DNA of 64,000 bases from Candidatus Rokuibacteriota bacterium. Lineage in GTDB: Bacteria > Methylomirabilota > Methylomirabilia > Rokubacteriales > CSP1-6. Below are positions 1 to 64,000 of the stretch, piece after piece. Position numbers and translations under genes: made by a program. The stretch covers positions 2,106 to 66,105 of the forward strand of contig QHSL01000089.1 of NCBI GenBank assembly GCA_003220435.1, given 5' to 3'. The first letter of the stretch is position 1; every line of letters begins with the position of its first letter. The notes below the pieces were generated by a model, which was not told the DNA's origin, did not search any database, and worked only from the letters and a program-made list of their open reading frames with translations.

Positions 1-385
1 TCCCCTTCCGCCCGTATGCCTCGAGCGCCCGGAACGCCTCGTTCAGCGCGAGGAAGACCTCGAGCGTCAACGCCTCCCGGACCGAGCGGGCGTTCTCGCG
101 CGCCTTCCGCAGCGAGAGGTGAATCGAATACGGATTCCCCTGGTCGATGAAGAAGGCGTGGAGGTACGGCATCGAGAGCGGCGCGAACGGCGTGACCTCG
201 CGCGAGAGCTGCGCCGAAGGAAAGATTGTCAGCATGTCCTTCCAGGCGGTCTGCGCGAGGTCCTCGGCGAGTCCCTGGGTCTCGGACGAGAAATCCTCGG
301 TCACGAGCAGGAGGCGCGTGATGTTCTCGGCGCGCTCCAGATACCGGCCCATCCAGTAGAGCGAGTCGGCGACGCGCGAGAGCAT
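1..385 (-). CDS. alpha-E domain protein, N-terminal ~128 codons (gene continues past the window start)
   Basis: Absent from the ORF track because it is open at the window edge. The minus-strand ATG at 385..383 reads MLSRVADSLYWMGRYLERAENITRLLLVTEDFS..., the typical N-terminus of alpha-E proteins that pair with circularly permuted ATP-grasp enzymes. This ATG overlaps the TGA (387..385) of the upstream gene. Confidence 0.8.
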   Translation of the reverse strand, partial: MLSRVADSLYWMGRYLERAENITRLLLVTEDFSSETQGLAEDLAQTAWKDMLTIFPSAQLSREVTPFAPLSMPYLHAFFIDQGNPYSIHLSLRKARENARSVREALTLEVFLALNEAFRALEAYGRKG

Positions 386-1824
386 CAGGCGGCCCCCTTC
401 GAGGCCAGGACCCAGGTGTCCTTGCTGCCTCCGCCCTGGGAGGAGTTGACGACGTACGAGCCCGGCCGAAGCGCGACGCGCGTGAGCCCGCCCGGGAGCA
501 CGCGGACCGACTCGCCGTAGAGGATGAACGGCCGCAGATCGACGCGGCGCGGCTCGAACTTGCCGTCGGTGTAGGTGGGGTGCGCGGACAGCTCGATCAG
601 GGGCTGGGCGATGTAGTTGCCGGGATTCTTCTTCATCTGCCCGACGTAGACCGCGATCTCGCGCTTGCTCGCGAAGGGCCCCATGAGCATGCCGTACCCG
701 CCCGAGTCGCCGGCGGTCTTGATGACGAGCTCGTGCGCGTGGTCGCGGATGTACGCGAAGTCCTGGGGTCGCAAGCCGAGATACGTCGAGACTTGAGGAA
801 GGAGCGCGTCCTCGCCGAGGTAATAGCGGATCAGCGCCGGCATGAAGGCGTAAACCGACTTGTCGTCGGCCACGCCGGCGCCGGGCGCGTTGGCGAGGGC
901 CACGTTCCCTTCGCGATAGACGTTCACGAGCCCCGGCACGCCGAGCATGCTGTCGCGGCGGAACGTGAGCGGATCCAGGAAGTCGTCGTCGATCCGCCGA
1001 TAGATCACGTCGACCTTCTGCTTGCCGCTGGTGGTGCGCATGAAGACGTAGTTGTCCTCGACGATCAGGTCGCGCCCCTCGACGAGGGTGACTCCCATCT
1101 CGCGGGCCAGGAACGAGTGCTCGAAGTACGCCGAGTTCGCCATGCCCGGGGTGAGGATCACGACGACCGGCTTCTCGCTCGCGCGCGGCGCCGAGCGAAG
1201 GAGCGTGTCGAGCAGGAGGTTCGGGTAGTCCTTGATCGGCCGGACGCCGTAGTACTTGAAGAACTCGGGGAAGACGCGGTTGAGGGTATTGCGATTCTCG
1301 AGGACGTACGACACGCCCGAGGGACAGCGGCAATTGTCCTCGAGCACGAGGTACTCGCCCTTGTCGTTGCGGATGACGTCGGTCCCCACCACATGGGTGA
1401 AGATCTGCCGTGGGGGGATAACGTTCAGGAGCTCGCGCTTGTACTCCTTGCGCGAGAGAAGGAGCTCGGGCGGGATGACCCGGTCCTTGAGGCACTTCTG
1501 GCCCTGGTACACGTCCAGGATGAAGAGGTTGAGAGCGGTGACCCGCTGGACCAGCCCCGCCTGGAGGCGCTCCCACTCGCGCGCCGGAATGACCCGGGGC
1601 ACGAAGTCGAACGGGAAGATGCGTTCGGTGCCCTCCTTCTCACCGTAGATGGTGAAGGTGATGCCCTGGTCGATGAGCGAGAGCTTCTGCAGCCGCTCGC
1701 GACGCTCGATCTCGTCCTGGGTGAAGGACTCGAGGATCGAGACGAGCGGCCGGTAGTGCGGGCGCGGCGTCCCGGTCTTGTCGAAGGCTTCGTCGAATGC
1801 GCGCGCCTCGGGCACCCATTTCAT
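385..1824 (-). CDS. circularly permuted type-2 ATP-grasp protein
   Basis: 479-aa ORF with family-typical segments (LVLEDNCRCPSGVSYVLENR, GNVALANAPGAGVADDK, VVNSSQGGGSKDTWV). Coupled 4 nt to the alpha-E gene. Confidence 0.85.
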   Translation of the reverse strand: MKWVPEARAFDEAFDKTGTPRPHYRPLVSILESFTQDEIERRERLQKLSLIDQGITFTIYGEKEGTERIFPFDFVPRVIPAREWERLQAGLVQRVTALNLFILDVYQGQKCLKDRVIPPELLLSRKEYKRELLNVIPPRQIFTHVVGTDVIRNDKGEYLVLEDNCRCPSGVSYVLENRNTLNRVFPEFFKYYGVRPIKDYPNLLLDTLLRSAPRASEKPVVVILTPGMANSAYFEHSFLAREMGVTLVEGRDLIVEDNYVFMRTTSGKQKVDVIYRRIDDDFLDPLTFRRDSMLGVPGLVNVYREGNVALANAPGAGVADDKSVYAFMPALIRYYLGEDALLPQVSTYLGLRPQDFAYIRDHAHELVIKTAGDSGGYGMLMGPFASKREIAVYVGQMKKNPGNYIAQPLIELSAHPTYTDGKFEPRRVDLRPFILYGESVRVLPGGLTRVALRPGSYVVNSSQGGGSKDTWVLASKGAA

Positions 1825-1932
1825 GGGGCTGAGAATAGCATTCCGGCGAGAGACCGTAACCTCCCCGCTCGTCTCTACGGACGGCGATCCGCGATTGGAT
1901 GTCGGCCGTAGTCGTGGTAGGGAAAGACGGGC

Positions 1933-2487
1933 ATGGCGACGTCGGGCGCGGATCTCCTCAGGCGGATCGCCGCCGGTGACCGGGAGGCGTTCGCCGTGTT
2001 CTACGATTGGTATGCTCCCGTGGTGTTTCCGCTGATCCTGCGAATCGTCCGCGAGCGCGCCGACGCCAGCGACGTGCTTCAGGAGCTGTTCTGGGAGGCG
2101 TGGCAGAGCGCCGGCCGGTACGACCCGGCGCGCGGAAGCCCCGAGGCCTGGATGGTGATGCGGGCGCGCTCGCGCGCGATCGATCGCGTGCGGTCGACGC
2201 GCCGGCGAAGCAGCACGTTCGTGGCCCCGCTGGACGATGCCGCGGCCGCGGTGCCCGGCAGCGAGCGGGCGCGCGATGCTGCGGAGCTCGCCGAGGATCG
2301 CGGGATGGTCCGAAGCGCGCTCGAGCGGCTGCCCGGGCCGCAGCGCGAGGTCATCGAGCTCGCGTACTACGCGGGGCTCACGCAGACGGAGATCGCCGAG
2401 CGACTCAAGCAGCCGCTCGGCACGGTGAAGACGCGGATCCGGCTCGGCCTCGAGCGGCTCCGCGAGGTAGTGCAGGCGAGCCCATGA
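1933..2487 (+). CDS. ECF-type RNA polymerase sigma factor
   Basis: 184 aa. Region 2 reads DASDVLQELFWEAW and region 4 reads YAGLTQTEIAERLKQPLGTVKTRIRLGL. The stop overlaps the anti-sigma start (ATGA at 2484-2487). Confidence 0.9.
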   Translation: MATSGADLLRRIAAGDREAFAVFYDWYAPVVFPLILRIVRERADASDVLQELFWEAWQSAGRYDPARGSPEAWMVMRARSRAIDRVRSTRRRSSTFVAPLDDAAAAVPGSERARDAAELAEDRGMVRSALERLPGPQREVIELAYYAGLTQTEIAERLKQPLGTVKTRIRLGLERLREVVQASP

Positions 2488-3272
2488 GTCACGAGCCCTT
2501 CGATACGCTCGCGGCGGCGTGGGCCGTCGGCGCTCTCGACGGCGAGGAGCGCGCGGTGTTCGAGCGCCACCTGGCCGATGGGTGCGACGTCTGCGAGGCG
2601 GAGCTGCGCTCGTCCGCCGAGGCGCTGGCGGCGGCTGCGCGCTCGGTGCCGCCGATGATCCCGCCGTCCCAGGTGAAGGAGGCGCTCCTGCGGCGGATCA
2701 CCGCGACCGGATCGGCGCGACGCGAGACGCTGCCCCCCCGGCGGCTGGTCTGGGCGGTGGGATCGCTGGTCGCGGTCCTCGCGGGCGCCGGCTTCACCGC
2801 CACCTTCGTGGCGACGCGCTACGAGGCCCGCCTGGGGCAGGTGGCGCGCGAGGCGGCGGCCCTGCGCGCGAGCGTCCAGCGCGACGAGGCTGCGCTACGC
2901 GAGCAAATCGCGGTGTACCAGGGCGCCGTCGATCTCTTGCGCGATCCGGCCACTCAGATCGTCCTGCTGCGCGGCCTCGGGCCGAGTCCCCGGGCCAACG
3001 GTCGCGTGATCTGGCATCCGGTCGCCGGGGGGCACCTGTTCGTCGCGAACCTGCCGGCGCCGCCGCCGGGCAAGGCCTACGAGCTGTGGACGATCGGCGA
3101 CGCGGCGCCGCAGCCGGCCGGCGTCTTCCAGGTCGACGGGTCGGGGCGCGGAACGTATCGCATCGGCCCCGTGGCGGGCGGTCAGCCGGTCAAGGTTTTC
3201 GCGGTGACGCTCGAGCCCGAAGGCGGGGTGCCGGCGCCGACGGGCCCGATGGTGATGGCGTCGGTCAAGTAG
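2484..3272 (+). CDS. zinc-binding anti-sigma factor (RskA-like, one TM helix, periplasmic C-domain)
   Basis: Internal ATG of the 2007..3272 ORF. Contains the HLADGCDVCEAEL (H-x3-C-x2-C) motif, a TM segment LVWAVGSLVAVLAGAGFTATFVA, and a C-terminal AYELWTIG...FAVTLEPEGG domain. Confidence 0.85.
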   Translation: MSHEPFDTLAAAWAVGALDGEERAVFERHLADGCDVCEAELRSSAEALAAAARSVPPMIPPSQVKEALLRRITATGSARRETLPPRRLVWAVGSLVAVLAGAGFTATFVATRYEARLGQVAREAAALRASVQRDEAALREQIAVYQGAVDLLRDPATQIVLLRGLGPSPRANGRVIWHPVAGGHLFVANLPAPPPGKAYELWTIGDAAPQPAGVFQVDGSGRGTYRIGPVAGGQPVKVFAVTLEPEGGVPAPTGPMVMASVK

Positions 3273-3283
3273 CCGGCTTCCGA

Positions 3284-3841
3284 TCACACGCGCCGGCGCG
3301 CGGCGTGAAGGACTGCGACGATCGTCATCGAGTCCTTGATCTCGTCGCGCTCGACCATGCGTACGACCTCGGTGAAGGGAAACGCACGTACCTCGATGAA
3401 CTCCGTCGGATCGGCTGAGCGCGCGGCCGGACGGAGCCCCTCGGCGAGGTAGATGTTCGCCGTCTCGTCGACGACGCTCTTGGAGGTGTGGTAGGCGCAG
3501 ACCTTCACGACCCGGTCGGCGACGTAGCCCGCTTCCTCCGCGAGCTCGCGCTGGACGGCCTCGGTCTCGCTCTCGCCGGGCTTGATCCCGCCGGTCGGCA
3601 TCTCCCAGTAGAAGTCGCGCGCCACATAACGGTACTGGCCGACGAGGACGACCGTGTCGGGGTCCAGGAACGGAAGGATGCCCACGCAGTGGCCGCATTG
3701 CACGACCCCGTAGACCGTCGTCCGGCCGTCCGGAAGCTCGACCTGATCCTCGCGCACGCGGATCCAACGGTTCTCGTAGACGGGACGGCTCGCGAGCGTC
3801 CGCCACTGCGTTCGGGCGAGGGTGGTTTTCGGGTCGCGCAT
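3284..3841 (-). CDS. NUDIX hydrolase (ADP-ribose pyrophosphatase-like)
   Basis: 185-aa C-terminal part of the 3284..4291 ORF, starting MRDPKTT. The NUDIX box is GGIKPGESETEAVQRELAEEAG. The upstream extension is Arg/Ser-rich and non-protein-like. Confidence 0.85.
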   Translation of the reverse strand: MRDPKTTLARTQWRTLASRPVYENRWIRVREDQVELPDGRTTVYGVVQCGHCVGILPFLDPDTVVLVGQYRYVARDFYWEMPTGGIKPGESETEAVQRELAEEAGYVADRVVKVCAYHTSKSVVDETANIYLAEGLRPAARSADPTEFIEVRAFPFTEVVRMVERDEIKDSMTIVAVLHAARRRV

Positions 3842-3845
3842 CGCG

Positions 3846-4427
3846 ATGGAGTATACTTCGTTCCCTATGAGCCTTCCGAACCCCGTCGAAGCACTGTGGA
3901 GCGACCTGCAAGCGGTGCGTGCGGACGTGCTCGCGGAAGCCGAGCGCCTCTCGCAGCGGCAGGCCGACTGGAAGCCCGGCGAGAAGGACTGGTCGGTCGG
4001 CGAGATCGTGCACCATCTGACCATCTCCGAGATCGCGACGGGCAAGCTGACCACGAAGCTCGCGCGCGAGGCGGAGGCGGCCGGCACGCTGGCGCCGTTC
4101 CCGGCGGGTCTGGTCCAGTTCAAGCCGATGCCTCCGATGCCGATCGGACCCGCCGAGGCGCCGCCGGTCGTCTGGCCGGAGCACGGCAAGCCGATCGGCG
4201 AGCTGATCGCCACGATGAAGGCCACGCGCGAGCGGAGCCGCCAGTCGATCGAGCGGCTCGCGACGCTCGATCCGCAGAGGCTCACGTTCAAGCACCTCCA
4301 CCTGGGCGAGCTCGACCTCGCGCAGTGGTGGAGGCTCCAGGCCCAGCACGACGGAATTCATCTCGCCCAGATCCGGGACGTCAAGCGCACGCCGGGCTTC
4401 CCGCAGAGCTCGCTGGGCGGCCGGTGA
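3846..4427 (+). CDS. DinB-family metal-dependent protein
   Basis: DinB_2-like pattern (WSVGEIVHHL ... QHDGIHLAQI). The start is uncertain: ATG at 3846 or 3867. The track start at 3822 would overlap the divergent NUDIX gene. Confidence 0.7.
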   Translation: MEYTSFPMSLPNPVEALWSDLQAVRADVLAEAERLSQRQADWKPGEKDWSVGEIVHHLTISEIATGKLTTKLAREAEAAGTLAPFPAGLVQFKPMPPMPIGPAEAPPVVWPEHGKPIGELIATMKATRERSRQSIERLATLDPQRLTFKHLHLGELDLAQWWRLQAQHDGIHLAQIRDVKRTPGFPQSSLGGR

Positions 4428-4633
4428 AGGTCATTTTGAGAAATCCGCGGCGCGAGGTCGACCTGGCCGGCAATCGTCGGGTGAAGGAGATCTTGCGCGA
4501 GCTCGCGATCGTCCCCGAGACGGTGCTGGTCATCTGCGGCGACGACCTCGTCACCGCCGACCACGTGGTGCGCGACGACGAAACGATCGAGCTCCGGCCC
4601 GTGATGTCCGGCGGCGGGGAGCCCACGCGGTGA
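4424..4633 (+). CDS. ttuB: ThiS/MoaD-fold sulfur-carrier protein, TtuB-like, with residues after the Gly-Gly
   Basis: 69-aa GTG-start ORF: VKVILRNPRREVDLAGNRRVKEILRELAIVPETVLVICGDDLVTADHVVRDDETIELRPVMSGGGEPTR. It has a beta-grasp carrier pattern and GTGA/GTGA overlaps with both neighbours. It sits directly upstream of ttuA. Confidence 0.7.
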   Translation: MKVILRNPRREVDLAGNRRVKEILRELAIVPETVLVICGDDLVTADHVVRDDETIELRPVMSGGGEPTR

Positions 4634-5535
4634 AGTGTCGCAAGTGCGGGGCGCCGGCCACCCTCGAGCTGCGGCGTCACAACGCCGCGTTCTGCGCGCC
4701 CGACTTCATGGAGTTCTTCCGGAATCAGGTGCGGGAGGCCATCCGCAAGCACCGGATGTTCACGAAGGACGAGCACGTGCTGGTCGCGGTGTCGGGCGGC
4801 AAGGACTCGCTCGCGCTCTGGGATGTCCTGATCGACGAGGGCTATCGGACGACGGGGCTCTATCTCGATCTCGGCATCTTCGACTATTCGGTCGAGTCGA
4901 AGGCCCGGTGCGAGAAGTTCGCCGCGGCGCGGTCCGTCCCGCTCATCGTCTCGGCAGTCGCCGAGGAGGTGGGCGCGCCGGTCCCGGTCATCCAATCCGT
5001 GACGCGCCGCCCGCCGTGCTCGGGCTGCGGCCTCTCGAAGCGCTACCTGATGAACCGCGTGGCGCTCGAGCACGATATTCCCGTCGTCGCGACCGGCCAC
5101 AACCTCGACGACGAGGCCGCCACGCTCTTCGGCTCGGTCATGCACTGGCAAACCGATGCGCTGCCCCGGCAGTCCCCCGCGCTGCCGTCGACGCACCCGA
5201 AGCTGGTCCGGCGGGTGAAGCCGCTCTACCGGCTCTCCGAGCTGGAGACGGCCGCATTCGCCTTCTTGAGGAAGATCGACTACATCGTGGAGGAGTGCCC
5301 CTTCGCCGCCGGCGCGACGTCGATCACCCACAAGGAGATCCTGAGCCGCCTGGAAGCGGCCTCGCCCGGCGCCAAGCACAACTTCCTGTTCGGCTTCCTC
5401 GACCGCGCGCGCCCGGCGTTCGAGCGCGCGGAGGCGGTGACGCTCAACGAGTGCGCGCGCTGCGGCCAGGTGACGACCGGGACGATCTGCGCCTTCTGCA
5501 AGATGTCCGATCAGGTCAAGCGGCGGGTTTCCTAG
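4630..5535 (+). CDS. ttuA: tRNA 2-thiolation ATP-pyrophosphatase, TtuA/TtcA family
   Basis: PP-loop SGGKDS, Fe-S/zinc cysteines (CRKCG..., PPCSGCG, ECPF, CARCG...CAFC), HNLDDEA motif. Confidence 0.85.
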   Translation: MKCRKCGAPATLELRRHNAAFCAPDFMEFFRNQVREAIRKHRMFTKDEHVLVAVSGGKDSLALWDVLIDEGYRTTGLYLDLGIFDYSVESKARCEKFAAARSVPLIVSAVAEEVGAPVPVIQSVTRRPPCSGCGLSKRYLMNRVALEHDIPVVATGHNLDDEAATLFGSVMHWQTDALPRQSPALPSTHPKLVRRVKPLYRLSELETAAFAFLRKIDYIVEECPFAAGATSITHKEILSRLEAASPGAKHNFLFGFLDRARPAFERAEAVTLNECARCGQVTTGTICAFCKMSDQVKRRVS

Positions 5536-5622
5536 CTCTCACGGCCCTTCCCCCCTGCCGTCAACAATCCTACCTAGGTACGCTGACCGTCAAACTGCGC
5601 GGATCAGTCTTTCCGGCCCGGT

Positions 5623-5652
5623 TTGCGCCGTCCCCGGATGACCCGGTAAGAT
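5623..5652 (+). promoter_or_regulatory. sigma-70-type promoter candidate for the thiolase gene (TTGCGC-N18-TAAGAT)
   Basis: Hexamers at 5623-5628 and 5647-5652. GAGGAGG Shine-Dalgarno lies 6 nt before the ATG at 5684. Identical hexamers and spacing recur upstream of apt. Confidence 0.4.
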
Positions 5653-5683
5653 GAATTGTTTCTAGTTTCGCGAGGAGGCTGTC

Positions 5684-6829
<1,146 letters not shown>

Positions 6830-6850
6830 CCGAGCGCTCCGGAGGGACCG

Positions 6851-6934
6851 ATGGCTGGGTTTCGCTGCGCGAAGTGCGGGAAGGTCGCGATGGCGCAGAA
6901 GATCTGTTGCGGCCGTCCCATGAAGCGCGCCTGA
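6851..6934 (+). CDS. 27-aa Cys-rich micro-protein (candidate)
   Basis: Translation is MAGFRCAKCGKVAMAQKICCGRPMKRA. GGAGGG lies 4-5 nt upstream of the ATG. It sits in the thiolase / kinase-operon intergenic gap. No family recognised. Confidence 0.3.
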   Translation: MAGFRCAKCGKVAMAQKICCGRPMKRA

Positions 6935-6958
6935 AGCGGCGCGTCGAGCGTCTGCTGG

Positions 6959-9280
6959 TCAGACGCTGGCGAGCGCGTCCTGGATCGCCGTGTCGAGCTC
7001 GCCGATGCGGACGGGCTTGAACAGGCACTTGCGGATCCGGAGCGTCTTGAGCCGTCCGTGGTCTTCCTCGCGTAGCCCCCAGCCGGTGATGAGCAGGATG
7101 GCGGTGTGCGAATCGACCCGGCGGACCCGCTCGGCGAGCTCCCAGCCGTTGATGCCGGCCATGCCGAGATTGCTCAGCACCACGTCGAAGCGTCCCGGCG
7201 CGTAGGCGGCGAGCCCGGCCCCACCGCTCGCCGCCGCGGTCACCGTGTGGCCCACGCTTCGCAGCTGCTCGGTCAGGGTGCCCAGCACCTTCTGATCGTC
7301 GTCCACGAGAAGAACACGCGCGGGCCGCCGCGCCCGTCGCAGCTGTGCGTCGGGCTCGGTGCCGACCGGCTCGCTGGCGACCGGGAAGGTGAGGGTGAAG
7401 GTGGCGCCGCGCCCAGGCTCGCTCTCGACGCGGATCTCGCCCCCGTGCCGCCGCACGATCGAGTAGACCATCGACAGGCCCAGGCCGGACCCCGCGTCGC
7501 CCTTGGTCGAGAAGAACGGCTCGAAGATCCGCCGCCGGACCGGCTCCGGCATGCCGATGCCGGTGTCGGTCACCGTCAGCACGATGTGGCGACCGAAGTC
7601 GCTGCGGGTGTCGATCGTCAGCGTGCCACCGTCGGGCATCGCGTCGAGCGCGTTCAGGATGAGGTTCGTCATCACTTCGGTCAGCGCCGGCGGCCGACCG
7701 TTGATTGTCTCGATCGTCCCGAGGTTCAACCGAAGGTCGAGCGGCCGGTTGTCGCGTGCGATCTTCTCCTCCCAGCGCGGGCGGATGAGCGCGACGGCGT
7801 CGTGCACGATCTGGTTCAGATCCACGCCGACCGGTGGTTCGTCGGGCCGCAGGCGCGCGAATTGCTGGATGCGGCGCACGGTCTCGGAGCCGTCGACCGC
7901 CGCCGCCTCGACGACGTTGAGCGAGCGACTGACGAACTCGGCGTCGCGCGGGTTCTGCTTCATGAGCTGGGCGTAGCCGAGGATCGCCTGCAGGAGGTTG
8001 TTGAAGTCGTGCGCGATGCCGCCGGCGAGCTGCCCGAGCGCGGTGAGCTTCTCGGACCGTCGGTGCTGGGTCTCGACCTCCCGCTGCGCCGTGATGTCGC
8101 GGACGATCGCGATCAGCCCCTCGAGGCTGCCGTGGCGGCCGTGGCGGGCCGAGAGCGTCACCGCGAGCTCCACCGGGCGGGTGTGGCCCACCGTGACGCT
8201 GGTCTCGAAGGCGTGCCGCGCCGTCCCGCCGGCGAGCCGGCGCTTGGCATCGCCGTAGTCGCCGCGGGGGAGCAGCTCGGTGATGGGCCGCCCATTCGCC
8301 TGCTCGGGGGTGAGACCGAAGATGCGCTCGGCGGCCGGGTTCCAAATGCTGCCCTCGACGCGATCCTCCGGCGAAACCGCGATGATCGCGTCGCCGGCGG
8401 AGGCGATGAGCTGCTCGAGCGATCGCTTCGTGTCGGTGATCTCGCCGTAGAGCCGGGAGTTCCGCAGCGCGATGGCCAGATACTCCGAGAGCATCTCGAG
8501 CAGCTCGCGCTCGCGGGGATCGATGGGCCGCTGTGACGGCCGGTTGTCGATCACGAGGTGGCCGAGCGGGCCCCCTCCATCCTGGATCGCGCACGTCATG
8601 ACCGCGGGCGCGCCCTTGTCGAGGCTCTTGGGCGGCTCCGAGACGATCTCGACCTTGTCGTAGCCGAGCGCCGTCCGGAGCTGCTCGGTGACGGCGGCCG
8701 TCAACCGCTGCGGATCGAGCTGATCGACGATCGTCCGCGAGATCTCGCGAACGATCGAGAGCTGGGTGACGCGAAGGGACTGCTCGGCAGCTTCGCGTCG
8801 GGCCGCCTCCTCGAGCTTCCCGGAATTGGCCGAGAGCTGCCGCATCTCCTCCACGAGCTTGGCGATCTGGCCGCGCGCCCCGACGTCGGCCCGGCGCCGC
8901 AGCAGCGCGCGATGGACGACGTCTTCCAGGTCCTGGCGCGAGAACGGCTTGATGAGGTACTCGAAGGCGCCATGCGTCAGCGCGTGCTTGACCGTCTCGA
9001 GCGACGCGTAGGCGGTGATCATGACGACTTCGATCGACGGGTCGGTGCGCTTGACGTGGCGGAGGAGCTCGAGCCCGTCCATCTCGGGCATCTTGATGTC
9101 CATGATGACGATGTCCGGCTGGAATCGCGGGAGCTGCTCGAGGGCCACGCGTCCGTTCTCGGCCGTCTGGATCTGATAGTGGGGCTTGAGCAGCATGCGC
9201 AGCGACTCGCGCGGACCGAGCTCGTCGTCGACGACGAGGACGCGCGCGAGCGGCGTGACCGCGGGGGCCGCCGTGCTCAT
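6959..9280 (-). CDS. hybrid sensor histidine kinase: REC - coiled coil/GAF-like - PAS - HisKA - HATPase - REC
   Basis: The N-terminal REC reads DIVIMDIKMPEMDG...LIKPF. H-box GIAHDFNNLLQAILGY, N-box NLILNALDAM, G1 DTGIGM, G2 GSGLGLSMV. The C-terminal REC reads VVLSNLGMAGINGW, with Asn at the acceptor position. Confidence 0.9.
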   Translation of the reverse strand: MSTAAPAVTPLARVLVVDDELGPRESLRMLLKPHYQIQTAENGRVALEQLPRFQPDIVIMDIKMPEMDGLELLRHVKRTDPSIEVVMITAYASLETVKHALTHGAFEYLIKPFSRQDLEDVVHRALLRRRADVGARGQIAKLVEEMRQLSANSGKLEEAARREAAEQSLRVTQLSIVREISRTIVDQLDPQRLTAAVTEQLRTALGYDKVEIVSEPPKSLDKGAPAVMTCAIQDGGGPLGHLVIDNRPSQRPIDPRERELLEMLSEYLAIALRNSRLYGEITDTKRSLEQLIASAGDAIIAVSPEDRVEGSIWNPAAERIFGLTPEQANGRPITELLPRGDYGDAKRRLAGGTARHAFETSVTVGHTRPVELAVTLSARHGRHGSLEGLIAIVRDITAQREVETQHRRSEKLTALGQLAGGIAHDFNNLLQAILGYAQLMKQNPRDAEFVSRSLNVVEAAAVDGSETVRRIQQFARLRPDEPPVGVDLNQIVHDAVALIRPRWEEKIARDNRPLDLRLNLGTIETINGRPPALTEVMTNLILNALDAMPDGGTLTIDTRSDFGRHIVLTVTDTGIGMPEPVRRRIFEPFFSTKGDAGSGLGLSMVYSIVRRHGGEIRVESEPGRGATFTLTFPVASEPVGTEPDAQLRRARRPARVLLVDDDQKVLGTLTEQLRSVGHTVTAAASGGAGLAAYAPGRFDVVLSNLGMAGINGWELAERVRRVDSHTAILLITGWGLREEDHGRLKTLRIRKCLFKPVRIGELDTAIQDALASV

Positions 9281-11229
9281 GCGGTCGCGAGCGGGAGCGA
9301 GACCAGGAAGTGGAGCTCGTGCCGGCCCTGTCGCACCGTCAGCTGTCCGCCCACGGCTTCGACGAGACGCTGACTGACGGCGGGTCCGACGTCGAGCAGA
9401 CCCTCCTGGACCATCTGCACCGGATCGAAGATGCGATGGAGCTTGTCGGGCGAGACGGACGCCGTGCGCGAGCCGATCACGATGCGCACCATCTCGCCGC
9501 TCTCGCGCTCAGAGTGCCGCGCCACCGAGACCGAGACTCGCGCCTGGTCGTCCGGCGAATTGTGGGCGAGGTACCAGATGAGGTACGAGAGCGCCTTGCG
9601 AAGGTGCGCCGGGTCGACCTTCACGACTTGCGGCGTAGTCTCCCGGGTGACGTCGAGCTGCAGCGGCTTGGCCGGCAGATCGTCGACGAGCTCGATCGCC
9701 GTCACCACGTCATCGACGACACTGTGCACATCCACGGTCGTAAAGTTTAGCTCACCTTCCGTCACCAGCCCCGCAAGTTTCTCGAAAACCTCCACGAGCC
9801 GCCGGACGTCCCGGCGCACGACCGAGGAGAAGTGACGGCGGAAGTCGGGGTCGTCGTATCGCTCGCCGATCAGCTCGATGAAGGTGTTGATCGACACGAG
9901 CGGGTTCTTGATCTCGTCGGCGATGCGGGCGACCACGCGGGTGAGGAGCTGGGTTTGCTCGACCTGCCGCCGCTGCGTCAGGAGCTCCGTCTGCGCCGTT
10001 CGGTCTTCGAAGACGAGCACGGCCCCGAGCGGCGTCCCGTCCTCGCCGCGAACCGGATAGGTGGAGACTTCGAGCCAGAGCCCGCGCAAGGCGAGCTGGA
10101 TCTCGTGCCGAGCCGCTGCCCGTCCGGTCCTCAACGTGTCGTAGAGCATGTCGCCGAGCGGCGACGGGAGCGCGCGCAGGTCCTGCTTCATGACCTCGCC
10201 GGCGGACAGCTCCAAGATCTCCTCGGCTCGGCGGTTCATCGTGGCGATCCGGTGGTCGCGTCCGATCGTGATCACCCCGCTCGACATGTGCGCCAGGATG
10301 CGCTCGCTGAACTGCTGCTCGCGCTCGAGCTGGTTGTGCAGGGCGATGTCGCGGATCGCGGTGGCCAGGTGCGATCCGAGATCGAAGAGCGTCTCGGTCT
10401 CGCTCCGGCCGTAGGTCCAGCCGACGACCGGCTGGCCGACGGTGAGGATGGCGACGAGCTCGCCGTGCGCCAGCAGCGGCACCGCGAGGACACTCTGGAG
10501 CAGCCTGAGCTCGCGCGCGACCTCCGGATCCGTCAGGTCCTGCAGCCGGGCCGGACGGCCTTGCGCAGCCAGCCAGCGGGCGAGGCCCTGGCCGGCGGGG
10601 AGGTGCACCCCACCCGCGATCTGAGGCACGAGGCCCCGGTGAGTCGCCACGCGGTACTCCGGCGGGTCGCCAGCGGGCAAGAGCAAGGCCATGCGCGTTG
10701 GCCGGACCAGCTCGCCGATCGCGTCGAGGAACATCTCGAGCGCCCGCGGCTGGTCGAAGCCCGCCGCGAAGGCCCGCGTGAACTCCCTGAGCACTCGGGC
10801 GAACGCGGCGCCTTCCCACGGCTGGTCCGGTGCGGCGCTGCCCGGGCTGTCTGGTGCCAGGCTGGAACGAAGCGCCGTGATTTCCCGCGTCAGCCGCAGC
10901 TGATCGGTCACGTGGCGGAGGGCCCCCTCGAGCTCTCGCTGCGTAAAGGTGGTGGCGAGGACGAGATCGGCCGCTTCCGCCTCCTCGTCCCCGGTTACGC
11001 CGATCGCGATCGTGAGCGTCGAGGGCGCGACCTGTTTCACGCTCGCGACAAAGGTCTCGAGGGTCCTCGGAAGGCTCCCGCCGCGCAAGATAACGTCGAT
11101 GTCGATGAGCCGCAGCGTCTTCAACGCCTCCGGGTCAGTCTGGGCGACAAAGACCGAATGGTCACCGAGGGCCGAGACCAGCCGCGTGCGCAGGGCGTCG
11201 TCGGGTGTGACGATGAGGACGGTGTTCAC
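9277..11229 (-). CDS. degenerate sensor-kinase-like protein (pseudo-receiver - GAF - PAS - DHp-like - degenerate ATPase)
   Basis: The DHp box reads ARIADEIKNPLVSINTF, with Asp where the paralogs have His. No N-box, G1 or G2 is recognisable. The N-terminal REC-like fold lacks the acceptor Asp (IDVILRGG) and the Lys (TTFTQ). Confidence 0.8.
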   Translation of the reverse strand: MNTVLIVTPDDALRTRLVSALGDHSVFVAQTDPEALKTLRLIDIDVILRGGSLPRTLETFVASVKQVAPSTLTIAIGVTGDEEAEAADLVLATTFTQRELEGALRHVTDQLRLTREITALRSSLAPDSPGSAAPDQPWEGAAFARVLREFTRAFAAGFDQPRALEMFLDAIGELVRPTRMALLLPAGDPPEYRVATHRGLVPQIAGGVHLPAGQGLARWLAAQGRPARLQDLTDPEVARELRLLQSVLAVPLLAHGELVAILTVGQPVVGWTYGRSETETLFDLGSHLATAIRDIALHNQLEREQQFSERILAHMSSGVITIGRDHRIATMNRRAEEILELSAGEVMKQDLRALPSPLGDMLYDTLRTGRAAARHEIQLALRGLWLEVSTYPVRGEDGTPLGAVLVFEDRTAQTELLTQRRQVEQTQLLTRVVARIADEIKNPLVSINTFIELIGERYDDPDFRRHFSSVVRRDVRRLVEVFEKLAGLVTEGELNFTTVDVHSVVDDVVTAIELVDDLPAKPLQLDVTRETTPQVVKVDPAHLRKALSYLIWYLAHNSPDDQARVSVSVARHSERESGEMVRIVIGSRTASVSPDKLHRIFDPVQMVQEGLLDVGPAVSQRLVEAVGGQLTVRQGRHELHFLVSLPLATA

Positions 11230-13676
11230 GCCGACACCGGCGCGGCTACGGCGAGCGGGAAGTCGACGGTGAAGGCGGCCCCGCCCACCTCGCGGTTGGC
11301 GGCCCGGAGCCGAGCGCCGTGGGTCTGGGCGATGGAGGAGCAGATCGCCAGTCCGAGACCAGAGCCGCGTTCCTTGGTGGTAAAGAACGGATCGAACACG
11401 CGTTCCAGAATCTCGGCCGGGATACCGCCGCCAGTGTCCACCACGGCGACAGTAGCATGATCGGCCCTGACCGCTAACTCTATCCGCACCATGCCGCCCG
11501 GCGGCGTAGCCTCGTGCGCGTTCATGAGCAGATTCAGGAAGAGCTGCTCGAGCTCTGAATGATCGCCCAGGATCATGCAGGGCGACTGGCCCGGCGCCGC
11601 CGAGACGACGACGTTCTTCTCCTTGAAGGCCGGCCCCATAGCTTCGATCGCTTCGCCGATCGGTGCCCGGAGATCGAGCAGATGACGCGGACGCTCGCCG
11701 GGACTCGAGAGCGTGCGCAGGCGGTCGAGAAGCCGCTCCATCCGTCCGATCTCGCGCGTCACGATCCGGCCGAAGTCGTCGATGAACCGATCGTCGCCAC
11801 GGCGGCGCGGCAGGAGCTGGGCGAACGTCTTGACCGAGACGAGCGGGTTCTTGATCTCGTGAGCGATCCCCGACGCGAGCATCTCGAAGTACGCGAGGCG
11901 CTCGGCGCGTCGCCGCTCCACCTCGAGCTCCTTGAGCGGCGTCAGATCGCTGAAGACGGCGACCGCTCCCAGCACCATGCCCGCCGGATCGTGCAGTGGC
12001 GAGGTCGCGCAGATGATCGGCCGGGTCGTCGTGCCGTCCGACAGGCTGATCTCCGGCTGCGTCCGGGGGCTGCCATCGATCACGGTCTCCGTGAGCATCT
12101 CCCGCACAGCCGCCGGCAACACGCCGACGGACTGGTGGCGGACGCGCTCCAGCGGCAGCCCGGTGAGCTGCTCGGCAGCGCGGTTGAAGAGCGTGATCTG
12201 GCCGGTGGCGTCGACTGCGACGACCCCGCTCTCGATCGTGGAGACGATGTTGTTGAGGTGCTCGTTGGCCAGCAGGACCTGGGCGTAGAGCTGCGCGTTC
12301 TTCACCGCGATTCCGGCCTGGTTGGCGAGCGTCATCAGCAGGTCGAGGTCCTGGGGATAGAACGGATCGCCGGAGAGCTTCGGCCCCACCACGATGGCGC
12401 CGATCACTCGATTCTCGGAGATGAGCGGCAGGACGAGCGCCCAGTTGAGATGCGCCAGCGCGTCGTGCAGGCGCTGGCGGTCATCCGTCAGCCGTTCGCG
12501 CGCGATCTCGTCGGTGAGCAGAAGATCCTTCGAGCGTATGAGCGCCGTGGTGATCACCGCCGGCGCTTCGTCCGGCGTGTCGAAGCCGCTCTGCGCCAGA
12601 CGCTTCTCCGTGATCGCCTGGCGAAACGTCCCGCCGGACTCGACCACGCTCCGATCGAGGTACACGGCGGCCCCTTCGGAGTTCGTCGAGGCCGCCACCG
12701 TGTGGTTCACGAACTGCAGCAGGATCTTGAGATCGAGGACACCCGTGAGGGCTCGACTCGCTTCCCGAAGCGTCCGCTGGTAGTTCACGTGCGTGCGGTA
12801 GACGTATCGATCCAGCAGCCGCCCTGCCGCGTCGCGCGTCAACGGAATCAGCAGACTGACCACGACGACCGCGGCGATCAGGGCGACGAGCTCCTCGGGG
12901 TTCAGGTGATCCGAAAGCTTGGGCCACGCCATCGCCAACAGCGCCGCCACCGGCACGAGCGATACCACCAGCGCGAGCGCGAACGTGAGGCCGCCATGGA
13001 TCACGAGGCGGACGTCCATCAGGCGATGGCGAATGATCGCGTGCGCAACCATCGCGACGAACACCAGTGCGAAGTGGGGCCCGATCCAACTGTATGCTGA
13101 GTGACCGGTCGCCAGGGGTAGGATGAGATTCGCGCCAATGCCGCCAGCGCTGCTGAGCACGAATCCCAGAGCTAGATAGTGGATTTGGGCACGGGCCAAT
13201 CCCTTCACGCGCCGCCACTTCGAGACGAGCATCGCCAGGGCTGCGCACCAAGCTAGGACGAAGTAGGCAGCAAAGAACAAGTAGAGGGGACCGGTTTTGC
13301 GGGCTGGGCCTGTAGGCGTCACTATTGTGTCGTTCACGATCAGGCGGGTCGCTATCGAAGCGACGGCGAAAACTAGTGCAAGGAAGAAATTAAGGCGCAG
13401 TATCCACCTGCTCGGCCAGCCCGACGGAGTAGGGTAAGAGGTCACGAAGGTCAGAAACGTCGCCGGGATTAGGCTCGCCGCGCCGAAGGCTAGCGGTGCC
13501 CATAGACTGAAATTCGTTCCCGAGTGAAAGAGGGCGACTCCGAATGCCCAGATGGCGCCTAGGAGCGTGAGCGCCCCGAATGAGCGGTTCGTCTGGCTGT
13601 CAGGTCGAGCGCGCCAAACAAGTAGCCCAAGTCCAAGAACAAGACACGATACAAGGTAGAGCGAGACTTGAATCAT
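11226..13676 (-). CDS. membrane sensor histidine kinase (multi-TM N-domain - GAF - PAS - HisKA - HATPase)
   Basis: The start is taken at MIQVSLYLVS (ATG 13676..13674), which overlaps the TGA of the upstream kinase. H-box GIAHEIKNPL, N-box NLLMNAHEA, DTGGGI, GSGLGLAI. Confidence 0.9.
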   Translation of the reverse strand: MIQVSLYLVSCLVLGLGLLVWRARPDSQTNRSFGALTLLGAIWAFGVALFHSGTNFSLWAPLAFGAASLIPATFLTFVTSYPTPSGWPSRWILRLNFFLALVFAVASIATRLIVNDTIVTPTGPARKTGPLYLFFAAYFVLAWCAALAMLVSKWRRVKGLARAQIHYLALGFVLSSAGGIGANLILPLATGHSAYSWIGPHFALVFVAMVAHAIIRHRLMDVRLVIHGGLTFALALVVSLVPVAALLAMAWPKLSDHLNPEELVALIAAVVVVSLLIPLTRDAAGRLLDRYVYRTHVNYQRTLREASRALTGVLDLKILLQFVNHTVAASTNSEGAAVYLDRSVVESGGTFRQAITEKRLAQSGFDTPDEAPAVITTALIRSKDLLLTDEIARERLTDDRQRLHDALAHLNWALVLPLISENRVIGAIVVGPKLSGDPFYPQDLDLLMTLANQAGIAVKNAQLYAQVLLANEHLNNIVSTIESGVVAVDATGQITLFNRAAEQLTGLPLERVRHQSVGVLPAAVREMLTETVIDGSPRTQPEISLSDGTTTRPIICATSPLHDPAGMVLGAVAVFSDLTPLKELEVERRRAERLAYFEMLASGIAHEIKNPLVSVKTFAQLLPRRRGDDRFIDDFGRIVTREIGRMERLLDRLRTLSSPGERPRHLLDLRAPIGEAIEAMGPAFKEKNVVVSAAPGQSPCMILGDHSELEQLFLNLLMNAHEATPPGGMVRIELAVRADHATVAVVDTGGGIPAEILERVFDPFFTTKERGSGLGLAICSSIAQTHGARLRAANREVGGAAFTVDFPLAVAAPVSA

Positions 13677-16108
13677 GTCGGCTGAGACTCTTCCGCCATG
13701 CAGGGGAACTCGATCTCGGCTATCGTTCCACCGAGAATCGAGCGAGGGAGAAGCGTCAAGCGTGCGCGATGAAAATCCGCGATCTCGCGACAAATCGACA
13801 GGCCGAGGCCAGTACCAGACGGTTTTGTTGTGAAGAAGGGCTCGAATATCTTGGTGCGAACAGTTGGATCGACGCCCAAACCCTCATCTATAACCCGGAC
13901 GAGAATTGAGGCTGCCGCAGACCGACCAGCCAGCTGATCTGCATCGATGGTGACAGTACCACCACCTGGCATTGCCTCAATTGCATTTCTGAGGAGATTC
14001 ACAAAGAGCTGGACGAGCTGGCTGGGATCGCCTTGGATCTTGGGCAAGTCATCAGGGCAGTGAAGGTCAATCTTTACCTGCTGCTCGTGGGCTGCCGGAG
14101 AGTGAATCGCAACAATGTCGTGAAGCAGCGGCGCTATCGACACGACGCTAAGCTTTCCCCCCTCGCTCGGCGCCATTAGTCGGAGTCGGTCAGCGAGCCG
14201 TACTATCCGCGACACCTCCATCGGGAGAATTCGGACGGCTGTGTCTCGATACTCAGGATCATCAAATCGGTCGGGGAGCATCGCTACGAAGTTTGAAATA
14301 GCGGCGAGCGGATTGCGAATCTCATGGGCGATACCCGCGTAGAAGCGCGCCATGATCGCGAGATGTTCGATCCTTCGTTGATTCCTCTCGAGTGCTTTGA
14401 CGGTGGAGAGGTCAGTGACCACAACGAGGGCCCCGGAAACCCGGCCCTTGTCGTCGTGCAGGACCGCAGTGGAAAGGATCACATGCAAGACGTCCCGGCT
14501 CGTATGGTCGATGGTTACCTCTACCTCCCTCGGATGCCAGCCCCCACTGATTGCGAGGACTAGGGCCCATCCGATCTCGGACGGCAACACGCTCATCAAG
14601 GCGCCGCGGTGATCATCTCTTAGACCGAGCAGGTTTTTTGCCGCACGATTGAAGCTCGTCATTCTCCCCGCAATGTCGATGGCGACAACGGCAGAGTCCA
14701 GTGACTCTAGAAGGCGATCCGAGTACTCCAGCATCTGAATCCGCTGTCGGTACAGCGTTGCGTTCTCGAGTGCGATCGATGCGAGATCTGTGAGCGATTC
14801 GATGAAGAGCAGGTCGTTCTTGAAGTAGGCATCTCCGCTGCGCCGAGACCCCAAGAGCACAAGTGCCAGGAGTTGGCCGCGTCTTCCTAGGGTCACTACG
14901 ACTTCGACACCGGCTGTTCGCAGGGCCTCATGCGCGGGCTTTGCGGGACCTGTTTCTTGCGCGGGATCTACGACTATCAGCGTCGTATCAGAACGACCCA
15001 CATGCAATGAGGACAAGGCGGAAACATCGACTGCTTGAGTCGCACTACTTGCAGTGAGATCTTCGAATGTGTCGCTTTCAAAGGATTTGACAAGCATCGT
15101 AAAGGATTCTGGCACTAACACTTCGCCAAGAATCTGCCGAAGCTCGGCAGCTACTTCCGTCGGTTGCATAAGACGGCTCAGGCGTCTTGTGGCACCGCGG
15201 AGTGCTGAGGAGTACTCAATGCCACCGCGAAACAAGTAAGGATCTATCACTCGGTTGAAGAAGTGTTGAGCCGGGCTCGACAGCATCGCGAGGGCGACGA
15301 TCGCGACGATGACGAGATCGGGGTGAATGAACGGGGCCTCAACCTCCCAGGCAGGAAATAGTAATCGTGTCCCAGTTATCAAGAGAGCTGATGCTGCGGC
15401 CATTGAGAAGGCGTACGCCAATCCCCGACTGATGAATATGCGGAGGTCCATTAGCCGATGACGAATGATGGCGTGACCTACGAGAGCAACCAGAGGCAGG
15501 GTGAAGTATGGGCCAAGCCAGCTGAGTGTTGATCGTCCTGTGACAATCGGAATCATCAGGTTGGTCGTAATTCCGCCCGCACTGAGGACCAACAAGCCGA
15601 TTCCGAGGTATTGCAACTGGGCTCGCGCTAACCCTCGTTCCCGACGCCACTTCAAGATGAAGACGCTCAGAGCAGTGATCAGACAGGCCAGAAAATAAAA
15701 CGTAAACAGGGAGAAAAGAGGACCAGATCTACGCTGAATTCCGGTGGTCGTTAGTGATATGTCGTAGGCGATCAGTCGAGTTGCCACTGACAACACCGCC
15801 AGCACCGCGCCGACGCCGAGCGCTGTCCACAGAACTGACGTAGATGGCCACGCACTCGTCGCAGGAAAGACACGTGAGAACGCCAAGAAGGCCGCAGGCA
15901 TCATGCATGCTGCTACGAAAGTAACTCGTCCCCATGCCTCGGTGTGAATGCCGCTCTCTACGCCTCCGATTCCGAGCACCCAGCCGGCAATCGAAATAGT
16001 CAGTATCGCGAAGCGGCAATTTATCTTGCTGTCTGGTCGAGCCCGCCAGACATAGGTCGCAAGTCCTACCAACAGAAGAGCTAGCGCTAGGAGTGAAGGT
16101 GCGCGCAC
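13673..16108 (-). CDS. membrane sensor histidine kinase, tandem paralog of the downstream gene
   Basis: GTG start 4 nt after the ketosynthase stop. Same architecture as the downstream paralog. H-box GIAHEIRNPL, N-box NLLRNAIEA, DEGLGV, GTGLGLSI. Shares VWRARPDS, KWRR..GLARAQ and HAIIRHRLMD with the paralog. Confidence 0.9.
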   Translation of the reverse strand: MRAPSLLALALLLVGLATYVWRARPDSKINCRFAILTISIAGWVLGIGGVESGIHTEAWGRVTFVAACMMPAAFLAFSRVFPATSAWPSTSVLWTALGVGAVLAVLSVATRLIAYDISLTTTGIQRRSGPLFSLFTFYFLACLITALSVFILKWRRERGLARAQLQYLGIGLLVLSAGGITTNLMIPIVTGRSTLSWLGPYFTLPLVALVGHAIIRHRLMDLRIFISRGLAYAFSMAAASALLITGTRLLFPAWEVEAPFIHPDLVIVAIVALAMLSSPAQHFFNRVIDPYLFRGGIEYSSALRGATRRLSRLMQPTEVAAELRQILGEVLVPESFTMLVKSFESDTFEDLTASSATQAVDVSALSSLHVGRSDTTLIVVDPAQETGPAKPAHEALRTAGVEVVVTLGRRGQLLALVLLGSRRSGDAYFKNDLLFIESLTDLASIALENATLYRQRIQMLEYSDRLLESLDSAVVAIDIAGRMTSFNRAAKNLLGLRDDHRGALMSVLPSEIGWALVLAISGGWHPREVEVTIDHTSRDVLHVILSTAVLHDDKGRVSGALVVVTDLSTVKALERNQRRIEHLAIMARFYAGIAHEIRNPLAAISNFVAMLPDRFDDPEYRDTAVRILPMEVSRIVRLADRLRLMAPSEGGKLSVVSIAPLLHDIVAIHSPAAHEQQVKIDLHCPDDLPKIQGDPSQLVQLFVNLLRNAIEAMPGGGTVTIDADQLAGRSAAASILVRVIDEGLGVDPTVRTKIFEPFFTTKPSGTGLGLSICREIADFHRARLTLLPRSILGGTIAEIEFPCMAEESQPT

Positions 16109-16112
16109 TCGC

Positions 16113-17354
16113 TCAACAGGGAGCGCCCAAGATTAAGGCGGCGTGTGATCCGCCGATACTCTGGGCATGTATGAGGACGGTACGCACGCGCGCGGGTCGG
16201 GCAATATTCGGCACGTAGTCGAGGTCGCAAACCGGGTCGCGAACACTGTAGTTGATTGTCGGCGGCACGATACTATCCCGAATCGCGAGGCACGAAGCTA
16301 CGACTTGCATTGCGCCGCTGGCGGCTAGCGCCTGCCCGCACATCGACTTGATCGACGAAATCGCCAGGGACCACGCGCGATCTCCGAAAGCGAGCTTGAT
16401 GCCTGCCGTCTCAGATGCGTCGTAGTCGACGAGGGAGTTGCCGTGAGCGCAGATGTAGTCAATATCACGCGTTGTGAGACCTGCAGCATTCAGTGCCATT
16501 AGGATCGCGCGCGCGGCAGACTCTCCGGTGGCATCCACGTTTCGCATATGCGTGCCCTCCGTGGCGCTACCGTACCCGAGAACGCGAGCGTAAATAGGAG
16601 CACCGCGAGCGCGCGCAACCTCTTCGTCCTCGATGGTGAGAATCGCCGCTCCTTCTGCCAAAACCAAGCCGCACCGCAGCTTGTCGAAAGGCCGACTCGC
16701 CTCGGCAGGTGGCCCCTGCCAGGTTGCCAATGCACCTAATGCTCGGAAGGCCTCCATGGAGGCCGCAGACAACGGCGTTTCTGTCGCTCCGGCAAGCACC
16801 GCACTGGCCTTAGCATTGGCGACCTTTTCCGCTCCCCACGAGATAGCGTCGAGACCAGCGACACATGCTGTCGCCGGACTCGCTGTCTGGCCGCGAGCCC
16901 CCACGCTAATTGCGACGTGACTTGTTGCCGCGTGCCCCGGGTATTCGAGAACCGTCCACGGGCGCATGTCCTCGCCGTGAAGGAATGCGAGGAAGTTTGA
17001 ATGCTCGACGTCGACGAGGCCGCTCATTGATGAGCCGACAGACACCAGAACTTCACCACTGGACCCGCCTGCGAAACTGAGTTGACTGTCCCCAAGCGCC
17101 ATCTTCGCGGCAGCGACTGCGAATTGGCTGAAGCGACCGGCGACCTTAGCCGTGGGTCCTGGCATCCATTGTCGAGCGTTGAAGTCCCGAACCTCGCCGA
17201 CGAGCCGGCAGTCCGAAGGGAGTTTGGAACAGTCGAACAACGTTGGGTGGCCGATGCCAGACCGACCAGCTAGTGCGGAGGCCCAGAACTTGTCTACGCC
17301 GACCCCGATGGGAGAGACAATGCCGAGTCCGGTGATGACCGGCTGTCGCTTCAT
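16113..17354 (-). CDS. stand-alone beta-ketoacyl synthase (FabF/KAS I-II fold) with Cys-His-Gln in place of Cys-His-His
   Basis: MKRQPVITGLGIVSPIG start with GGAGAGG Shine-Dalgarno. ATACVAGLDAI (Cys), ICAHGNS (His), SIKSMCGQALAASG (Gln where FabF has TGHLLGAAG). No ACP or partner genes are adjacent. Confidence 0.85.
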   Translation of the reverse strand: MKRQPVITGLGIVSPIGVGVDKFWASALAGRSGIGHPTLFDCSKLPSDCRLVGEVRDFNARQWMPGPTAKVAGRFSQFAVAAAKMALGDSQLSFAGGSSGEVLVSVGSSMSGLVDVEHSNFLAFLHGEDMRPWTVLEYPGHAATSHVAISVGARGQTASPATACVAGLDAISWGAEKVANAKASAVLAGATETPLSAASMEAFRALGALATWQGPPAEASRPFDKLRCGLVLAEGAAILTIEDEEVARARGAPIYARVLGYGSATEGTHMRNVDATGESAARAILMALNAAGLTTRDIDYICAHGNSLVDYDASETAGIKLAFGDRAWSLAISSIKSMCGQALAASGAMQVVASCLAIRDSIVPPTINYSVRDPVCDLDYVPNIARPARVRTVLIHAQSIGGSHAALILGAPC

Positions 17355-17462
17355 CCAGTTGGTCCTCTCCCGCTGGGCGCTCGGCAGCGTTTCTTCCAAG
17401 AAACCCGTTGCTTACGTTAGCAGGTCAACGGCCAAACGACCAAGTTCCACCGGGCTGGAGAC

Positions 17463-17471
17463 TGCTAGAAT
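17463..17471 (+). promoter_or_regulatory. extended -10 element (TGcTAGAAT) for the 17489 gene
   Basis: TGCTAGAAT ends 17 nt before the ATG at 17489, and no Shine-Dalgarno lies between them. Confidence 0.35.
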
Positions 17472-17488
17472 ATGTGAACTGCTGAGAC

Positions 17489-18292
17489 ATGTCCAGGAAC
17501 GCCACGAGTCGCCGCGAGTTCCTGACGCTTCCGCTGGCTTTGCTCCTCGCACCCCTCCTCGGTCGCGCAGCTTGCGCGGCGACGGATGCTCGCAAGGCCA
17601 AATATGGTGCGGACGTCAGCATCCTTTACGGCGTGCTGACTTACCGGCTCGAGGGGACGATGACCGAGACGGTCGACCGGGCGGCGGGCCAATACGACGT
17701 GACGATCGCCGGGGAAGGGGATGGCATCGCCAACCGGATCGAGTCTCGCGGCACCCTCTGGCAGGGGCGTTGGGCGCCGCTCCAGACGCGTGCCTTCTTC
17801 TCGGTGAAGGGGCGTGAATCGCGCTCGGACATCACCTACGACTACACCCAGCGGAGCATCGCGTACCATTTCAAGGGTGAGACGTTCTTCCTCCGACGGC
17901 TGCGCGTCGCGGACGACGTTCTGGTGATGCCGGAGGGGCTGTACGTCGACGACACGATCAGCGCGGCGCTCAATTACACTGATCAGCTCTGGGTGCCGCA
18001 ATCCGACGGGAGCTACCTGACCCGCGTGGTGCGCCGCAAGAAGGCCGAGAACGAGGGCGCCGACGATGTTCAGCAGCACTACCAGGCGGAGCTGATCCCC
18101 TTCATGCTCAAGGTCGCCGTCGACGCGGCCACCGGTAAGTCGACGGCGCACATCGACCTGACGCGCTTTTCGTCCTGGGCCAAGCAGGATCAGCCCGGGC
18201 GCATCACGTTCGGCGCCGGCCGGCGGATCGAGAACCTGAGTCTTCCCATGATGCTGGGGACCTCGGTCCAGATCCGGATCGCGACCGGCTAA
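17489..18292 (+). CDS. exported protein of unknown function with twin-arginine-type signal
   Basis: N-terminus MSRNATSRREFLTLPLALLLAPLLGRAACAA. The remainder is beta-rich. It possibly resembles DUF3108-type proteins, but I cannot confirm this. Confidence 0.65.
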   Translation: MSRNATSRREFLTLPLALLLAPLLGRAACAATDARKAKYGADVSILYGVLTYRLEGTMTETVDRAAGQYDVTIAGEGDGIANRIESRGTLWQGRWAPLQTRAFFSVKGRESRSDITYDYTQRSIAYHFKGETFFLRRLRVADDVLVMPEGLYVDDTISAALNYTDQLWVPQSDGSYLTRVVRRKKAENEGADDVQQHYQAELIPFMLKVAVDAATGKSTAHIDLTRFSSWAKQDQPGRITFGAGRRIENLSLPMMLGTSVQIRIATG

Positions 18293-19237
18293 ATGCACGA
18301 TCTCGTCTCGCTGGGCGAGGTGCTGCTGCGACTCGCGATCCCATCACCTGCCCGCTTCGAGACGGCCCACCAGCTCGACCTCCAGATCGGCGGCGCCGAA
18401 GCCAACGTAGCCGCCGCGTGCGCGCGGCTCGGCCTGAGAACCGCATGGATCTCCGCGCTCCCGGCCAACCCGTGGGGCGAACGGATCCGGCGCGAGCTGA
18501 CCGCCCACGGCGTGGACTGCGGACTGGTGCGGATGACCCCGAACACTCGGGTCGGGACCTACTTCCTCGAGTACGGCGTGCCGCCGCGTCCCGTGCGGGT
18601 GCTCTACGATCGCCGCGACTCCGCGTTCGCCCGGCTGACGCCAGCGGAAGTCGACTGGGAACCGGTACGGAGCGCACGGCTCGTGCACCTCACCGGCGTC
18701 ACCCCCGCGCTCGGCGACTCGGCCCGCGCCCTCGTCGAGCGCGCTCTGCGTGAGGCCTCCACCGTGTCGTTCGACGTGAACTATCGCACGACCCTGTGGT
18801 CGCCGGTGGACGCGCGCGCGTTCCTCGAGACCGTGCTCCCGCACGTTCGGTACCTCTTCATCGGCCAGGCGGAGGCCGACACGCTCTTTGGGCTTTCCGG
18901 CGCGCCCGAGCCGACGCTCGACGCGCTGGCGCGCCTCGCGCCGAAGGCGACGATCAGCCTCCAGCAGGGCGGGGAGGGCTCCACGGTGCTCGACGGCGGA
19001 CGGCTCTATCGGCCGCGCCGGCGCCCGACCGTCCAGGTCGTCGACCCGATCGGGGCGGGCGACGCGTACGCGGCCGGCTTTCTCTGGGCGATGCTGCGCG
19101 GACGCGATCTTCAAGACGCGGTCGACGCGGGCACGGCGGTCGGAGCGCTCAAGTGCTCGACCTGGGGCGACATCGCGCTCGTCAGTGAAGCGGACGTTGC
19201 CGACGTGCTGGCTGGCGGACCCGACGTCCGTCGGTGA
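18293..19237 (+). CDS. PfkB-family sugar kinase (2-keto-3-deoxygluconate kinase-like)
   Basis: GGAEANVAAACARLG N-terminal motif and DPIGAGDAYAAGF C-terminal motif. Confidence 0.85.
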   Translation: MHDLVSLGEVLLRLAIPSPARFETAHQLDLQIGGAEANVAAACARLGLRTAWISALPANPWGERIRRELTAHGVDCGLVRMTPNTRVGTYFLEYGVPPRPVRVLYDRRDSAFARLTPAEVDWEPVRSARLVHLTGVTPALGDSARALVERALREASTVSFDVNYRTTLWSPVDARAFLETVLPHVRYLFIGQAEADTLFGLSGAPEPTLDALARLAPKATISLQQGGEGSTVLDGGRLYRPRRRPTVQVVDPIGAGDAYAAGFLWAMLRGRDLQDAVDAGTAVGALKCSTWGDIALVSEADVADVLAGGPDVRR

Positions 19238-19264
19238 CGTTCACCCTGTTCTCGACCCGCCTGC

Positions 19265-19270
19265 TATAGT
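19265..19270 (+). promoter_or_regulatory. -10 hexamer TATAGT 9 nt upstream of the helicase ATG (leaderless-type)
   Basis: TATAGT at 19265-19270 and ATG at 19280. No Shine-Dalgarno is present. Confidence 0.35.
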
Positions 19271-19279
19271 CGAGGCGGC

Positions 19280-22243
19280 ATGGCGGGTGAGCGGATCCTC
19301 GACGGCCTGAACGACGAGCAGCGGCGGGCCGTCACCCACGATGCCGGCCCCCTCCTGATCGTCGCCGGCGCCGGCACCGGCAAGACGACGGTCATCACTC
19401 GGCGGATCGCCTGGCTCATCGCCCAGCGCCGGGCGCGCCCCGAGGAGATTCTCGCGCTCACCTTCACCGACAAGGCGGCGGCCGAGATGGAGGAGCGCGT
19501 CGACACGCTGGTGCAGTACGGCTACGCGGACGTCGAGATCTCCACGTTCCATGCGTTCGGCGATCGGCTCCTGCGCGAGCACGCGCTCGAGATCGGGCTC
19601 CAACCCGATTTCCGCGTCCTCAACCGCGCCGAGCAGGTGATCTTCTTCCGCGATCGCCTGTTCGAGTTCCCGCTGGTGCACTACCGTCCGCTCGGCGACC
19701 CGGCCCGGCACATCCGCGCGATCATGACCCTGATCAGCCGCTGCAAGGACGAGGACATCTCACCCGAGGAGCATCAGGCGTACGTCGAGCAGGTGGCCGG
19801 CGAGGTGCCCGCCACCGACGACTACGAGGAGGCGCGCGAGCGCGTCGCCCAGCAGCGCGAGCTAGCCGCCACCTACGCCAAATACCAGGAGCTGATGGCG
19901 CGCGAGGGCCGCGTCGACTTCGGTGATCAGATCGTGCTTGTCCTGAAGCTCTTGCGGGCGCGGGCCAACGTGCGCACCAACCTTCAACGCCGCTACAAGT
20001 ACGTCATGGTGGACGAGTTCCAGGACACGAACCACGCCCAGTTCGAGCTGGTGAAGCTGCTGGGCGCCCGCCACGGCAACGTCGCGTGTGTCTGCGACGA
20101 CGATCAGGCGATCTACCGCTGGCGCGGGGCGGCCATCTCCAACGTGCTGGCCTTTCTCGATCGCTATCCCGAGGCGCGTCAGGTGGTGCTCACCGAGAAC
20201 TACCGGTCGCACCAGAAGATCCTCGACGCCGCCTACCGGCTCATCGTCAACAACAACCCGGACCGACTCGAGGTACGCAGCGGTATCAGCAAGCACCTCG
20301 TGGCCGTCCACGAAGCGGACGGCCCGGCCCCCGCGCACCTGCACTACGAGACCGGCACGCAGGAGTCCGACGCCGTCGCTCACGCGATCCGCGCGAAGGT
20401 CGACGCCGGCCAGTGGCGATACGATGACGTGGCCATTCTGGTCCGCTCCAACGACGACGCCGAGCAGTTCCTGCGCTCGCTCAACCTCAAGGGCATCCCG
20501 TGGACCTTCTCGGGCAACTCCGGGCTCTACGGCCGGCCCGAGATCCGACTGCTGATCGCCTTCTTGAGGTCGCTCGTCCACACCGACGAGTCGGTCAGCC
20601 TCCACTATCTGGCCTCCTCGGAGCTCTACCAGGTGCCGGTCGTCGACCTGACACGGTGCTCGACCTACGCCGATCGCCGCCACGTCTATCTGTTCGACGT
20701 CTGCCGAAAGACCGAGACGATCCGCGAGCTCCGCGACGAGATCGGCGAGGAAGGCCACGCCGCGATCCAGCACCTCGTCCGCGATCTCGAGCGCTACATG
20801 GAGCTCGGCCGCGAGATGCCGACCGGCGAGCTGCTGTATCTGTTCCTCAGGGACTCCGGCTGGCTCGGCCGGATGTACCGCGAGGAGACGGCTCGCGACG
20901 TCGCCGAGAGCAAGAACATCGCGAAGTTCTTCGACCGGGTGAAGTCGGCGTCGCGCGCGCTCCGCTACGACAACGTGCGGGAGTTCGTGAAGCACCTGGA
21001 CGAGCTGATCGAGGCTGGTGAAGACCCGGCGGTCGCCGAGGCGGAGATCGAGACCCCGGCGGTGCGCGTCCTCACCATCCACAAGGCCAAGGGGCTCGAG
21101 TTTCCCGTCGTGTTCCTGGTGAACCTGGTGCAGGAGAAGTTCCCGCTGCGCCGCCGCCGCGATCCGCTGGAGCTGCCGGTGGCCCTGATGAAGGACGCGG
21201 TGCCGACCGGCGACTTCCATTTGCAGGAAGAGCGCCGGCTCTTCTATGTCGGCATGACGCGGGCGCGCCGGGCGCTCTATCTCACCAGCGCCGGCGACTA
21301 CGGCGGCAGCCGCCAGCGCAAGACGAGCCTGTTCGTGCTCGAGGCCCTCGACCTGCCGCGCGAGGCGAGCCGGCCGTTCAGGGTCCGCCCGGTCGAGGAG
21401 ATCGAGCACCATGCGCCGCCGGCGGAGGTCGAGGATCCAACGCTGCAGCCGCTGGCGCACGACGCCGAGCTGAATCTCAGCCACAAGCAGATCGACGACT
21501 ACCAGACGTGTCCGCTCAAGTACTTCAACGTGCACGTCCGGCGCATCCCGATCCGCCGCCATCACGCGGTTGCCTACGGCGCGGTCATGCACAAGGTCGT
21601 CGAGTACTACCTGCGCCGCCGGGTCGTGGGGAACTACACCCCGCTGGAGGACCTGCTGGCCGTGTACGAGCGCGCCTGGGCGGGCGAAGACATCGTCCAC
21701 GATCGGGCCGGCAGCGAGCCGGCCGAGGGCTTCCTGACGCGCGAGCACGAGGAGGCGCGCAAGGCGGCCGGCCGCGAGGCGCTCCGGCGCTTCTGGAACC
21801 ACGAAGAGGCCGAGGGCACCAAGCCGACCTGGGTGGAAAAGGAATTCGGCTTCGCGCTCGGACCCGATCGCGTGCGCGGCCGCTACGACCGGGTGGACGA
21901 AGACCTGTTGGGTGCGGTGATCGTCGACTACAAGACGACCGAGATCACGCGCCAGAAGGATGCCGATCGCCGCGTGTCGGCGAGCCTCCAGCTCAAGATG
22001 TACGCGCTGGCGTGGCGGGAGATGACGGGCAGCCTGCCCCAGCGGCTGGAGCTGCGCTTCATCGACTCGAACGTGGTCGGCCGCCACACGCCGACCGCCG
22101 ACGACGTCGAGAAGGCGATCGACGCCGTCAAGGCGGCGGCGGTCGGCATCCGCGCCCGGCGCTTCGACGCAACGCCCTCGTGGGGTGCCTGCCGCAGCTG
22201 CGCCTACAACCAGATCTGCCCGTTCACCGCGACGCGTGATTGA
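19280..22243 (+). CDS. SF1 UvrD/PcrA-type helicase fused to a C-terminal PD-(D/E)xK, Cas4/AddB-like Fe-S nuclease
   Basis: Helicase motifs: GAGTGKT, DEFQDT, VCDDDQAIYRWRGA, TENYRS, TIHKAKGLEFPVVF, LFYVGMTRAR. Nuclease motifs: RYDRVD...VIVDYKT, QLKMYALAW. Cysteines: QTCPLKY plus CRSCAYNQIC. Confidence 0.9.
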   Translation: MAGERILDGLNDEQRRAVTHDAGPLLIVAGAGTGKTTVITRRIAWLIAQRRARPEEILALTFTDKAAAEMEERVDTLVQYGYADVEISTFHAFGDRLLREHALEIGLQPDFRVLNRAEQVIFFRDRLFEFPLVHYRPLGDPARHIRAIMTLISRCKDEDISPEEHQAYVEQVAGEVPATDDYEEARERVAQQRELAATYAKYQELMAREGRVDFGDQIVLVLKLLRARANVRTNLQRRYKYVMVDEFQDTNHAQFELVKLLGARHGNVACVCDDDQAIYRWRGAAISNVLAFLDRYPEARQVVLTENYRSHQKILDAAYRLIVNNNPDRLEVRSGISKHLVAVHEADGPAPAHLHYETGTQESDAVAHAIRAKVDAGQWRYDDVAILVRSNDDAEQFLRSLNLKGIPWTFSGNSGLYGRPEIRLLIAFLRSLVHTDESVSLHYLASSELYQVPVVDLTRCSTYADRRHVYLFDVCRKTETIRELRDEIGEEGHAAIQHLVRDLERYMELGREMPTGELLYLFLRDSGWLGRMYREETARDVAESKNIAKFFDRVKSASRALRYDNVREFVKHLDELIEAGEDPAVAEAEIETPAVRVLTIHKAKGLEFPVVFLVNLVQEKFPLRRRRDPLELPVALMKDAVPTGDFHLQEERRLFYVGMTRARRALYLTSAGDYGGSRQRKTSLFVLEALDLPREASRPFRVRPVEEIEHHAPPAEVEDPTLQPLAHDAELNLSHKQIDDYQTCPLKYFNVHVRRIPIRRHHAVAYGAVMHKVVEYYLRRRVVGNYTPLEDLLAVYERAWAGEDIVHDRAGSEPAEGFLTREHEEARKAAGREALRRFWNHEEAEGTKPTWVEKEFGFALGPDRVRGRYDRVDEDLLGAVIVDYKTTEITRQKDADRRVSASLQLKMYALAWREMTGSLPQRLELRFIDSNVVGRHTPTADDVEKAIDAVKAAAVGIRARRFDATPSWGACRSCAYNQICPFTATRD

Positions 22244-24567
22244 TGCAGGGGCTGGGTGAAGCCGACACCCGCGCCAAGCTGATCGACCCTGGCCTGCACG
22301 CGCGTGGCTGGACCGAAGACCTGATCCGTCGCGAAGAAACGGCCGGGGCTGTGGAGATAGTCGGGAGTCGTCCACGGCGCCGTTCCCGCGGCCGCGTCGA
22401 CTACACGCTCCGTGTGAAGGTGAACTCGGAGAGCCATGGACTCGAGCAGGCCAAGAGCTACGCGGCCTGTCGCCGCCTCAACGTCCTGTTCGCCTTCTCA
22501 TCCAACGGCCACCAGTTCGTCGAATACGACAAGACAACCGGACTCACCACCGCTCCTCGGCCGCTCAGTGATTTTCCGACGCCGGCCGACCTGCGTTCCC
22601 GCTACGAGAGGGTGATGGGCTTCAGCCTCGAGTCGCCGGCCGCGCGGCCGTTGCTCGCGCGATACCCGGGGGGCGAAGCGACGCGCCGTTACTACCAAGA
22701 TGCCGCGATCCGCGCCGTGCTCGAGAAGCTGGCGCGGGGCGACAGGCGCGCACTCCTGGCGCTGGCAACCGGGTCGGGCAAGACCTTCATCGCCGTCCAC
22801 CTGCTCAAGAAGATCGCCGACGCCGGCCAGCTCCGTCGCGCGCTGTTCGTGTGCGACCGCGACGAGCTGCGTAGCCAGGGCCTGGGCGCCTTCCAGAACG
22901 TCTTCGGGGCCGACGCGGCGTCCGTGTCGAGCGGCAACCCGCAGAAGAACGCGCGAATCCTGATCGCCACCTACCAGACGCTCGACGTCGCCACCGATGA
23001 TGCCGACGCGAACTTCCTCGTCGCCAACTACCCCGAGAACTATTTCAGTCACATCGTGATCGACGAATGCCACCGCTCGGCCTGGGGCAAGTGGTCTCAA
23101 GTGCTCACACGGAACGCTGATGCGGTGCAGGTGGGCCTCACCGCCACGCCGCGGCAGATCGAGCTAACGGAGCGTAGCCCGGAGGTCCAGGCCGACGCCC
23201 AGATCACGGCGGACAACATCCGTCACTTCGGTGAGCCCGTCTACGAGTACGACATCGCGCAAGGCATCGAGGACGGTTATCTCGCCGCGTGCGAGATCGT
23301 CCGCCGCGACATCTTCCTGGACGACAAGCTGCGGCCCGAGCGAGAGACAGGGGTGGAAGTCGAGGATTTCGCCAGCAAACGGGTGACGGACGCCCAAACG
23401 GGTGAGCTGCTGACGGTTGCAGAGGCTCGCGCTCGCTATGAAGCAACGGATTTTGAGGAGCGCCTGCTTCTGCCCGACCGCGTCCAGGCGATGTGCCGCG
23501 ATCTCTTCCAACATCTCCTCGCCTCGGGCGGGCCCGAGCAGAAGACCATAGTTTTCTGCGCGCGAGACCGTCACGCGGAAGACGTCGCCATCGCTCTGAA
23601 CAATCTCTATGCTATGTGGTGCACGCAGCAGGGGAGGCCGCGCCTCGAGCCCTACGCCTTCAAGTGCACCGCGGCGAGCGGCGGCGGCGACTATCTGGCG
23701 GATCTTCGCGGGGCGGCGCGTCACCACTTCGTCGCGACCACGGTAGACCTCTTGACGACAGGTGTCGACGTGCCGTGCGTCCGGAACATTGTCTTCTTCA
23801 AGTACGTACGCTCGCCGATCGCGTTCTATCAGATGATCGGCCGTGGAACGCGCCTCGACCCGGCGAGCGAGAAGCTGATGTTCCGCGTGTACGACTACAC
23901 CGACGCTACCCGGCTCTTCGGCGAGGAGTTCAGGACCAAGTTCCGCCCGCCGCGAGGTCAAGGGGGCATCGACGCGCCGGAACCGCCCGAGCCTCCGGAG
24001 CGGACTCTCCAGGTGGAAGGCTTCGCGGTGCGAGTGACCGACGCCGGCCACTACATCGTGACCTCGGAGGACGGGCGCGCCGTGGCCATAACGATGGAAG
24101 AGTACAAGCAGCGCCTGGCGGCACGGCTCGTCGAGGCGGCGCCGACGCTCGACGAGTTCCGGCGGCAGTGGATCGTCCAGGCGGCGCGGCGTGCGCTGCT
24201 GGCCCAGCTTCCCGAGGGCGGTCGCTCGGCCCTTCTCATCCGCGCGCTCGAGCACATGACGGACTATGACCTCTACGACGTGCTCGGCGAGCTAGGCTAC
24301 GGCCTTGCGCCGCGCACGCGGCCCGACCGCGCGGAGGCGTTCACCTACAAGCATTCGCGCTGGTTGTCCGAGCTGCCCGCGCGCGCGGCGGCCACGCTCA
24401 AAGCGCTGGCCAGCCAATTCGCCGGCGCCGGGACGGAGAGCCTCGAGAATCCGCAAGTGTTCGAGATGCCTGACGTCGTCCGCGCCGGCGGCCTGCCGGC
24501 GCTCAAGACGCTGGGTGAGCCGGCCGAGGTGCTCCACGATACTAAAGAACGGCTCTTCGCAGCGTGA
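22243..24567 (+). CDS. hsdR: type I restriction enzyme R subunit, EcoEI-like family; nuclease E-x-K strand not found
   Basis: ATG at 22243 overlaps the helicase TGA (TGATG). Motifs: TRAKLIDPGL...RVDYTL...GLEQAKSYA...FSSNG, ATGSGKTF, VIDECHRS, GLTATP, TTGVDVP, QMIGRGTR, and an EcoEI-type C-terminal domain. See the finding on the missing nuclease strand. Confidence 0.85.
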   Translation: MQGLGEADTRAKLIDPGLHARGWTEDLIRREETAGAVEIVGSRPRRRSRGRVDYTLRVKVNSESHGLEQAKSYAACRRLNVLFAFSSNGHQFVEYDKTTGLTTAPRPLSDFPTPADLRSRYERVMGFSLESPAARPLLARYPGGEATRRYYQDAAIRAVLEKLARGDRRALLALATGSGKTFIAVHLLKKIADAGQLRRALFVCDRDELRSQGLGAFQNVFGADAASVSSGNPQKNARILIATYQTLDVATDDADANFLVANYPENYFSHIVIDECHRSAWGKWSQVLTRNADAVQVGLTATPRQIELTERSPEVQADAQITADNIRHFGEPVYEYDIAQGIEDGYLAACEIVRRDIFLDDKLRPERETGVEVEDFASKRVTDAQTGELLTVAEARARYEATDFEERLLLPDRVQAMCRDLFQHLLASGGPEQKTIVFCARDRHAEDVAIALNNLYAMWCTQQGRPRLEPYAFKCTAASGGGDYLADLRGAARHHFVATTVDLLTTGVDVPCVRNIVFFKYVRSPIAFYQMIGRGTRLDPASEKLMFRVYDYTDATRLFGEEFRTKFRPPRGQGGIDAPEPPEPPERTLQVEGFAVRVTDAGHYIVTSEDGRAVAITMEEYKQRLAARLVEAAPTLDEFRRQWIVQAARRALLAQLPEGGRSALLIRALEHMTDYDLYDVLGELGYGLAPRTRPDRAEAFTYKHSRWLSELPARAAATLKALASQFAGAGTESLENPQVFEMPDVVRAGGLPALKTLGEPAEVLHDTKERLFAA

Positions 24568-24571
24568 GGTG

Positions 24572-25141
24572 ATGAGGCTGCCAAGGCACGACACCGGTTT
24601 CGTCCACCAACTCAAGATCACGTTGCTAGGCGTCGAACCCGCTGTCTGGCGTCGCCTCCAGGTTACCAGCAGCCTGACGCTCGAGCGGCTCCACACGGTC
24701 ATTCAAAAAGTCTTGGGCTGGCAGAACGCCCACCTCTACGAGTTCGAGGTGCGGGGCCGCCGTTACGGCGTGCCGGAGCCTGAAGAGCCCGAGTACGAAG
24801 TCGAGCCCGTCTGGAAGATCACGCTGCGCGAGGCGGCCCCCGCCGAAGGTACATCATTCCGGTACGTGTACGACCTCGGCGATGGTTGGACTCACGAGAT
24901 TCTCGCGGAGCGGATCGAGAATCCCGACAAACCTCTCGGACATCCCGTCTGCATTGCAGGCGAACGCCGCTGCCCACCCGAGGACTGCGGCGGGCCTGGT
25001 GGATACGAAGCGCTACTGGCAGCGATCCGCGATCCCGACCATCCCGAGCATGACGACGTGGTTCGCTGGGTCGGCGCAGGTTTCGAGCCTGAGTTCTTTG
25101 TCGTCACGGCTGTAAACCGAAAGCTTCGTTTGCTGAGATGA
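24572..25141 (+). CDS. plasmid pRiA4b ORF-3-like (MM3350-like) domain protein
   Basis: Family-typical pattern: FVHQLKITLLGVEPAVWRRLQV...LHTVIQKVLGWQNAHLYEF...YVYDLGDGWTHEI...CPPEDCGGPGGYEALL. Starts 4 nt after hsdR and overlaps hsdS (ATGA). Confidence 0.85.
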   Translation: MRLPRHDTGFVHQLKITLLGVEPAVWRRLQVTSSLTLERLHTVIQKVLGWQNAHLYEFEVRGRRYGVPEPEEPEYEVEPVWKITLREAAPAEGTSFRYVYDLGDGWTHEILAERIENPDKPLGHPVCIAGERRCPPEDCGGPGGYEALLAAIRDPDHPEHDDVVRWVGAGFEPEFFVVTAVNRKLRLLR

Positions 25142-26346
25142 GGCGACTTCGGCTCGGGGAAGTACTCCGTCTGAGGAAGGAGGTCGTTCACCCGCACGAC
25201 AAGCCCCGAGGCCGAGCGGTATTCGTCGGACTCGAACACCTCGAATCAGGGTCGGGGCTCAGGACCGGCGCGCTGGACGTCGATCTAGAGCACCTAACCG
25301 GGCGTAAGCCGAAGTTCTACAAGGGTGACATGGTCTACGGATACCTTCGGCCGTACTTGAACAAGGTGTGGATCGCCGAGTTTGACGGCCTGTGCTCGGT
25401 GGACCAGTACGTGTACGAAGTTGACGGTTCGCTAGCGGACGCCGAGTTCGTTGCCTGGTTCATCCGCAGCCCGCACTATCTTGCGCGCGCCCCTGTCCAG
25501 ACCGGGCCCGGGCAGCTCCCTCGCATCAGACTGGAAGAGGTCGCCGCGATCGAGGTGGACCTTCCGGATCTTGACCAGCAGAGACTCCTCGTTAGTGCGA
25601 TCCGGGCACAGATGGCGGAGGTGGCGCGGGCGCGCTCCGCCGCCGAATTCCAGCTCGACGCCGTCAGGGCGCTGTCTTCTGCCAGAAGCAGCGAAGTGTT
25701 CCACACCTCAGAAGTGACCAGATGGCCGCGTAAGCGCCTTGGAGACTTGGCATCGAATGACGACGCGTTTGCCGACGGCCCCTTCGGGTCGCATCTGAAG
25801 ACCGCCCACTACAGTGAACGGGGTGCGAGGGTGATCAGGCTTCAGAACATCGGGAGAGGGACGTTTCTGGGAGAGGACAAAGTATACATACCGATTGAGC
25901 ACTATTGGACGCTTGAACGACACAGCGCGCGGCAAGACGATGTAGTTGTAGCAGCATTGGGTGATGGGGAACGACCCGCCGGTCGTGCCTGTCTCGTGCC
26001 TCCGGATCTTGGACCGGCCCTCGTCAAAGCGGACTGCTTTCGCATCCGCCTCCCTGGGCACGTGCTAGCTCCCGGCTACCTTGCTGCCTACCTGAACTCT
26101 CCTGATTCACTGGGGCGCATGGCGGGAGCGATGCGAGGTGCGACGCGTCCGCGAGTGACCCTTTCGATCATCCGCGAAGTGGAAATTCCGCTACCACCTG
26201 TCGTCGAACAGGTCCACATGACGCGGAAGTTGAACGAGGAACTCGCCGAAGCTGGCCAACTTCTTCAGAGGTTGGAACAGGAGCTCGTGACAATCGAGTC
26301 GCTTCCCGAAGCCCTGTTGCGTCGCGCGTTCGCCGGCGAGCTTTGA
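25138..26346 (+). CDS. hsdS: type I restriction-modification specificity subunit (two target-recognition domains)
   Basis: 402 aa with two TRD halves, each followed by a conserved helical spacer (LPDLDQQRLLVSAIRAQMAEV; LPPVVEQVHMTRKLNEELAEA). G+C is visibly lower than the neighbours. Confidence 0.85.
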   Translation: MRRLRLGEVLRLRKEVVHPHDKPRGRAVFVGLEHLESGSGLRTGALDVDLEHLTGRKPKFYKGDMVYGYLRPYLNKVWIAEFDGLCSVDQYVYEVDGSLADAEFVAWFIRSPHYLARAPVQTGPGQLPRIRLEEVAAIEVDLPDLDQQRLLVSAIRAQMAEVARARSAAEFQLDAVRALSSARSSEVFHTSEVTRWPRKRLGDLASNDDAFADGPFGSHLKTAHYSERGARVIRLQNIGRGTFLGEDKVYIPIEHYWTLERHSARQDDVVVAALGDGERPAGRACLVPPDLGPALVKADCFRIRLPGHVLAPGYLAAYLNSPDSLGRMAGAMRGATRPRVTLSIIREVEIPLPPVVEQVHMTRKLNEELAEAGQLLQRLEQELVTIESLPEALLRRAFAGEL

Positions 26347-26370
26347 AAGGGCTCTCACACAGAAGGCGCA

Positions 26371-26412
26371 TGCTATTATCGATATATGTACCTATCGAAA
26401 ATAATATTCATG
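26371..26412 (+). promoter_or_regulatory. AT-rich promoter/operator-like patch upstream of fic
   Basis: TGCTATTATCGATATATGTACCTATCGAAAATAATATTCA is the most AT-rich stretch in the window. It contains the TATCGATA palindrome, a repeated TATCGA, and TATAT/TAATAT -10-like hexamers. Confidence 0.4.
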
Positions 26413-26431
26413 CTTGTTATCACCCGCGCAA

Positions 26432-27604
26432 ATGAGCAAGGCCTCCGCCGCGCTGCCGAATAGCCCGCCGGGCCAAAAGGTCCGCTGTGCCGGGGGCTAC
26501 ATGGCCTTCGTGCCGGACCCTCTCCCGCCAGAGCTCGAATGGACGCCCCAGCTCGTTCGCGCGCTATCGGACGCCGATCGTCTCACCGGCCGCCTGGCGG
26601 GGGAAGGCGGACGGCTGGCGAACCCCCACCTCCTGATCCGGCCCTTCGTCAGGCGCGAGGCAGTGCTGTCGAGTCGGATCGAAGGCACCCAGGCGACCCT
26701 CGGGGAGTTGCTCGCCGCTGAGGCGGGCGCGGCGGTAGACAGAAGTCCGGCGGATCTCCGCGAGGTGGCCAACTACGTTGTCGCCCTCGAGTACGGGGTG
26801 AAGCGGCTCAAGACTCTGCCGCTGTCGCTTCGGTTGACGCGAGAGCTTCACGCGAAGCTCATGATGGGTGTTCGCGGCGACCATGCGACCCCCGGCGAGT
26901 TCAGGAAGACGCAGAACTGGATCGGACCGCCTGGCGCGCCGCTGGCGAACGCGACGTATGTTCCACCGCCGCCGGACGCGCTGATGGACTGCCTGGGGTC
27001 GTGGGAGAAGTTTCTTCATGACCGTTCGCTGCCAGTCCTGGTGCAGGCTGGGCTGATGCACGTCCATTTTGAAGCCATTCATCCGTTCCTGGACGGCAAC
27101 GGGCGGGTCGGGCGCCTGCTCATCACGCTCTTCCTCGTCGAGCGGCAAGTCCTGCCGGCGCCGCTTCTCTATCTCAGCGCCTTCTTCGAGGCGACTCGCG
27201 CCGACTACTATGCGAGGCTCCAGGGCGTGCACGAGCGCGGCGAATGGGAGGAGTGGCTGGAGTACTTTCTGACCGGCGTGGCACGGCAGTCCGAAGATGC
27301 CTTGAGCCGAGCGGAGCGCATGAATACGCTCATCGCGAGATGGAAGACCGAGTTGGCTGGCACGTCCCAGGCAGTGCTGAAACTCGTGGACGTGCTGGCC
27401 GAGAATCCCTACTGCACTGTCCGCCGAGTCGAAAAGCGGCTCAAGGTCGCGTTCACGACCGCCCAGCGGGCGATGGAGAAGCTTCAGGATGCGGGCATCC
27501 TCAAGCAAGTCAACCAGGCCAGGCGTGACCGCGTCTACTGCGCCGTGCCCGTGCTGAAGATCCTGGAAGAGCCCGCTCGCCTCGTGCCGGTAGGCGCCGT
27601 GTGA
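26432..27604 (+). CDS. Fic/DOC family protein (AMPylase-type) with internal inhibitory motif and C-terminal wHTH-like region
   Basis: Fic motif HPFLDGNGRVGRLL, N-terminal S-x-x-x-E-G (SSRIEG), and a GGYMAFVPDPLPPEL N-terminus typical of this subfamily. The ATG at 26432 is preferred over the TTG at 26414. Confidence 0.85.
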   Translation: MSKASAALPNSPPGQKVRCAGGYMAFVPDPLPPELEWTPQLVRALSDADRLTGRLAGEGGRLANPHLLIRPFVRREAVLSSRIEGTQATLGELLAAEAGAAVDRSPADLREVANYVVALEYGVKRLKTLPLSLRLTRELHAKLMMGVRGDHATPGEFRKTQNWIGPPGAPLANATYVPPPPDALMDCLGSWEKFLHDRSLPVLVQAGLMHVHFEAIHPFLDGNGRVGRLLITLFLVERQVLPAPLLYLSAFFEATRADYYARLQGVHERGEWEEWLEYFLTGVARQSEDALSRAERMNTLIARWKTELAGTSQAVLKLVDVLAENPYCTVRRVEKRLKVAFTTAQRAMEKLQDAGILKQVNQARRDRVYCAVPVLKILEEPARLVPVGAV

Positions 27605-29133
27605 TGGCTCGTCCGCGAGCCGGCTCCAACGGCAAGCGCCTCGCCACCCCGCAATCCGTCGACGCCGCGGTCAAGAGCATCTGCGACATCATGCGGCGCT
27701 CGAACTGCGCGGGTGCGCTCCAATACGTCCCGGAGCTGACCTGGATCCTCTTCCTCCGCATCCTGGACGAACGCGAGGCCCAGGAGGCCGAGCGAGCCCG
27801 CGCGGTGGGCTCCGAATTCACGTCGTCGCTCGAGTCACCGTACCGCTGGGAAGGCTGGGCGGCGCCCGGCGGACGCAAGCGACGCGAGCTGCAGGACGGC
27901 ACGCTCGGCGCGGTGTAGAGCTTCGTGAACGCAGAGCTGTTGCCGTACCTGCGCGGCCTTCGAGAGAAGCCGGGCGCCACGCCGCGGCAGAAGGTGATCA
28001 GCGAGATCATGTCGGGCGTCGAGCGAACGCGCATCGATACCGACCGGAACTTCCTCGACGTCCTCGACCGCGTGCACGCGATCAGCGCGGAGGCGGTCGA
28101 CTCCACCCACGTCTTCACGCTCTCGCAGGTGTACGAAGGGTTGCTGCTCAAGATGGGGGAGAAGGGCAACGATGGAGGGCAGTTCTTCACCCCGCGCGAG
28201 GTGATCCGCGTGGTGGTGCGGGCGATCGACCCGAAGACCGGCGAGACGGTCTACGACCCTGGCTGCGGCACCGGGGGCTTCCTCGCTCAGGCCTACGAGC
28301 ACATGGCCGGGCCGAATCACTCGAAGATCGCTTCGCCTGACCAGCTCGAGGCGCTGAAGCGCCGGACCTTCTACGGGCGGGAGAAGGACAACACGATCTA
28401 CCCGATCGCGCTCGCCAACCTGGTCCTGCACGACATCGACGAGCCCCACGTCTGGCACGGCAACACGCTGACGGGCCAGGAGACGTACGGCGGGCTCTTC
28501 CAGGACGCGCCGGCGCTGTTCGACGTCATCCTGATGAATCCGCCGTTCGGGGGCAAGGAGGGCAAGGAGGCGCAGACCAGGTTCCCGTACAAGACCGGCG
28601 CGACTCAGGTGCTGTTCCTCCAGCACGTGATCGACACGCTCAAGCGCGGCGGGCGCTGCGGCATCGTGCTGGACGAGGGCGTGCTCTTCAGGACCAACGA
28701 GACCGCGTTCGTCCAGACCAAGCGGAAGCTCCTCGACGAGTGCGATCTCTGGTGCATCCTTAGCCTGCCCGCCGGCGCGTTCGTGAACGCCGGCGCCGGC
28801 GTGAAGACGAACCTGCTCTTCTTCACCAAGGGCCAGCCGACCGAGCGCATCTGGTACTACGACCTTTCCGACGTGAAGGTCGGCAAGAAGTCGCCGCTAA
28901 CGCTCGAGAAGTTCGAGGAGTTCTTCCGGCTTCTGCCGACGCGGGGCGACGGCGAGCACTCCTGGACGGTCGAGCGGAAGGAAATCGATGCGCGAGGATA
29001 CGACCTCAAAGCCGTCAACCCCCACGCCAGCCGGGATGAGGACACCCGCACGCCCGAGGAGCTGCTCGACATCATCGAGGCCAAGGGTCGCGAAGTGGCA
29101 GATGCTGTCGCCGAGCTGAGGAAGCTCCTCTGA
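27604..29133 (+). pseudogene. hsdM: type I restriction-modification N6-adenine methyltransferase subunit interrupted by an in-frame TAG at 27916-27918
   Basis: Track ORFs 27601..27918 (HsdM N-terminal domain: VKSICDIMRRSNCAGALQYVPELTWILFLRILDE) and 27925..29133 (DPGCGTGGFL, NPPFGG) are in the same frame. Only TAG AGC TTC separates them. The ATG at 27604 overlaps the fic TGA. Confidence 0.8.
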
Positions 29134-29282
29134 ACCGCCACGCCGGTCCGCCGCGCGCGAGCGACACACCTTCGGTTCCCGAGCCGACCTACGCCGAGCG
29201 GGCGCGGACGCTCGCTCATCTCGGGCGCACCGGCGCGCTGGCGACGCTCTCGCGCCGCCATCCCGGCCATCCGTTCGCGTCC

Positions 29283-29924
29283 GTGATGCCGTATGCGCTC
29301 GACGAGACCGGCCGACCGCTTCTCTTGATCAGCGCGATGGCGATGCACACGCAGAATCTCCAGGCCGATCCGCGCACGAGCCTGCTCATCACGCAGCCGA
29401 ACCCGACCGGGGAATCGGGCGATCCACTCGCCGCCAGCCGGCTCACCCTGATGGGCGAGGCGCGCCGCCTGGACGGCGGCGACGTCGCGCCGGCACGGCA
29501 GGCGTATCTCGCGCGGCACCAGCGCGCCTCCTACTGGGTGGATTTCGACGACTTCAGCTTCTGGCGGATCGACGTGACGGATGTCTACTTCGTCGGCGGC
29601 TTTGCCGCGATGGACTGGGTGACGATCGACGCCTATCGATCCGCGGGGCCTGATCCCCTGGCCGACGCCGCGACGGGCATCATGGAGCACATGAACCGCG
29701 ACCACGCCGATGCCCTCGTCGCGTACGCGCGTCACTTCGCCGGCGAGCCCGCCGACGCCGCGACGATGGTGGCCGTGGACCGTCTCGGCTTTCGCTTGCG
29801 CCTGCGACAGGGCGAGCGGCTGCACGCCGTGCGCATCGCGTTCCCGCGTCCCCTCGCGACCGCGGCCGAGAGCCGCACCGTGCTGATCGAGATGTTGCAG
29901 CAAGCGCGCGGCGCGACGGCCTGA
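29283..29924 (+). CDS. pyridoxamine-5'-phosphate-oxidase-like / DUF2470 heme-utilisation (HugZ-like) protein; 5' end unresolved
   Basis: Motifs ISAMAMHTQNLQADPRTSLLI and MEHMNRDHADAL (DUF2470 part). Conserved-looking codons continue upstream of the first GTG/ATG with no canonical start. See the finding at 29134. Confidence 0.7.
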   Translation: MMPYALDETGRPLLLISAMAMHTQNLQADPRTSLLITQPNPTGESGDPLAASRLTLMGEARRLDGGDVAPARQAYLARHQRASYWVDFDDFSFWRIDVTDVYFVGGFAAMDWVTIDAYRSAGPDPLADAATGIMEHMNRDHADALVAYARHFAGEPADAATMVAVDRLGFRLRLRQGERLHAVRIAFPRPLATAAESRTVLIEMLQQARGATA

Positions 29925-29951
29925 CGCCGGCCGCACGCCGCGGCCGCCTCC

Positions 29952-29980
29952 TTGACAGACGCCCCGCGCTTGCATACGTT
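29952..29980 (+). promoter_or_regulatory. sigma-70-type promoter candidate (TTGACA-N17-TACGTT)
   Basis: TTGACA at 29952-29957 and TACGTT at 29975-29980. The downstream gene has an AGGAGG Shine-Dalgarno before the ATG at 30082. Confidence 0.45.
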
Positions 29981-30081
29981 GAGCCCCGCCGGCGGACACC
30001 TGTTCTAACCGCGCCTCGGCCGGGGGGCCCCAGCCCCGCGACGGCCTGCAGCGCGCACAGCATGCCAGTCAGGAGGTCACC

Positions 30082-30396
30082 ATGGTCCGCATCTCCGTGT
30101 TGTACGCGACGAGCGAGGGCAAGAAGTTCGACCACGACTACTACGTGAACCGGCACATGAAGCTGGTGCGCGAGCGCCTCGGCAGCTTCGGCCTGGTCCG
30201 CACCGAGGTCGACAAGGGCATGGCGGGCGGCGCGCCGGGCGCCCCGGCGCCGTACGTCGCGATTGGTCACGTGTACTTCAATTCCCTCGACGGCTTTCAG
30301 AAGGGGATGGGCCAGCACGGCAAGGAGATCATGGGCGACGTGCCCAACTACACGAACATCCAGCCTCAGATCCAGATCAGCGAAATCATAGGATAG
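30082..30396 (+). CDS. EthD-family protein
   Basis: 104 aa. MVRISVLYATSEGKKFDHDYYVNRHMKLV...NYTNIQPQIQISEII is the typical EthD-domain pattern. Confidence 0.8.
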   Translation: MVRISVLYATSEGKKFDHDYYVNRHMKLVRERLGSFGLVRTEVDKGMAGGAPGAPAPYVAIGHVYFNSLDGFQKGMGQHGKEIMGDVPNYTNIQPQIQISEIIG

Positions 30397-30402
30397 ACGA
30401 AC

Positions 30403-31902
30403 GTGCCAAACGCGAACTACGACGTGATCGTGATCGGTGGTGGCAACGCGGCCATGTGCGCGGCGCTCTCGGCCCGCGAGCACGGCGCGCGCGTGCTGGT
30501 CGTCGAGAAGGCGCCCGAGGCGTGGCGCGGCGGCAACGGCTTCTTCACCGCCGGCGGCTTCCGGTTCGCGTTCAAGAGCTTCGAAGAGCTGTGCGACCTG
30601 GTCGGCGACCTCTCCGACGAGGAAAAGGGCTCGATGGAGGTCGATCCGTACACCGAGGAGCAGTTCTACGACGACCTCATGCGGGTCACCGAGGAGTGCT
30701 CCGATCCCGACATGGCGATGCAGCTGGTGCGCGAGTCGCTGCCGACGGTGCGCTGGATGCGCGATCGCGGCGTCCGCTGGATCCCGATGTTCGGCCGGCA
30801 GGCCTACAAGGTCGGCGGGAAATTCCGTTTCTGGGGCGGGCTCGTGCTGGAAGCCGTCGGCGGCGGGCCTGGTCTCATCGATATGGAATATCAATCCGCC
30901 GCCAAGCTCGGGATCGACGTGCGCTTCGACACCAAGGCGACGCGGCTCGTGACCGACGACCGCGGCGCTGTCACCGGCGTCGTCGTGCGGACGGCCGCCG
31001 GCTCCGAGACGATCCCCGCCCGCGCCGTCGTGCTCGCCTCCGGCGGCTTCGAGGCGAACTCGGAGATGCGCACGCGGTACCTCGGCCCCAACTGGGAGCT
31101 CGCGCGGGTCCGCGGCACCCCGTACAACACCGGCGACGGGATCCGCATGGCGCTGGATATCGGCGCGCTGCCCTGGGGCCACTGGAGCGGCTGCCACTCC
31201 GTCCAGTGGGATCTGAACGCGCCGTGGCACGGCGACCGCAAGGTCGGCGACAATTTCCAGAAGCACTCGTACCCGCTCGGCCTCATCGTGAACCTGAAGG
31301 GCGAGCGCTTCGTCGACGAGGGCGCCGACTTCCGCAACTACACGTACGTCAAGTACGGGCGCGCGGTCATCGGCCAGCCGCGCCGCACCGCGTTCCAGAT
31401 CTTCGACCAGAAGGTGATCAACCTCTTGCGCGAGGAATACCGGATCCGCGAGGTGACGAAGGCGGAGGACATGACGCTGGAGGGGCTCGCGCGGAAGCTC
31501 GAGATCGACGTCGACGGGTTCGTGGCGACGATCCGCGCGTACAACGCGGCGGTGCAGCCCACTCCCTACAACCCGGCGATCAAGGACGGCAAGGCGACCC
31601 GCGGGATTTCGCCGCCGAAGTCCAACTGGGCGCAGCCGATCGACACACCCCCGTACGTGGGCTTCGCCGTCACGACCGGCATCACGTTCACGTTCGGCGG
31701 GCTCCGGATCACCCCGACCGGGCAGGTCGTCGATTGCGAGCAGCGCCCGATCCCCGGCCTGTTCGCAGCGGGCGAGCTCGTAGGCGGCCTCTTCTATCAC
31801 AACTACCCGGGCGGCGCTGGTTTGATGGCCGGCGCCGTCTTCGGGCGGATCGCCGGCCGATCGGCCGCCGCGAGTCGAGCCGGCGCCACGTCGGGCGGCT
31901 AG
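30403..31902 (+). CDS. FAD-dependent oxidoreductase (fumarate reductase/succinate dehydrogenase flavoprotein-like, TcuA-like)
   Basis: GTG start. DVIVIGGGNAAMCAALSA dinucleotide fold, RGGNGFFTAGG, and C-terminal GLFAAGELVGG. Confidence 0.8.
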   Translation: MPNANYDVIVIGGGNAAMCAALSAREHGARVLVVEKAPEAWRGGNGFFTAGGFRFAFKSFEELCDLVGDLSDEEKGSMEVDPYTEEQFYDDLMRVTEECSDPDMAMQLVRESLPTVRWMRDRGVRWIPMFGRQAYKVGGKFRFWGGLVLEAVGGGPGLIDMEYQSAAKLGIDVRFDTKATRLVTDDRGAVTGVVVRTAAGSETIPARAVVLASGGFEANSEMRTRYLGPNWELARVRGTPYNTGDGIRMALDIGALPWGHWSGCHSVQWDLNAPWHGDRKVGDNFQKHSYPLGLIVNLKGERFVDEGADFRNYTYVKYGRAVIGQPRRTAFQIFDQKVINLLREEYRIREVTKAEDMTLEGLARKLEIDVDGFVATIRAYNAAVQPTPYNPAIKDGKATRGISPPKSNWAQPIDTPPYVGFAVTTGITFTFGGLRITPTGQVVDCEQRPIPGLFAAGELVGGLFYHNYPGGAGLMAGAVFGRIAGRSAAASRAGATSGG

Positions 31903-33638
31903 CCGCCGTCGAAGGTTTCGACTACCGCGTCCCCATGCCGCGCGCGCAGCGCGGAATGGGCTGCGTCGAGGAACCAGGGCGGCAGCAGCGGGCGATAGTG
32001 GCCGAGAAAGCGCTCGAACTGGCCGTCGAGCACATAGGTGACGCCGTGGTCGTCCGCGTGGCGGCACGATCGCCCGTACGCTTGGACCAGCGCCTTCGCC
32101 GTCTCGAGCGCATACCATCGGGGGTCCCGCGACTGCCGCGCCGAGGTCCACGGATCGCCGAGGTCCGGGTACGGCATCTTCGTCACGATCTGGAATCGCA
32201 GGAAGTCGTCCGGGAGATCCACCCCTTCGCGCAAGGACGGCGAGACCAGCACGGTCGGCGTCGGCGAGGCGCGGTGCTGGTCCAGCGCCCGGGTCTTGGC
32301 CTCGGCGGACTCCACCCAGATGAGCCGGCGCGAGAGCGCCGAGCCGCGGCCGGCGAGGTCGGCGACGAGCCGCCGCCCGGCGGCGTACGACGGCGCGTGA
32401 ATCAGCCCCTTCTCACCTGGGTGCTCCGCGAGGATCGCGGCGACCGCCGCGAAGAGCGCCGGCTCCAGGCGCGGGAGGCTGGTCATCGACAGCAGCCCGA
32501 CGGGACGATAGTCGATCCGCCGCTGAGCCAGGGCGAACGGCGAGTCGGCCCTCAGCGATCGCACGGTGGCCTCCTGGAGGCCGAAGCACTCGGCGAGCGT
32601 GCTCCGGTGGCCGAGGTATGCCGAGGAAAGCACGACCAGGTCTGCCGACTCGCTGAGCAGCTCGCGGGCCATCGACGTCACGGTGAGCGGTACCAGCTCG
32701 AGCGTCGCGCCGCTGTCGGGCGGATAGCGTACGATCCACTCGCGGTCCTCCGCGTCGACGAAGAAGCGGATGCGGGCGAGCGCGGCCTCGAGGACCTCGC
32801 GTTCCACCATCAGCGTCTGCTCCTCGCGTGAGGGCGGCGTCTGCAAGAAACTCTCGGCCGCGACGCCGGGAGGACGCAGGGCCTCGAGATCGCGATCGAG
32901 CGTCTCGAGCCGGCCTTCCAGCCTCTCCAGGTGATCGCGCATGAGAGCACGGTACTCCTCGGCGTCGCTCAGGCGCGGCAGCGGACCGCCGAACCACGTC
33001 CGCGTCTGCTCGAGCGGGAAGGCGGCCGTGAAAACGGAGACCAGCTGGGATTCCAGATTGTGCGCCTCGTCGATGATCAGCACCCGGCGCTTGCGGAGCT
33101 GCTCGGCGCGCCAGTGACGGAGCGTCGCGAAGTACGCGGTGTTCGTGCAGAAGATTGGGCCGGCCAGCGCGGCGGCCTTCGCCCGCGCGTACGGGCACTG
33201 GCACTGCGGCCCGCGCGGCCGGCGGCACATGCCGCGCGATGTCGGCACACGCGCCTCGCCGTAGCGCTCGCACACGTAATTGTCGCGCCCCTTCACGAGC
33301 TGCAGGTCGTTGCCGAACTCTCGCTCGTACTGGTCCTGGAGGAGCTTCTGCGACGTGAGGAGGTAGGCGTCGCCGCTCCAGCGCGCGAGGGCCATCGCGA
33401 CGTGGCTCTTGCCGACGCCCGGCGGCGCCTCGACGAAGAAGACCCGGGGCGCGTCCGGATCGTCGAGGGCCTCGGCGATCGCGTCGGCGAGAGCCGCGAG
33501 CAGCCGGGCCTGCTGGGGACGCGGCGCAAAGCCGGGCGGGAAGTGCGCGAGCAGGTCGACGCGATCCGTCACGCGAGCATGGCCCTCGGAGCCGGTCAAA
33601 TGGGCAGCCGCTCGGAATGGTATCACGCGGTCCGACAT
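31899..33638 (-). CDS. DinG/XPD (Rad3)-family ATP-dependent DNA helicase with Fe-S cysteine cluster
   Basis: APPGVGKSH Walker A, DEAHNL, Cys cluster CERYG...CRRPRGPQCQCPY...FCTN, and C-terminal QAYGRSCRH. The ATG at 33638 (MSDRVIPF) is preferred over the TTG at 33650. Confidence 0.85.
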   Translation of the reverse strand: MSDRVIPFRAAAHLTGSEGHARVTDRVDLLAHFPPGFAPRPQQARLLAALADAIAEALDDPDAPRVFFVEAPPGVGKSHVAMALARWSGDAYLLTSQKLLQDQYEREFGNDLQLVKGRDNYVCERYGEARVPTSRGMCRRPRGPQCQCPYARAKAAALAGPIFCTNTAYFATLRHWRAEQLRKRRVLIIDEAHNLESQLVSVFTAAFPLEQTRTWFGGPLPRLSDAEEYRALMRDHLERLEGRLETLDRDLEALRPPGVAAESFLQTPPSREEQTLMVEREVLEAALARIRFFVDAEDREWIVRYPPDSGATLELVPLTVTSMARELLSESADLVVLSSAYLGHRSTLAECFGLQEATVRSLRADSPFALAQRRIDYRPVGLLSMTSLPRLEPALFAAVAAILAEHPGEKGLIHAPSYAAGRRLVADLAGRGSALSRRLIWVESAEAKTRALDQHRASPTPTVLVSPSLREGVDLPDDFLRFQIVTKMPYPDLGDPWTSARQSRDPRWYALETAKALVQAYGRSCRHADDHGVTYVLDGQFERFLGHYRPLLPPWFLDAAHSALRARHGDAVVETFDGG

Positions 33639-33653
33639 GGGTATGATCAAGGC

Positions 33654-34076
33654 GTGCCCGGCGACACCTCTCGCGTGCGCTTCGAGTTCTCCGCCGGTGG
33701 TCTCGTCCTCGACGATGAGGGCCGCGTTCTGCTGATCCGCGCTCGCGATCTGCGCGGCCAGCCGGTGTGGACGCTGCCGAAGGGCGCCCTAGCGCCCGGC
33801 GAGACCAACGCCGACGCCGCGCTCCGCGAAGTGCGCGAGGAGACGGGCTACCGCTGCGAGGTGGTGCGTGAGCTCGTGCCGGTGACCTACTGGTTCCGCC
33901 GCGACGGGCGGCAAATCAAGAAGACGGTCCACTGGTACCTCATGCGACCGCTGGAGAAGGTCGGCGAGCACGACCACGAGGTCGACGAGGTGATGTGGAC
34001 GGACCGAAGCGACGCCCTGGCCCGGCTGCGCTACGACTCCGACCGTCGCCTTCTTACCGAAACGCAAAGCCGGTAA
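33654..34076 (+). CDS. NUDIX hydrolase
   Basis: In-frame GTG start. NUDIX box GALAPGETNADAALREVREETG. Divergent from the helicase, with under 20 nt between the starts. Confidence 0.8.
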   Translation: MPGDTSRVRFEFSAGGLVLDDEGRVLLIRARDLRGQPVWTLPKGALAPGETNADAALREVREETGYRCEVVRELVPVTYWFRRDGRQIKKTVHWYLMRPLEKVGEHDHEVDEVMWTDRSDALARLRYDSDRRLLTETQSR

Positions 34077-34302
34077 GTGCTGGTCAGTGTTCCAGTCAAA
34101 TCTGACAATCGGTCCTCGGTCCAGTCTCGACTGCGGGCGATGGCGATTGGCAACTTCTCATCGTGGCGACGGAATCGACGGGCTTCGCCGATGGCATTGT
34201 GGTTGCTGAGTATCGAAGCCGTCGATGCCTAGGCGCGGGTCTAAAACCGGAAACCGGTCGTGAACGAGCTCGGCGATGCACGCCCGGAGTGGGGGATGAC
34301 GA

Positions 34303-34680
34303 ATGCGGAGAGCTGACGCCGACGGTCCGTGCCCGGTTGATCTCCAGGCCGCCCTCGAGTACGCCGGCGGCGACGAGGCGCTCTTGTCCGAGATGTTCCA
34401 GGTCTTCCTCGACGAATCGCAGGGCCAGCTCGCCGCGCTGAGGACCGCCTTCGTCGAGGGACGGGCGGGTGACCTGATGGACGCCGCGCACGCCTTCAAG
34501 GGCTCGCTTCGGCTGCTCGGCGCCGGGGGGATAGCCCTGCTGGCCGAAAAGCTCGAGCTCGCCGGCCGAGCGTCGCGGCTCGACGGCCTCCAGCCGGCGG
34601 TTACCCGGTTCGAGGAGGAGATGACGCAGCTCCTCCGATGGGTGGAGATGCAGTTCCGCATGAGCGCCGGGACGAGTTAG
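34303..34680 (+). CDS. stand-alone histidine phosphotransfer (Hpt) domain protein
   Basis: 125 aa. DAAHAFKGSLRLLGA is the Hpt phospho-His motif in a four-helix context. Confidence 0.8.
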   Translation: MRRADADGPCPVDLQAALEYAGGDEALLSEMFQVFLDESQGQLAALRTAFVEGRAGDLMDAAHAFKGSLRLLGAGGIALLAEKLELAGRASRLDGLQPAVTRFEEEMTQLLRWVEMQFRMSAGTS

Positions 34681-35492
34681 GGCTGCGGAAAGAGCCGCTC
34701 GCCGTTTTTCCAGGCGATCGCTTCGGCCACCTCGCGCGGGAGCTGGCCGAGCCAGCGCTGCACGTCGCCGTGATAATCACGGACGATCTCCCACCGCGAC
34801 GTGATCCAGGTGTCGGTACCCACCAGGAAACGGTCGGGATATTTCACGAAGACCGCCTGCCACTCGGGGTCGAGAGTGCCGCCGGGCGCCACGTCGGTCC
34901 GCAGCGCCAGCTCGACCCAGAGCTTCGGAAACCGATCGAGGAGTCGCCCCACGGTGGACGCCGAGGACGACATGCCGGCGTGCGCCCACAGGAACCGCGC
35001 TTTCGGGTAGAGCGTCAGCAGCTTCTCGATGGCCGCGTCGTCCACGTGGGCCTGGAGAAACAGATCGCGCTCCACCGCCAACTCGGCGATGCGCTGGACG
35101 ACCGGCGCGCCCACGTCGGCCGCGCTCAGATGGAACTCGCCGATGCCCCGGTAGATCCCGCGCTTGAGCCGCTCCTCGACGTAAGCGAGCACGCCGGTGT
35201 CGCTGTGCCAGGCGCCCATGTCGCCGCGCGAACGATACGGGCGGAGAAAGGGAACAATCCCCTTCGGGGCTTTCTCGTAGAGCTTCAGGGTGCCGTCGTC
35301 CGGCGTGCTCGACACGATCGCGCGGCGCACGCCCGCGGCGGCGAGGATCGAGAGCACACGCTCCGGCGTATACGCGTCCCAGTCGGGACGACTGTAGTGA
35401 ATGTGGGCGTCGAAGATCGGGAACTGGGCGGCCGCCGGCCCGGCGCCGCCTAGCGCGAACAGCAGGACGCCCAACAGCCAGGATCTTCGCAT
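34677..35492 (-). CDS. secreted amidohydrolase-superfamily (TIM-barrel metal hydrolase) protein
   Basis: Start at MRRSWLLGVLLFALGGAGPAAA (signal peptide). Motifs FDAHIHY, GEFH, QAHVDD, WAHAG, GTD. Confidence 0.8.
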   Translation of the reverse strand: MRRSWLLGVLLFALGGAGPAAAQFPIFDAHIHYSRPDWDAYTPERVLSILAAAGVRRAIVSSTPDDGTLKLYEKAPKGIVPFLRPYRSRGDMGAWHSDTGVLAYVEERLKRGIYRGIGEFHLSAADVGAPVVQRIAELAVERDLFLQAHVDDAAIEKLLTLYPKARFLWAHAGMSSSASTVGRLLDRFPKLWVELALRTDVAPGGTLDPEWQAVFVKYPDRFLVGTDTWITSRWEIVRDYHGDVQRWLGQLPREVAEAIAWKNGERLFPQP

Positions 35493-35565
35493 CGGCGGGA
35501 TCCTATCACGCGCGCAGGCCTCATGCCGCCCGCGGGGGCCGCTCGCCGCCGCCCACGGAGCCGCT

Positions 35566-36273
35566 TCACGCCACCCGAGGCGGCCGACACACGCGGCACG
35601 GGCGGTAGCCGACGCTCTCGGCGTCGCGGACCGACGCGAACACGATCCGGTTCGCTTCGGCAACGCGCTGCTCGTGAGCGCAGCCGCGACGGCAGACGAT
35701 CCGCGTGGTCGTGCAGCCGGTGAGCACTGGCGTCGTGCGCTCGAGTTGGAGGAGCTGGGTCTTCATCTCGCCGCCGAAGGCATAGTGACCCCACGTCCCG
35801 TCGCCGCGAATGATCCGGTGACACGGAACGATCACCGGCACCGGGTTGGCGCCCAGCGCGTTGCCGACGGCCCGCGCGGCGCGCGGATGGCCGACGCGAC
35901 GCGCAAGAGCCGCATACGAGTCGACCGCGCCGAACGGGATACGCCTGGCCTCGGCGAGCACCCGGGCCTGGAACTCGGCCACGCCGGCGAGGTCGACCGC
36001 CACCGTGAAAAACGTCCGGCGGCCCGCGAAATACTCGCGCAGCTCCTCCCGCGCGCGCTCGCCGTGCGCCCGGGCCCGCGCGGACACGCCGTGAGTGCCG
36101 CGCCCGAGCTGCAGCCGGGCCACGCCGCGCTCGGTCGCCTCGATCCGAAACCTCCCGGCGAGCGCTTCCAGGTCGGCCCGCTTCGCGTGGAGGTTGCCGA
36201 GCAGTCGCGCCGACAAGCGGGGCGGAGCTTCGGGCGCGAAGAACTCTTCGAGCATCGTGTCGAGCCGATCCAT
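35566..36273 (-). CDS. O6-alkylguanine-DNA methyltransferase (Ogt/MGMT) with a C-terminal Ada-type zinc (methylphosphotriester-sensing) domain
   Basis: MGMT active site VPCHRIIRGDG. The C-terminus TTTRIVCRRGCAHEQRVAEANRIVFASVRDAESVGYRPCRVCRP matches the four-Cys Ada N-terminal domain pattern. Begins 3 nt downstream of an ECF sigma gene. Confidence 0.8.
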   Translation of the reverse strand: MDRLDTMLEEFFAPEAPPRLSARLLGNLHAKRADLEALAGRFRIEATERGVARLQLGRGTHGVSARARAHGERAREELREYFAGRRTFFTVAVDLAGVAEFQARVLAEARRIPFGAVDSYAALARRVGHPRAARAVGNALGANPVPVIVPCHRIIRGDGTWGHYAFGGEMKTQLLQLERTTPVLTGCTTTRIVCRRGCAHEQRVAEANRIVFASVRDAESVGYRPCRVCRPPRVA

Positions 36274-36276
36274 TTT

Positions 36277-36735
36277 CTAGTCCTCCAGCGCTCGCCTGAG
36301 GATCGCCTTGCCCCGGGCGAGCTGACTCTTGACCGTGTTGACGCTGATCCCTCGAATCGCCGCGAGCTCGCGGTACCCGAGGCCGTTCACGTAGTGGAGC
36401 GCGAGCAGCACGCGCGCCTCGCGCGGCACCGTCTCGAGCGCCCGTGTGAGGTCGAGCCGCTCCACCGACGTTCCCGGCCGTCCACGGGGAAGCGGCTCGG
36501 GCGGAACGTTGCGCCGGCGGCGGAGCTCGTCGATGCAGACGTTCGTGAGCACGCGGTAGAGCCATGTCGACAGCGCCCATCTGGGCGCATACGACTCCCG
36601 CGCCTCGAACGCCTTCAACAGGGCCCGCTGGACCGCGTCCTCGGCGTCGGCGCGGTTGCCGAGGAGCCGGTACGCCACGGCGTAGAGGCGGACCGCGTAT
36701 TCGTCGGCGGCGCGAGCGAACGTGCGTTCGTCCAT
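36277..36735 (-). CDS. ECF-type RNA polymerase sigma factor (short, 152 aa)
   Basis: Region 2 reads DAEDAVQRALLKAF...STWLYRVLTNVCIDELRR. Region 4 reads YVNGLGYRELAAIRGISVNTVKSQLARGK. Confidence 0.85.
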   Translation of the reverse strand: MDERTFARAADEYAVRLYAVAYRLLGNRADAEDAVQRALLKAFEARESYAPRWALSTWLYRVLTNVCIDELRRRRNVPPEPLPRGRPGTSVERLDLTRALETVPREARVLLALHYVNGLGYRELAAIRGISVNTVKSQLARGKAILRRALED

Positions 36736-36781
36736 CTCGGAGAGTTATACGCGCGACAAGCGCCGAAGGGTGGAAGGACGC

Positions 36782-39091
36782 TTACGCGCTCCGGAGCGCC
36801 TCCCACACGCTGGCCGCGGTGAGCGGGACGCGCGCGATCTCCACGCCGCGATCGGCGAGCGCGTCCTCGACCGCGTTCGCGATCGCCGGCACCGGTGAGA
36901 TGATCCCGCTCTCGCCCACACCCTTGACGCCCAGCTCGTTACGCATTGACGGGAAGTCGAGCGGCACGACGTCGAAGAACGGCACCTGATCGGCCTTCGG
37001 CACGCCGTACTCCATCAGACTCCCCGTCAGTAGCTGCCCGGCGTCGTCGTAGATCAGTTCCTCCGCCAGCGCGGCACCGATGCCCTGGACGATCCCGCCG
37101 TGGAGCTGCCCCTCCACGATCATCGGGTTCAGCGGCCGGCCGCAGTCGTGGACGGCCGCGTAGCGCAGGAGCCGGACCGCGCCGGTCTCGACGTCCACCT
37201 CGACGGCGCAGGCGTGCGCGCCGAACGCCCACGTCACCGTCTCGGGCCGGAAGAACGCGCAGGCGTGAAGACCCGGCTCGGCGGTCTCGCGCACGAGGGC
37301 GCGGCTCCGGAGCGAGGCGCGCGCCAGCGCCCCCAGCTCGACGGAGCGCTCGGCCATTCCGGCCACGCCCGCGCGACCGCCGGCGAGCACGACGTCCGCC
37401 GGCGCGCACTCGAGCAGCTCGCCGGCGACCAGCTTCGCCTTCCGCGCCACCTCGCGCGCGGATCGCGCGACCGCCGGGCCCGCCACCGCCGCGACACGGC
37501 TCGCGATGGTTCCGTTGCCGTAGCCCACGACGCTCGTGTCCCCGCCCACGACGACGACGCGCTCGTAGTCGACGCCGAGCTCGGCGGCGCACACCTGGGC
37601 CAGCGTGGTCTCGTGCGCCTGCCCCTGGGACGACACGCCGATCTGCACATAGATCGCGCCGCTCGGGTCGATCCTGACGTCGGCGCCCTCGAACGGGCCG
37701 ATGCCGGTGCCCTCGACGTACGCCGAGAGCCCGACGCCGACCGGCCGCGGCGAGGCGCGGCGCGCCGTCTGCTCGGCCCGCCACCTGTCGTAGCCGAACA
37801 CGGAGAGCATCCGATCGAACGCCGCCCGGTAGTCCGCGGGGTCGTAGACGATCGGCACGCCGTCGCGATAGCGAAGTCCGGTCGCGTACGGCATCTCGTC
37901 GAGGCGGATGAGGTTCCGGCGCCGCAGCTCCGCCGGGTCCAGGGCCAGCCGGCGCGCCGCGCGGTCGAGGAGCCGGTCGAGCACGCACGCGATCTCCGGC
38001 CGCCCCGCGCCGCGGTAGGCGGCCGTGAAGGTCTTGTGGGTCACCACGTTGGTCGCGAGCCCCTTCACGTTCGGGATCCGATACGGCCCCGGGAAGTGGT
38101 TGATCGAGTTGAGCGTGATCACGTCGCCGAGCACGGGATAGGCGCCGCCGTCGCGCGTGAAGGTGGTCTCGACGGCGGTGACCGCGCCGTCCCGGGCCAC
38201 GCCGAGCCGCGCCTGGTGGTGCTGATCGCGGTCGGGCGCCGTGGCCACGAAGTGCTCGCGGCGCGTCTCGATCCACTTCACGGGTCGGTTCAGGCGACGC
38301 GCCACGGCGGGAATCAGTACGTCCTCGGGATAGACGTGGCCCTTGGCACCGAAGCCGCCCCCGACGTCCGGAGCGATGACGCGCACCAGCTCCTCGGCGA
38401 GACCGAGCGCGGTGGCGACCGCCGCGCGAACCGCGAAAGGCACCTGGGTCGACGCCCACACCGTGAACCGGCCGTCGGGCGCGTCGGGTTGCGCCACCAC
38501 GCCGCGGGGCTCGATCGGCATCGCGGCGAGGCGCGGCACCGTCAGCCGCGCCTCGACGATCACGTGCGCCTGAGCGAAGCCGCGGGCGACGTCGCCGACA
38601 CTGCCCTCGGCCAGGCCGGCCACGTTATCGGGCCACTCGTCGAAGACGCGCGGCGCGCCCGGGGCCTGCGCGTCCAGGACGCCCACGGCGGCGCGCAGCG
38701 CGGTGTAATGAACGTCGACCGCCTCGCTGGCATCCGCGGCACGATAGGCGTCGTCCGCGACCACCACGGCCACCGCCTCGCCCGCGTGGCGGACTTCGGG
38801 GCCGGCGAGCGCGGGCTGGGCGTAGGAGCGGAAGCGCGACGACGCCACCAGCGGCGGCACCGCCGCCGTACACTCGGGCAGATCGGCGATCGTGAGAAGC
38901 GCAACCACGCCGGGTTGCACGAGCGCGCGGCGCGCGTCGACGCGCTCGACGCGCGCGTGGGCGTGCGGACTGCGCACGATCGCGGCATACAGAAGGCCCG
39001 GCAGCTGTATATCGTCCACGTAACGGCCGCGGCCCGTGAGCAGCCGTCCGTCTTCCTTGCGCTTGACGGAGCGGCCGATGGGCGAGGTCAT
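36782..39091 (-). CDS. xanthine dehydrogenase/aldehyde oxidase-family molybdopterin-binding large subunit (CoxL-like), no adjacent small/medium subunits
   Basis: Start MTSPIGRSVKRKEDGRLLTGRGRYVDD. Also GGGFGAKG and the C-terminal GVGESGI pattern. Confidence 0.85.
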   Translation of the reverse strand: MTSPIGRSVKRKEDGRLLTGRGRYVDDIQLPGLLYAAIVRSPHAHARVERVDARRALVQPGVVALLTIADLPECTAAVPPLVASSRFRSYAQPALAGPEVRHAGEAVAVVVADDAYRAADASEAVDVHYTALRAAVGVLDAQAPGAPRVFDEWPDNVAGLAEGSVGDVARGFAQAHVIVEARLTVPRLAAMPIEPRGVVAQPDAPDGRFTVWASTQVPFAVRAAVATALGLAEELVRVIAPDVGGGFGAKGHVYPEDVLIPAVARRLNRPVKWIETRREHFVATAPDRDQHHQARLGVARDGAVTAVETTFTRDGGAYPVLGDVITLNSINHFPGPYRIPNVKGLATNVVTHKTFTAAYRGAGRPEIACVLDRLLDRAARRLALDPAELRRRNLIRLDEMPYATGLRYRDGVPIVYDPADYRAAFDRMLSVFGYDRWRAEQTARRASPRPVGVGLSAYVEGTGIGPFEGADVRIDPSGAIYVQIGVSSQGQAHETTLAQVCAAELGVDYERVVVVGGDTSVVGYGNGTIASRVAAVAGPAVARSAREVARKAKLVAGELLECAPADVVLAGGRAGVAGMAERSVELGALARASLRSRALVRETAEPGLHACAFFRPETVTWAFGAHACAVEVDVETGAVRLLRYAAVHDCGRPLNPMIVEGQLHGGIVQGIGAALAEELIYDDAGQLLTGSLMEYGVPKADQVPFFDVVPLDFPSMRNELGVKGVGESGIISPVPAIANAVEDALADRGVEIARVPLTAASVWEALRSA

Positions 39092-39132
39092 TGCGTTGTG
39101 GCAGTATAGGCGCGGAGGGGGAGGCTCCATCC

Positions 39133-40056
39133 ATGAACTACCGTGCGGTCGAAGGTTGGGGAAAGCTCCCCGAGCGTTGGTCGTACGTCGAGGCGACGAG
39201 CGTCGGCGTGGACGCGAAGGACAATGTCTACGTGTTCAATCGCGGCGAGCATCCAGTCATCGTGTTCGACCGCCAAGGGAAATTTCTCCGGTCGTGGGGC
39301 GAGGGCGTCTTCCGACGGGCCCATGGGATCACCGTCGCGCCCGACGGAACGCTCTGGCTCACCGACGATCTCCATCACACGATCCGGCAGTTCACGCCCG
39401 AGGGGAAGCTGCTGCTGACGATCGGCGACCCGGACAAGCCGTCGACGCTCCAGGGCGGCAAGCCCTTCAACCGGCCGACGCACGTCGCCCTGTGCCCGAA
39501 GAACGGCGACGTCTACATCTCCGACGGCTACGGCAACTCGCGCGTCCACAAGTACGATCCCAGGGGACGCCATCTCCTGTCGTGGGGCGAGCCCGGCACC
39601 GATCCGGGATGCTTCAATCTGCCGCACAACATCGCGACCGACGCCGAGGGGCAGGTGTACGTCGCGGATCGCGAGAATCACCGCGTGCAGGTCTTCGACG
39701 GCCAGGGGAAGTACCTCACCCAGATCAACAATCTGCACCGTCCCTGCGGGCTCTTCGCCGACCGGCGTCACGGTGGTATCCTCTACGTCGGTGAGCTCCC
39801 CACCCAACTCGCGGTGAACGCGGAGGTCGCGAACCTCGGCGCTCGGGTGTCGATCGTCAAGCTCAATGGCGAGCGGGTGGGGCGGGTCGGCGGTCGCTTC
39901 GCCGGCGACAAGCCGGGCGAGTTCCTGGCGCCGCACGGATGCGTCGTGGACTCGCGCGGCGATCTGTACGTGGCGGAGGTCTCGTGGACAGCGCTCGGCA
40001 AAGACATGAACCCGCCGCGCGAGCTGCGGTCGCTCCAGAAGTTCGTGCGCGAATGA
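39133..40056 (+). CDS. NHL-repeat six-bladed beta-propeller protein (peptidyl-alpha-hydroxyglycine lyase-like)
   Basis: Start MNYRAVEGWG with a GGAGGGGGAGG Shine-Dalgarno region. Repeated blades: VYVFNRGEH, LWLTDDLHHTIRQF, VYISDGYGNSRVHKY, VYVADRENHRVQVF, LYVAEVS. Confidence 0.8.
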   Translation: MNYRAVEGWGKLPERWSYVEATSVGVDAKDNVYVFNRGEHPVIVFDRQGKFLRSWGEGVFRRAHGITVAPDGTLWLTDDLHHTIRQFTPEGKLLLTIGDPDKPSTLQGGKPFNRPTHVALCPKNGDVYISDGYGNSRVHKYDPRGRHLLSWGEPGTDPGCFNLPHNIATDAEGQVYVADRENHRVQVFDGQGKYLTQINNLHRPCGLFADRRHGGILYVGELPTQLAVNAEVANLGARVSIVKLNGERVGRVGGRFAGDKPGEFLAPHGCVVDSRGDLYVAEVSWTALGKDMNPPRELRSLQKFVRE

Positions 40057-40619
40057 CGACGATGGCTGACCGGTTGCTGGACGCGATGGCGCGCTCAGCG
40101 GCGCGGCGCTACAGCGGGGAGGCCGTCTCCGAGCTCGAGCACGCGCTGCAATGCGCCGACCTGGCGCGCCAGGGCGGAGCCGACGAGGAGTTGCAGCTTG
40201 CCTGTCTCCTCCACGACGTGGGCCGCTACGCGGTCGACCAGGCCCTCGTGTCCGACACCACCGAGACGACGCGGGTCGGCCCGGGCGCTCGAGGGCATCA
40301 GGAGGTCGGCGCCGAGTTGATTGCACCGTGGGTGCCCGAGCGCGTGTCCTGGTCGGTTCGAGTGCACGCCGACGCGAAGCGCTATCTCTGCGCAATCGAG
40401 CCCGAATATTTCGACCGCCTCTCCGCCGTCTCCCGCGACACGCTCCGGCGCCAGGGCGGCGTCATGTCGCCGGACGACGTCGCAAAGTTCGCGGAGCACC
40501 CCTGGGTTCGTGACGCGGTGGCGCTGCGGCGGTGGGACGACGAGGCAAAGGTGGTGCGCAAGCAGACACGGTCGCTCGAGGAGTGGTCCCCGCTGATCCG
40601 TAGCTGGTTCGACCGATGA
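40053..40619 (+). CDS. HD-domain protein of the PhnZ-like (phosphonate-operon-associated HD / diiron oxygenase) type
   Basis: VSELEHALQCADLA...LACLLHDVGRY pattern. ATGA overlap with the upstream gene. Confidence 0.7.
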   Translation: MTTMADRLLDAMARSAARRYSGEAVSELEHALQCADLARQGGADEELQLACLLHDVGRYAVDQALVSDTTETTRVGPGARGHQEVGAELIAPWVPERVSWSVRVHADAKRYLCAIEPEYFDRLSAVSRDTLRRQGGVMSPDDVAKFAEHPWVRDAVALRRWDDEAKVVRKQTRSLEEWSPLIRSWFDR

Positions 40620-40891
40620 GCCCGCTGGCCGACGGCGATGTGGCGGCCGAGCTCGCGCGGACCCCGGGCTGGAAGCGGTCCGGCCAGGCGATCGAGCGGA
40701 CATACCGCTTCGAGGACTTCAAGGAAGCGATGATCTTCGTGAACCGGGTGGCCTGGCTCGCCGAGCGCGCGGGTCACCATCCGGACGTGACGATCCACTA
40801 CAACGAGGTCACGCTCTCTGTGTGGACCCACTCCGAGGGCGGAGTGACCCAGAAGGACTTCTCGCTCGCCCGCTCGATCGACCGCCCCTGA
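40616..40891 (+). CDS. phhB: pterin-4-alpha-carbinolamine dehydratase
   Basis: 91 aa with the family signature FEDFKEAMIFVNRVAWLAERAGHHPDVTIHYNEVTLSVWTH. Confidence 0.9.
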   Translation: MSPLADGDVAAELARTPGWKRSGQAIERTYRFEDFKEAMIFVNRVAWLAERAGHHPDVTIHYNEVTLSVWTHSEGGVTQKDFSLARSIDRP

Positions 40892-40906
40892 CGTCGTCCC
40901 TGTCGC

Positions 40907-41329
40907 TTACTGCCAGCCGAGCACCTCGTAGCCGCGCTCCTTGAGGCATCGGTTCACGTACTGCTTGTAGACCGGGCTCGGCTCCGTCTGCTTGGCGGCG
41001 CCGTGCACCGCGCCCGCCGTCGCCCCGGTCGCGGCGCCGACCGCCGCTCCCGTCCCCGCGCCCCGACCGCTCACCGCGCCCGCGACCGCGCCGACAGCCG
41101 CCCCGCCAGCGCCGCCCACGGCTGCGCCCTTGGCGATGTCCTTGCCGGCGGTACTCTGGACCCAGTCGTCCGCGAGCTTGCGGCAGGCTTCGATGTCCTG
41201 ATCGGCCTGCTCCTTACCCATCTCCTGGAGTTTGGCGTTTGGGTAGAGCACCGGGCTCTGCGTGCGGGCGCACGCCCCGAGCGCCAAGCCCGCGACCACC
41301 GCGAGAGCCGTCAGTCGGACAGGTCGCAT
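40907..41329 (-). CDS. glycine-zipper lipoprotein
   Basis: Lipobox LALGAC and a long G/A-rich glycine-zipper segment (GAAVGGAGGAAVGAVAGAVSG...). Confidence 0.75.
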   Translation of the reverse strand: MRPVRLTALAVVAGLALGACARTQSPVLYPNAKLQEMGKEQADQDIEACRKLADDWVQSTAGKDIAKGAAVGGAGGAAVGAVAGAVSGRGAGTGAAVGAATGATAGAVHGAAKQTEPSPVYKQYVNRCLKERGYEVLGWQ

Positions 41330-41450
41330 GCCTCCTCCTCGGTGCTGGACGTTGTGTCCGCTTGGACGGGGCTGCCCAATTCGCCGTTCACTCCGGTGCT
41401 ACATCTGCGAGCGGTGATGACGTCGCCGCGGGGGCTTGGGGGGGTGCGAG

Positions 41451-41511
41451 CGGCGCCCCGGCCGAGCCGGGGCGCCGTCAAGCGTGGGGCTTAGAGGGCT
41501 CTTCAAGCCCC
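41451..41511 (-). terminator. two tandem GC-rich hairpins downstream of the transglycosylase gene
   Basis: CGGCGCCCCGG-ccgag-CCGGGGCGCCG (41451-41477, perfect 11-bp stem) and GGGGCTT-N12-AAGCCCC (41486-41511). No clear U-tract. Confidence 0.4.
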
Positions 41512-41518
41512 AATCTGA

Positions 41519-42166
41519 TCAGACCCGGGCGAGGAGCGCGAGGACAGGGGGCCGCTTCGGGGCCGGCTGATACCGGCACTTCAGCTCGGTCCGCTCGAGA
41601 ATCTCCACGTAGGTGCCCATCACCATCCGGTAGTAGTGGGGATGGCGCCCGGCAGGGCCGCCGTTGTACTCGGTGAGGGCGTCCTTGATGTTCGGCCTTC
41701 TGGTCATGATGTCGCGAAGATAGGCCATAGCGAAGTGCGTGCTCACGGCCGGGTTGGCGAGGTCGCCGAGGTCCCGCTGGCCCTTGAGCACCGGACGCTT
41801 GAACGGACCCACGCGCGACTCGAAGAGTGCGGCCGTCGAGGGCAAGGTCTGGAACAGCCCTACCTCCCCTGCGCTGCCGACCGCGTCGTGCTTGAACTCG
41901 GACTCGACCTCCGCCTGTGCGAGCGCCAGGCAATGGTCGATCTTGGTGCGGTCGGACTCGGCGAACAGGACATCCGGGAAGCCTTGGAATGCTTTGATGG
42001 GTGCCTGAGGGTTCTTCTCGGCGATGTACCCGAGGATTGCCCGATTCAACCGCTCCGCATTCGCTTCACCGGCAACCGCTAGGACCTGGCGCGTCAGGAC
42101 GACACCGCCCAGGGCGATCGCGCCTACCAACGTCAAGCTTGCGAGCACTCGATTAAGCCTGCGCAT
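41519..42166 (-). CDS. lytic transglycosylase (SLT domain) protein with N-terminal membrane anchor
   Basis: AQAEVESEFKHDAVGSAGEVGLFQ (catalytic Glu-Ser motif), AMAYL, YNGG. AAGGAGG Shine-Dalgarno before the ATG. Confidence 0.85.
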   Translation of the reverse strand: MRRLNRVLASLTLVGAIALGGVVLTRQVLAVAGEANAERLNRAILGYIAEKNPQAPIKAFQGFPDVLFAESDRTKIDHCLALAQAEVESEFKHDAVGSAGEVGLFQTLPSTAALFESRVGPFKRPVLKGQRDLGDLANPAVSTHFAMAYLRDIMTRRPNIKDALTEYNGGPAGRHPHYYRMVMGTYVEILERTELKCRYQPAPKRPPVLALLARV

Positions 42167-42380
42167 GAGCCCTCCTTAGCTGTGTCACTACCGAACTGTT
42201 TCACTGCTAGGTCTGACTTGTCCTGCTGCTACTACTACACGAGGGAAGGATGCTTTGAAGTAATAGCAGTATTGCATAACCCGATCGGCTACGCAACAGG
42301 ATGTTGGCTCGTTCCGGATATCCACAACCGGCGGTGTCGATGGTCCCACGGTCGAGCGAACGTCCTGATGTGGTGCGAGG

Positions 42381-42623
42381 TTACCGCTGGCCCGGGGGTG
42401 GCCGCCTGGGCGACCGCGGCGGGATCGTCCGGTGGAATTCGGTTGGGTCGTTGTCCATCTTCGCGCCCACGGCGGTGCCGCACTCGGCGCAGACGTAGTC
42501 GTACTTGCTGCCGGATGGGAGCACGAGCAGGAGCTTCTTGCGCGTGGGCGTCGCGCGCCGGCACCGCGGGCAGAAGAGGCTCGAAGCCTCGAACTCGCCA
42601 TAGCTGTCCTGAGGACGAGACAT
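42381..42623 (-). CDS. small zinc-ribbon protein of unknown function
   Basis: 80 aa with CPRC ... CAEC pairs. Divergent from the LLM oxidoreductase gene. Confidence 0.5.
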   Translation of the reverse strand: MSRPQDSYGEFEASSLFCPRCRRATPTRKKLLLVLPSGSKYDYVCAECGTAVGAKMDNDPTEFHRTIPPRSPRRPPPGQR

Positions 42624-42645
42624 CGTCCGGATTCTACACCGCGCC

Positions 42646-42651
42646 TATAAT
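42646..42651 (+). promoter_or_regulatory. perfect -10 hexamer TATAAT upstream of the LLM oxidoreductase gene
   Basis: TATAAT at 42646-42651. GGGGGAG Shine-Dalgarno before the ATG at 42679. Confidence 0.4.
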
Positions 42652-42678
42652 GCCGGCACGCAGCGCGAGGGGGAGCCC

Positions 42679-43515
42679 ATGCACTTCGGCGTTTCAATGT
42701 TTCCGACCGACTACGCGATCCGCCCCGACGAGCTCGCCCGGGCTCTGGAGGAGCGCGGGTTTGAGTCTCTGTGGGTCCCAGAGCACACCCACATCCCGGC
42801 CAGCCGGCGGAGCCCCTGGCCAGGGGGCCCGAACCTGCCCAAGGAGTACTGGCACACCTACGACCCCTTCGTGGCGCTGACCGCCGCGGCCGCGGCCACG
42901 ACCCGGCTGCGGATCGCCACCGGCATCTGTCTAATCGTCGAGCGCGATCCCATCACGACCGCGAAGGAGGTCGCCACGCTCGATCGCCTGTCCAATGGCC
43001 GGTTCATTTTCGGAATCGGCGGGGGCTGGAACGCCGAGGAGATGGAGAACCACGGGACGCCGTTCAAGAAGCGCTGGCGCGTGCTCCGCGAACGGGTGCT
43101 CGCGATGAAGGAGATCTGGACCAAGGAAGAGGCCGAGTACCACGGCGAGTACGTGAGCTTCGACCGGATCTGGGCCCATCCCAAGCCCCTGCAGAAGCCC
43201 CACCCGCCGATCCTCATGGGCGGCGACGGACCTACAACTTTCGACCGGGTCGTCGAGTTCTGCGATGGCTGGATGCCGATCGGCTTCCGCGCGCCGGGGG
43301 TCGTCGACAAGATCCCCACGCTCAAGGCCGCCGCTGCGAAGGCGGGGCGCGACCCGAAGTCGATCTCGGTGAGCCTCTTCGGGGTCAAGCCCGACCGGGC
43401 CACCGTCGATCGCCTCGAGGGCGCCGGCGTCGACCGGCTGGTGTTCATGGCGCCCTCGGACACTCGCGAGAAGGTGCTGCCGCTGCTGGACGCGTACGCG
43501 GCGGTCAGCCGCTAG
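42679..43515 (+). CDS. luciferase-like monooxygenase (LLM) class, probable F420-dependent oxidoreductase
   Basis: MHFGVSMFPTDY..., SLWVPEHTHIP, GRFIFGIGGGWN, PPILMGG pattern. Confidence 0.85.
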   Translation: MHFGVSMFPTDYAIRPDELARALEERGFESLWVPEHTHIPASRRSPWPGGPNLPKEYWHTYDPFVALTAAAAATTRLRIATGICLIVERDPITTAKEVATLDRLSNGRFIFGIGGGWNAEEMENHGTPFKKRWRVLRERVLAMKEIWTKEEAEYHGEYVSFDRIWAHPKPLQKPHPPILMGGDGPTTFDRVVEFCDGWMPIGFRAPGVVDKIPTLKAAAAKAGRDPKSISVSLFGVKPDRATVDRLEGAGVDRLVFMAPSDTREKVLPLLDAYAAVSR

Positions 43516-43518
43516 GCG

Positions 43519-45123
43519 ATGTTCCGGTCGCGGCTCGCGATCAAGATCACCCTGCTGATCGTGGCGGTCATGATCGTCGGCTTCGGGGCGTCGACGATTG
43601 TCACGATCCAGCGCGAGTCGGCGGCGCTGGTCGAGCAGAACAAGCAGGGACTGAGGCGGCTCACCCAGGCCGTCGTGGCGAGTGTCGAGGCGGCGATGCT
43701 CCAGGAGCGGCCCGACGTCACCCGCAGCTTGATCCAGGAGCTGCGCGAGCTGCGTACGGCCAGGGCCTCTGAGAGCTCGACGCTCGAGGACCTGACGATC
43801 TACCGGCGCAACGGGATCGAGGCGTTCACCGACCTCGCGACAGCCAAAGAGGTCGCCCGTACCGCTGGCCTCTCCGACGAAGTTCTGAAGAACATCGCCA
43901 AGATGCAGCGGGCGCCCGGGGCGCCGATGTCCGGGCCGCTGTTCGCGCGGGCCCTGGAAACGCTCAAGACCCAGGAGTCTCTCGAGGTCGAGAACGGCGT
44001 CTCGCTCTTCACCGTCCACCATCCGATCCTCAACCAGGAGAAGTGCCAGGGCTGCCATGGGAGCGACCACAAGGTGCGGGCGGTGGTGCGCGTCGCGACC
44101 TCGATGGAGCCAGTCTTCGCCGAGGTCAGACGCCACCGTAACCGCCAGATGCTGATCGCGGCGCTGACGATCCTGTGCGCCGCCGGCGTCCTGACGATCG
44201 CGATGCGCTCGGTCATCGTCCGGCCGATCGTCGCGCTCTCGGCGGTCGCGCAGCGCGTGGGTGGCGGAGACTTCGAGGCGCGGGCGCCAGCCGGGTCCAG
44301 GGACGAGATCGGCGAGCTGGGGGGCGCCTTCAACGACATGACCTCACGGCTCAATCAGGCCTACTCGGAGCTGGCCACCAAGAACCGTGAGCTGCAGACA
44401 GCCCTCCAGAGCCTGCAGGAATCGCGGCAGCGGCTCGAGCTCCTCGAGCAGCTCAAGGGCGAGCTCTCGAAGTTCGTCCCCGACGCGGTCAAAAAGCTTC
44501 TCGAGCAGAACCCGAACGCAACCGAGCTCGAGAAGAAGACCGTCGAGGTCTCGGTCGTGTTCCTCGACATCGCCGGCTACACGAAGCTCTCCGAGCAGCT
44601 AGAGGCGAGGAAGCTGAACCAGCTCGTGCAGACGTATTTCTCGAGCTTTCTCGAGATCATCCAGAGTCACCACGGCGATGTGAACGAGACCGCCGGTGAC
44701 GGCCTGATGGTCATCTTCCAGTCCGACCGGAGCGCGACCGACCACGCGCTGAACGCCACCCGCGCGGCCTTCGCCATCCAGCAGCGGACGGGCACCCTCA
44801 ACGAGGAGTACGGCGGGATCTTTCCGCCGATCCAGCTCCATATGGGGATCAACACCGGCGAGGCCCTGGTCGGCGCGACCAAGCTCGGTACCGGGGCGGG
44901 CCAGCGGTGGACCTTCACGGCGACCGGCCCCACCACCAACGTCGCCGCCCGCTTCGCGGGCTCCGCCCAGGGCGGCGAGATCGTCGTCGGGCCGGCGACC
45001 TCCGAGCGCATCCGCGCCCACTTTGTTCTAGAGTCCCTCGGCGAGAAGACGTTCAAGAACGTCTCACAGCCAATCCGCGTCTATCGGGTGATCCCGCCGG
45101 GCATCTACGAGAAGATCGTCTAG
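43519..45123 (+). CDS. membrane sensor class III nucleotidyl cyclase (periplasmic domain with CxxCH - TM - HAMP - coiled coil - cyclase)
   Basis: Two TM segments flank a ~190-aa domain ending in EKCQGCHG. HAMP reads IGELGGAFNDMTSRL. Cyclase motifs are VVFLDIAGYT, NETAGDGLMVIF and TTNVAARF. Confidence 0.85.
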   Translation: MFRSRLAIKITLLIVAVMIVGFGASTIVTIQRESAALVEQNKQGLRRLTQAVVASVEAAMLQERPDVTRSLIQELRELRTARASESSTLEDLTIYRRNGIEAFTDLATAKEVARTAGLSDEVLKNIAKMQRAPGAPMSGPLFARALETLKTQESLEVENGVSLFTVHHPILNQEKCQGCHGSDHKVRAVVRVATSMEPVFAEVRRHRNRQMLIAALTILCAAGVLTIAMRSVIVRPIVALSAVAQRVGGGDFEARAPAGSRDEIGELGGAFNDMTSRLNQAYSELATKNRELQTALQSLQESRQRLELLEQLKGELSKFVPDAVKKLLEQNPNATELEKKTVEVSVVFLDIAGYTKLSEQLEARKLNQLVQTYFSSFLEIIQSHHGDVNETAGDGLMVIFQSDRSATDHALNATRAAFAIQQRTGTLNEEYGGIFPPIQLHMGINTGEALVGATKLGTGAGQRWTFTATGPTTNVAARFAGSAQGGEIVVGPATSERIRAHFVLESLGEKTFKNVSQPIRVYRVIPPGIYEKIV

Positions 45124-45125
45124 AT

Positions 45126-46073
45126 TTGACCAAGCCGGTCCGGGTCGGGATTTGCGCGTGGGCCGATCCGGCGCTCATCGAGGGCGGGACGTTCTATCCG
45201 AAGAAGTCGATGAGCGCGGAGGCCCGGCTCCGCCACTACGCGAGCGTGTTCGACGTCGTGGAGGTGAACAGCTCGTACTACGCGATCCCCGACGTGCGGA
45301 ACACGGTTCGGTGGGTCGAGCGCACGCCACCGGGGTTCGTCTTTCACGTCAAGGCGTACTCGCTGCTGACCGGCCACCATCCGCGAACGGAGACCGTCCC
45401 GGCCGATCTCGCCGCGTTGCTGCCGCGGAACCCCGCGCGCACGCGCCGCGGCGAGATCGACGCGACCAGCTTTCCGCCGGAGGCCCTCGATCGGGCGTTT
45501 GGCCTCTTTCGAGACTCGATCCGGCCGATCGCCGAGGCCGGCAAGCTCGGCTACGTCCTGTTCCAGCTGGCGCCGTGGGTTCACTTCGACACCGACCGGC
45601 TCGACTATCTCGCCTCGATCCCCAGGCGGCTCCCGGGCTGCACAATCGCCGTGGAGTTCCGTCACCGATCCTGGCTGCCGGAGCACGCCGACGAGACCTT
45701 GCGCGCCCTGTCCGCCGCGCGGCTCGCCCACGTGATCGTGGACGGGCCTTCAGGTCATGCGGTGCCCCGGATCACGACGACGACCGCCTCCACGGCGGTC
45801 TTCCGGCTCCACGGACGCAACGCCCAGGGCTGGCTCCGCCAGCTTCAGGGCGCGGAGCCCTCGGTGCGCGAGAAGTACGACTACCTTTACACCGAGGCGG
45901 AGCTGCGAGAGCTTCTGCCCGAAGTCGAGGGCGTGGGTCTGGAGGCCGAGGAGATCTTCATCTCCTTCAACAACAACAACCGCGATTATCCGGTCCAGAA
46001 CGCGCTCATGATGAAGCGACTCCTGGGACAGCCGACTCCCGTCCGGCCCCTGACCCGCGACCTGTTCGCCTGA
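45126..46073 (+). CDS. DUF72-family protein
   Basis: VRVGICAWAD...YASVFDVVEVNSSYY...FHVKAY...VEFRHRSW...SFNNN pattern. TTG is the only plausible in-frame start. Confidence 0.8.
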   Translation: MTKPVRVGICAWADPALIEGGTFYPKKSMSAEARLRHYASVFDVVEVNSSYYAIPDVRNTVRWVERTPPGFVFHVKAYSLLTGHHPRTETVPADLAALLPRNPARTRRGEIDATSFPPEALDRAFGLFRDSIRPIAEAGKLGYVLFQLAPWVHFDTDRLDYLASIPRRLPGCTIAVEFRHRSWLPEHADETLRALSAARLAHVIVDGPSGHAVPRITTTTASTAVFRLHGRNAQGWLRQLQGAEPSVREKYDYLYTEAELRELLPEVEGVGLEAEEIFISFNNNNRDYPVQNALMMKRLLGQPTPVRPLTRDLFA

Positions 46074-46113
46074 AACCGCGACCCGCCGCCCGGATTCTCG
46101 GCCGGGGCCGGTC

Positions 46114-46122
46114 TGGTAGAAT
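46114..46122 (+). promoter_or_regulatory. extended -10 element TGgTAGAAT, 8 nt before the ATG (leaderless-type)
   Basis: TGGTAGAAT at 46114-46122 and ATG at 46131. No Shine-Dalgarno is present. Confidence 0.4.
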
Positions 46123-46130
46123 CGAGCCCC

Positions 46131-46982
46131 ATGCCGGAGATCCAGCTTCGCGGGGGCGCGGTCGACGGGCTTCGCCTCCACTATGTCGTCGAAGGTCGCG
46201 GCCCCGCTGTCATTCTCGTCCACGGGCTCGGCGGATTCGCGGAGACCTGGCGGCACAACGTGGGCGCGTTGGCGAGCCGCGCGACCGTCTTCGCTCTCGA
46301 CCTGCCTGGCTTCGGCGACTCGGCCAAGCCGCCGGCGCGCTACCGGCTCGGATACTTTGCCGAGGTGCTGCGCGGCTTCATGGACGTCGTCGGGGTCGCG
46401 CAAGCGTCGCTGGTCGGCCACTCGCTCGGCGGCGCCGTCAGCGTCACCTACGCGCTCACGCACCCCTCGCGCGTCGAGCGCCTGGCGCTCGTGGGCGCCG
46501 TGGTTCCCGGATGCGGCTACCGGCCGTCGTGGATCTACCGCCTCGTGGCGCTCCGGGGCGTCGGCGAGACGCTGTCGCTCGTCGCGTGCGCCAGGCTCTA
46601 CAAGGCCGCCCTCGCGCGCTGCTTTCACATACCGGTCCGCGGAGAGATCGACTTCTTCGTCGACCATCGCTATGCGGCCCGCACGGGGCCGTCGGCCCGC
46701 GCGGCGTATCTGGCGACGCTTCGAGACGTGCGCATCGACTTCGAGGCGCACGCGCAGGACTATCGTCGCGCGCTCGGCACGCTCGAGCTGCCGGTGCTGC
46801 TGATCCACGGCCGCCAGGACCGGGTTGTTTCGCCGGAGCACTGCGCCCAGGTCGCCGAGACCCTGGCGCACGCGAGGGTCCGCTGGGTCGACGAGTGCGG
46901 GCATTTTCCGCAGCTCGAGCACGTCGAGGCCGTGAACGGCTGGCTGGTGGACTTTCTGGTCGGGCGCCCGGCGCCCCGGTAG
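46131..46982 (+). CDS. alpha/beta-fold hydrolase
   Basis: VILVHGLGG, nucleophile elbow GHSLGG, C-terminal CGHFPQLE. Confidence 0.85.
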   Translation: MPEIQLRGGAVDGLRLHYVVEGRGPAVILVHGLGGFAETWRHNVGALASRATVFALDLPGFGDSAKPPARYRLGYFAEVLRGFMDVVGVAQASLVGHSLGGAVSVTYALTHPSRVERLALVGAVVPGCGYRPSWIYRLVALRGVGETLSLVACARLYKAALARCFHIPVRGEIDFFVDHRYAARTGPSARAAYLATLRDVRIDFEAHAQDYRRALGTLELPVLLIHGRQDRVVSPEHCAQVAETLAHARVRWVDECGHFPQLEHVEAVNGWLVDFLVGRPAPR

Positions 46983-46992
46983 CGGAGCCCCC

Positions 46993-47310
46993 ATGAACGA
47001 GATCACCCCCCAGGAGCTGAAGAAGCGATTGGACGGGAACGACCGGCCCCTCCTGCTGGATGTGCGGCAGGATTGGGAGACGCGCCTCTGCCGGCTCGCC
47101 AACGCCGTGCACATCCCGATCGAGGAGATCGAGCTGAGGACCGACGAGCTGAACGCCGACGACGAGATCGTTGTCTACTGCCATCAGGGTGTCCGCAGCG
47201 CCGCCGTCGCCGACTACCTGCGCCAGCTCGGCTTCAAGAACGTCAAGAACCTCGCCGGTGGTCTGGATCACTGGGCCCGGACGGTCGATCCCGCGATGCG
47301 CCGGTACTAG
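46993..47310 (+). CDS. single-domain rhodanese-like sulfurtransferase
   Basis: 105 aa with the active-site loop VVYCHQGVRS. Confidence 0.85.
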   Translation: MNEITPQELKKRLDGNDRPLLLDVRQDWETRLCRLANAVHIPIEEIELRTDELNADDEIVVYCHQGVRSAAVADYLRQLGFKNVKNLAGGLDHWARTVDPAMRRY

Positions 47311-48077
47311 TGCCGACGCCGCTCACGATCCGTCGCGAGGGCGCGACGGTCTGGTGCACGCTCGACCGCCCGCCGCTCAACCTGCTGGAGCCCAGCCTCA
47401 TCCGCGCACTGCGCGAGTCGTTCGCCAGGCTGGCCGCCGACCGCACGGTGCGCCTGGCGGTCGTCGTCGGCCGCGGCCGCGCCTTCACCGCCGGCGTGGA
47501 CGTTCGGATCCTCCGCGAGCTCGACGCGAGCCGCGGGCGCGAGCTGATCACCGCGCTCCACGACGCGCTCGCCGCCGTGCACCGGGCGCCGTTCCCGGTG
47601 ATCGCCGCCGTGAATGGACCATGCCTCGGCGCCGGCTTCGAGCTGGCGCTGGCCTGCGATCTGCGCGTGGCGGCGGCGAGCGCGACGTTTGGCCTGCCCG
47701 AGGTGCGCGTCGGCGTGCCCTCGGTCATCCAGGCGGCGCTCCTGCCGCCGATGATCGGTCCGGGCCGGGCTGCCGAGATGCTGCTGACCGGCGCGCCGGT
47801 GAGCGCCGCGCAGGCGCTCCAGTGGGGCCTCGTCAATCGCGTCGCGCCGGACGACGAATTGAGCGCGACGGTCGACGAGCTGGCGGCGCCGATCCTCGCG
47901 AGCGGGCCGGAGGCGATCCGGCTCCAGAAGGAGCTGATCATCCGGTGGCGCGAGACCGATCTCCCGACCGCCGTGCGCTACGGGATCAATGCCTTCGCGA
48001 CCGCGTGTGCGACCGGCGAGCCGCGTGAGGGCATGAGCGCGTACCTCGAAAAGCGCCGCGCGAACTTCGGGGGATGA
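47310..48077 (+). CDS. enoyl-CoA hydratase/isomerase (crotonase) family protein
   Basis: GTG start overlapping the rhodanese TAG. Motifs GRGRAFTAGVD, AAVNGPCLGAGFELALACD, FGLPEV. Confidence 0.85.
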   Translation: MPTPLTIRREGATVWCTLDRPPLNLLEPSLIRALRESFARLAADRTVRLAVVVGRGRAFTAGVDVRILRELDASRGRELITALHDALAAVHRAPFPVIAAVNGPCLGAGFELALACDLRVAAASATFGLPEVRVGVPSVIQAALLPPMIGPGRAAEMLLTGAPVSAAQALQWGLVNRVAPDDELSATVDELAAPILASGPEAIRLQKELIIRWRETDLPTAVRYGINAFATACATGEPREGMSAYLEKRRANFGG

Positions 48078-48080
48078 CGC

Positions 48081-48824
48081 GTGCCGATCAAGACCATCAC
48101 GTTCGATTTCTGGGGCACGCTGCTCTTCGACGGCCCAGCCAGCGACAATCGATACAAGAAGCGTCGCCTCGTGGAATTCGAGACGCTGCTCGGATCCGCC
48201 GGTATGCCGGTGTCGGCGGCTGCGCTCGATCGCGCGTACGAGGAGTCGGGCGTCTACCTCAGCCGGATCTGGGCGACGTCCCGGGACGTCCCGGTCCACG
48301 ACCACGTCCGCGCGATTCTCGCGGCGGTCGACGCCGCCCTGGCGCGACGCGTTCCGTCGGCGCTCATGACGGCGCTGGTCGACGCCTACTCGCGACCCAT
48401 TCTGCAGGTGCCGCCAGCGGTGGACGACGGCGCCCTCGCCGCGCTGGAGGCGCTCGACGGGGCCGGATACACACTCGCGATCGTGTCGAACATCATGCGC
48501 ACGCCGGGCGCCACACTCCGTCAGGTGCTCGAGCGCTTTCGACTGCTCGGCTTCTTCAAACGCACGACCTTCTCCGACGAGGTGGGGATCCGCAAGCCCG
48601 CTCCTGAGATCTTCGCCTTGACGTTGCGCGCGGTCGGCGGCGAGCCCGAGACTGCGGTCCACGTCGGCGACGACGCGATTCTCGACGTGCAGGGCGCGCG
48701 GGCCGCCGGGATGCGCGTCATCCAGGTCACCTCGTCGCCGATCCGAGCACGCGGCGCTCAGCGCCCGGACCTCGCCATTCGACGCCTCGCGGACCTGCCC
48801 GACGCCATCGATCGGCTCGAGTGA
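48081..48824 (+). CDS. HAD-superfamily hydrolase
   Basis: Motif I ITFDFWGTLL, motif II IVSN, motif IV VGDD. Confidence 0.8.
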   Translation: MPIKTITFDFWGTLLFDGPASDNRYKKRRLVEFETLLGSAGMPVSAAALDRAYEESGVYLSRIWATSRDVPVHDHVRAILAAVDAALARRVPSALMTALVDAYSRPILQVPPAVDDGALAALEALDGAGYTLAIVSNIMRTPGATLRQVLERFRLLGFFKRTTFSDEVGIRKPAPEIFALTLRAVGGEPETAVHVGDDAILDVQGARAAGMRVIQVTSSPIRARGAQRPDLAIRRLADLPDAIDRLE

Positions 48825-48928
48825 CGGTCGCCGCCGCGCGGCGGTCGAGGAGCGGGGTGAGCCGGCGTCTGGATGCGGGAACTGGGGGACGGCGAGAGCT
48901 ACAAGGCGGCGAGAGCTACGCGGAGCGG

Positions 48929-49309
48929 TTACCCGGCGTAAGTGATTCCCGACCGCGCGCCGACTGGCTTCTGTTGCGGTCGCCGCATACCCCCGGGCAG
49001 CACCAGCCCGACCTCTTCGAAGTAGCGACGGATCGGATCCGTGATCCGGTCGGCATACGCCTCGAGCACCCGATAGGAAATACCGCGGTGATAGGTCGCG
49101 TTCGTGAAGTCCCCGTTCCGCCAGCCGAGGATCTTCGAGGTCCGGGTTTGTCGGTTGCGGAGGACCAGACCAAAGGTCCCGAGGCCGGAGACCCAGTGAT
49201 CCGGGTTGTTCAGGCTCAACTCGGTGCACCCGCTGGCGACCTGCCACTCGGGGGCGAATTCGGCTAGCGCGTGCTCCAACAGCCGCTGCACCTGTTCCGG
49301 GAGTAACAT
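48929..49309 (-). CDS. hypothetical protein (126 aa)
   Basis: Start MLLPEQVQRLLEH with a GGGAGGGG Shine-Dalgarno 7 nt upstream. Locally lower G+C. No family recognised. Confidence 0.5.
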   Translation of the reverse strand: MLLPEQVQRLLEHALAEFAPEWQVASGCTELSLNNPDHWVSGLGTFGLVLRNRQTRTSKILGWRNGDFTNATYHRGISYRVLEAYADRITDPIRRYFEEVGLVLPGGMRRPQQKPVGARSGITYAG

Positions 49310-49498
49310 CCTAAGCCCCTCCCAAGGACCTTGCCCTTGGCTGCGAGCAAGTAGAATGCCACCCTGACCTTGATGGCCCATCCCCCGAGGTAAATCCGCA
49401 AGTTGAATCGTGGAGCAGTGAAGGGCGCGCCGTCGACATTCGGACACGTATGGCTCCGCGTGTCAGGCTGGTGCCACCTTTAGGACACTTTGGCGCCC

Positions 49499-49528
49499 TT
49501 GCGCGCCGCGGCATGCGGCCGGTAAGAT
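49499..49528 (+). promoter_or_regulatory. promoter candidate TTGCGC-N18-TAAGAT, -10 ends 8 nt before the apt ATG (leaderless-type)
   Basis: Hexamers at 49499-49504 and 49523-49528, with the ATG at 49537. Same hexamers and spacing as the thiolase promoter at 5623-5652. Confidence 0.4.
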
Positions 49529-49536
49529 AGCCGCCG

Positions 49537-50061
49537 ATGGAAATCGCCGAGCTGAAGGCGAAGATACGTGACATCAGGGATTTCCCTACAGCGGGGATCC
49601 TCTTTAAGGACATCACGACGCTCCTCAAGGACGGGCCGGCGTTCCGCTATGTGATCGATGCAATCGCAAGCCGGTACCAGAAGGAGCGCGTGGAACTGGT
49701 GGTCGGCATCGAATCTCGAGGCTTCATCTTCGGCGGAGCGCTCGCCCATCAGCTGCAGGCCGGCTTCGTTCCCGTGCGCAAGATCGGCAAGCTTCCGGGC
49801 AAGACTATCGAGGTCGAGTACGAGCTCGAGTACGGTCGCGACGCGCTCGCCGTTCACGAGGACGCGATCAAGGCCGGGCAGCGCGTGCTCGCGGTCGACG
49901 ACCTGCTGGCGACCGGCGGCACGATGGCCGCGACCCTGCGATTGATCCGTCAGCTCGGCGGCTACGTCGTCGGGGTCGCGTTCATGATCGAGCTGGCGTT
50001 TCTGCACGGACGCGATAAGCTGAAGGAAGAGTCGCTGCACTCGCTCATCGTCTATGACTAG
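49537..50061 (+). CDS. apt: adenine phosphoribosyltransferase
   Basis: 174 aa. FPTAGILFKDITTLL, VGIESRGFIFG, and PRPP motif VLAVDDLLATGGT. Confidence 0.95.
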   Translation: MEIAELKAKIRDIRDFPTAGILFKDITTLLKDGPAFRYVIDAIASRYQKERVELVVGIESRGFIFGGALAHQLQAGFVPVRKIGKLPGKTIEVEYELEYGRDALAVHEDAIKAGQRVLAVDDLLATGGTMAATLRLIRQLGGYVVGVAFMIELAFLHGRDKLKEESLHSLIVYD

Positions 50062-50371
50062 ACTCGCCGCGTTCCTGGGAGTGCTCGCGGTCGTCGGCGC
50101 GTGGAGCGCTTGCGTCGGCGCCGAAGAGGCGAAGACGCCGATCAGCGGCGCCATGCTCTTGCACATCCTGGCGCCTGCCGCCGAGTCCCGCGACGCGGCC
50201 TTCGACCGCGCCATGAAGGAGCCGGCTCCCGCGCCGCGCCGTCCGGAGGGCGAAGTCCAGGCCGACGGCACGGTCCGCTACGGCGCGCTGACGATGACCG
50301 TGAGGAATCCGTGCCCGCCCGGCTCTGGGCACTACGAGCCCCCTCCGCTGCCGGGCCGCGCTCGGAAGTAA
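50054..50371 (+). CDS. small exported protein of unknown function
   Basis: N-terminal signal-like MTRLAAFLGVLAVVGAWSACVGA. The ATG overlaps the apt 3' end by 8 nt. Confidence 0.45.
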   Translation: MTRLAAFLGVLAVVGAWSACVGAEEAKTPISGAMLLHILAPAAESRDAAFDRAMKEPAPAPRRPEGEVQADGTVRYGALTMTVRNPCPPGSGHYEPPPLPGRARK

Positions 50372-50420
50372 CCGCTCGACATCCGCCATCCCGGCGGTCT
50401 CTCGCGAAACGGGGCATCGC

Positions 50421-51275
50421 ATGGCCATCACGAACGTCGGCGTCATCGGCTGTGGTCTCATGGGCTCGGGCATCGTCCAGGTCGCGGCCCAGGCCGGCTT
50501 CCAGGTCCTGTTCGTCGAGGCCAACGACGAGCTGGTCCGGCGCGCGCTCGCGCGGTTGGGCGAGACTCTCGAGGGGCTCGTGGCGAAGGGAAAGCTCGAC
50601 GTCAAGACCAAGGACGCGACGCTCGCGCGCATCGCCGGCACGCCCCACCTCGAAGACCTGAAATCATCGGATCTCGTCGTGGAAGCGATGACCGAGAATC
50701 AAGCCCTCAAGAACGAGACCTTCGCGAAGCTGGACCAGATCTGCCCACCGCACACGATCCTGGCGTCCAACACGTCCTCGTGCAACGTCACCGCGATGGC
50801 GGCGGCCACGGGCCGCCCGGCCCAGGTTCTCGGTCTGCACTTCTTCAACCCGGTCCCGCTCATGAAGCTCGTCGAGGTCGTGCGCACGATCCTCAGCGGT
50901 GAGGCCGCCGTGCAGGCCGCCACCGAGTGGGTCCGCGCGGTGGGCAAGACGCCGGTGCAGACCAAGGACGCGACCGCGTTCATCGTCAACCGTCTCCTCG
51001 TGCCCTACCTGCTCGACGCGATCCGCGTCTACGAGGGCGGGCTCGCGTCGCTCGAAGACATCGACGCGGCGATGAAGCTCGGCTGCGGCTATCCGATGGG
51101 ACCGTTCACGCTGCTCGATCTGGTGGGTCTCGACACCGCCATGTACGTCGCCGAGGTGATGTTCGAGGAATTCCGCGAGCCCCGCTACGCGCCGCCGCCG
51201 CTGCTCAAGCGCATGGTGATGGCCGGCCAGCTCGGGCGCAAAACCGGTCGCGGCTTCTACGCCTACAACCGCTAG
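50421..51275 (+). CDS. hbd: 3-hydroxybutyryl-CoA (3-hydroxyacyl-CoA) dehydrogenase
   Basis: VGVIGCGLMGSGI NAD fold, SNTSS, HFFNPVPLMKLVE, GYPMGPF. Confidence 0.9.
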   Translation: MAITNVGVIGCGLMGSGIVQVAAQAGFQVLFVEANDELVRRALARLGETLEGLVAKGKLDVKTKDATLARIAGTPHLEDLKSSDLVVEAMTENQALKNETFAKLDQICPPHTILASNTSSCNVTAMAAATGRPAQVLGLHFFNPVPLMKLVEVVRTILSGEAAVQAATEWVRAVGKTPVQTKDATAFIVNRLLVPYLLDAIRVYEGGLASLEDIDAAMKLGCGYPMGPFTLLDLVGLDTAMYVAEVMFEEFREPRYAPPPLLKRMVMAGQLGRKTGRGFYAYNR

Positions 51276-51320
51276 TCGATCGCTCCTTCAACGCCCAGGG
51301 AGTCGGTGGGGGGTATCGAA

Positions 51321-52247
51321 TCACACCAGATCGAAGCGGCAGAGCCGGCTCTCGATCGCGTCGTTGGTTGCTTGATCGAGATTCGGGTAGAGTGCGAGGA
51401 CCTTTTCCCACGCCGCGTGAAGCGCTCGGCTGGAGGCGGCCAGCGCCGGGTGGCGAATCATGCGGCAGAGGTCAACCGTCGCATCCTTGATCTTCTCGGC
51501 CGCGAATACCCCGAAGAACACAATCTGCCGATCCGTCGCGATGAGCAGATGACGGTGGATGCTCCGCAGCCGGGCAGGGACGGCGAGCACGTTCAGCTTC
51601 GCCAGCACCGCCGCCTGCCGTCGCTGATAGACGTCCAGCAAGTTGCCGTACTCGTCCGCGGTCCGCGTCGTCCGTAGGACCTCGTGGATGTTGAGGCGGT
51701 TGTCGGCGCCCTTCTGCAAGACCAGCAGCATCTCCTGAATGTACCGGAGCTCGTCGCGGTCGACGATGGGGCTCGTCGGCGGCAGGGGGTACCATGCGCT
51801 CCAGTCGCGCTGCGGCCAGTTCGCCGGCGTGATGCGGCGGCTGTCGGGGTTCTCGGCCGGGCTCGCCTGGTTACCCCGCACCCCGTCACGGCCGACGACG
51901 ACCGACCCGGCGACGACCGCACCGCGCGCCGCCGCGAGGGCCGCGACCAGCGTACGCCTCACGACGCGGAGCCGGTCGCGCTTTCTCGCGAGGGCCGCGT
52001 CCTGCGCGCTGACGAGCGCGTGCAGGCGCTCGCCCTCGGCGCGGCTCAACCAGATACCGTGCTGATTCGGACACGCGCTGACGAAGAGCTCACCGCGGGG
52101 AAGCGTCGTCCGAAGCAAGTCGCCCAGGCACTCCGGGCACGTGGTCGGCGCCTCGCGCGCATCTGGATCGTGCGCCAGGACGTCGGCCAGGACCCGGTCG
52201 ACGTCGATCACGTTCAGATCCTCGACCCGGCGATCGGCGAGCCACAT
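51321..52247 (-). CDS. hypothetical protein with N-terminal zinc-finger-like motif
   Basis: CPECLGDL...ACPNQHGIWLSRAEGERL resembles the TFIIB-type bacterial zinc-finger domain. An Ala/Val-rich segment follows, and the C-terminal ~170 aa are unassigned. Starts 3 nt after the glycosyltransferase stop. Confidence 0.55.
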   Translation of the reverse strand: MWLADRRVEDLNVIDVDRVLADVLAHDPDAREAPTTCPECLGDLLRTTLPRGELFVSACPNQHGIWLSRAEGERLHALVSAQDAALARKRDRLRVVRRTLVAALAAARGAVVAGSVVVGRDGVRGNQASPAENPDSRRITPANWPQRDWSAWYPLPPTSPIVDRDELRYIQEMLLVLQKGADNRLNIHEVLRTTRTADEYGNLLDVYQRRQAAVLAKLNVLAVPARLRSIHRHLLIATDRQIVFFGVFAAEKIKDATVDLCRMIRHPALAASSRALHAAWEKVLALYPNLDQATNDAIESRLCRFDLV

Positions 52248-52250
52248 GGC

Positions 52251-53081
52251 TCAGCGTCCCAGCGCCAGAGTTGGCGCGCGCCGGTCGATCGTCACCCGCA
52301 GCGCGGTGGCGCCGGGCAGCAGGCGCGTGTACCGCCCCCGCAGGCTGTCGAAGGCACGCGGCCGCCAGAGTCCATGACGGTGCAGGCCGTAGCGGGCGAG
52401 GAGCATGAGGATGCGCAGCCCGTAGGCGGTCGACGCCGAGAAGCTCGCCGACGACGCCTCCGGGAAGTAACGCGTCGGCACCGCGATTTCCGCGATGCGG
52501 AAGCCGCCGGCGACGACCTGCGCGATGATCTGCTGGTCGAACACGAAGCCGTCCGAGTTCAGCGCGAAGTTGACGCTCTCCAGCACCTCCCGGCGAAACG
52601 CGCGGTAGCCGGTGTGGAACTCGGAGAGCGACAGACCGAACGCGCGATTTTCTGCGCCCGTGAGGAAGCGGTTCGAGATGTACTTCCACCAGGGCATCCC
52701 CTGGGCCAGCGCCGAGCCGCTCTTCAGCCGCGAGCCGAGCACTACGTCGGCCTCCCCACGGACGATCGGTTCGATGATTTGCGGAACCAGCCGCGGATCG
52801 TACTGGTAGTCCGGGTGGACCATGACCACGACGTCCGCCCCGGCCCGCAGCGCCTCCGCGTAGCAGGTCTTCTGATTCGCGCCGTAGCCGTAGTTCCGGT
52901 TGTGCACGAAGATCTCGAGGCCGAGCTGCCGGGCGACCTCGAGCGTGGCGTCGGTGGAGCCGTCGTCCACCAGGATCACGAGGTTGACCGTGTCCTTCGG
53001 CAGCTCCTCATAGGTCAGGCGGAGCGTCCGCCCCGCGTTGTAGGCGGGCATGACGACGACGATCTTCGGTGACGTCTGCAT
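52251..53081 (-). CDS. family-2 glycosyltransferase
   Basis: Start MQTSPKIVVVMPAYNAG. Also VDDGSTD and the DYQYDP (DxD-like) region. Confidence 0.85.
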   Translation of the reverse strand: MQTSPKIVVVMPAYNAGRTLRLTYEELPKDTVNLVILVDDGSTDATLEVARQLGLEIFVHNRNYGYGANQKTCYAEALRAGADVVVMVHPDYQYDPRLVPQIIEPIVRGEADVVLGSRLKSGSALAQGMPWWKYISNRFLTGAENRAFGLSLSEFHTGYRAFRREVLESVNFALNSDGFVFDQQIIAQVVAGGFRIAEIAVPTRYFPEASSASFSASTAYGLRILMLLARYGLHRHGLWRPRAFDSLRGRYTRLLPGATALRVTIDRRAPTLALGR

Positions 53082-53204
53082 GGTGGCCCGAGAGTGCAGC
53101 GTCGATGCCATCTCGTGAGCCGCCGAAATCTCGCGTACTTGGGCGCGCCACACTCGAAATCCGGATTTTTCGCGACAAAAAATCGTCTGCGCCCCTGACG
53201 AGAA

Positions 53205-53233
53205 TTGTCACCGCTGCGTAGGTAGCCGATAAT
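53205..53233 (+). promoter_or_regulatory. sigma-70-type promoter candidate TTGTCA-N17-GATAAT
   Basis: Hexamers at 53205-53210 and 53228-53233. The -10 ends 11 nt before the GTG at 53245. Confidence 0.45.
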
Positions 53234-53244
53234 GCATTCGCGGT

Positions 53245-54408
53245 GTGACGACGACGAAGATGCGAAACGATTTCTATCTAAGTGACGAGCAGCGCGCGAC
53301 GCGCGACCTCGCGCGGTCGATCGCGCGCGAGCGCATCGCGCCGCTCGCCGCACACGTCGACGAGACGGAGAGCTACCCCGCCGAGCAGCTCGGGTTGCTC
53401 GGCCAGCAGGGGCTGATGGGGCTCTACATCCCCGAGGCGTACGGCGGCACTGGCATGGGGACGCTCGCCTTCTGCCTCGCCGTCGAGGAGATCGCCTGGG
53501 CGTGCGCCTCCACCGCCGTCATCTATCTCGTCCAGTACGCGGGCGGATGGCCCATCGTGGCGGCCGGGAGCGAGGAGCAAAAGCGCCGGTATCTCCCGCG
53601 CCTTGCGTCGGGGGAGATCACTGCCGCATTTTCCCTCTCGGAGCCCGGCGCCGGCTCCGATGCGGCCTCGATCTCGACCAGGGCCGTGCGGCGTGGCGAC
53701 CGCTACATCCTGAACGGCGTCAAGCTCTGGGTGTCCAACGGCAGCCGGGCGTCGGTCATCACGCTCTTCGCCACGGTCGACCGCGGCCGCCGGAAGAAGG
53801 GCGTGACCGCCTTCCTGGTCGAGCCCACGTTTCCGGGATTCGCGCTGGGCAAGCTCGAGCGGAAGATGGGAATCCGCGGCTCGCCGACGGTGGCTCTCCA
53901 CCTGACCGACTGCGAGGTGCCGGTCGAGAACCGCCTGGGCGAGGAGGGCGAGGGCTACAAGATCGCGCTCCAGGTCCTCGACGGCTCGCGCCCGGCGGTG
54001 GGCGCCGAGGCGGTCGGCATCGCGCAGGCCGCGCTCGACGCCGCGGTGGCCTATGCGAAGGAGCGCCAGCAGTTCGGCCAGCCGATCGCCTCCTTCCAGG
54101 GACTGCAATTCATGCTGGCCGACATGGCGATGCAGGTCCACGGGGCGCGCCTCCTCGTCCATCACGCGGCCGCGCTCGTTGATCGCGGGGCGGCGTCGAC
54201 GGCCCTCGAAGCGTCCCTGGCGAAGTGCTTCGCCGCCGACGCAGCGATGAAGGTCACGACGGACGCGGTGCAGGTCTTCGGCGGGTACGGCTACACGCGG
54301 GAGTATCCGGTGGAGCGATTCATGCGCGACGCCAAGATCACCCAGATCTACGAGGGAACGAACCAGATCCAGCGCGTCGTCATCGCGCGCGAGCTGACCA
54401 CCCGATGA
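53245..54408 (+). CDS. acyl-CoA dehydrogenase
   Basis: Motifs SEPGAGSD, WVSNG, and a C-terminal YEGTNQIQ pattern. The start is either the GTG at 53245 (leaderless) or the ATG at 53260 (MRNDFYL). Confidence 0.9.
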   Translation: MTTTKMRNDFYLSDEQRATRDLARSIARERIAPLAAHVDETESYPAEQLGLLGQQGLMGLYIPEAYGGTGMGTLAFCLAVEEIAWACASTAVIYLVQYAGGWPIVAAGSEEQKRRYLPRLASGEITAAFSLSEPGAGSDAASISTRAVRRGDRYILNGVKLWVSNGSRASVITLFATVDRGRRKKGVTAFLVEPTFPGFALGKLERKMGIRGSPTVALHLTDCEVPVENRLGEEGEGYKIALQVLDGSRPAVGAEAVGIAQAALDAAVAYAKERQQFGQPIASFQGLQFMLADMAMQVHGARLLVHHAAALVDRGAASTALEASLAKCFAADAAMKVTTDAVQVFGGYGYTREYPVERFMRDAKITQIYEGTNQIQRVVIARELTTR

Positions 54409-54932
54409 GCACCGAACCGAGGGCGCTCGCCCCGAGCGAGGTCGCCCGGCTGCTGGAGAGCGCGGGTGCGATGATCCGCGCCGAATTCGCGGCCCTGACG
54501 GAGGGGGCGCTCGTCTGGCATCCGGCGCCCGGTGAATGGTGCGCCAAAGAGGTCCTCGGGCATCTCATCGAAACCGAGCGCCGCGGCTTCACGGGACGGA
54601 TCCGCATCATCCTCGCGGGGGACGACCCGGCCCTCGAGGGCTGGGATCAGGCCGAAGTCGCCAGAGCGCGCCGTGACTGTGAGCGTGTCGCCGCGACGCT
54701 GGTCGAGGAGTTCACGGCGATGCGCCGGGACAGCGCGGCGCTGGTCGCCAGCTTGCGCACCGACGACCTCAGGCGCGCCGGGCGGCATCCGAAGGTCGGT
54801 CCGCTCCGTGTCGCCGACTTGCTCCACGAATGGGTGCATCACGACCGGAACCACCTTCGTCAGATGCTGGCGAACCTCCAGGCCTTCGCCTGGCCCCACA
54901 TGGGCAACGCCCAGCGGTTCTCGACTCCGTAG
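54405..54932 (+). CDS. DinB-family protein
   Basis: Internal ATG overlapping the dehydrogenase TGA (ATGA). WCAKEVLGHLIETE ... HEWVHHDRNHLRQM pattern. Confidence 0.75.
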   Translation: MSTEPRALAPSEVARLLESAGAMIRAEFAALTEGALVWHPAPGEWCAKEVLGHLIETERRGFTGRIRIILAGDDPALEGWDQAEVARARRDCERVAATLVEEFTAMRRDSAALVASLRTDDLRRAGRHPKVGPLRVADLLHEWVHHDRNHLRQMLANLQAFAWPHMGNAQRFSTP

Positions 54933-54973
54933 TCGCCCGGACGGGAATCCTCCCTCGACCGCGGCGCGAAACG

Positions 54974-55011
54974 TTGACGGCGACCCACTTTGGGTGTTAC
55001 GTGTCTAGACA
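54974..55011 (+). promoter_or_regulatory. promoter candidate (TTGACG-N17-TTACGT) overlapped by a perfect GntR-type palindrome TGTCTAGACA
   Basis: TTGACG at 54974-54979, TTACGT at 54997-55002, palindrome at 55002-55011 (GT-N-TA-N-AC core). Lies immediately upstream of the GntR gene. Confidence 0.5.
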
Positions 55012-55033
55012 TCCTGACAGCAGGGGGCGCGGA

Positions 55034-55759
55034 GTGAACTATCGTCCAGGAATTCCCCGCTATCTCCAGATCGCCGAAAACATCCGCCACGAGCTCCGCG
55101 ACGAGGGCGAGCGCATCTCGTCGGAGCACGCGCTGTGCGCGCGCTTCAAGGTGAGCCGCCCGACCATCCGGCAGGCGCTCGACGTTCTCGTGCAGGAGGG
55201 GCGGCTCTACCGCCACGCGGGCCGCGGCACCTTCGCGACGCCGGTGCCGGGGGGCGATCGGAAGCTGCGCGTGATCGGCTCGGTTGGTGATCTGATGGCC
55301 CTCGGCGACGAGACGTGGTTCAAGCTCGTGTCGCGCGACGTCGTGCTGCTGCCGGCGAACATCGCCCAATCGCTGCGCCTGCCGCCGCGCTCCTCGGCCT
55401 ACTGCATCGTCGGCGTCCGCTACGCCGAGACCGGCCCCTTCCAGCACGTGACCGCGTATATGCCGTTGACGATCGGGACCGCGCTCTCCGACGAGGACCT
55501 CTCGAAGACCTCGATGATCGGCGCCATCGAGCGCGTGCTCGGCGTGCCGATCAAGCTCATGGAGCAGGTCGTGGACGCGGCGCTGGCCCCGCGCCAGGTC
55601 GCCGAGCTCCTCCAGATCCGGGGCCGCTCCCCGCTGCTCTGCTTCGAGCGCACCTACTACGCGGCGAGCGGGGAACCCGTCGAGCACGCCGTGTCCTGGC
55701 AGACCGGACGCCGCTATCCTTACAGGATGATCCTGTCGCGGGCCGAGCGCCGGACATGA
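55034..55759 (+). CDS. GntR-family transcriptional regulator with UTRA effector domain (HutC subfamily-like)
   Basis: wHTH region ISSEHALCARFKVSRPTIRQALDVLVQEGRLYRHAGRGTF. GTG start chosen downstream of the putative operator. Confidence 0.8.
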   Translation: MNYRPGIPRYLQIAENIRHELRDEGERISSEHALCARFKVSRPTIRQALDVLVQEGRLYRHAGRGTFATPVPGGDRKLRVIGSVGDLMALGDETWFKLVSRDVVLLPANIAQSLRLPPRSSAYCIVGVRYAETGPFQHVTAYMPLTIGTALSDEDLSKTSMIGAIERVLGVPIKLMEQVVDAALAPRQVAELLQIRGRSPLLCFERTYYAASGEPVEHAVSWQTGRRYPYRMILSRAERRT

Positions 55760-55827
55760 CAATGTCAGTGCGCACCGGTATCCGGCTGGCGTCGACCGCG
55801 CCGGCGTCAGAGCCCCCGCGACACTAG

Positions 55828-57897
55828 ATGCCCTACCGGGTCGGGTTCGACGTCGGCGGAACCTTCACCGACTTCGTTCTCCAGTCGCCGTCGGGCGACC
55901 TGCTCACGGCCAAGCGGCTCACGACCTATCCCGACCCGTCCGAGGCGTGCCTGGCCGGCCTCGACGCCCTGCTCACCCAGGGCGGGGTCGCCTGGAGCGA
56001 CGTGACCCAGGCGACCCACGGCACCACGCTTGGCTCCAACATCGTCATCGAGCGCAAGGCGCGGGGCGTCGGCCTTTTGACCACGCGAGGGTTTCGCGAC
56101 GTCCTGATCATTGGCCGCGAGAAGCGCTACCAGGTCTACGACCTCCAGATCGAGAAGCCGGCGCCGCTCATCCCGCGCCGGCTCATCGGTGAGGTGACCG
56201 AGCGGATCCTGGCCGACGGCACCGTACGGACGGAGCTCGACGAGGCCGACGCGCGTCGCGCGATCCGGGCGCTGGTCGCTCGCGGCGTGACCACACTCGC
56301 GATCTGCCTACTGCACGCCTACCTGAACCCCGCCCACGAGCGGCGCCTCGCCGCGATCGTGGCCGAGGAGGCGCCGGACGTCACGGTCACCCTCTCCCAC
56401 GAGGTCTCGCCGACGTTTCGTGAGTACGAGCGCACCTCGACGACGGTCGTGAACGCGTACGTGATGACCGCGATCCGCGACTATCTGCGCGCGATGGCGG
56501 GGGCCATGACGGGGCGCGGCTACCGCGGCCGGCTGTTCGTCATGCAATCGTCGGGCGGCATCGCGACCGCGGAGGCGATGCAACGCCATCCGGTCCGGAT
56601 GATCGAGTCGGGCCCGGCCGCCGGCGCCCTGATGGCCGCCGCCTATGGCGAGCTGACCGGGCACCGCGACCTCATCGCATTCGACATGGGCGGCACCACC
56701 GCGAAGCTCGCGTTGATCGAAGCCGGACGGCCCGCGACGACCACGGCCTTCGAGCTGCACCGTGTGAACAACGCGCCCGGCAGCGGGCTCCCGATGAACA
56801 TCCAGGCGATCGACCTCGTCGAGATCGGAGCGGGTGGGGGCTCGATCGCCCGGGCCCGGCTCGGTGTCGTCGCCGTCGGGCCCGAGAGCGCCTCGTCGGC
56901 GCCGGGTCCGGTCTGCTATGGCCGCGGCGGCCTCGAGCCCACCGTGACCGACGCCGACGTCGTCCTCGGCTACATCAACCCCGACTACTTCGCCGATGGC
57001 TCGATCACACTCCGTCCGGGTGCCGCAGCGCGCGCGATCGACGAGCGGATCGGGCGCCCGCTCGGTCTCTCGCTCGAAGACGCGGCGTGGGGCATCCATA
57101 CGATCGTCAACACCAACATGGAGCTGGCCACGCGCGTGGTGTCGATCGAGCGGGGCCGCGATCCCCGCGATCTCACGCTCGTCGCGTTCGGCGGCTCGGG
57201 TCCCGTCCACGGTTGCCGGTTGGCGCAGGCCCTGGGCATCCCGCGCGTGATTCTTCCGGCCGCCGCCGGTGTCACAGCGGCGATCGGTCTGCTCGCCGCC
57301 GAGGTCAAGTTCGACGTGGCGCGGACCTACGTGCAGCGCCTCGACGGCGCCGACCCGGCGGCCGTCGACACGATGTACGGAGAGATGGCGGCGCAGGCGA
57401 CCGCGGTTGTCCGCGAGTCGGCCGTCGCCGGCCAGGTGGCGCTCGTGCGCTCGGCCGACGCGCGCTACGTCGGCCAGGGCTATGAGCTCGCCGTGCCGGT
57501 GCCGAGCGGGCGCCTCGACGCGGACGCGCTTGTCCGCGTGCGGGCGAGCTTCGACGAGGTCTACGCCGCGCGGTACGGTTACGCCAGCCCGACCGAGCCG
57601 GTGGAGATCGTCACCTGGAAGCTGTCGGCCGTGGGCGGCTCGCCGCGGATCGCCCTGGCCAAGGCGGCGACACGCTCGGTGGGCGAGGGCCGCAAGGGAA
57701 CGCGTCGCGCGTACTTTCCGGAGGCCCGCGGCTACGTCGACACACCCGTGTACGACCGCTATGCCCTCGCGGCGGGGACGTTGCTCAGCGGTCCCGCGAT
57801 CGTGGAGGAGCGCGAGTCGACGACTGTGCTCCCGCCAGGCGTCACCGCGACGGTCGACGGGTACGCCAACCTGATCGCCGAGACGGCGCTCCGATGA
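55828..57897 (+). CDS. hyuA: hydantoinase/oxoprolinase family, A (beta) subunit
   Basis: Starts MPYRVGFDVGGTFTDFV. Also FDMGGTTAK and DLVEIGAGGGSIA. Confidence 0.9.
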   Translation: MPYRVGFDVGGTFTDFVLQSPSGDLLTAKRLTTYPDPSEACLAGLDALLTQGGVAWSDVTQATHGTTLGSNIVIERKARGVGLLTTRGFRDVLIIGREKRYQVYDLQIEKPAPLIPRRLIGEVTERILADGTVRTELDEADARRAIRALVARGVTTLAICLLHAYLNPAHERRLAAIVAEEAPDVTVTLSHEVSPTFREYERTSTTVVNAYVMTAIRDYLRAMAGAMTGRGYRGRLFVMQSSGGIATAEAMQRHPVRMIESGPAAGALMAAAYGELTGHRDLIAFDMGGTTAKLALIEAGRPATTTAFELHRVNNAPGSGLPMNIQAIDLVEIGAGGGSIARARLGVVAVGPESASSAPGPVCYGRGGLEPTVTDADVVLGYINPDYFADGSITLRPGAAARAIDERIGRPLGLSLEDAAWGIHTIVNTNMELATRVVSIERGRDPRDLTLVAFGGSGPVHGCRLAQALGIPRVILPAAAGVTAAIGLLAAEVKFDVARTYVQRLDGADPAAVDTMYGEMAAQATAVVRESAVAGQVALVRSADARYVGQGYELAVPVPSGRLDADALVRVRASFDEVYAARYGYASPTEPVEIVTWKLSAVGGSPRIALAKAATRSVGEGRKGTRRAYFPEARGYVDTPVYDRYALAAGTLLSGPAIVEERESTTVLPPGVTATVDGYANLIAETALR

Positions 57898-57977
57898 CCG
57901 GCCAGAGGCGCGGGAAGACCCTCGGCGTGACATTTCCGCCTTCGCTTCTGGCGCGCGCCGACGAGGTCGTTCAGTGA
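57894..57977 (+). CDS. 27-aa bridging micro-ORF between hyuA and hyuB (candidate)
   Basis: Translation is MTGQRRGKTLGVTFPPSLLARADEVVQ. Its ATG overlaps the hyuA TGA (ATGA) and its TGA overlaps the hyuB GTG (GTGA). The sequence resembles a ribbon-helix-helix N-terminal strand and helix. Confidence 0.3.
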   Translation: MTGQRRGKTLGVTFPPSLLARADEVVQ

Positions 57978-59830
57978 CGGGCGGACGGTCGCTCGATCCG
58001 ATCACTCTCGGCGTGGTCTGGGGGGCGCTGCAGTCGATCGCGGTCGAGATCGGAACGACCGTGCACCGGACCGCGTACTCCGAGCAGGCGCGCGAGGGCC
58101 AGGACTTCTCGGTCGCCGTCTTCGACCCGCGGGGACGCATGGTGGCGCAGGGGCCCTATTCACCCGGCCACATGGGCGCGATGTCGTTCGCGGTCAACAA
58201 CGCGCTCGCGGCCCATCCGGTCGAGTCTCTGCGACCCGGCGACGCCATTCTATTGAACGACCCGTTCCTCGGCTCCGGCCACCTTCCCGACTTCTTCGTC
58301 ACGCAGCCGGCATTCCACGAGGGCGCGCTGGTGGGCTTCGCGGTGAACATCCTCCACCACACCGACGTCGGCGGTCAGCGGCCCGGCAGCCAGGGCGTCG
58401 AGGGGATTTTCGATTATTTCCAGGAAGGGCTCCGCGTCCCGCCAACCAAAGTCTGGAAGGCGTACCAGGAGCAGGACGGGATCGTCGGGATCATCGCCGC
58501 GAATACCCGCACCCCCGACAAGGTCCTCGGCGATCTGCGGGCGCAGCGCAGCGCGCTCCGAGTGGGTGAGCTGAGACTCCAGGAGCTGGCGGCGCGCTAC
58601 GGGCGCGACGTTCTGCTGGCGGCGATGGACGAGATCATGGCGCGTACCGAGGCGAGCATGCGGAGGGCGATTCGCGAGATCCCCGACGGCGTCTACCGCT
58701 TCGAGGACTTCCTCGACGACTTCGGTCCGGGGACCGATCCGCTGCGGGTCGCGGTGGCAGTGACGGTGGCCGGCGACTCGATGATCGTCGACTACGCCGG
58801 CTCGAGCCCGCAGACCACGTCCGGGATGAACTCCTATATCAACTACACGCGCTCCTATTCGTACGCAGCGGTGAAGTGCCTCACCGACCCGCTGGGGCCG
58901 ATGAACGAGGGCGCGCTCCGGCCGGTCACGGTGACGGCGCCCGAGGGCTCGTTCCTCAACCCGCGTCCGCCCGCCGGCGGCGGGCCGCGCGCGATCATCT
59001 GCTACCGGACGTTCGAGTCCGTGCTGGGCGCGCTCGCCCCGGCGCTTCCCGACCGCGTGGCGGCCGCCGCCTCGCACATGGCGAACCCGACCTTCGGGGG
59101 ACGGGACCGGGCGCGGAAGCGACCATTCGTCGCCTACGAGCTCGTGCTCTCCGGCACCGGCGCCCGCGCGACCAAGGACGGCTGCGAGGCGATGGCGTGG
59201 GCGTTCAACGCGTCCAATATTCCGGTGGAGGCCCAGGAGGCCAACCAGCCCCTGATCGTCGAGCGCTTCGAGCTGATCGGCGATTCTGCGGGCGCCGGCC
59301 GATTCCGGGGGGGCTGCGGCGTTCGCCGCGACTTGCGCTTCCTCGCCGACGAGGGCAAGCTGACGAACCTGTCCGACCGGCAGAAGTTCGCGCCGTACGG
59401 GCTCGGCGGCGGCAAGCCCGGGAGGCTCGGCCGTACCGTGATCAACCCCGGGCCGGGCGAGCAGATCGTGCACGGCAAGCAATCGCGTGAGTTCGTCTAT
59501 GGCGACGTCATCTCGTTCCAGCAGTCGGGCGCCGGCGGATACGGTGATCCGCTCGCGCGGGATCCGCGGCGAGTCCTCGAGGACGTGCTGGACGATTACG
59601 TGTCGATCGAATCGGCCCGCCGCGAGTACGGCGTCATGATCACCGGCACCGCCCCCGACCTCACCGTCGACGAAAGCGCCACCACCGAGCTGCGCCGCGG
59701 GTTGTCCGCGGACCGGAGCCAGACCTCAACGGCAGATCAGGAGGGCGGGGTGTCCGCGGACCGGAGCCACGCCGCACCTATCTCAGGCCACCCTCGGTCT
59801 GAGCCGATCTCGAGGCCCCCGCTCCAATGA
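57974..59830 (+). CDS. hyuB: hydantoinase B/oxoprolinase family subunit, with an atypical ~50-aa low-complexity C-terminal tail
   Basis: LDPITLGVVWGALQSIAVEIG start, then GHLPD and a SGAGGYGDP pattern. The tail encodes LSADRSQ / VSADRSH from a DNA direct repeat. Confidence 0.9.
   Translation: MTGGRSLDPITLGVVWGALQSIAVEIGTTVHRTAYSEQAREGQDFSVAVFDPRGRMVAQGPYSPGHMGAMSFAVNNALAAHPVESLRPGDAILLNDPFLGSGHLPDFFVTQPAFHEGALVGFAVNILHHTDVGGQRPGSQGVEGIFDYFQEGLRVPPTKVWKAYQEQDGIVGIIAANTRTPDKVLGDLRAQRSALRVGELRLQELAARYGRDVLLAAMDEIMARTEASMRRAIREIPDGVYRFEDFLDDFGPGTDPLRVAVAVTVAGDSMIVDYAGSSPQTTSGMNSYINYTRSYSYAAVKCLTDPLGPMNEGALRPVTVTAPEGSFLNPRPPAGGGPRAIICYRTFESVLGALAPALPDRVAAAASHMANPTFGGRDRARKRPFVAYELVLSGTGARATKDGCEAMAWAFNASNIPVEAQEANQPLIVERFELIGDSAGAGRFRGGCGVRRDLRFLADEGKLTNLSDRQKFAPYGLGGGKPGRLGRTVINPGPGEQIVHGKQSREFVYGDVISFQQSGAGGYGDPLARDPRRVLEDVLDDYVSIESARREYGVMITGTAPDLTVDESATTELRRGLSADRSQTSTADQEGGVSADRSHAAPISGHPRSEPISRPPLQ
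59703..59769. repeat. two perfect 19-nt direct repeats (TGTCCGCGGACCGGAGCCA), each containing the 10-bp palindrome GTCCGCGGAC
   Basis: Copies at 59703-59721 and 59751-59769, inside the 3' tail of hyuB. Confidence 0.8.
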
Positions 59831-60987
59831 TCAGACTCACTGCCGAGCAGGAGAGCTTTCGCCGGGCCGTCGCGAAGTTCGTCGACGCCGAGGTCGTTCC
59901 CGCCGCGGAGGCGATCGACGAGCGCGCGGAGTTCCCGACCAGGCTCTTCCGGCGCCTCGGCGAGCTCGGCTACCTCGGGCTGCGCTACCCGGAAGCGTAC
60001 GGCGGCGCCGACGCCGACATGGTGACCTATTGCCTGTTCGCCGAGGAGCTCGCGCGGGGGTCGCTGTCGGTGGCCGCCGCCGCGGCGATGCAGTCGCTGA
60101 TGGGAACCTACTTCGTCTACAAGTACGGCTCCGAGGAGCTACGCCGGCGCTACCTGGTGCCGGCGCTCCGCGGCGATCTGGTCGCGACCTTCGCGCTGAC
60201 CGAGCCCAACGCCGGCTCGGACGTTGCGAGCATCGCGACGCGGGCGCAGCGCCGCGGGGATCGGTACGTGTTGCGCGGCACCAAGACGTGGGTCACCAGC
60301 GCTCCGGTCGCCGACGTGCTGACGGTCGCCGCGAAGACGTCGGAGGAGCGCGGCATGAGGAGCATCGCGCTCTTTCTTCTCGACCGCGCGACGATGCGCG
60401 GGATCACTCTCGGGAAAGCGATCGACAAGATGTCGGTCCGCGGCTCGGTGACCGGTGAGATCCTCCTGGAGGACGTCGAGGTTCCGGCCGAGCACCTGCT
60501 GGGCGGCGAGACCGGCGGCGTCGAGAAGATCGGCGGGATCCTCTCCGAGATCCGTGTGATGACCGCCGCGATCTCGGTGGGTCTCGCGCGCGCCGCGTAC
60601 GGAGCGGCGCTCGCGTACGCCCGCGAGCGCGTCGCCTTCGGCAAGCCGATCGCCGAGCACCAGGCGATCGGCTTCAAGCTCGCCGACATGCTCACGTCGC
60701 TGCACGCCGCGATCCTCATGACCTACCAGGCCGCGGCGCAGCTCGACGCCGGCAACGTCATCGCGCGCGAGGCCGCGATGACGAAGCTCTTCGCATCGGA
60801 GACGGCGGTGAGGATCACGGACGAGGCGGCCCGGATCTTCGCGTCCTACGGCCTCGCGATGGAATACCCGGTGCAGCGCTACTTCCGGGATGCGCGGTTC
60901 CTCCTGCCCGGGGGAGGCACCTCCGAGATCCTGCGCGTGATCATCGGTCGCGATCTCGACTGGGACCGGGGCCAGGCGTTCGCCTGA
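59827..60987 (+). CDS. acyl-CoA dehydrogenase
   Basis: TEPNAGSD, WVTSA, and a C-terminal GGTSEI pattern. ATGA overlap with hyuB. Confidence 0.9.
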   Translation: MIRLTAEQESFRRAVAKFVDAEVVPAAEAIDERAEFPTRLFRRLGELGYLGLRYPEAYGGADADMVTYCLFAEELARGSLSVAAAAAMQSLMGTYFVYKYGSEELRRRYLVPALRGDLVATFALTEPNAGSDVASIATRAQRRGDRYVLRGTKTWVTSAPVADVLTVAAKTSEERGMRSIALFLLDRATMRGITLGKAIDKMSVRGSVTGEILLEDVEVPAEHLLGGETGGVEKIGGILSEIRVMTAAISVGLARAAYGAALAYARERVAFGKPIAEHQAIGFKLADMLTSLHAAILMTYQAAAQLDAGNVIAREAAMTKLFASETAVRITDEAARIFASYGLAMEYPVQRYFRDARFLLPGGGTSEILRVIIGRDLDWDRGQAFA

Positions 60988-61024
60988 GGGCCGAACGGAC
61001 CATCCCCACCCGAGGGAGAGGAAC

Positions 61025-61477
61025 ATGCAATCACGCGGACGCTATTTCGAGGACTTCAAGGTGGGCGAGGTGCTCACGACGGGCCGCCGGACCGTGGAGG
61101 GCGGCGACGTCTCCCGCTTCGCCGGGCTGACCGGCGACTTCAACCCGCTCCACACCGACGAGGTGTTCGCCCGGGAAACGCCGTTCGGCGCGCGCGTCGC
61201 GCACGGCATCCTCACGCTGGCGGTCTCGAACGGCCAGCAGAACCTCTCGGGTTGGTTCGAGGGCACGGCGTTCGCGCTGCTCGGGCTCGACCGGGTGAAG
61301 TTCACCGCGCCGGTGAAGTTCGGCGACACGATTCACACCGAGATGACCGTGACGCAGGCGCGCGCGTCGTCCAAGCCCGACCGCGGGGTCGTCGCCTTCG
61401 ACGTGGCGGTGAAGAACCAGCGCGGCGAGGTGGTCTGCACCTATGCGACGAGCGTGCTCATGCGGAGGCGCGCGTGA
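61025..61477 (+). CDS. MaoC-like (R)-specific enoyl-CoA hydratase/dehydratase
   Basis: Hot-dog fold motif GDFNPLHTD...FGARVAHG. Confidence 0.85.
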   Translation: MQSRGRYFEDFKVGEVLTTGRRTVEGGDVSRFAGLTGDFNPLHTDEVFARETPFGARVAHGILTLAVSNGQQNLSGWFEGTAFALLGLDRVKFTAPVKFGDTIHTEMTVTQARASSKPDRGVVAFDVAVKNQRGEVVCTYATSVLMRRRA

Positions 61478-62217
61478 GGCTCCAGAACCGCGTCGCGCTG
61501 GTCACCGGCGCCGCCGCCGGGATCGGCTCCGCGACGGCGCGACGGCTGGCGCGCGAGGGCGCCGCCGTCGCCCTCAACGACCTCCGCGCCGACGGGCTCG
61601 AGGGCGTCGCGGCCGACGTGCGCGCGGCCGGCGCCAAGGCGCTCGTGCTCCCCGGCGACGTCACGAAGAAGGCCGACTGTGAACGGATGGTCGGCGAGGT
61701 CACGCGGGAGCTGGGCCGGCTCGACATCCTGATCAACAACGCCGGCATCAATCGCGACGCGATGGCCGCCAAGATGACCGAAGACCAGTGGGACGCCGTC
61801 CTGGCGGTGAACCTCAAGGGCACGTTCCTCTGCGCGCAGGCGGCGCTCCCCGGCATGCGCGAGCGCGGCTGGGGACGCGTCGTCAACACCTCGTCCATCG
61901 GCTCGCTCGGCAACATCGGGCAGGCGAACTACGCGGCGTCGAAGGCCGGCGTCATCGGCCTCACCAAGACCCTCGCGCTCGAATACGCCAAGTACGGGGT
62001 GACGGTCAACGCGGTGGCGCCCGGCCCGGTCATGACCGCGATGCTGGCCGGCGTGCCCGACCACATCAAGGAGCGGATCATCGCCCAGGTGCCGGTGGGT
62101 CGGATCGCGTCGCCGGACGAGATCGCCGGTGTGCACGCGTTCCTCGTCTCCGACGAGGCCGCGTTCATCACCGGGCAGGTCCTCTTCGTCGACGGCGGCA
62201 TGTCGGTGGGGATCTGA
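61474..62217 (+). CDS. short-chain dehydrogenase/reductase, 3-oxoacyl reductase (FabG-like)
   Basis: GTG start overlapping the MaoC TGA. TGAAAGIG, NNAG, YAASKAG catalytic motif. Confidence 0.85.
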   Translation: MRLQNRVALVTGAAAGIGSATARRLAREGAAVALNDLRADGLEGVAADVRAAGAKALVLPGDVTKKADCERMVGEVTRELGRLDILINNAGINRDAMAAKMTEDQWDAVLAVNLKGTFLCAQAALPGMRERGWGRVVNTSSIGSLGNIGQANYAASKAGVIGLTKTLALEYAKYGVTVNAVAPGPVMTAMLAGVPDHIKERIIAQVPVGRIASPDEIAGVHAFLVSDEAAFITGQVLFVDGGMSVGI

Positions 62218-62913
62218 ATGGCCGGCGTCGGCGAGCTGATCGCGGCGATCAAGCGGCGCGACGTCGGCGCCCTGAAGCTCCTGCTGGATCGCGAGCCCGC
62301 GTTGGCGGGAGCGCGCGCCGCGTCGGGTGAGACGCCGGCGATCGTGGCCATCTACTGGCGCTCCGCCGAGAGCCTCGAGCTGCTCCTGGCGCGCGGCGCC
62401 CAGCTCGACGTCTTCGAGGCGGCGGCGGCCGGGCGCCTGGAGCGAGTGCGCGAGCTCCTGGCCGCGCGCCCGGATCTGGTCGCCGCGCGCGCGCCGGATG
62501 GGTGGACGGCGCTGCACCTCGCCGCCCACTTCCGTCAGCTTCCGGTCGTCGACTTCCTGCTGCACCGCGGCGCCGACGTGAACGCGCGGTCGGAGAACAG
62601 TCACGCCAACACCGCGCTGCACGCGGCGGCGGCCGGTGGCGCCGCCCGCGCGCTCGTGCAGCGGCTGGTGGAGGCCAGTGTGCAGGTCGACGCGAAACAA
62701 GGGGGCGGCTACACCGGCCTGCACGAGGCGGCGTCGATCGGGCGCGCCGACCTCGTCGCCGTACTTCTGGAGGCCGGAGCATCCGTGGAGTCGCGCACCG
62801 ACGAGGGCCGGACGCCGGCCGAGCTCGCCCGCGCGAACGGCCACGAAGGCGTCGCGGCCATGCTGGCGTCGCGGCACCGCGACGCGGCGGCAGAAAGAGG
62901 AAGACCGTCATGA
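62218..62913 (+). CDS. ankyrin-repeat protein
   Basis: Repeats such as DGWTALHLAAHFRQLPVVDFLLHRGADVNA and GGYTGLHEAASIGRADLVAVLLEAGASV. The ATG directly follows the FabG-like TGA, and the stop overlaps the next ATG. Confidence 0.85.
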   Translation: MAGVGELIAAIKRRDVGALKLLLDREPALAGARAASGETPAIVAIYWRSAESLELLLARGAQLDVFEAAAAGRLERVRELLAARPDLVAARAPDGWTALHLAAHFRQLPVVDFLLHRGADVNARSENSHANTALHAAAAGGAARALVQRLVEASVQVDAKQGGGYTGLHEAASIGRADLVAVLLEAGASVESRTDEGRTPAELARANGHEGVAAMLASRHRDAAAERGRPS

Positions 62914-64000
62914 GGAAGGTCGCGCTGGTCGGGGCCGGAGTCTCGCGGTTCGGCGTGCGCAAGGCGAGCTATCGCGACCTCATCTGGGAGGCGGGCAAGG
63001 CGTGCTTCGACTCAGTACCGGCCGTGAAGCCGAAGGACGTCGAGGGGCTCGTGGTCGGCTCCGTCATGCCGGAGCGAACGGCGTTCCAGTCGCACATCTC
63101 GTCGCTCGCCGCCGAGGCGCTGGGGATCCGGCCAAGTGCCTTGAGCGCCCGCACCGAGCACATGTGCGCGTCGGGCACCGTCGGCATCCGCTACGCGTAC
63201 GCGTTCATCGCCGCCGGCCTCGCCGACCTCGTCATGGTCCTCGGCGTCGAGAAGCTGAACCAGCCGGCCGGTGAGGAAGCGATCCTCAATATGGGCACCG
63301 GGGTCGACCGCGAGTGGGAGGCGTCGTTCGGGCTCACCGCGCCGCCGTGCTTCGCGCTGGCCGCTCAGCGCCACATGGCCCAATACGGGACCACCGAGGA
63401 GCAGCTCGCGCGGATCGGCGTGAAGAATCACACGCACGCCTCGAAGAACCCCAACGCGCACTTCCAGAAGGGCGCGACGCTCGCCCAGGTCCTCGGCTCG
63501 CGGATGATCTCCTCGCCGCTGCGCCTCTTCATGTGCTCGCCGATCACCGACGGCGCCGCCGCCGTGCTGATCGCCTCCGAGGACCGCGCGCGCTTCATCA
63601 CCGACAAGCCCGTCTGGATCCGCGGCACGGCCCAGGCGCTGGACGGCTTTCAGCTCACGTCGCTGCACGAGGACTACGCCCACTGGCCGGCGCTCGCGCG
63701 CGCCGCGCAGTCGGCCTATCGCATGGCCGGCGTCACCGCCCGCGACGTGAACGTGGCCGAGGTTCACGACTGCTTCGCGATCGCCGAGCTGATCGCGTAC
63801 GAGGAGCTGGGGTTCTGTGGCAAGGGCGAAGGCGGGCCGTTCGCCGCGCAGGGCCGGAGCGACTACGGCGGCGACGTGGTGGTGAACCCGCGGGGTGGGC
63901 TGATCGGCTGCGGCCACCCGCTCGGGGCCACCGGTGTCGCCCAGGCCGCCGAGGTGTACGCCCAGCTTCGCGGCGAGGCCGGCGCGCGCCAGGCGCCGGG
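62910..64000 (+). CDS. thiolase-domain protein (SCP-x/archaeal-type thiolase-like), 3' end beyond window
   Basis: Open to the window edge, so absent from the track. Translation includes MRKVALVGAGVSRFG..., HMCASGT, SKNPNAHFQ, VHDCFAIAEL, GGLIGCGHPLGATG. Confidence 0.85.
   Translation, partial: MRKVALVGAGVSRFGVRKASYRDLIWEAGKACFDSVPAVKPKDVEGLVVGSVMPERTAFQSHISSLAAEALGIRPSALSARTEHMCASGTVGIRYAYAFIAAGLADLVMVLGVEKLNQPAGEEAILNMGTGVDREWEASFGLTAPPCFALAAQRHMAQYGTTEEQLARIGVKNHTHASKNPNAHFQKGATLAQVLGSRMISSPLRLFMCSPITDGAAAVLIASEDRARFITDKPVWIRGTAQALDGFQLTSLHEDYAHWPALARAAQSAYRMAGVTARDVNVAEVHDCFAIAELIAYEELGFCGKGEGGPFAAQGRSDYGGDVVVNPRGGLIGCGHPLGATGVAQAAEVYAQLRGEAGARQAP

What the first reader, a model, noticed from the sequence alone, without database searches (positions are those of the whole stretch)
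19280..29133. Composite same-strand block: helicase-nuclease + type I R-M genes in R-x-S-x-M order with two guest genes and apparently disabled R and M
Six genes lie on one strand with minimal spacing:
- SF1-Cas4-like helicase-nuclease, joined to hsdR by a TGATG overlap at 22241-22245
- hsdR, followed 4 nt later by a pRiA4b-ORF3-like gene
- that gene overlaps hsdS by ATGA at 25138-25141
- an 85-nt AT-rich gap
- fic, joined to hsdM by a TGATG overlap at 27602-27606

Two things are unusual for a type I system. The order (R first, M last, S separated from M) is atypical. Two non-R-M genes are embedded.

In addition, HsdR seems to lack its E-x-K nuclease strand and hsdM has an in-frame TAG. The flanking HugZ-like gene has lost its start codon, consistent with an insertion boundary at about 29134.

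Possible readings:
(a) A decaying R-M island kept for its passengers.
(b) A re-wired defence module in which the HsdR motor works with the adjacent intact helicase-nuclease and/or the Fic and ORF3-like effectors.
(c) Sequence errors.

I cannot distinguish these from the sequence alone. Reading (b) would be new biology.
Basis: partly seen in the sequence, partly recalled or inferred. Interest (0 to 1): 0.7.

Follow-up and report, generated by a model that had tools for sequence, protein, structure and literature searches.

The report
Decaying type I restriction island with passengers
A horizontally acquired DNA-restriction gene cluster carrying two passenger genes sits between two ordinary chromosomal genes and has recently lost both its cutting and its methylating activity; this is a clear but ordinary case of a defence island decaying, not a new defence machine.

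Summary
The interesting interpretation is not supported.

**What the block is**
- Window 22243-29133 is a type I R-M island related to EcoAI/FtnUII, in the order hsdR, PRiA4_ORF3, hsdS, SoFic-type fic, hsdM.
- It sits exactly between the stop codon of a UvrD+PD-(D/E)XK helicase-nuclease and the start codon of a HugZ-like gene.
- The helicase-nuclease is a core gene, not a partner. All 18 closest metagenomic relatives (89-93% identity) have pfkB, helicase, HugZ with only 6-24 nt between the last two and no R-M genes.

**Order and guests**
- R..S..M is the order in all 53 related loci that hold both R and M.
- Guests in those gaps are common: Fic, TIR, HEPN/MNT, Mrr, RadC and others.

**The lesions are real and private to this lineage**
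- hsdR has a 54-nt in-frame deletion that removes the E-x-K strand. All 76 aligned homologues keep it.
- hsdM has TTG changed to TAG at codon 105.
- HugZ has its start GTG changed to CTG.
- All three recur in three other contigs at 99.92% identity, from two other assemblies.

**Timing and decay elsewhere**
- Low dN/dS (0.05-0.11) against the nearest relative indicates the damage is recent.
- Sister loci at the same site show other decay states, several keeping only fic.

**Verdict:** reading (a), a decaying island with an autonomous Fic passenger.

The parts
19280..22243 (+). Left flank, not part of the island: core UvrD-type SF1 helicase with a C-terminal PD-(D/E)XK (Cas4-like) nuclease, 987 aa
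   Evidence: Pfam UvrD-helicase 1.9e-78, UvrD_C, PDDEXK_1 2.3e-37. The order orf17489, pfkB, helicase, HugZ is conserved in metagenome loci at 63-93% identity. 18 of 18 closest relatives have no R-M genes. dN/dS is 0.08 against L003.
22243..24567 (+). hsdR, related to EcoAI/FtnUII, 774 aa. The SF2 motor and the EcoEI_R_C tail are intact. The nuclease is disabled by a 54-nt in-frame deletion.
   Evidence: NF046051 matches residues 6-759 to model positions 2-750 of 768, 415.6 bits against a cut-off of 550. Pfam ResIII, Helicase_C, EcoEI_R_C. Alignment to 76 homologues and to PDB 3H1T.
22434..22435 (+). Junction of the 54-nt (18-aa) deletion that removes the E-x-K beta-strand of the PD-(D/E)XK nuclease. 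The aspartate in GRVDY is kept.
   Evidence: DNA alignment with L003. E-[AT]-K is present in 76 of 76 homologues. The deletion is also present in L161 and L162.
24572..25141 (+). Guest 1: PRiA4_ORF3 (MM3350-like) protein, 189 aa, apparently intact, function unknown
   Evidence: Pfam PF07929 4.1e-60. PDB 2I1S 'hypothetical protein' 6.7e-33. No PADLOC or NCBIfam hit. Found downstream of hsdR in 9 of 80 related loci. dN/dS is 0.18 against L003.
25138..26346 (+). hsdS, 402 aa, two target-recognition domains, apparently intact
   Evidence: PADLOC Specificity_I 3.6e-47, matched end to end. The two halves are related to different loci, as expected for a mosaic of recognition domains.
26347..26431 (+). 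AT-rich (41% G+C) region upstream of fic with an inverted repeat TATTATCGATA / TATCGAAAATA at 26374-26403. Inferred promoter and operator of an autonomous fic cassette.
   Evidence: The repeat is conserved upstream of fic in L101, L102, L103, L113, L117 and L022, including loci where fic stands alone. Function is inferred, not tested. The sigma-70 consensus scan found nothing.
26432..27604 (+). Guest 2: SoFic-type Fic protein, 390 aa, with Fic_N, Fic and a C-terminal winged helix. Catalytic and inhibitory motifs are intact.
   Evidence: PADLOC SoFic 1.7e-120, model positions 6-359 of 361. Pfam Fic_N, Fic, SoFic-like_C. HPFLDGNGRVGR at residue 217 and SSRIEG at residue 80. dN/dS is 0.09 against the stand-alone copies in L101 and L113.
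27604..29133 (+). hsdM pseudogene: HsdM_N domain followed by N6_Mtase, interrupted at codon 105
   Evidence: Pfam and PADLOC hits on the two pieces. Translation.
27916..27918 (+). In-frame TAG. The closest relative has TTG (Leu) here.
   Evidence: All 49 aligned in-frame homologues have a sense codon. The same split into 104 aa and 402 aa is called in L162 and L163.
29130..29924 (+). Right flank: HugZ-like gene (PNPOx/CREG barrel plus DUF2470). Full coding sequence is present but the ancestral GTG start is CTG at 29130-29132, overlapping the hsdM TGA.
   Evidence: Empty-site loci read GTGAACCG(C/T)CACGC. L003 keeps a GTGA overlap. The window has CTGAACCGCCACGCC. Pfam. L162 and L163 show no difference from the window at this position.

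Best explanation
**What it is**
- Window 22243-29133 is a horizontally acquired type I restriction-modification island related to EcoAI/FtnUII.
- Its order is hsdR, [slot 1], hsdS, [slot 2], hsdM, which is normal for its clade.
- Slot 1 holds a PRiA4_ORF3 gene. Slot 2 holds a SoFic-type fic cassette.
- The island lies exactly between the stop codon of a core helicase-nuclease gene and the start codon of a core HugZ-like gene, in a Rokubacteria/Methylomirabilota-like genome.

**Its present state**
- In this population the R-M function has recently been lost.
- A 54-nt in-frame deletion removed the catalytic E-x-K strand of HsdR, so there is no DNA cleavage.
- A TTG to TAG change truncates HsdM after 104 residues, so there is no methylation.

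**Inferred order of events**
- The nuclease lesion probably came first or at the same time.
- Losing M while R is still active would expose the chromosome to self-restriction.
- Once R is dead, M is free to decay.

**The passengers**
- The fic cassette has its own AT-rich upstream region with a conserved inverted repeat, and intact catalytic and auto-inhibitory motifs.
- It is inferred to work on its own, as described for SoFic: an AMPylating abortive-infection toxin.
- It is the part most likely to be kept as the R-M shell erodes.
- The function of ORF3 is unknown. Homologues on plasmids sit beside transposase genes.

**The helicase-nuclease**
- It is an unrelated housekeeping neighbour.
- The overlapping stop and start codons reflect a compact, operon-like arrangement, not a functional partnership.

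**Shown:** anatomy, lesions, synteny, empty sites, decay series, selection signatures.
**Inferred:** order of the lesions, loss of the phenotype, autonomy and activity of Fic.
For: **Domain assignments**
-.

**Empty site**
- 18 of 18 relatives with 89-93% identical helicase have HugZ starting 6-24 nt after the helicase stop, with GTG as its start.

**Helicase is not an R-M partner**
- Only the syntenic relative L003 among 80 hsdR-related loci has the helicase directly upstream.

**Order and guests are the norm**
- 53 of 53 loci with R and M have R..S..M, with R-to-M spacing from 551 to 9737 nt.
- Guests include Fic (7), TIR (5), SocA, RadC, DUF4411, Schlafen, Mrr, HEPN/MNT and AbiEii-like proteins.

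**Lesions are unique to this lineage**
- E-[AT]-K is kept in 76 of 76 homologues.
- A sense codon stands at the TAG position in every aligned in-frame homologue, and L003 has TTG.

**Lesions are real**
- L161, L162 and L163, from two other ENA assemblies, are 99.92% identical to the window with private SNPs and carry all the lesions.

**Lesions are recent**
- dN/dS against L003 is 0.08 for HsdR and 0.05-0.11 for HsdM, as low as for the core genes.

**Independent decay at the same site**
- L003, L096, L113, L101 and L103.

**Fic is intact and under purifying selection**
- Motifs are intact.
- dN/dS is 0.09 against the stand-alone copies.
- The upstream inverted repeat is conserved.

**Literature**
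- Genes are often embedded in type I R-M systems (10.1101/2024.01.29.577857; PMC11411939).
- SoFic is a stand-alone defence protein (10.1101/2022.05.11.491447; PMC12249575).
Against: - No phenotype, methylome or expression data are available.
- Apart from the single in-frame deletion, HsdR is fully intact, so a retained non-nucleolytic role for the motor cannot be excluded from sequence.
- A 402-aa HsdM fragment could in principle be re-initiated at GTG 27925.
- The few SNPs among the four near-identical contigs (5 synonymous and 3 non-synonymous in the R-M genes) do not show whether selection on R, S and M has relaxed.
- How the island came to be joined so precisely to both neighbouring genes is unexplained.
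- The split hsdR in L003 is seen only in one assembly and could be an assembly error.
Confidence: 0.85

Rival explanations
1. Re-wired defence module. The nuclease-dead HsdR motor works with the adjacent intact helicase-nuclease, which supplies the cutting activity.
For: - hsdR overlaps the helicase gene by TGATG.
- The helicase-nuclease has intact helicase and PD-(D/E)XK domains and matches GajB-type PADLOC models.
- The HsdR motor domains are intact.
Against: - The helicase sits in conserved pfkB, helicase, HugZ synteny with no R-M genes in 18 of 18 closest relatives and in many more distant ones.
- 79 of 80 hsdR relatives have no such helicase directly upstream.
- The nuclease deletion is private to this lineage. 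L003, which has the same helicase-hsdR junction, keeps E-x-K.
- The GajB hits are generic UvrD similarity, and the upstream gene is pfkB, not a GajA-like gene.
Confidence: 0.02
2. The nuclease-dead HsdR, with HsdS, is kept under selection as a DNA-tracking sensor or regulator for the embedded effectors Fic and/or ORF3. The in-frame deletion would then be adaptive rather than decay.
For: - The deletion is in frame and leaves an otherwise undamaged 774-aa protein.
- hsdS, ORF3 and fic look intact.
- 4 of the 5 SNPs in hsdR among the near-identical contigs are synonymous.
Against: - HsdM, which is needed to assemble any type I complex on DNA (established knowledge of type I enzymes; PMC11411939 states the 2R+2M+S requirement), is truncated at codon 105.
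- fic occurs alone at the same site in relatives and is under strong purifying selection there.
- Guests in this clade are highly variable, which argues for independent cassettes.
- No other homologue shows a comparable deletion.
- The SNP counts are too small to be informative.
Confidence: 0.05
3. Sequencing or assembly errors created the deletion, the TAG and the CTG.
For: None found. The window appears to be a metagenomic assembly, so errors are possible in principle.
Against: - Three other contigs (L161 and L163 from ERZ27315255, L162 from ERZ28573530) each differ from the window by 3-6 SNPs.
- They share the 54-nt deletion, the TAG and the CTG.
Confidence: 0.01
4. A reversible OFF state of a functional R-M system, that is phase variation, rather than decay.
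For: Type I systems are often phase-variable (PMC7672463; PMC9881135).
Against: - There is no simple-sequence tract, invertible hsdS copy or recombinase at the locus.
- A 54-nt deletion that removes unique sequence cannot revert.
- TTG to TAG is a plain substitution.
Confidence: 0.02

Closest known systems
EcoAI/FtnUII-type (family IB-like) type I restriction-modification systems
   Same: - HsdR aligns end to end with NF046051 (model positions 2-750 of 768) and has ResIII, Helicase_C and EcoEI_R_C domains.
- HsdM has HsdM_N and N6_Mtase domains with an NPPF motif.
- HsdS has two recognition domains.

   Different: - The score is below the equivalog cut-off (415.6 against 550 bits).
- The order R-S-M, with guest slots, differs from the classical hsdR-hsdM-hsdS order of enteric systems (my own knowledge).
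- The E-x-K strand is deleted and hsdM is interrupted, so this copy is predicted to be inactive.
Type I R-M operons with embedded defence genes: V. cholerae VPI-2 T1RM with TgvAB, PrrC, and the 'guilt-by-embedding' sets of Payne et al. 2024
   Same: - Unrelated genes lie on the same strand between the hsd genes.
- In this clade 53 of 53 loci share the scaffold, and the guests are typical defence or toxin-antitoxin domains.
- The literature describes the phenomenon (PMC11411939; 10.1101/2024.01.29.577857).
   Different: - The guests here are a SoFic-type Fic and a PRiA4_ORF3 protein.
- The host R-M system is dead, whereas the VPI-2 system is active.
SoFic, a stand-alone Fic AMPylase defence system (Millman et al. 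2022; Sofic/AS1 study PMC12249575)
   Same: - Full-length match to the PADLOC SoFic model (1.7e-120).
- Fic_N, Fic and SoFic-like_C architecture.
- Intact HxFx(D/E)GNGRxxR motif and N-terminal (S/T)xxxE(G/N) inhibitory motif.

   Different: - The match is below the NCBIfam equivalog cut-off (167.9 against 550 bits).
- It is embedded between hsdS and hsdM.
- There is no room for a downstream AS1-like antitoxin gene, because fic overlaps hsdM by TGATG.
- Activity is not tested.
Stand-alone PRiA4_ORF3 / MM3350-like proteins (PF07929; PDB 2I1S), passengers of ISAzba1-group transposons and plasmids
   Same: - Single-domain protein of 189 aa covering the Pfam model (positions 3-169 of 173).
- 6.7e-33 to PDB 2I1S.

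   Different: - Here and in 9 of 80 related loci it lies downstream of hsdR inside an R-M operon (directly downstream in 7 of them).
- On plasmids it lies beside IS66 or ISL3 transposase genes (PMC3942029).
- No function is known in either setting.

Membership tests
Type I restriction-modification system (EcoAI/FtnUII relatives) | HsdR with an SF2 translocase core and the family's C-terminal domain | tested here: met
   ResIII 9.3e-34, Helicase_C, EcoEI_R_C. NF046051 is matched end to end.
Type I restriction-modification system (EcoAI/FtnUII relatives) | HsdR N-terminal PD-(D/E)XK nuclease with catalytic D...E-x-K | tested here: not met
   The E-x-K strand is removed by an 18-aa in-frame deletion. 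It is present in 76 of 76 homologues and in PDB 3H1T. The locus is a member by descent but is catalytically defective.
Type I restriction-modification system (EcoAI/FtnUII relatives) | Uninterrupted HsdM (HsdM_N plus N6 adenine methyltransferase) | tested here: not met
   Both domains are present, but a TAG at codon 105 splits the gene.
Type I restriction-modification system (EcoAI/FtnUII relatives) | HsdS with two target-recognition domains | tested here: met
   PADLOC Specificity_I models are matched over residues 3-402.
Type I restriction-modification system (EcoAI/FtnUII relatives) | NCBIfam equivalog score for the EcoAI/FtnUII R subunit | tested here: not met
   415.6 bits against a cut-off of 550. 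It is a relative, not a strict equivalog.
Type I restriction-modification system (EcoAI/FtnUII relatives) | Sequence-specific m6A methylation and ATP-dependent restriction | not testable with these tools
   This needs a methylome or a cloning assay. Predicted absent.
SoFic defence system | Fic_N, Fic and C-terminal winged-helix architecture with the HxFx(D/E)GNGRxxR motif | tested here: met
SoFic defence system | Works as a stand-alone gene | tested here: inconclusive
   85-86% identical copies stand alone between the same flanking genes in L101, L103 and L113, under purifying selection and with the same upstream repeat. No functional test was possible.
SoFic defence system | Anti-phage protection through AMPylation | not testable with these tools
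   An experiment is required.
Gabija (GajA/GajB) | A GajB UvrD-like helicase paired with an adjacent GajA OLD-type ATPase-nuclease | tested here: not met
   The helicase hits GajB models. Its neighbours are pfkB and hsdR, or HugZ in relatives, and no GajA-like gene is present.
Defence genes embedded in type I R-M operons | Non-hsd genes on the same strand between hsd genes, recurrent across related loci | tested here: met
   ORF3 lies downstream of hsdR in 9 of 80 loci. Fic lies between S and M in L002, L022, L035, L063 and L064. 53 of 53 loci share the R..S..M scaffold.

The most novel reading that the evidence does not exclude
- The gap between the helicase and HugZ genes is a recurrent cargo site in this Rokubacteria-like lineage.
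- There, type I R-M operons serve as disposable carriers. The R-M shell erodes repeatedly, while the self-regulated SoFic cassette is kept, with its conserved operator-like repeat.
- PRiA4_ORF3, which recurs downstream of hsdR in about 11% of loci of this R-M clade and matches no PADLOC model, is an unrecognised defence or R-M accessory gene rather than a mere transposon passenger.
Probability: 0.2. Interest if true: 0.5.

Novelty: new member of a known kind. Interest (0 to 1): 0.27.

Why it matters
- It gives a cleanly documented natural series of how a type I R-M island dies. The series runs from an empty site, through an intact-looking relative and early decay (nuclease strand deleted, methylase nonsense), to remnants and finally fic alone.
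- It shows that tight gene overlaps at island borders do not imply functional coupling.
- The practical leads are modest. PRiA4_ORF3 is a candidate R-M-embedded gene of unknown function. The conserved inverted repeat upstream of SoFic-type genes is a testable operator.
- No new kind of defence mechanism is indicated.

Tried and rejected
1. **GajB/Gabija reading of the helicase.** The PADLOC hits are generic UvrD similarity and there is no GajA.
2. **SNP-based test for ongoing selection.** Among the four near-identical contigs the R-M genes carry 5 synonymous and 3 non-synonymous SNPs. This is too few to decide anything.
3. **Promoter and terminator scan of 19000-30200.** No sigma-70-like sites were found, and terminator-like sites were no more frequent than in shuffles. 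The scan is uninformative for this phylum.
4. **tRNA, tmRNA and Rfam scans of the window.** Nothing was found, so there is no tRNA-type integration site.
5. **Search for an integrase or repeats at the island borders.** None was seen. The junctions are simple stop/start overlaps.
6. **Microhomology at the hsdR deletion.** Only 'CA' at the junction and an imperfect CTCGAG..GCCAAG repeat are present, so the mechanism is undecided.
7. **Frameshift in L003 hsdR.** It does not lie in a homopolymer, but I cannot tell whether it is real or an assembly error.
8. **Pfam annotation of all cargo at the helicase-HugZ site.** Not run. The longest-ORF calls in these high-G+C contigs include obvious antisense artefacts, so only what tblastn or direct reading supports is reported.

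Full report

Yes. The + strand carries six genes in a row:
- a 987-aa UvrD-type helicase with a C-terminal PD-(D/E)XK nuclease (19280-22243)
- hsdR (22243-24567)
- a PRiA4_ORF3 gene (24572-25141)
- hsdS (25138-26346)
- a Fic gene (26432-27604)
- hsdM (27604-29133)

The gap is 41% G+C.

hsdM has an in-frame TAG at 27916-27918.

HsdR aligns end to end with the EcoAI/FtnUII R-subunit model. However, it lacks 18 residues between S64 and H65. These are the strand carrying E-x-K of the PD-(D/E)XK nuclease. All 76 aligned homologues keep E-[AT]-K there, including the 94%-identical L003, and so does PDB 3H1T.

**2. Are the lesions errors?**

No. Exact-protein look-ups found three further contigs: L161 and L163 from ENA assembly ERZ27315255, and L162 from ERZ28573530. 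They are 99.92% identical to the window and each has its own 3-6 SNPs. Together they cover 21275-30020. All carry the 54-nt deletion, the TAG and the CTG described below.

**3. Where does the block begin and end?**

A metagenome scan with the helicase-nuclease returned 80 loci at 63-93% identity.
- In all 18 loci with 89-93% identity that reach the downstream gene, the order is orf17489, pfkB, helicase, HugZ.
- In these loci HugZ starts with GTG only 6-24 nt after the helicase stop.
- The window sequence right after the hsdM stop is homologous to that HugZ start. Empty sites read GTGAACCG(C/T)CACGC. The window reads CTGAACCGCCACGCC, with CTG at 29130-29132 overlapping the hsdM TGA. L003 keeps a GTGA overlap.

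It follows that:
- the insert is about 22243-29133;
- the helicase-nuclease is a core neighbour;
- HugZ is not truncated but has a single G to C change in its start codon.

**4. Is the order R-x-S-x-M with guests unusual?**

Not for this clade. A genome scan with HsdR returned 80 loci from many phyla at 58-94% identity.
- All 53 loci that contain both R and M have R..S..M on one strand. The R-to-M distance ranges from 551 to 9737 nt, whereas hsdS alone needs about 1.2 kb.
- A Pfam scan of 127 ORFs from those gaps found typical defence or toxin-antitoxin cargo: Fic (7), TIR (5), HTH/ImmA-like, SocA, RadC, DUF4411, Schlafen/AlbA_2, Mrr, HEPN/MNT, AbiEii-like and PRiA4_ORF3.
- ORF3 lies downstream of hsdR in 9 of the 80 loci, directly after it in 7. 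Fic lies between S and M in L002, L022, L035, L063 and L064.
- Only L003, the syntenic Rokubacteria relative, has the helicase directly upstream.

Embedding of other defence genes in type I R-M operons is documented. Examples are TgvAB in V. cholerae VPI-2 (PMC11411939) and the systematic survey in bioRxiv 10.1101/2024.01.29.577857, where PrrC is cited as a system found almost only inside type I R-M.

**5. Decay series at the same site**

- L003 has the same insertion between the helicase and HugZ. Its hsdR is split into two ORFs. Its hsdS region is replaced or degenerate. Only the last 88 codons of fic remain. Its hsdM is intact, with TTG where the window has TAG.
- L096 keeps an hsdS C-terminal remnant, fic, and an hsdM with an internal deletion.
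- L113 keeps an ORF3 N-terminal remnant, an intact fic and the last 19 codons of hsdM.
- L101 and L103 keep fic alone, 85% identical to the window's copy.
- L116 has fic, R, S, M.

So the R-M shell has been lost repeatedly and in different ways, while fic often survives.

**6. Timing**

Against L003, dN/dS is:
- 0.08 for HsdR
- 0.05-0.11 for HsdM
- 0.18 for ORF3
- 0.08 for the helicase
- 0.13 for pfkB

R and M were therefore under purifying selection for most of the divergence, and the lesions are recent.

dS is lower inside the island (0.27-0.43) than in pfkB (0.83), HugZ (0.74) or the helicase (0.50). The helicase is equally distant from L003 and from the empty-site locus L081. I take this to mean that the island was exchanged between related lineages by recombination through the conserved flanks. 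This is an inference.

**7. The passengers**

Fic:
- It matches the PADLOC SoFic model over its full length (1.7e-120).
- It has Fic_N, Fic and SoFic-like_C domains.
- It has an intact catalytic motif (HPFLDGNGRVGR) and an N-terminal inhibitory motif (SSRIEG).
- Its AT-rich upstream region contains an inverted repeat, TATTATCGATA / TATCGAAAATA, at 26374-26403. The repeat is conserved upstream of related fic genes whether they are embedded or alone.
- dN/dS against the stand-alone copies is 0.09.
- SoFic is a published stand-alone defence protein (10.1101/2022.05.11.491447). It is reported to act as an AMPylating abortive-infection toxin (PMC12249575).

ORF3:
- It is a complete PF07929 domain, similar to PDB 2I1S, a 'hypothetical protein'.
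- It has no PADLOC or NCBIfam hit.
- Homologues occur on 2706 plasmid records. The two I inspected lie beside IS66 or ISL3 transposase genes.
- The family is a known transposon passenger of unknown function (PMC3942029).

**8. Conclusion**

- The best-supported explanation is reading (a). This is a horizontally acquired type I R-M island with two embedded passengers, in an early stage of decay. I put the nuclease lesion first or simultaneous and the methylase nonsense second, by inference from the self-restriction risk.
- The island sits next to an unrelated core helicase-nuclease.
- Reading (c) is excluded.
- A retained non-nucleolytic role for the HsdR motor cannot be ruled out from sequence. 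It is unlikely, because HsdM is truncated and fic is autonomous elsewhere.
- Novelty: a new member of a known kind. Interest is low to moderate. The main leads are ORF3 as a recurrent R-M guest and the operator-like repeat of the SoFic cassette.

Noticed in passing
L081-L160 (gap between the helicase and HugZ genes); window 22243-29133: The helicase-HugZ junction is variably occupied. Of 51 loci that reach both genes, 28 have at most 135 nt between them. The other 23 carry 0.4-9.7 kb of cargo. This includes fic alone, R-M remnants, a HicA-like ORF (L107, judged by eye only), a coiled-coil ORF (L120, L121) and, in more distant relatives, what look like metabolic or signalling genes (by eye only).
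   Followed up: partly
window 26374-26403; L101, L102, L103, L113, L117, L022 upstream of fic: An inverted repeat TATTATCGATA-N8-TATCGAAAATA is conserved upstream of SoFic-type genes. It may be an operator for the protein's own C-terminal winged helix. L063 and L064 have a different palindrome (TTATTAAACAAAA..TTTTGTTTAATAA) at the same place.
   Followed up: partly
L002, L035, L096, L104, L116, about 100 nt upstream of fic: The more distant fic group (55-57% identity) is preceded by two or three copies of a palindromic CTTTGAAAG / CTTTCAAAG motif. The hsdS stop codon in the window lies inside one such motif (GAGCTTTGAAAG).
   Followed up: no
window 29130-29132: The ancestral GTG start of HugZ is CTG in this population. 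In L003 the start overlaps the hsdM stop as GTGA. With hsdM translation ending early at codon 105, any translational coupling to HugZ would also be lost, so HugZ expression may be reduced.
   Followed up: partly
L003 10543-10545: The closest relative's hsdR is split by a 1-nt frame change that does not lie in a homopolymer. It is either an independent inactivation or an assembly error in that metagenome-assembled genome.
   Followed up: partly
window 18293-29924 against L003: Synonymous divergence is lower inside the island (0.27-0.43) than in the flanking pfkB (0.83) and HugZ (0.74). This suggests the island moved between lineages after they split.
   Followed up: partly
window 11226-16108 (- strand): Two adjacent large sensor histidine kinase ORFs (854 aa and 810 aa) have similar NCBIfam hit profiles and may be paralogues. 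They lie in a stretch where G+C falls to 0.55-0.58, against about 0.68 elsewhere. This is unrelated to the finding.
   Followed up: no
L164 (Deinococcus plasmid NC_019789.1), L165 (Pseudomonas veronii plasmid NZ_CP142042.1): PRiA4_ORF3 homologues are very common on plasmids, in 2706 of 72,556 records, mostly conjugative ones. In the two contexts inspected they sit directly beside IS66 or ISL3 transposase genes.
   Followed up: partly
L116 12935-22665: A variant island at the same site has fic upstream of hsdR (fic, R, S, M). A large minus-strand ORF with a CxxxCxxC-type motif, which looks like a radical-SAM protein by eye, lies before HugZ.
   Followed up: no
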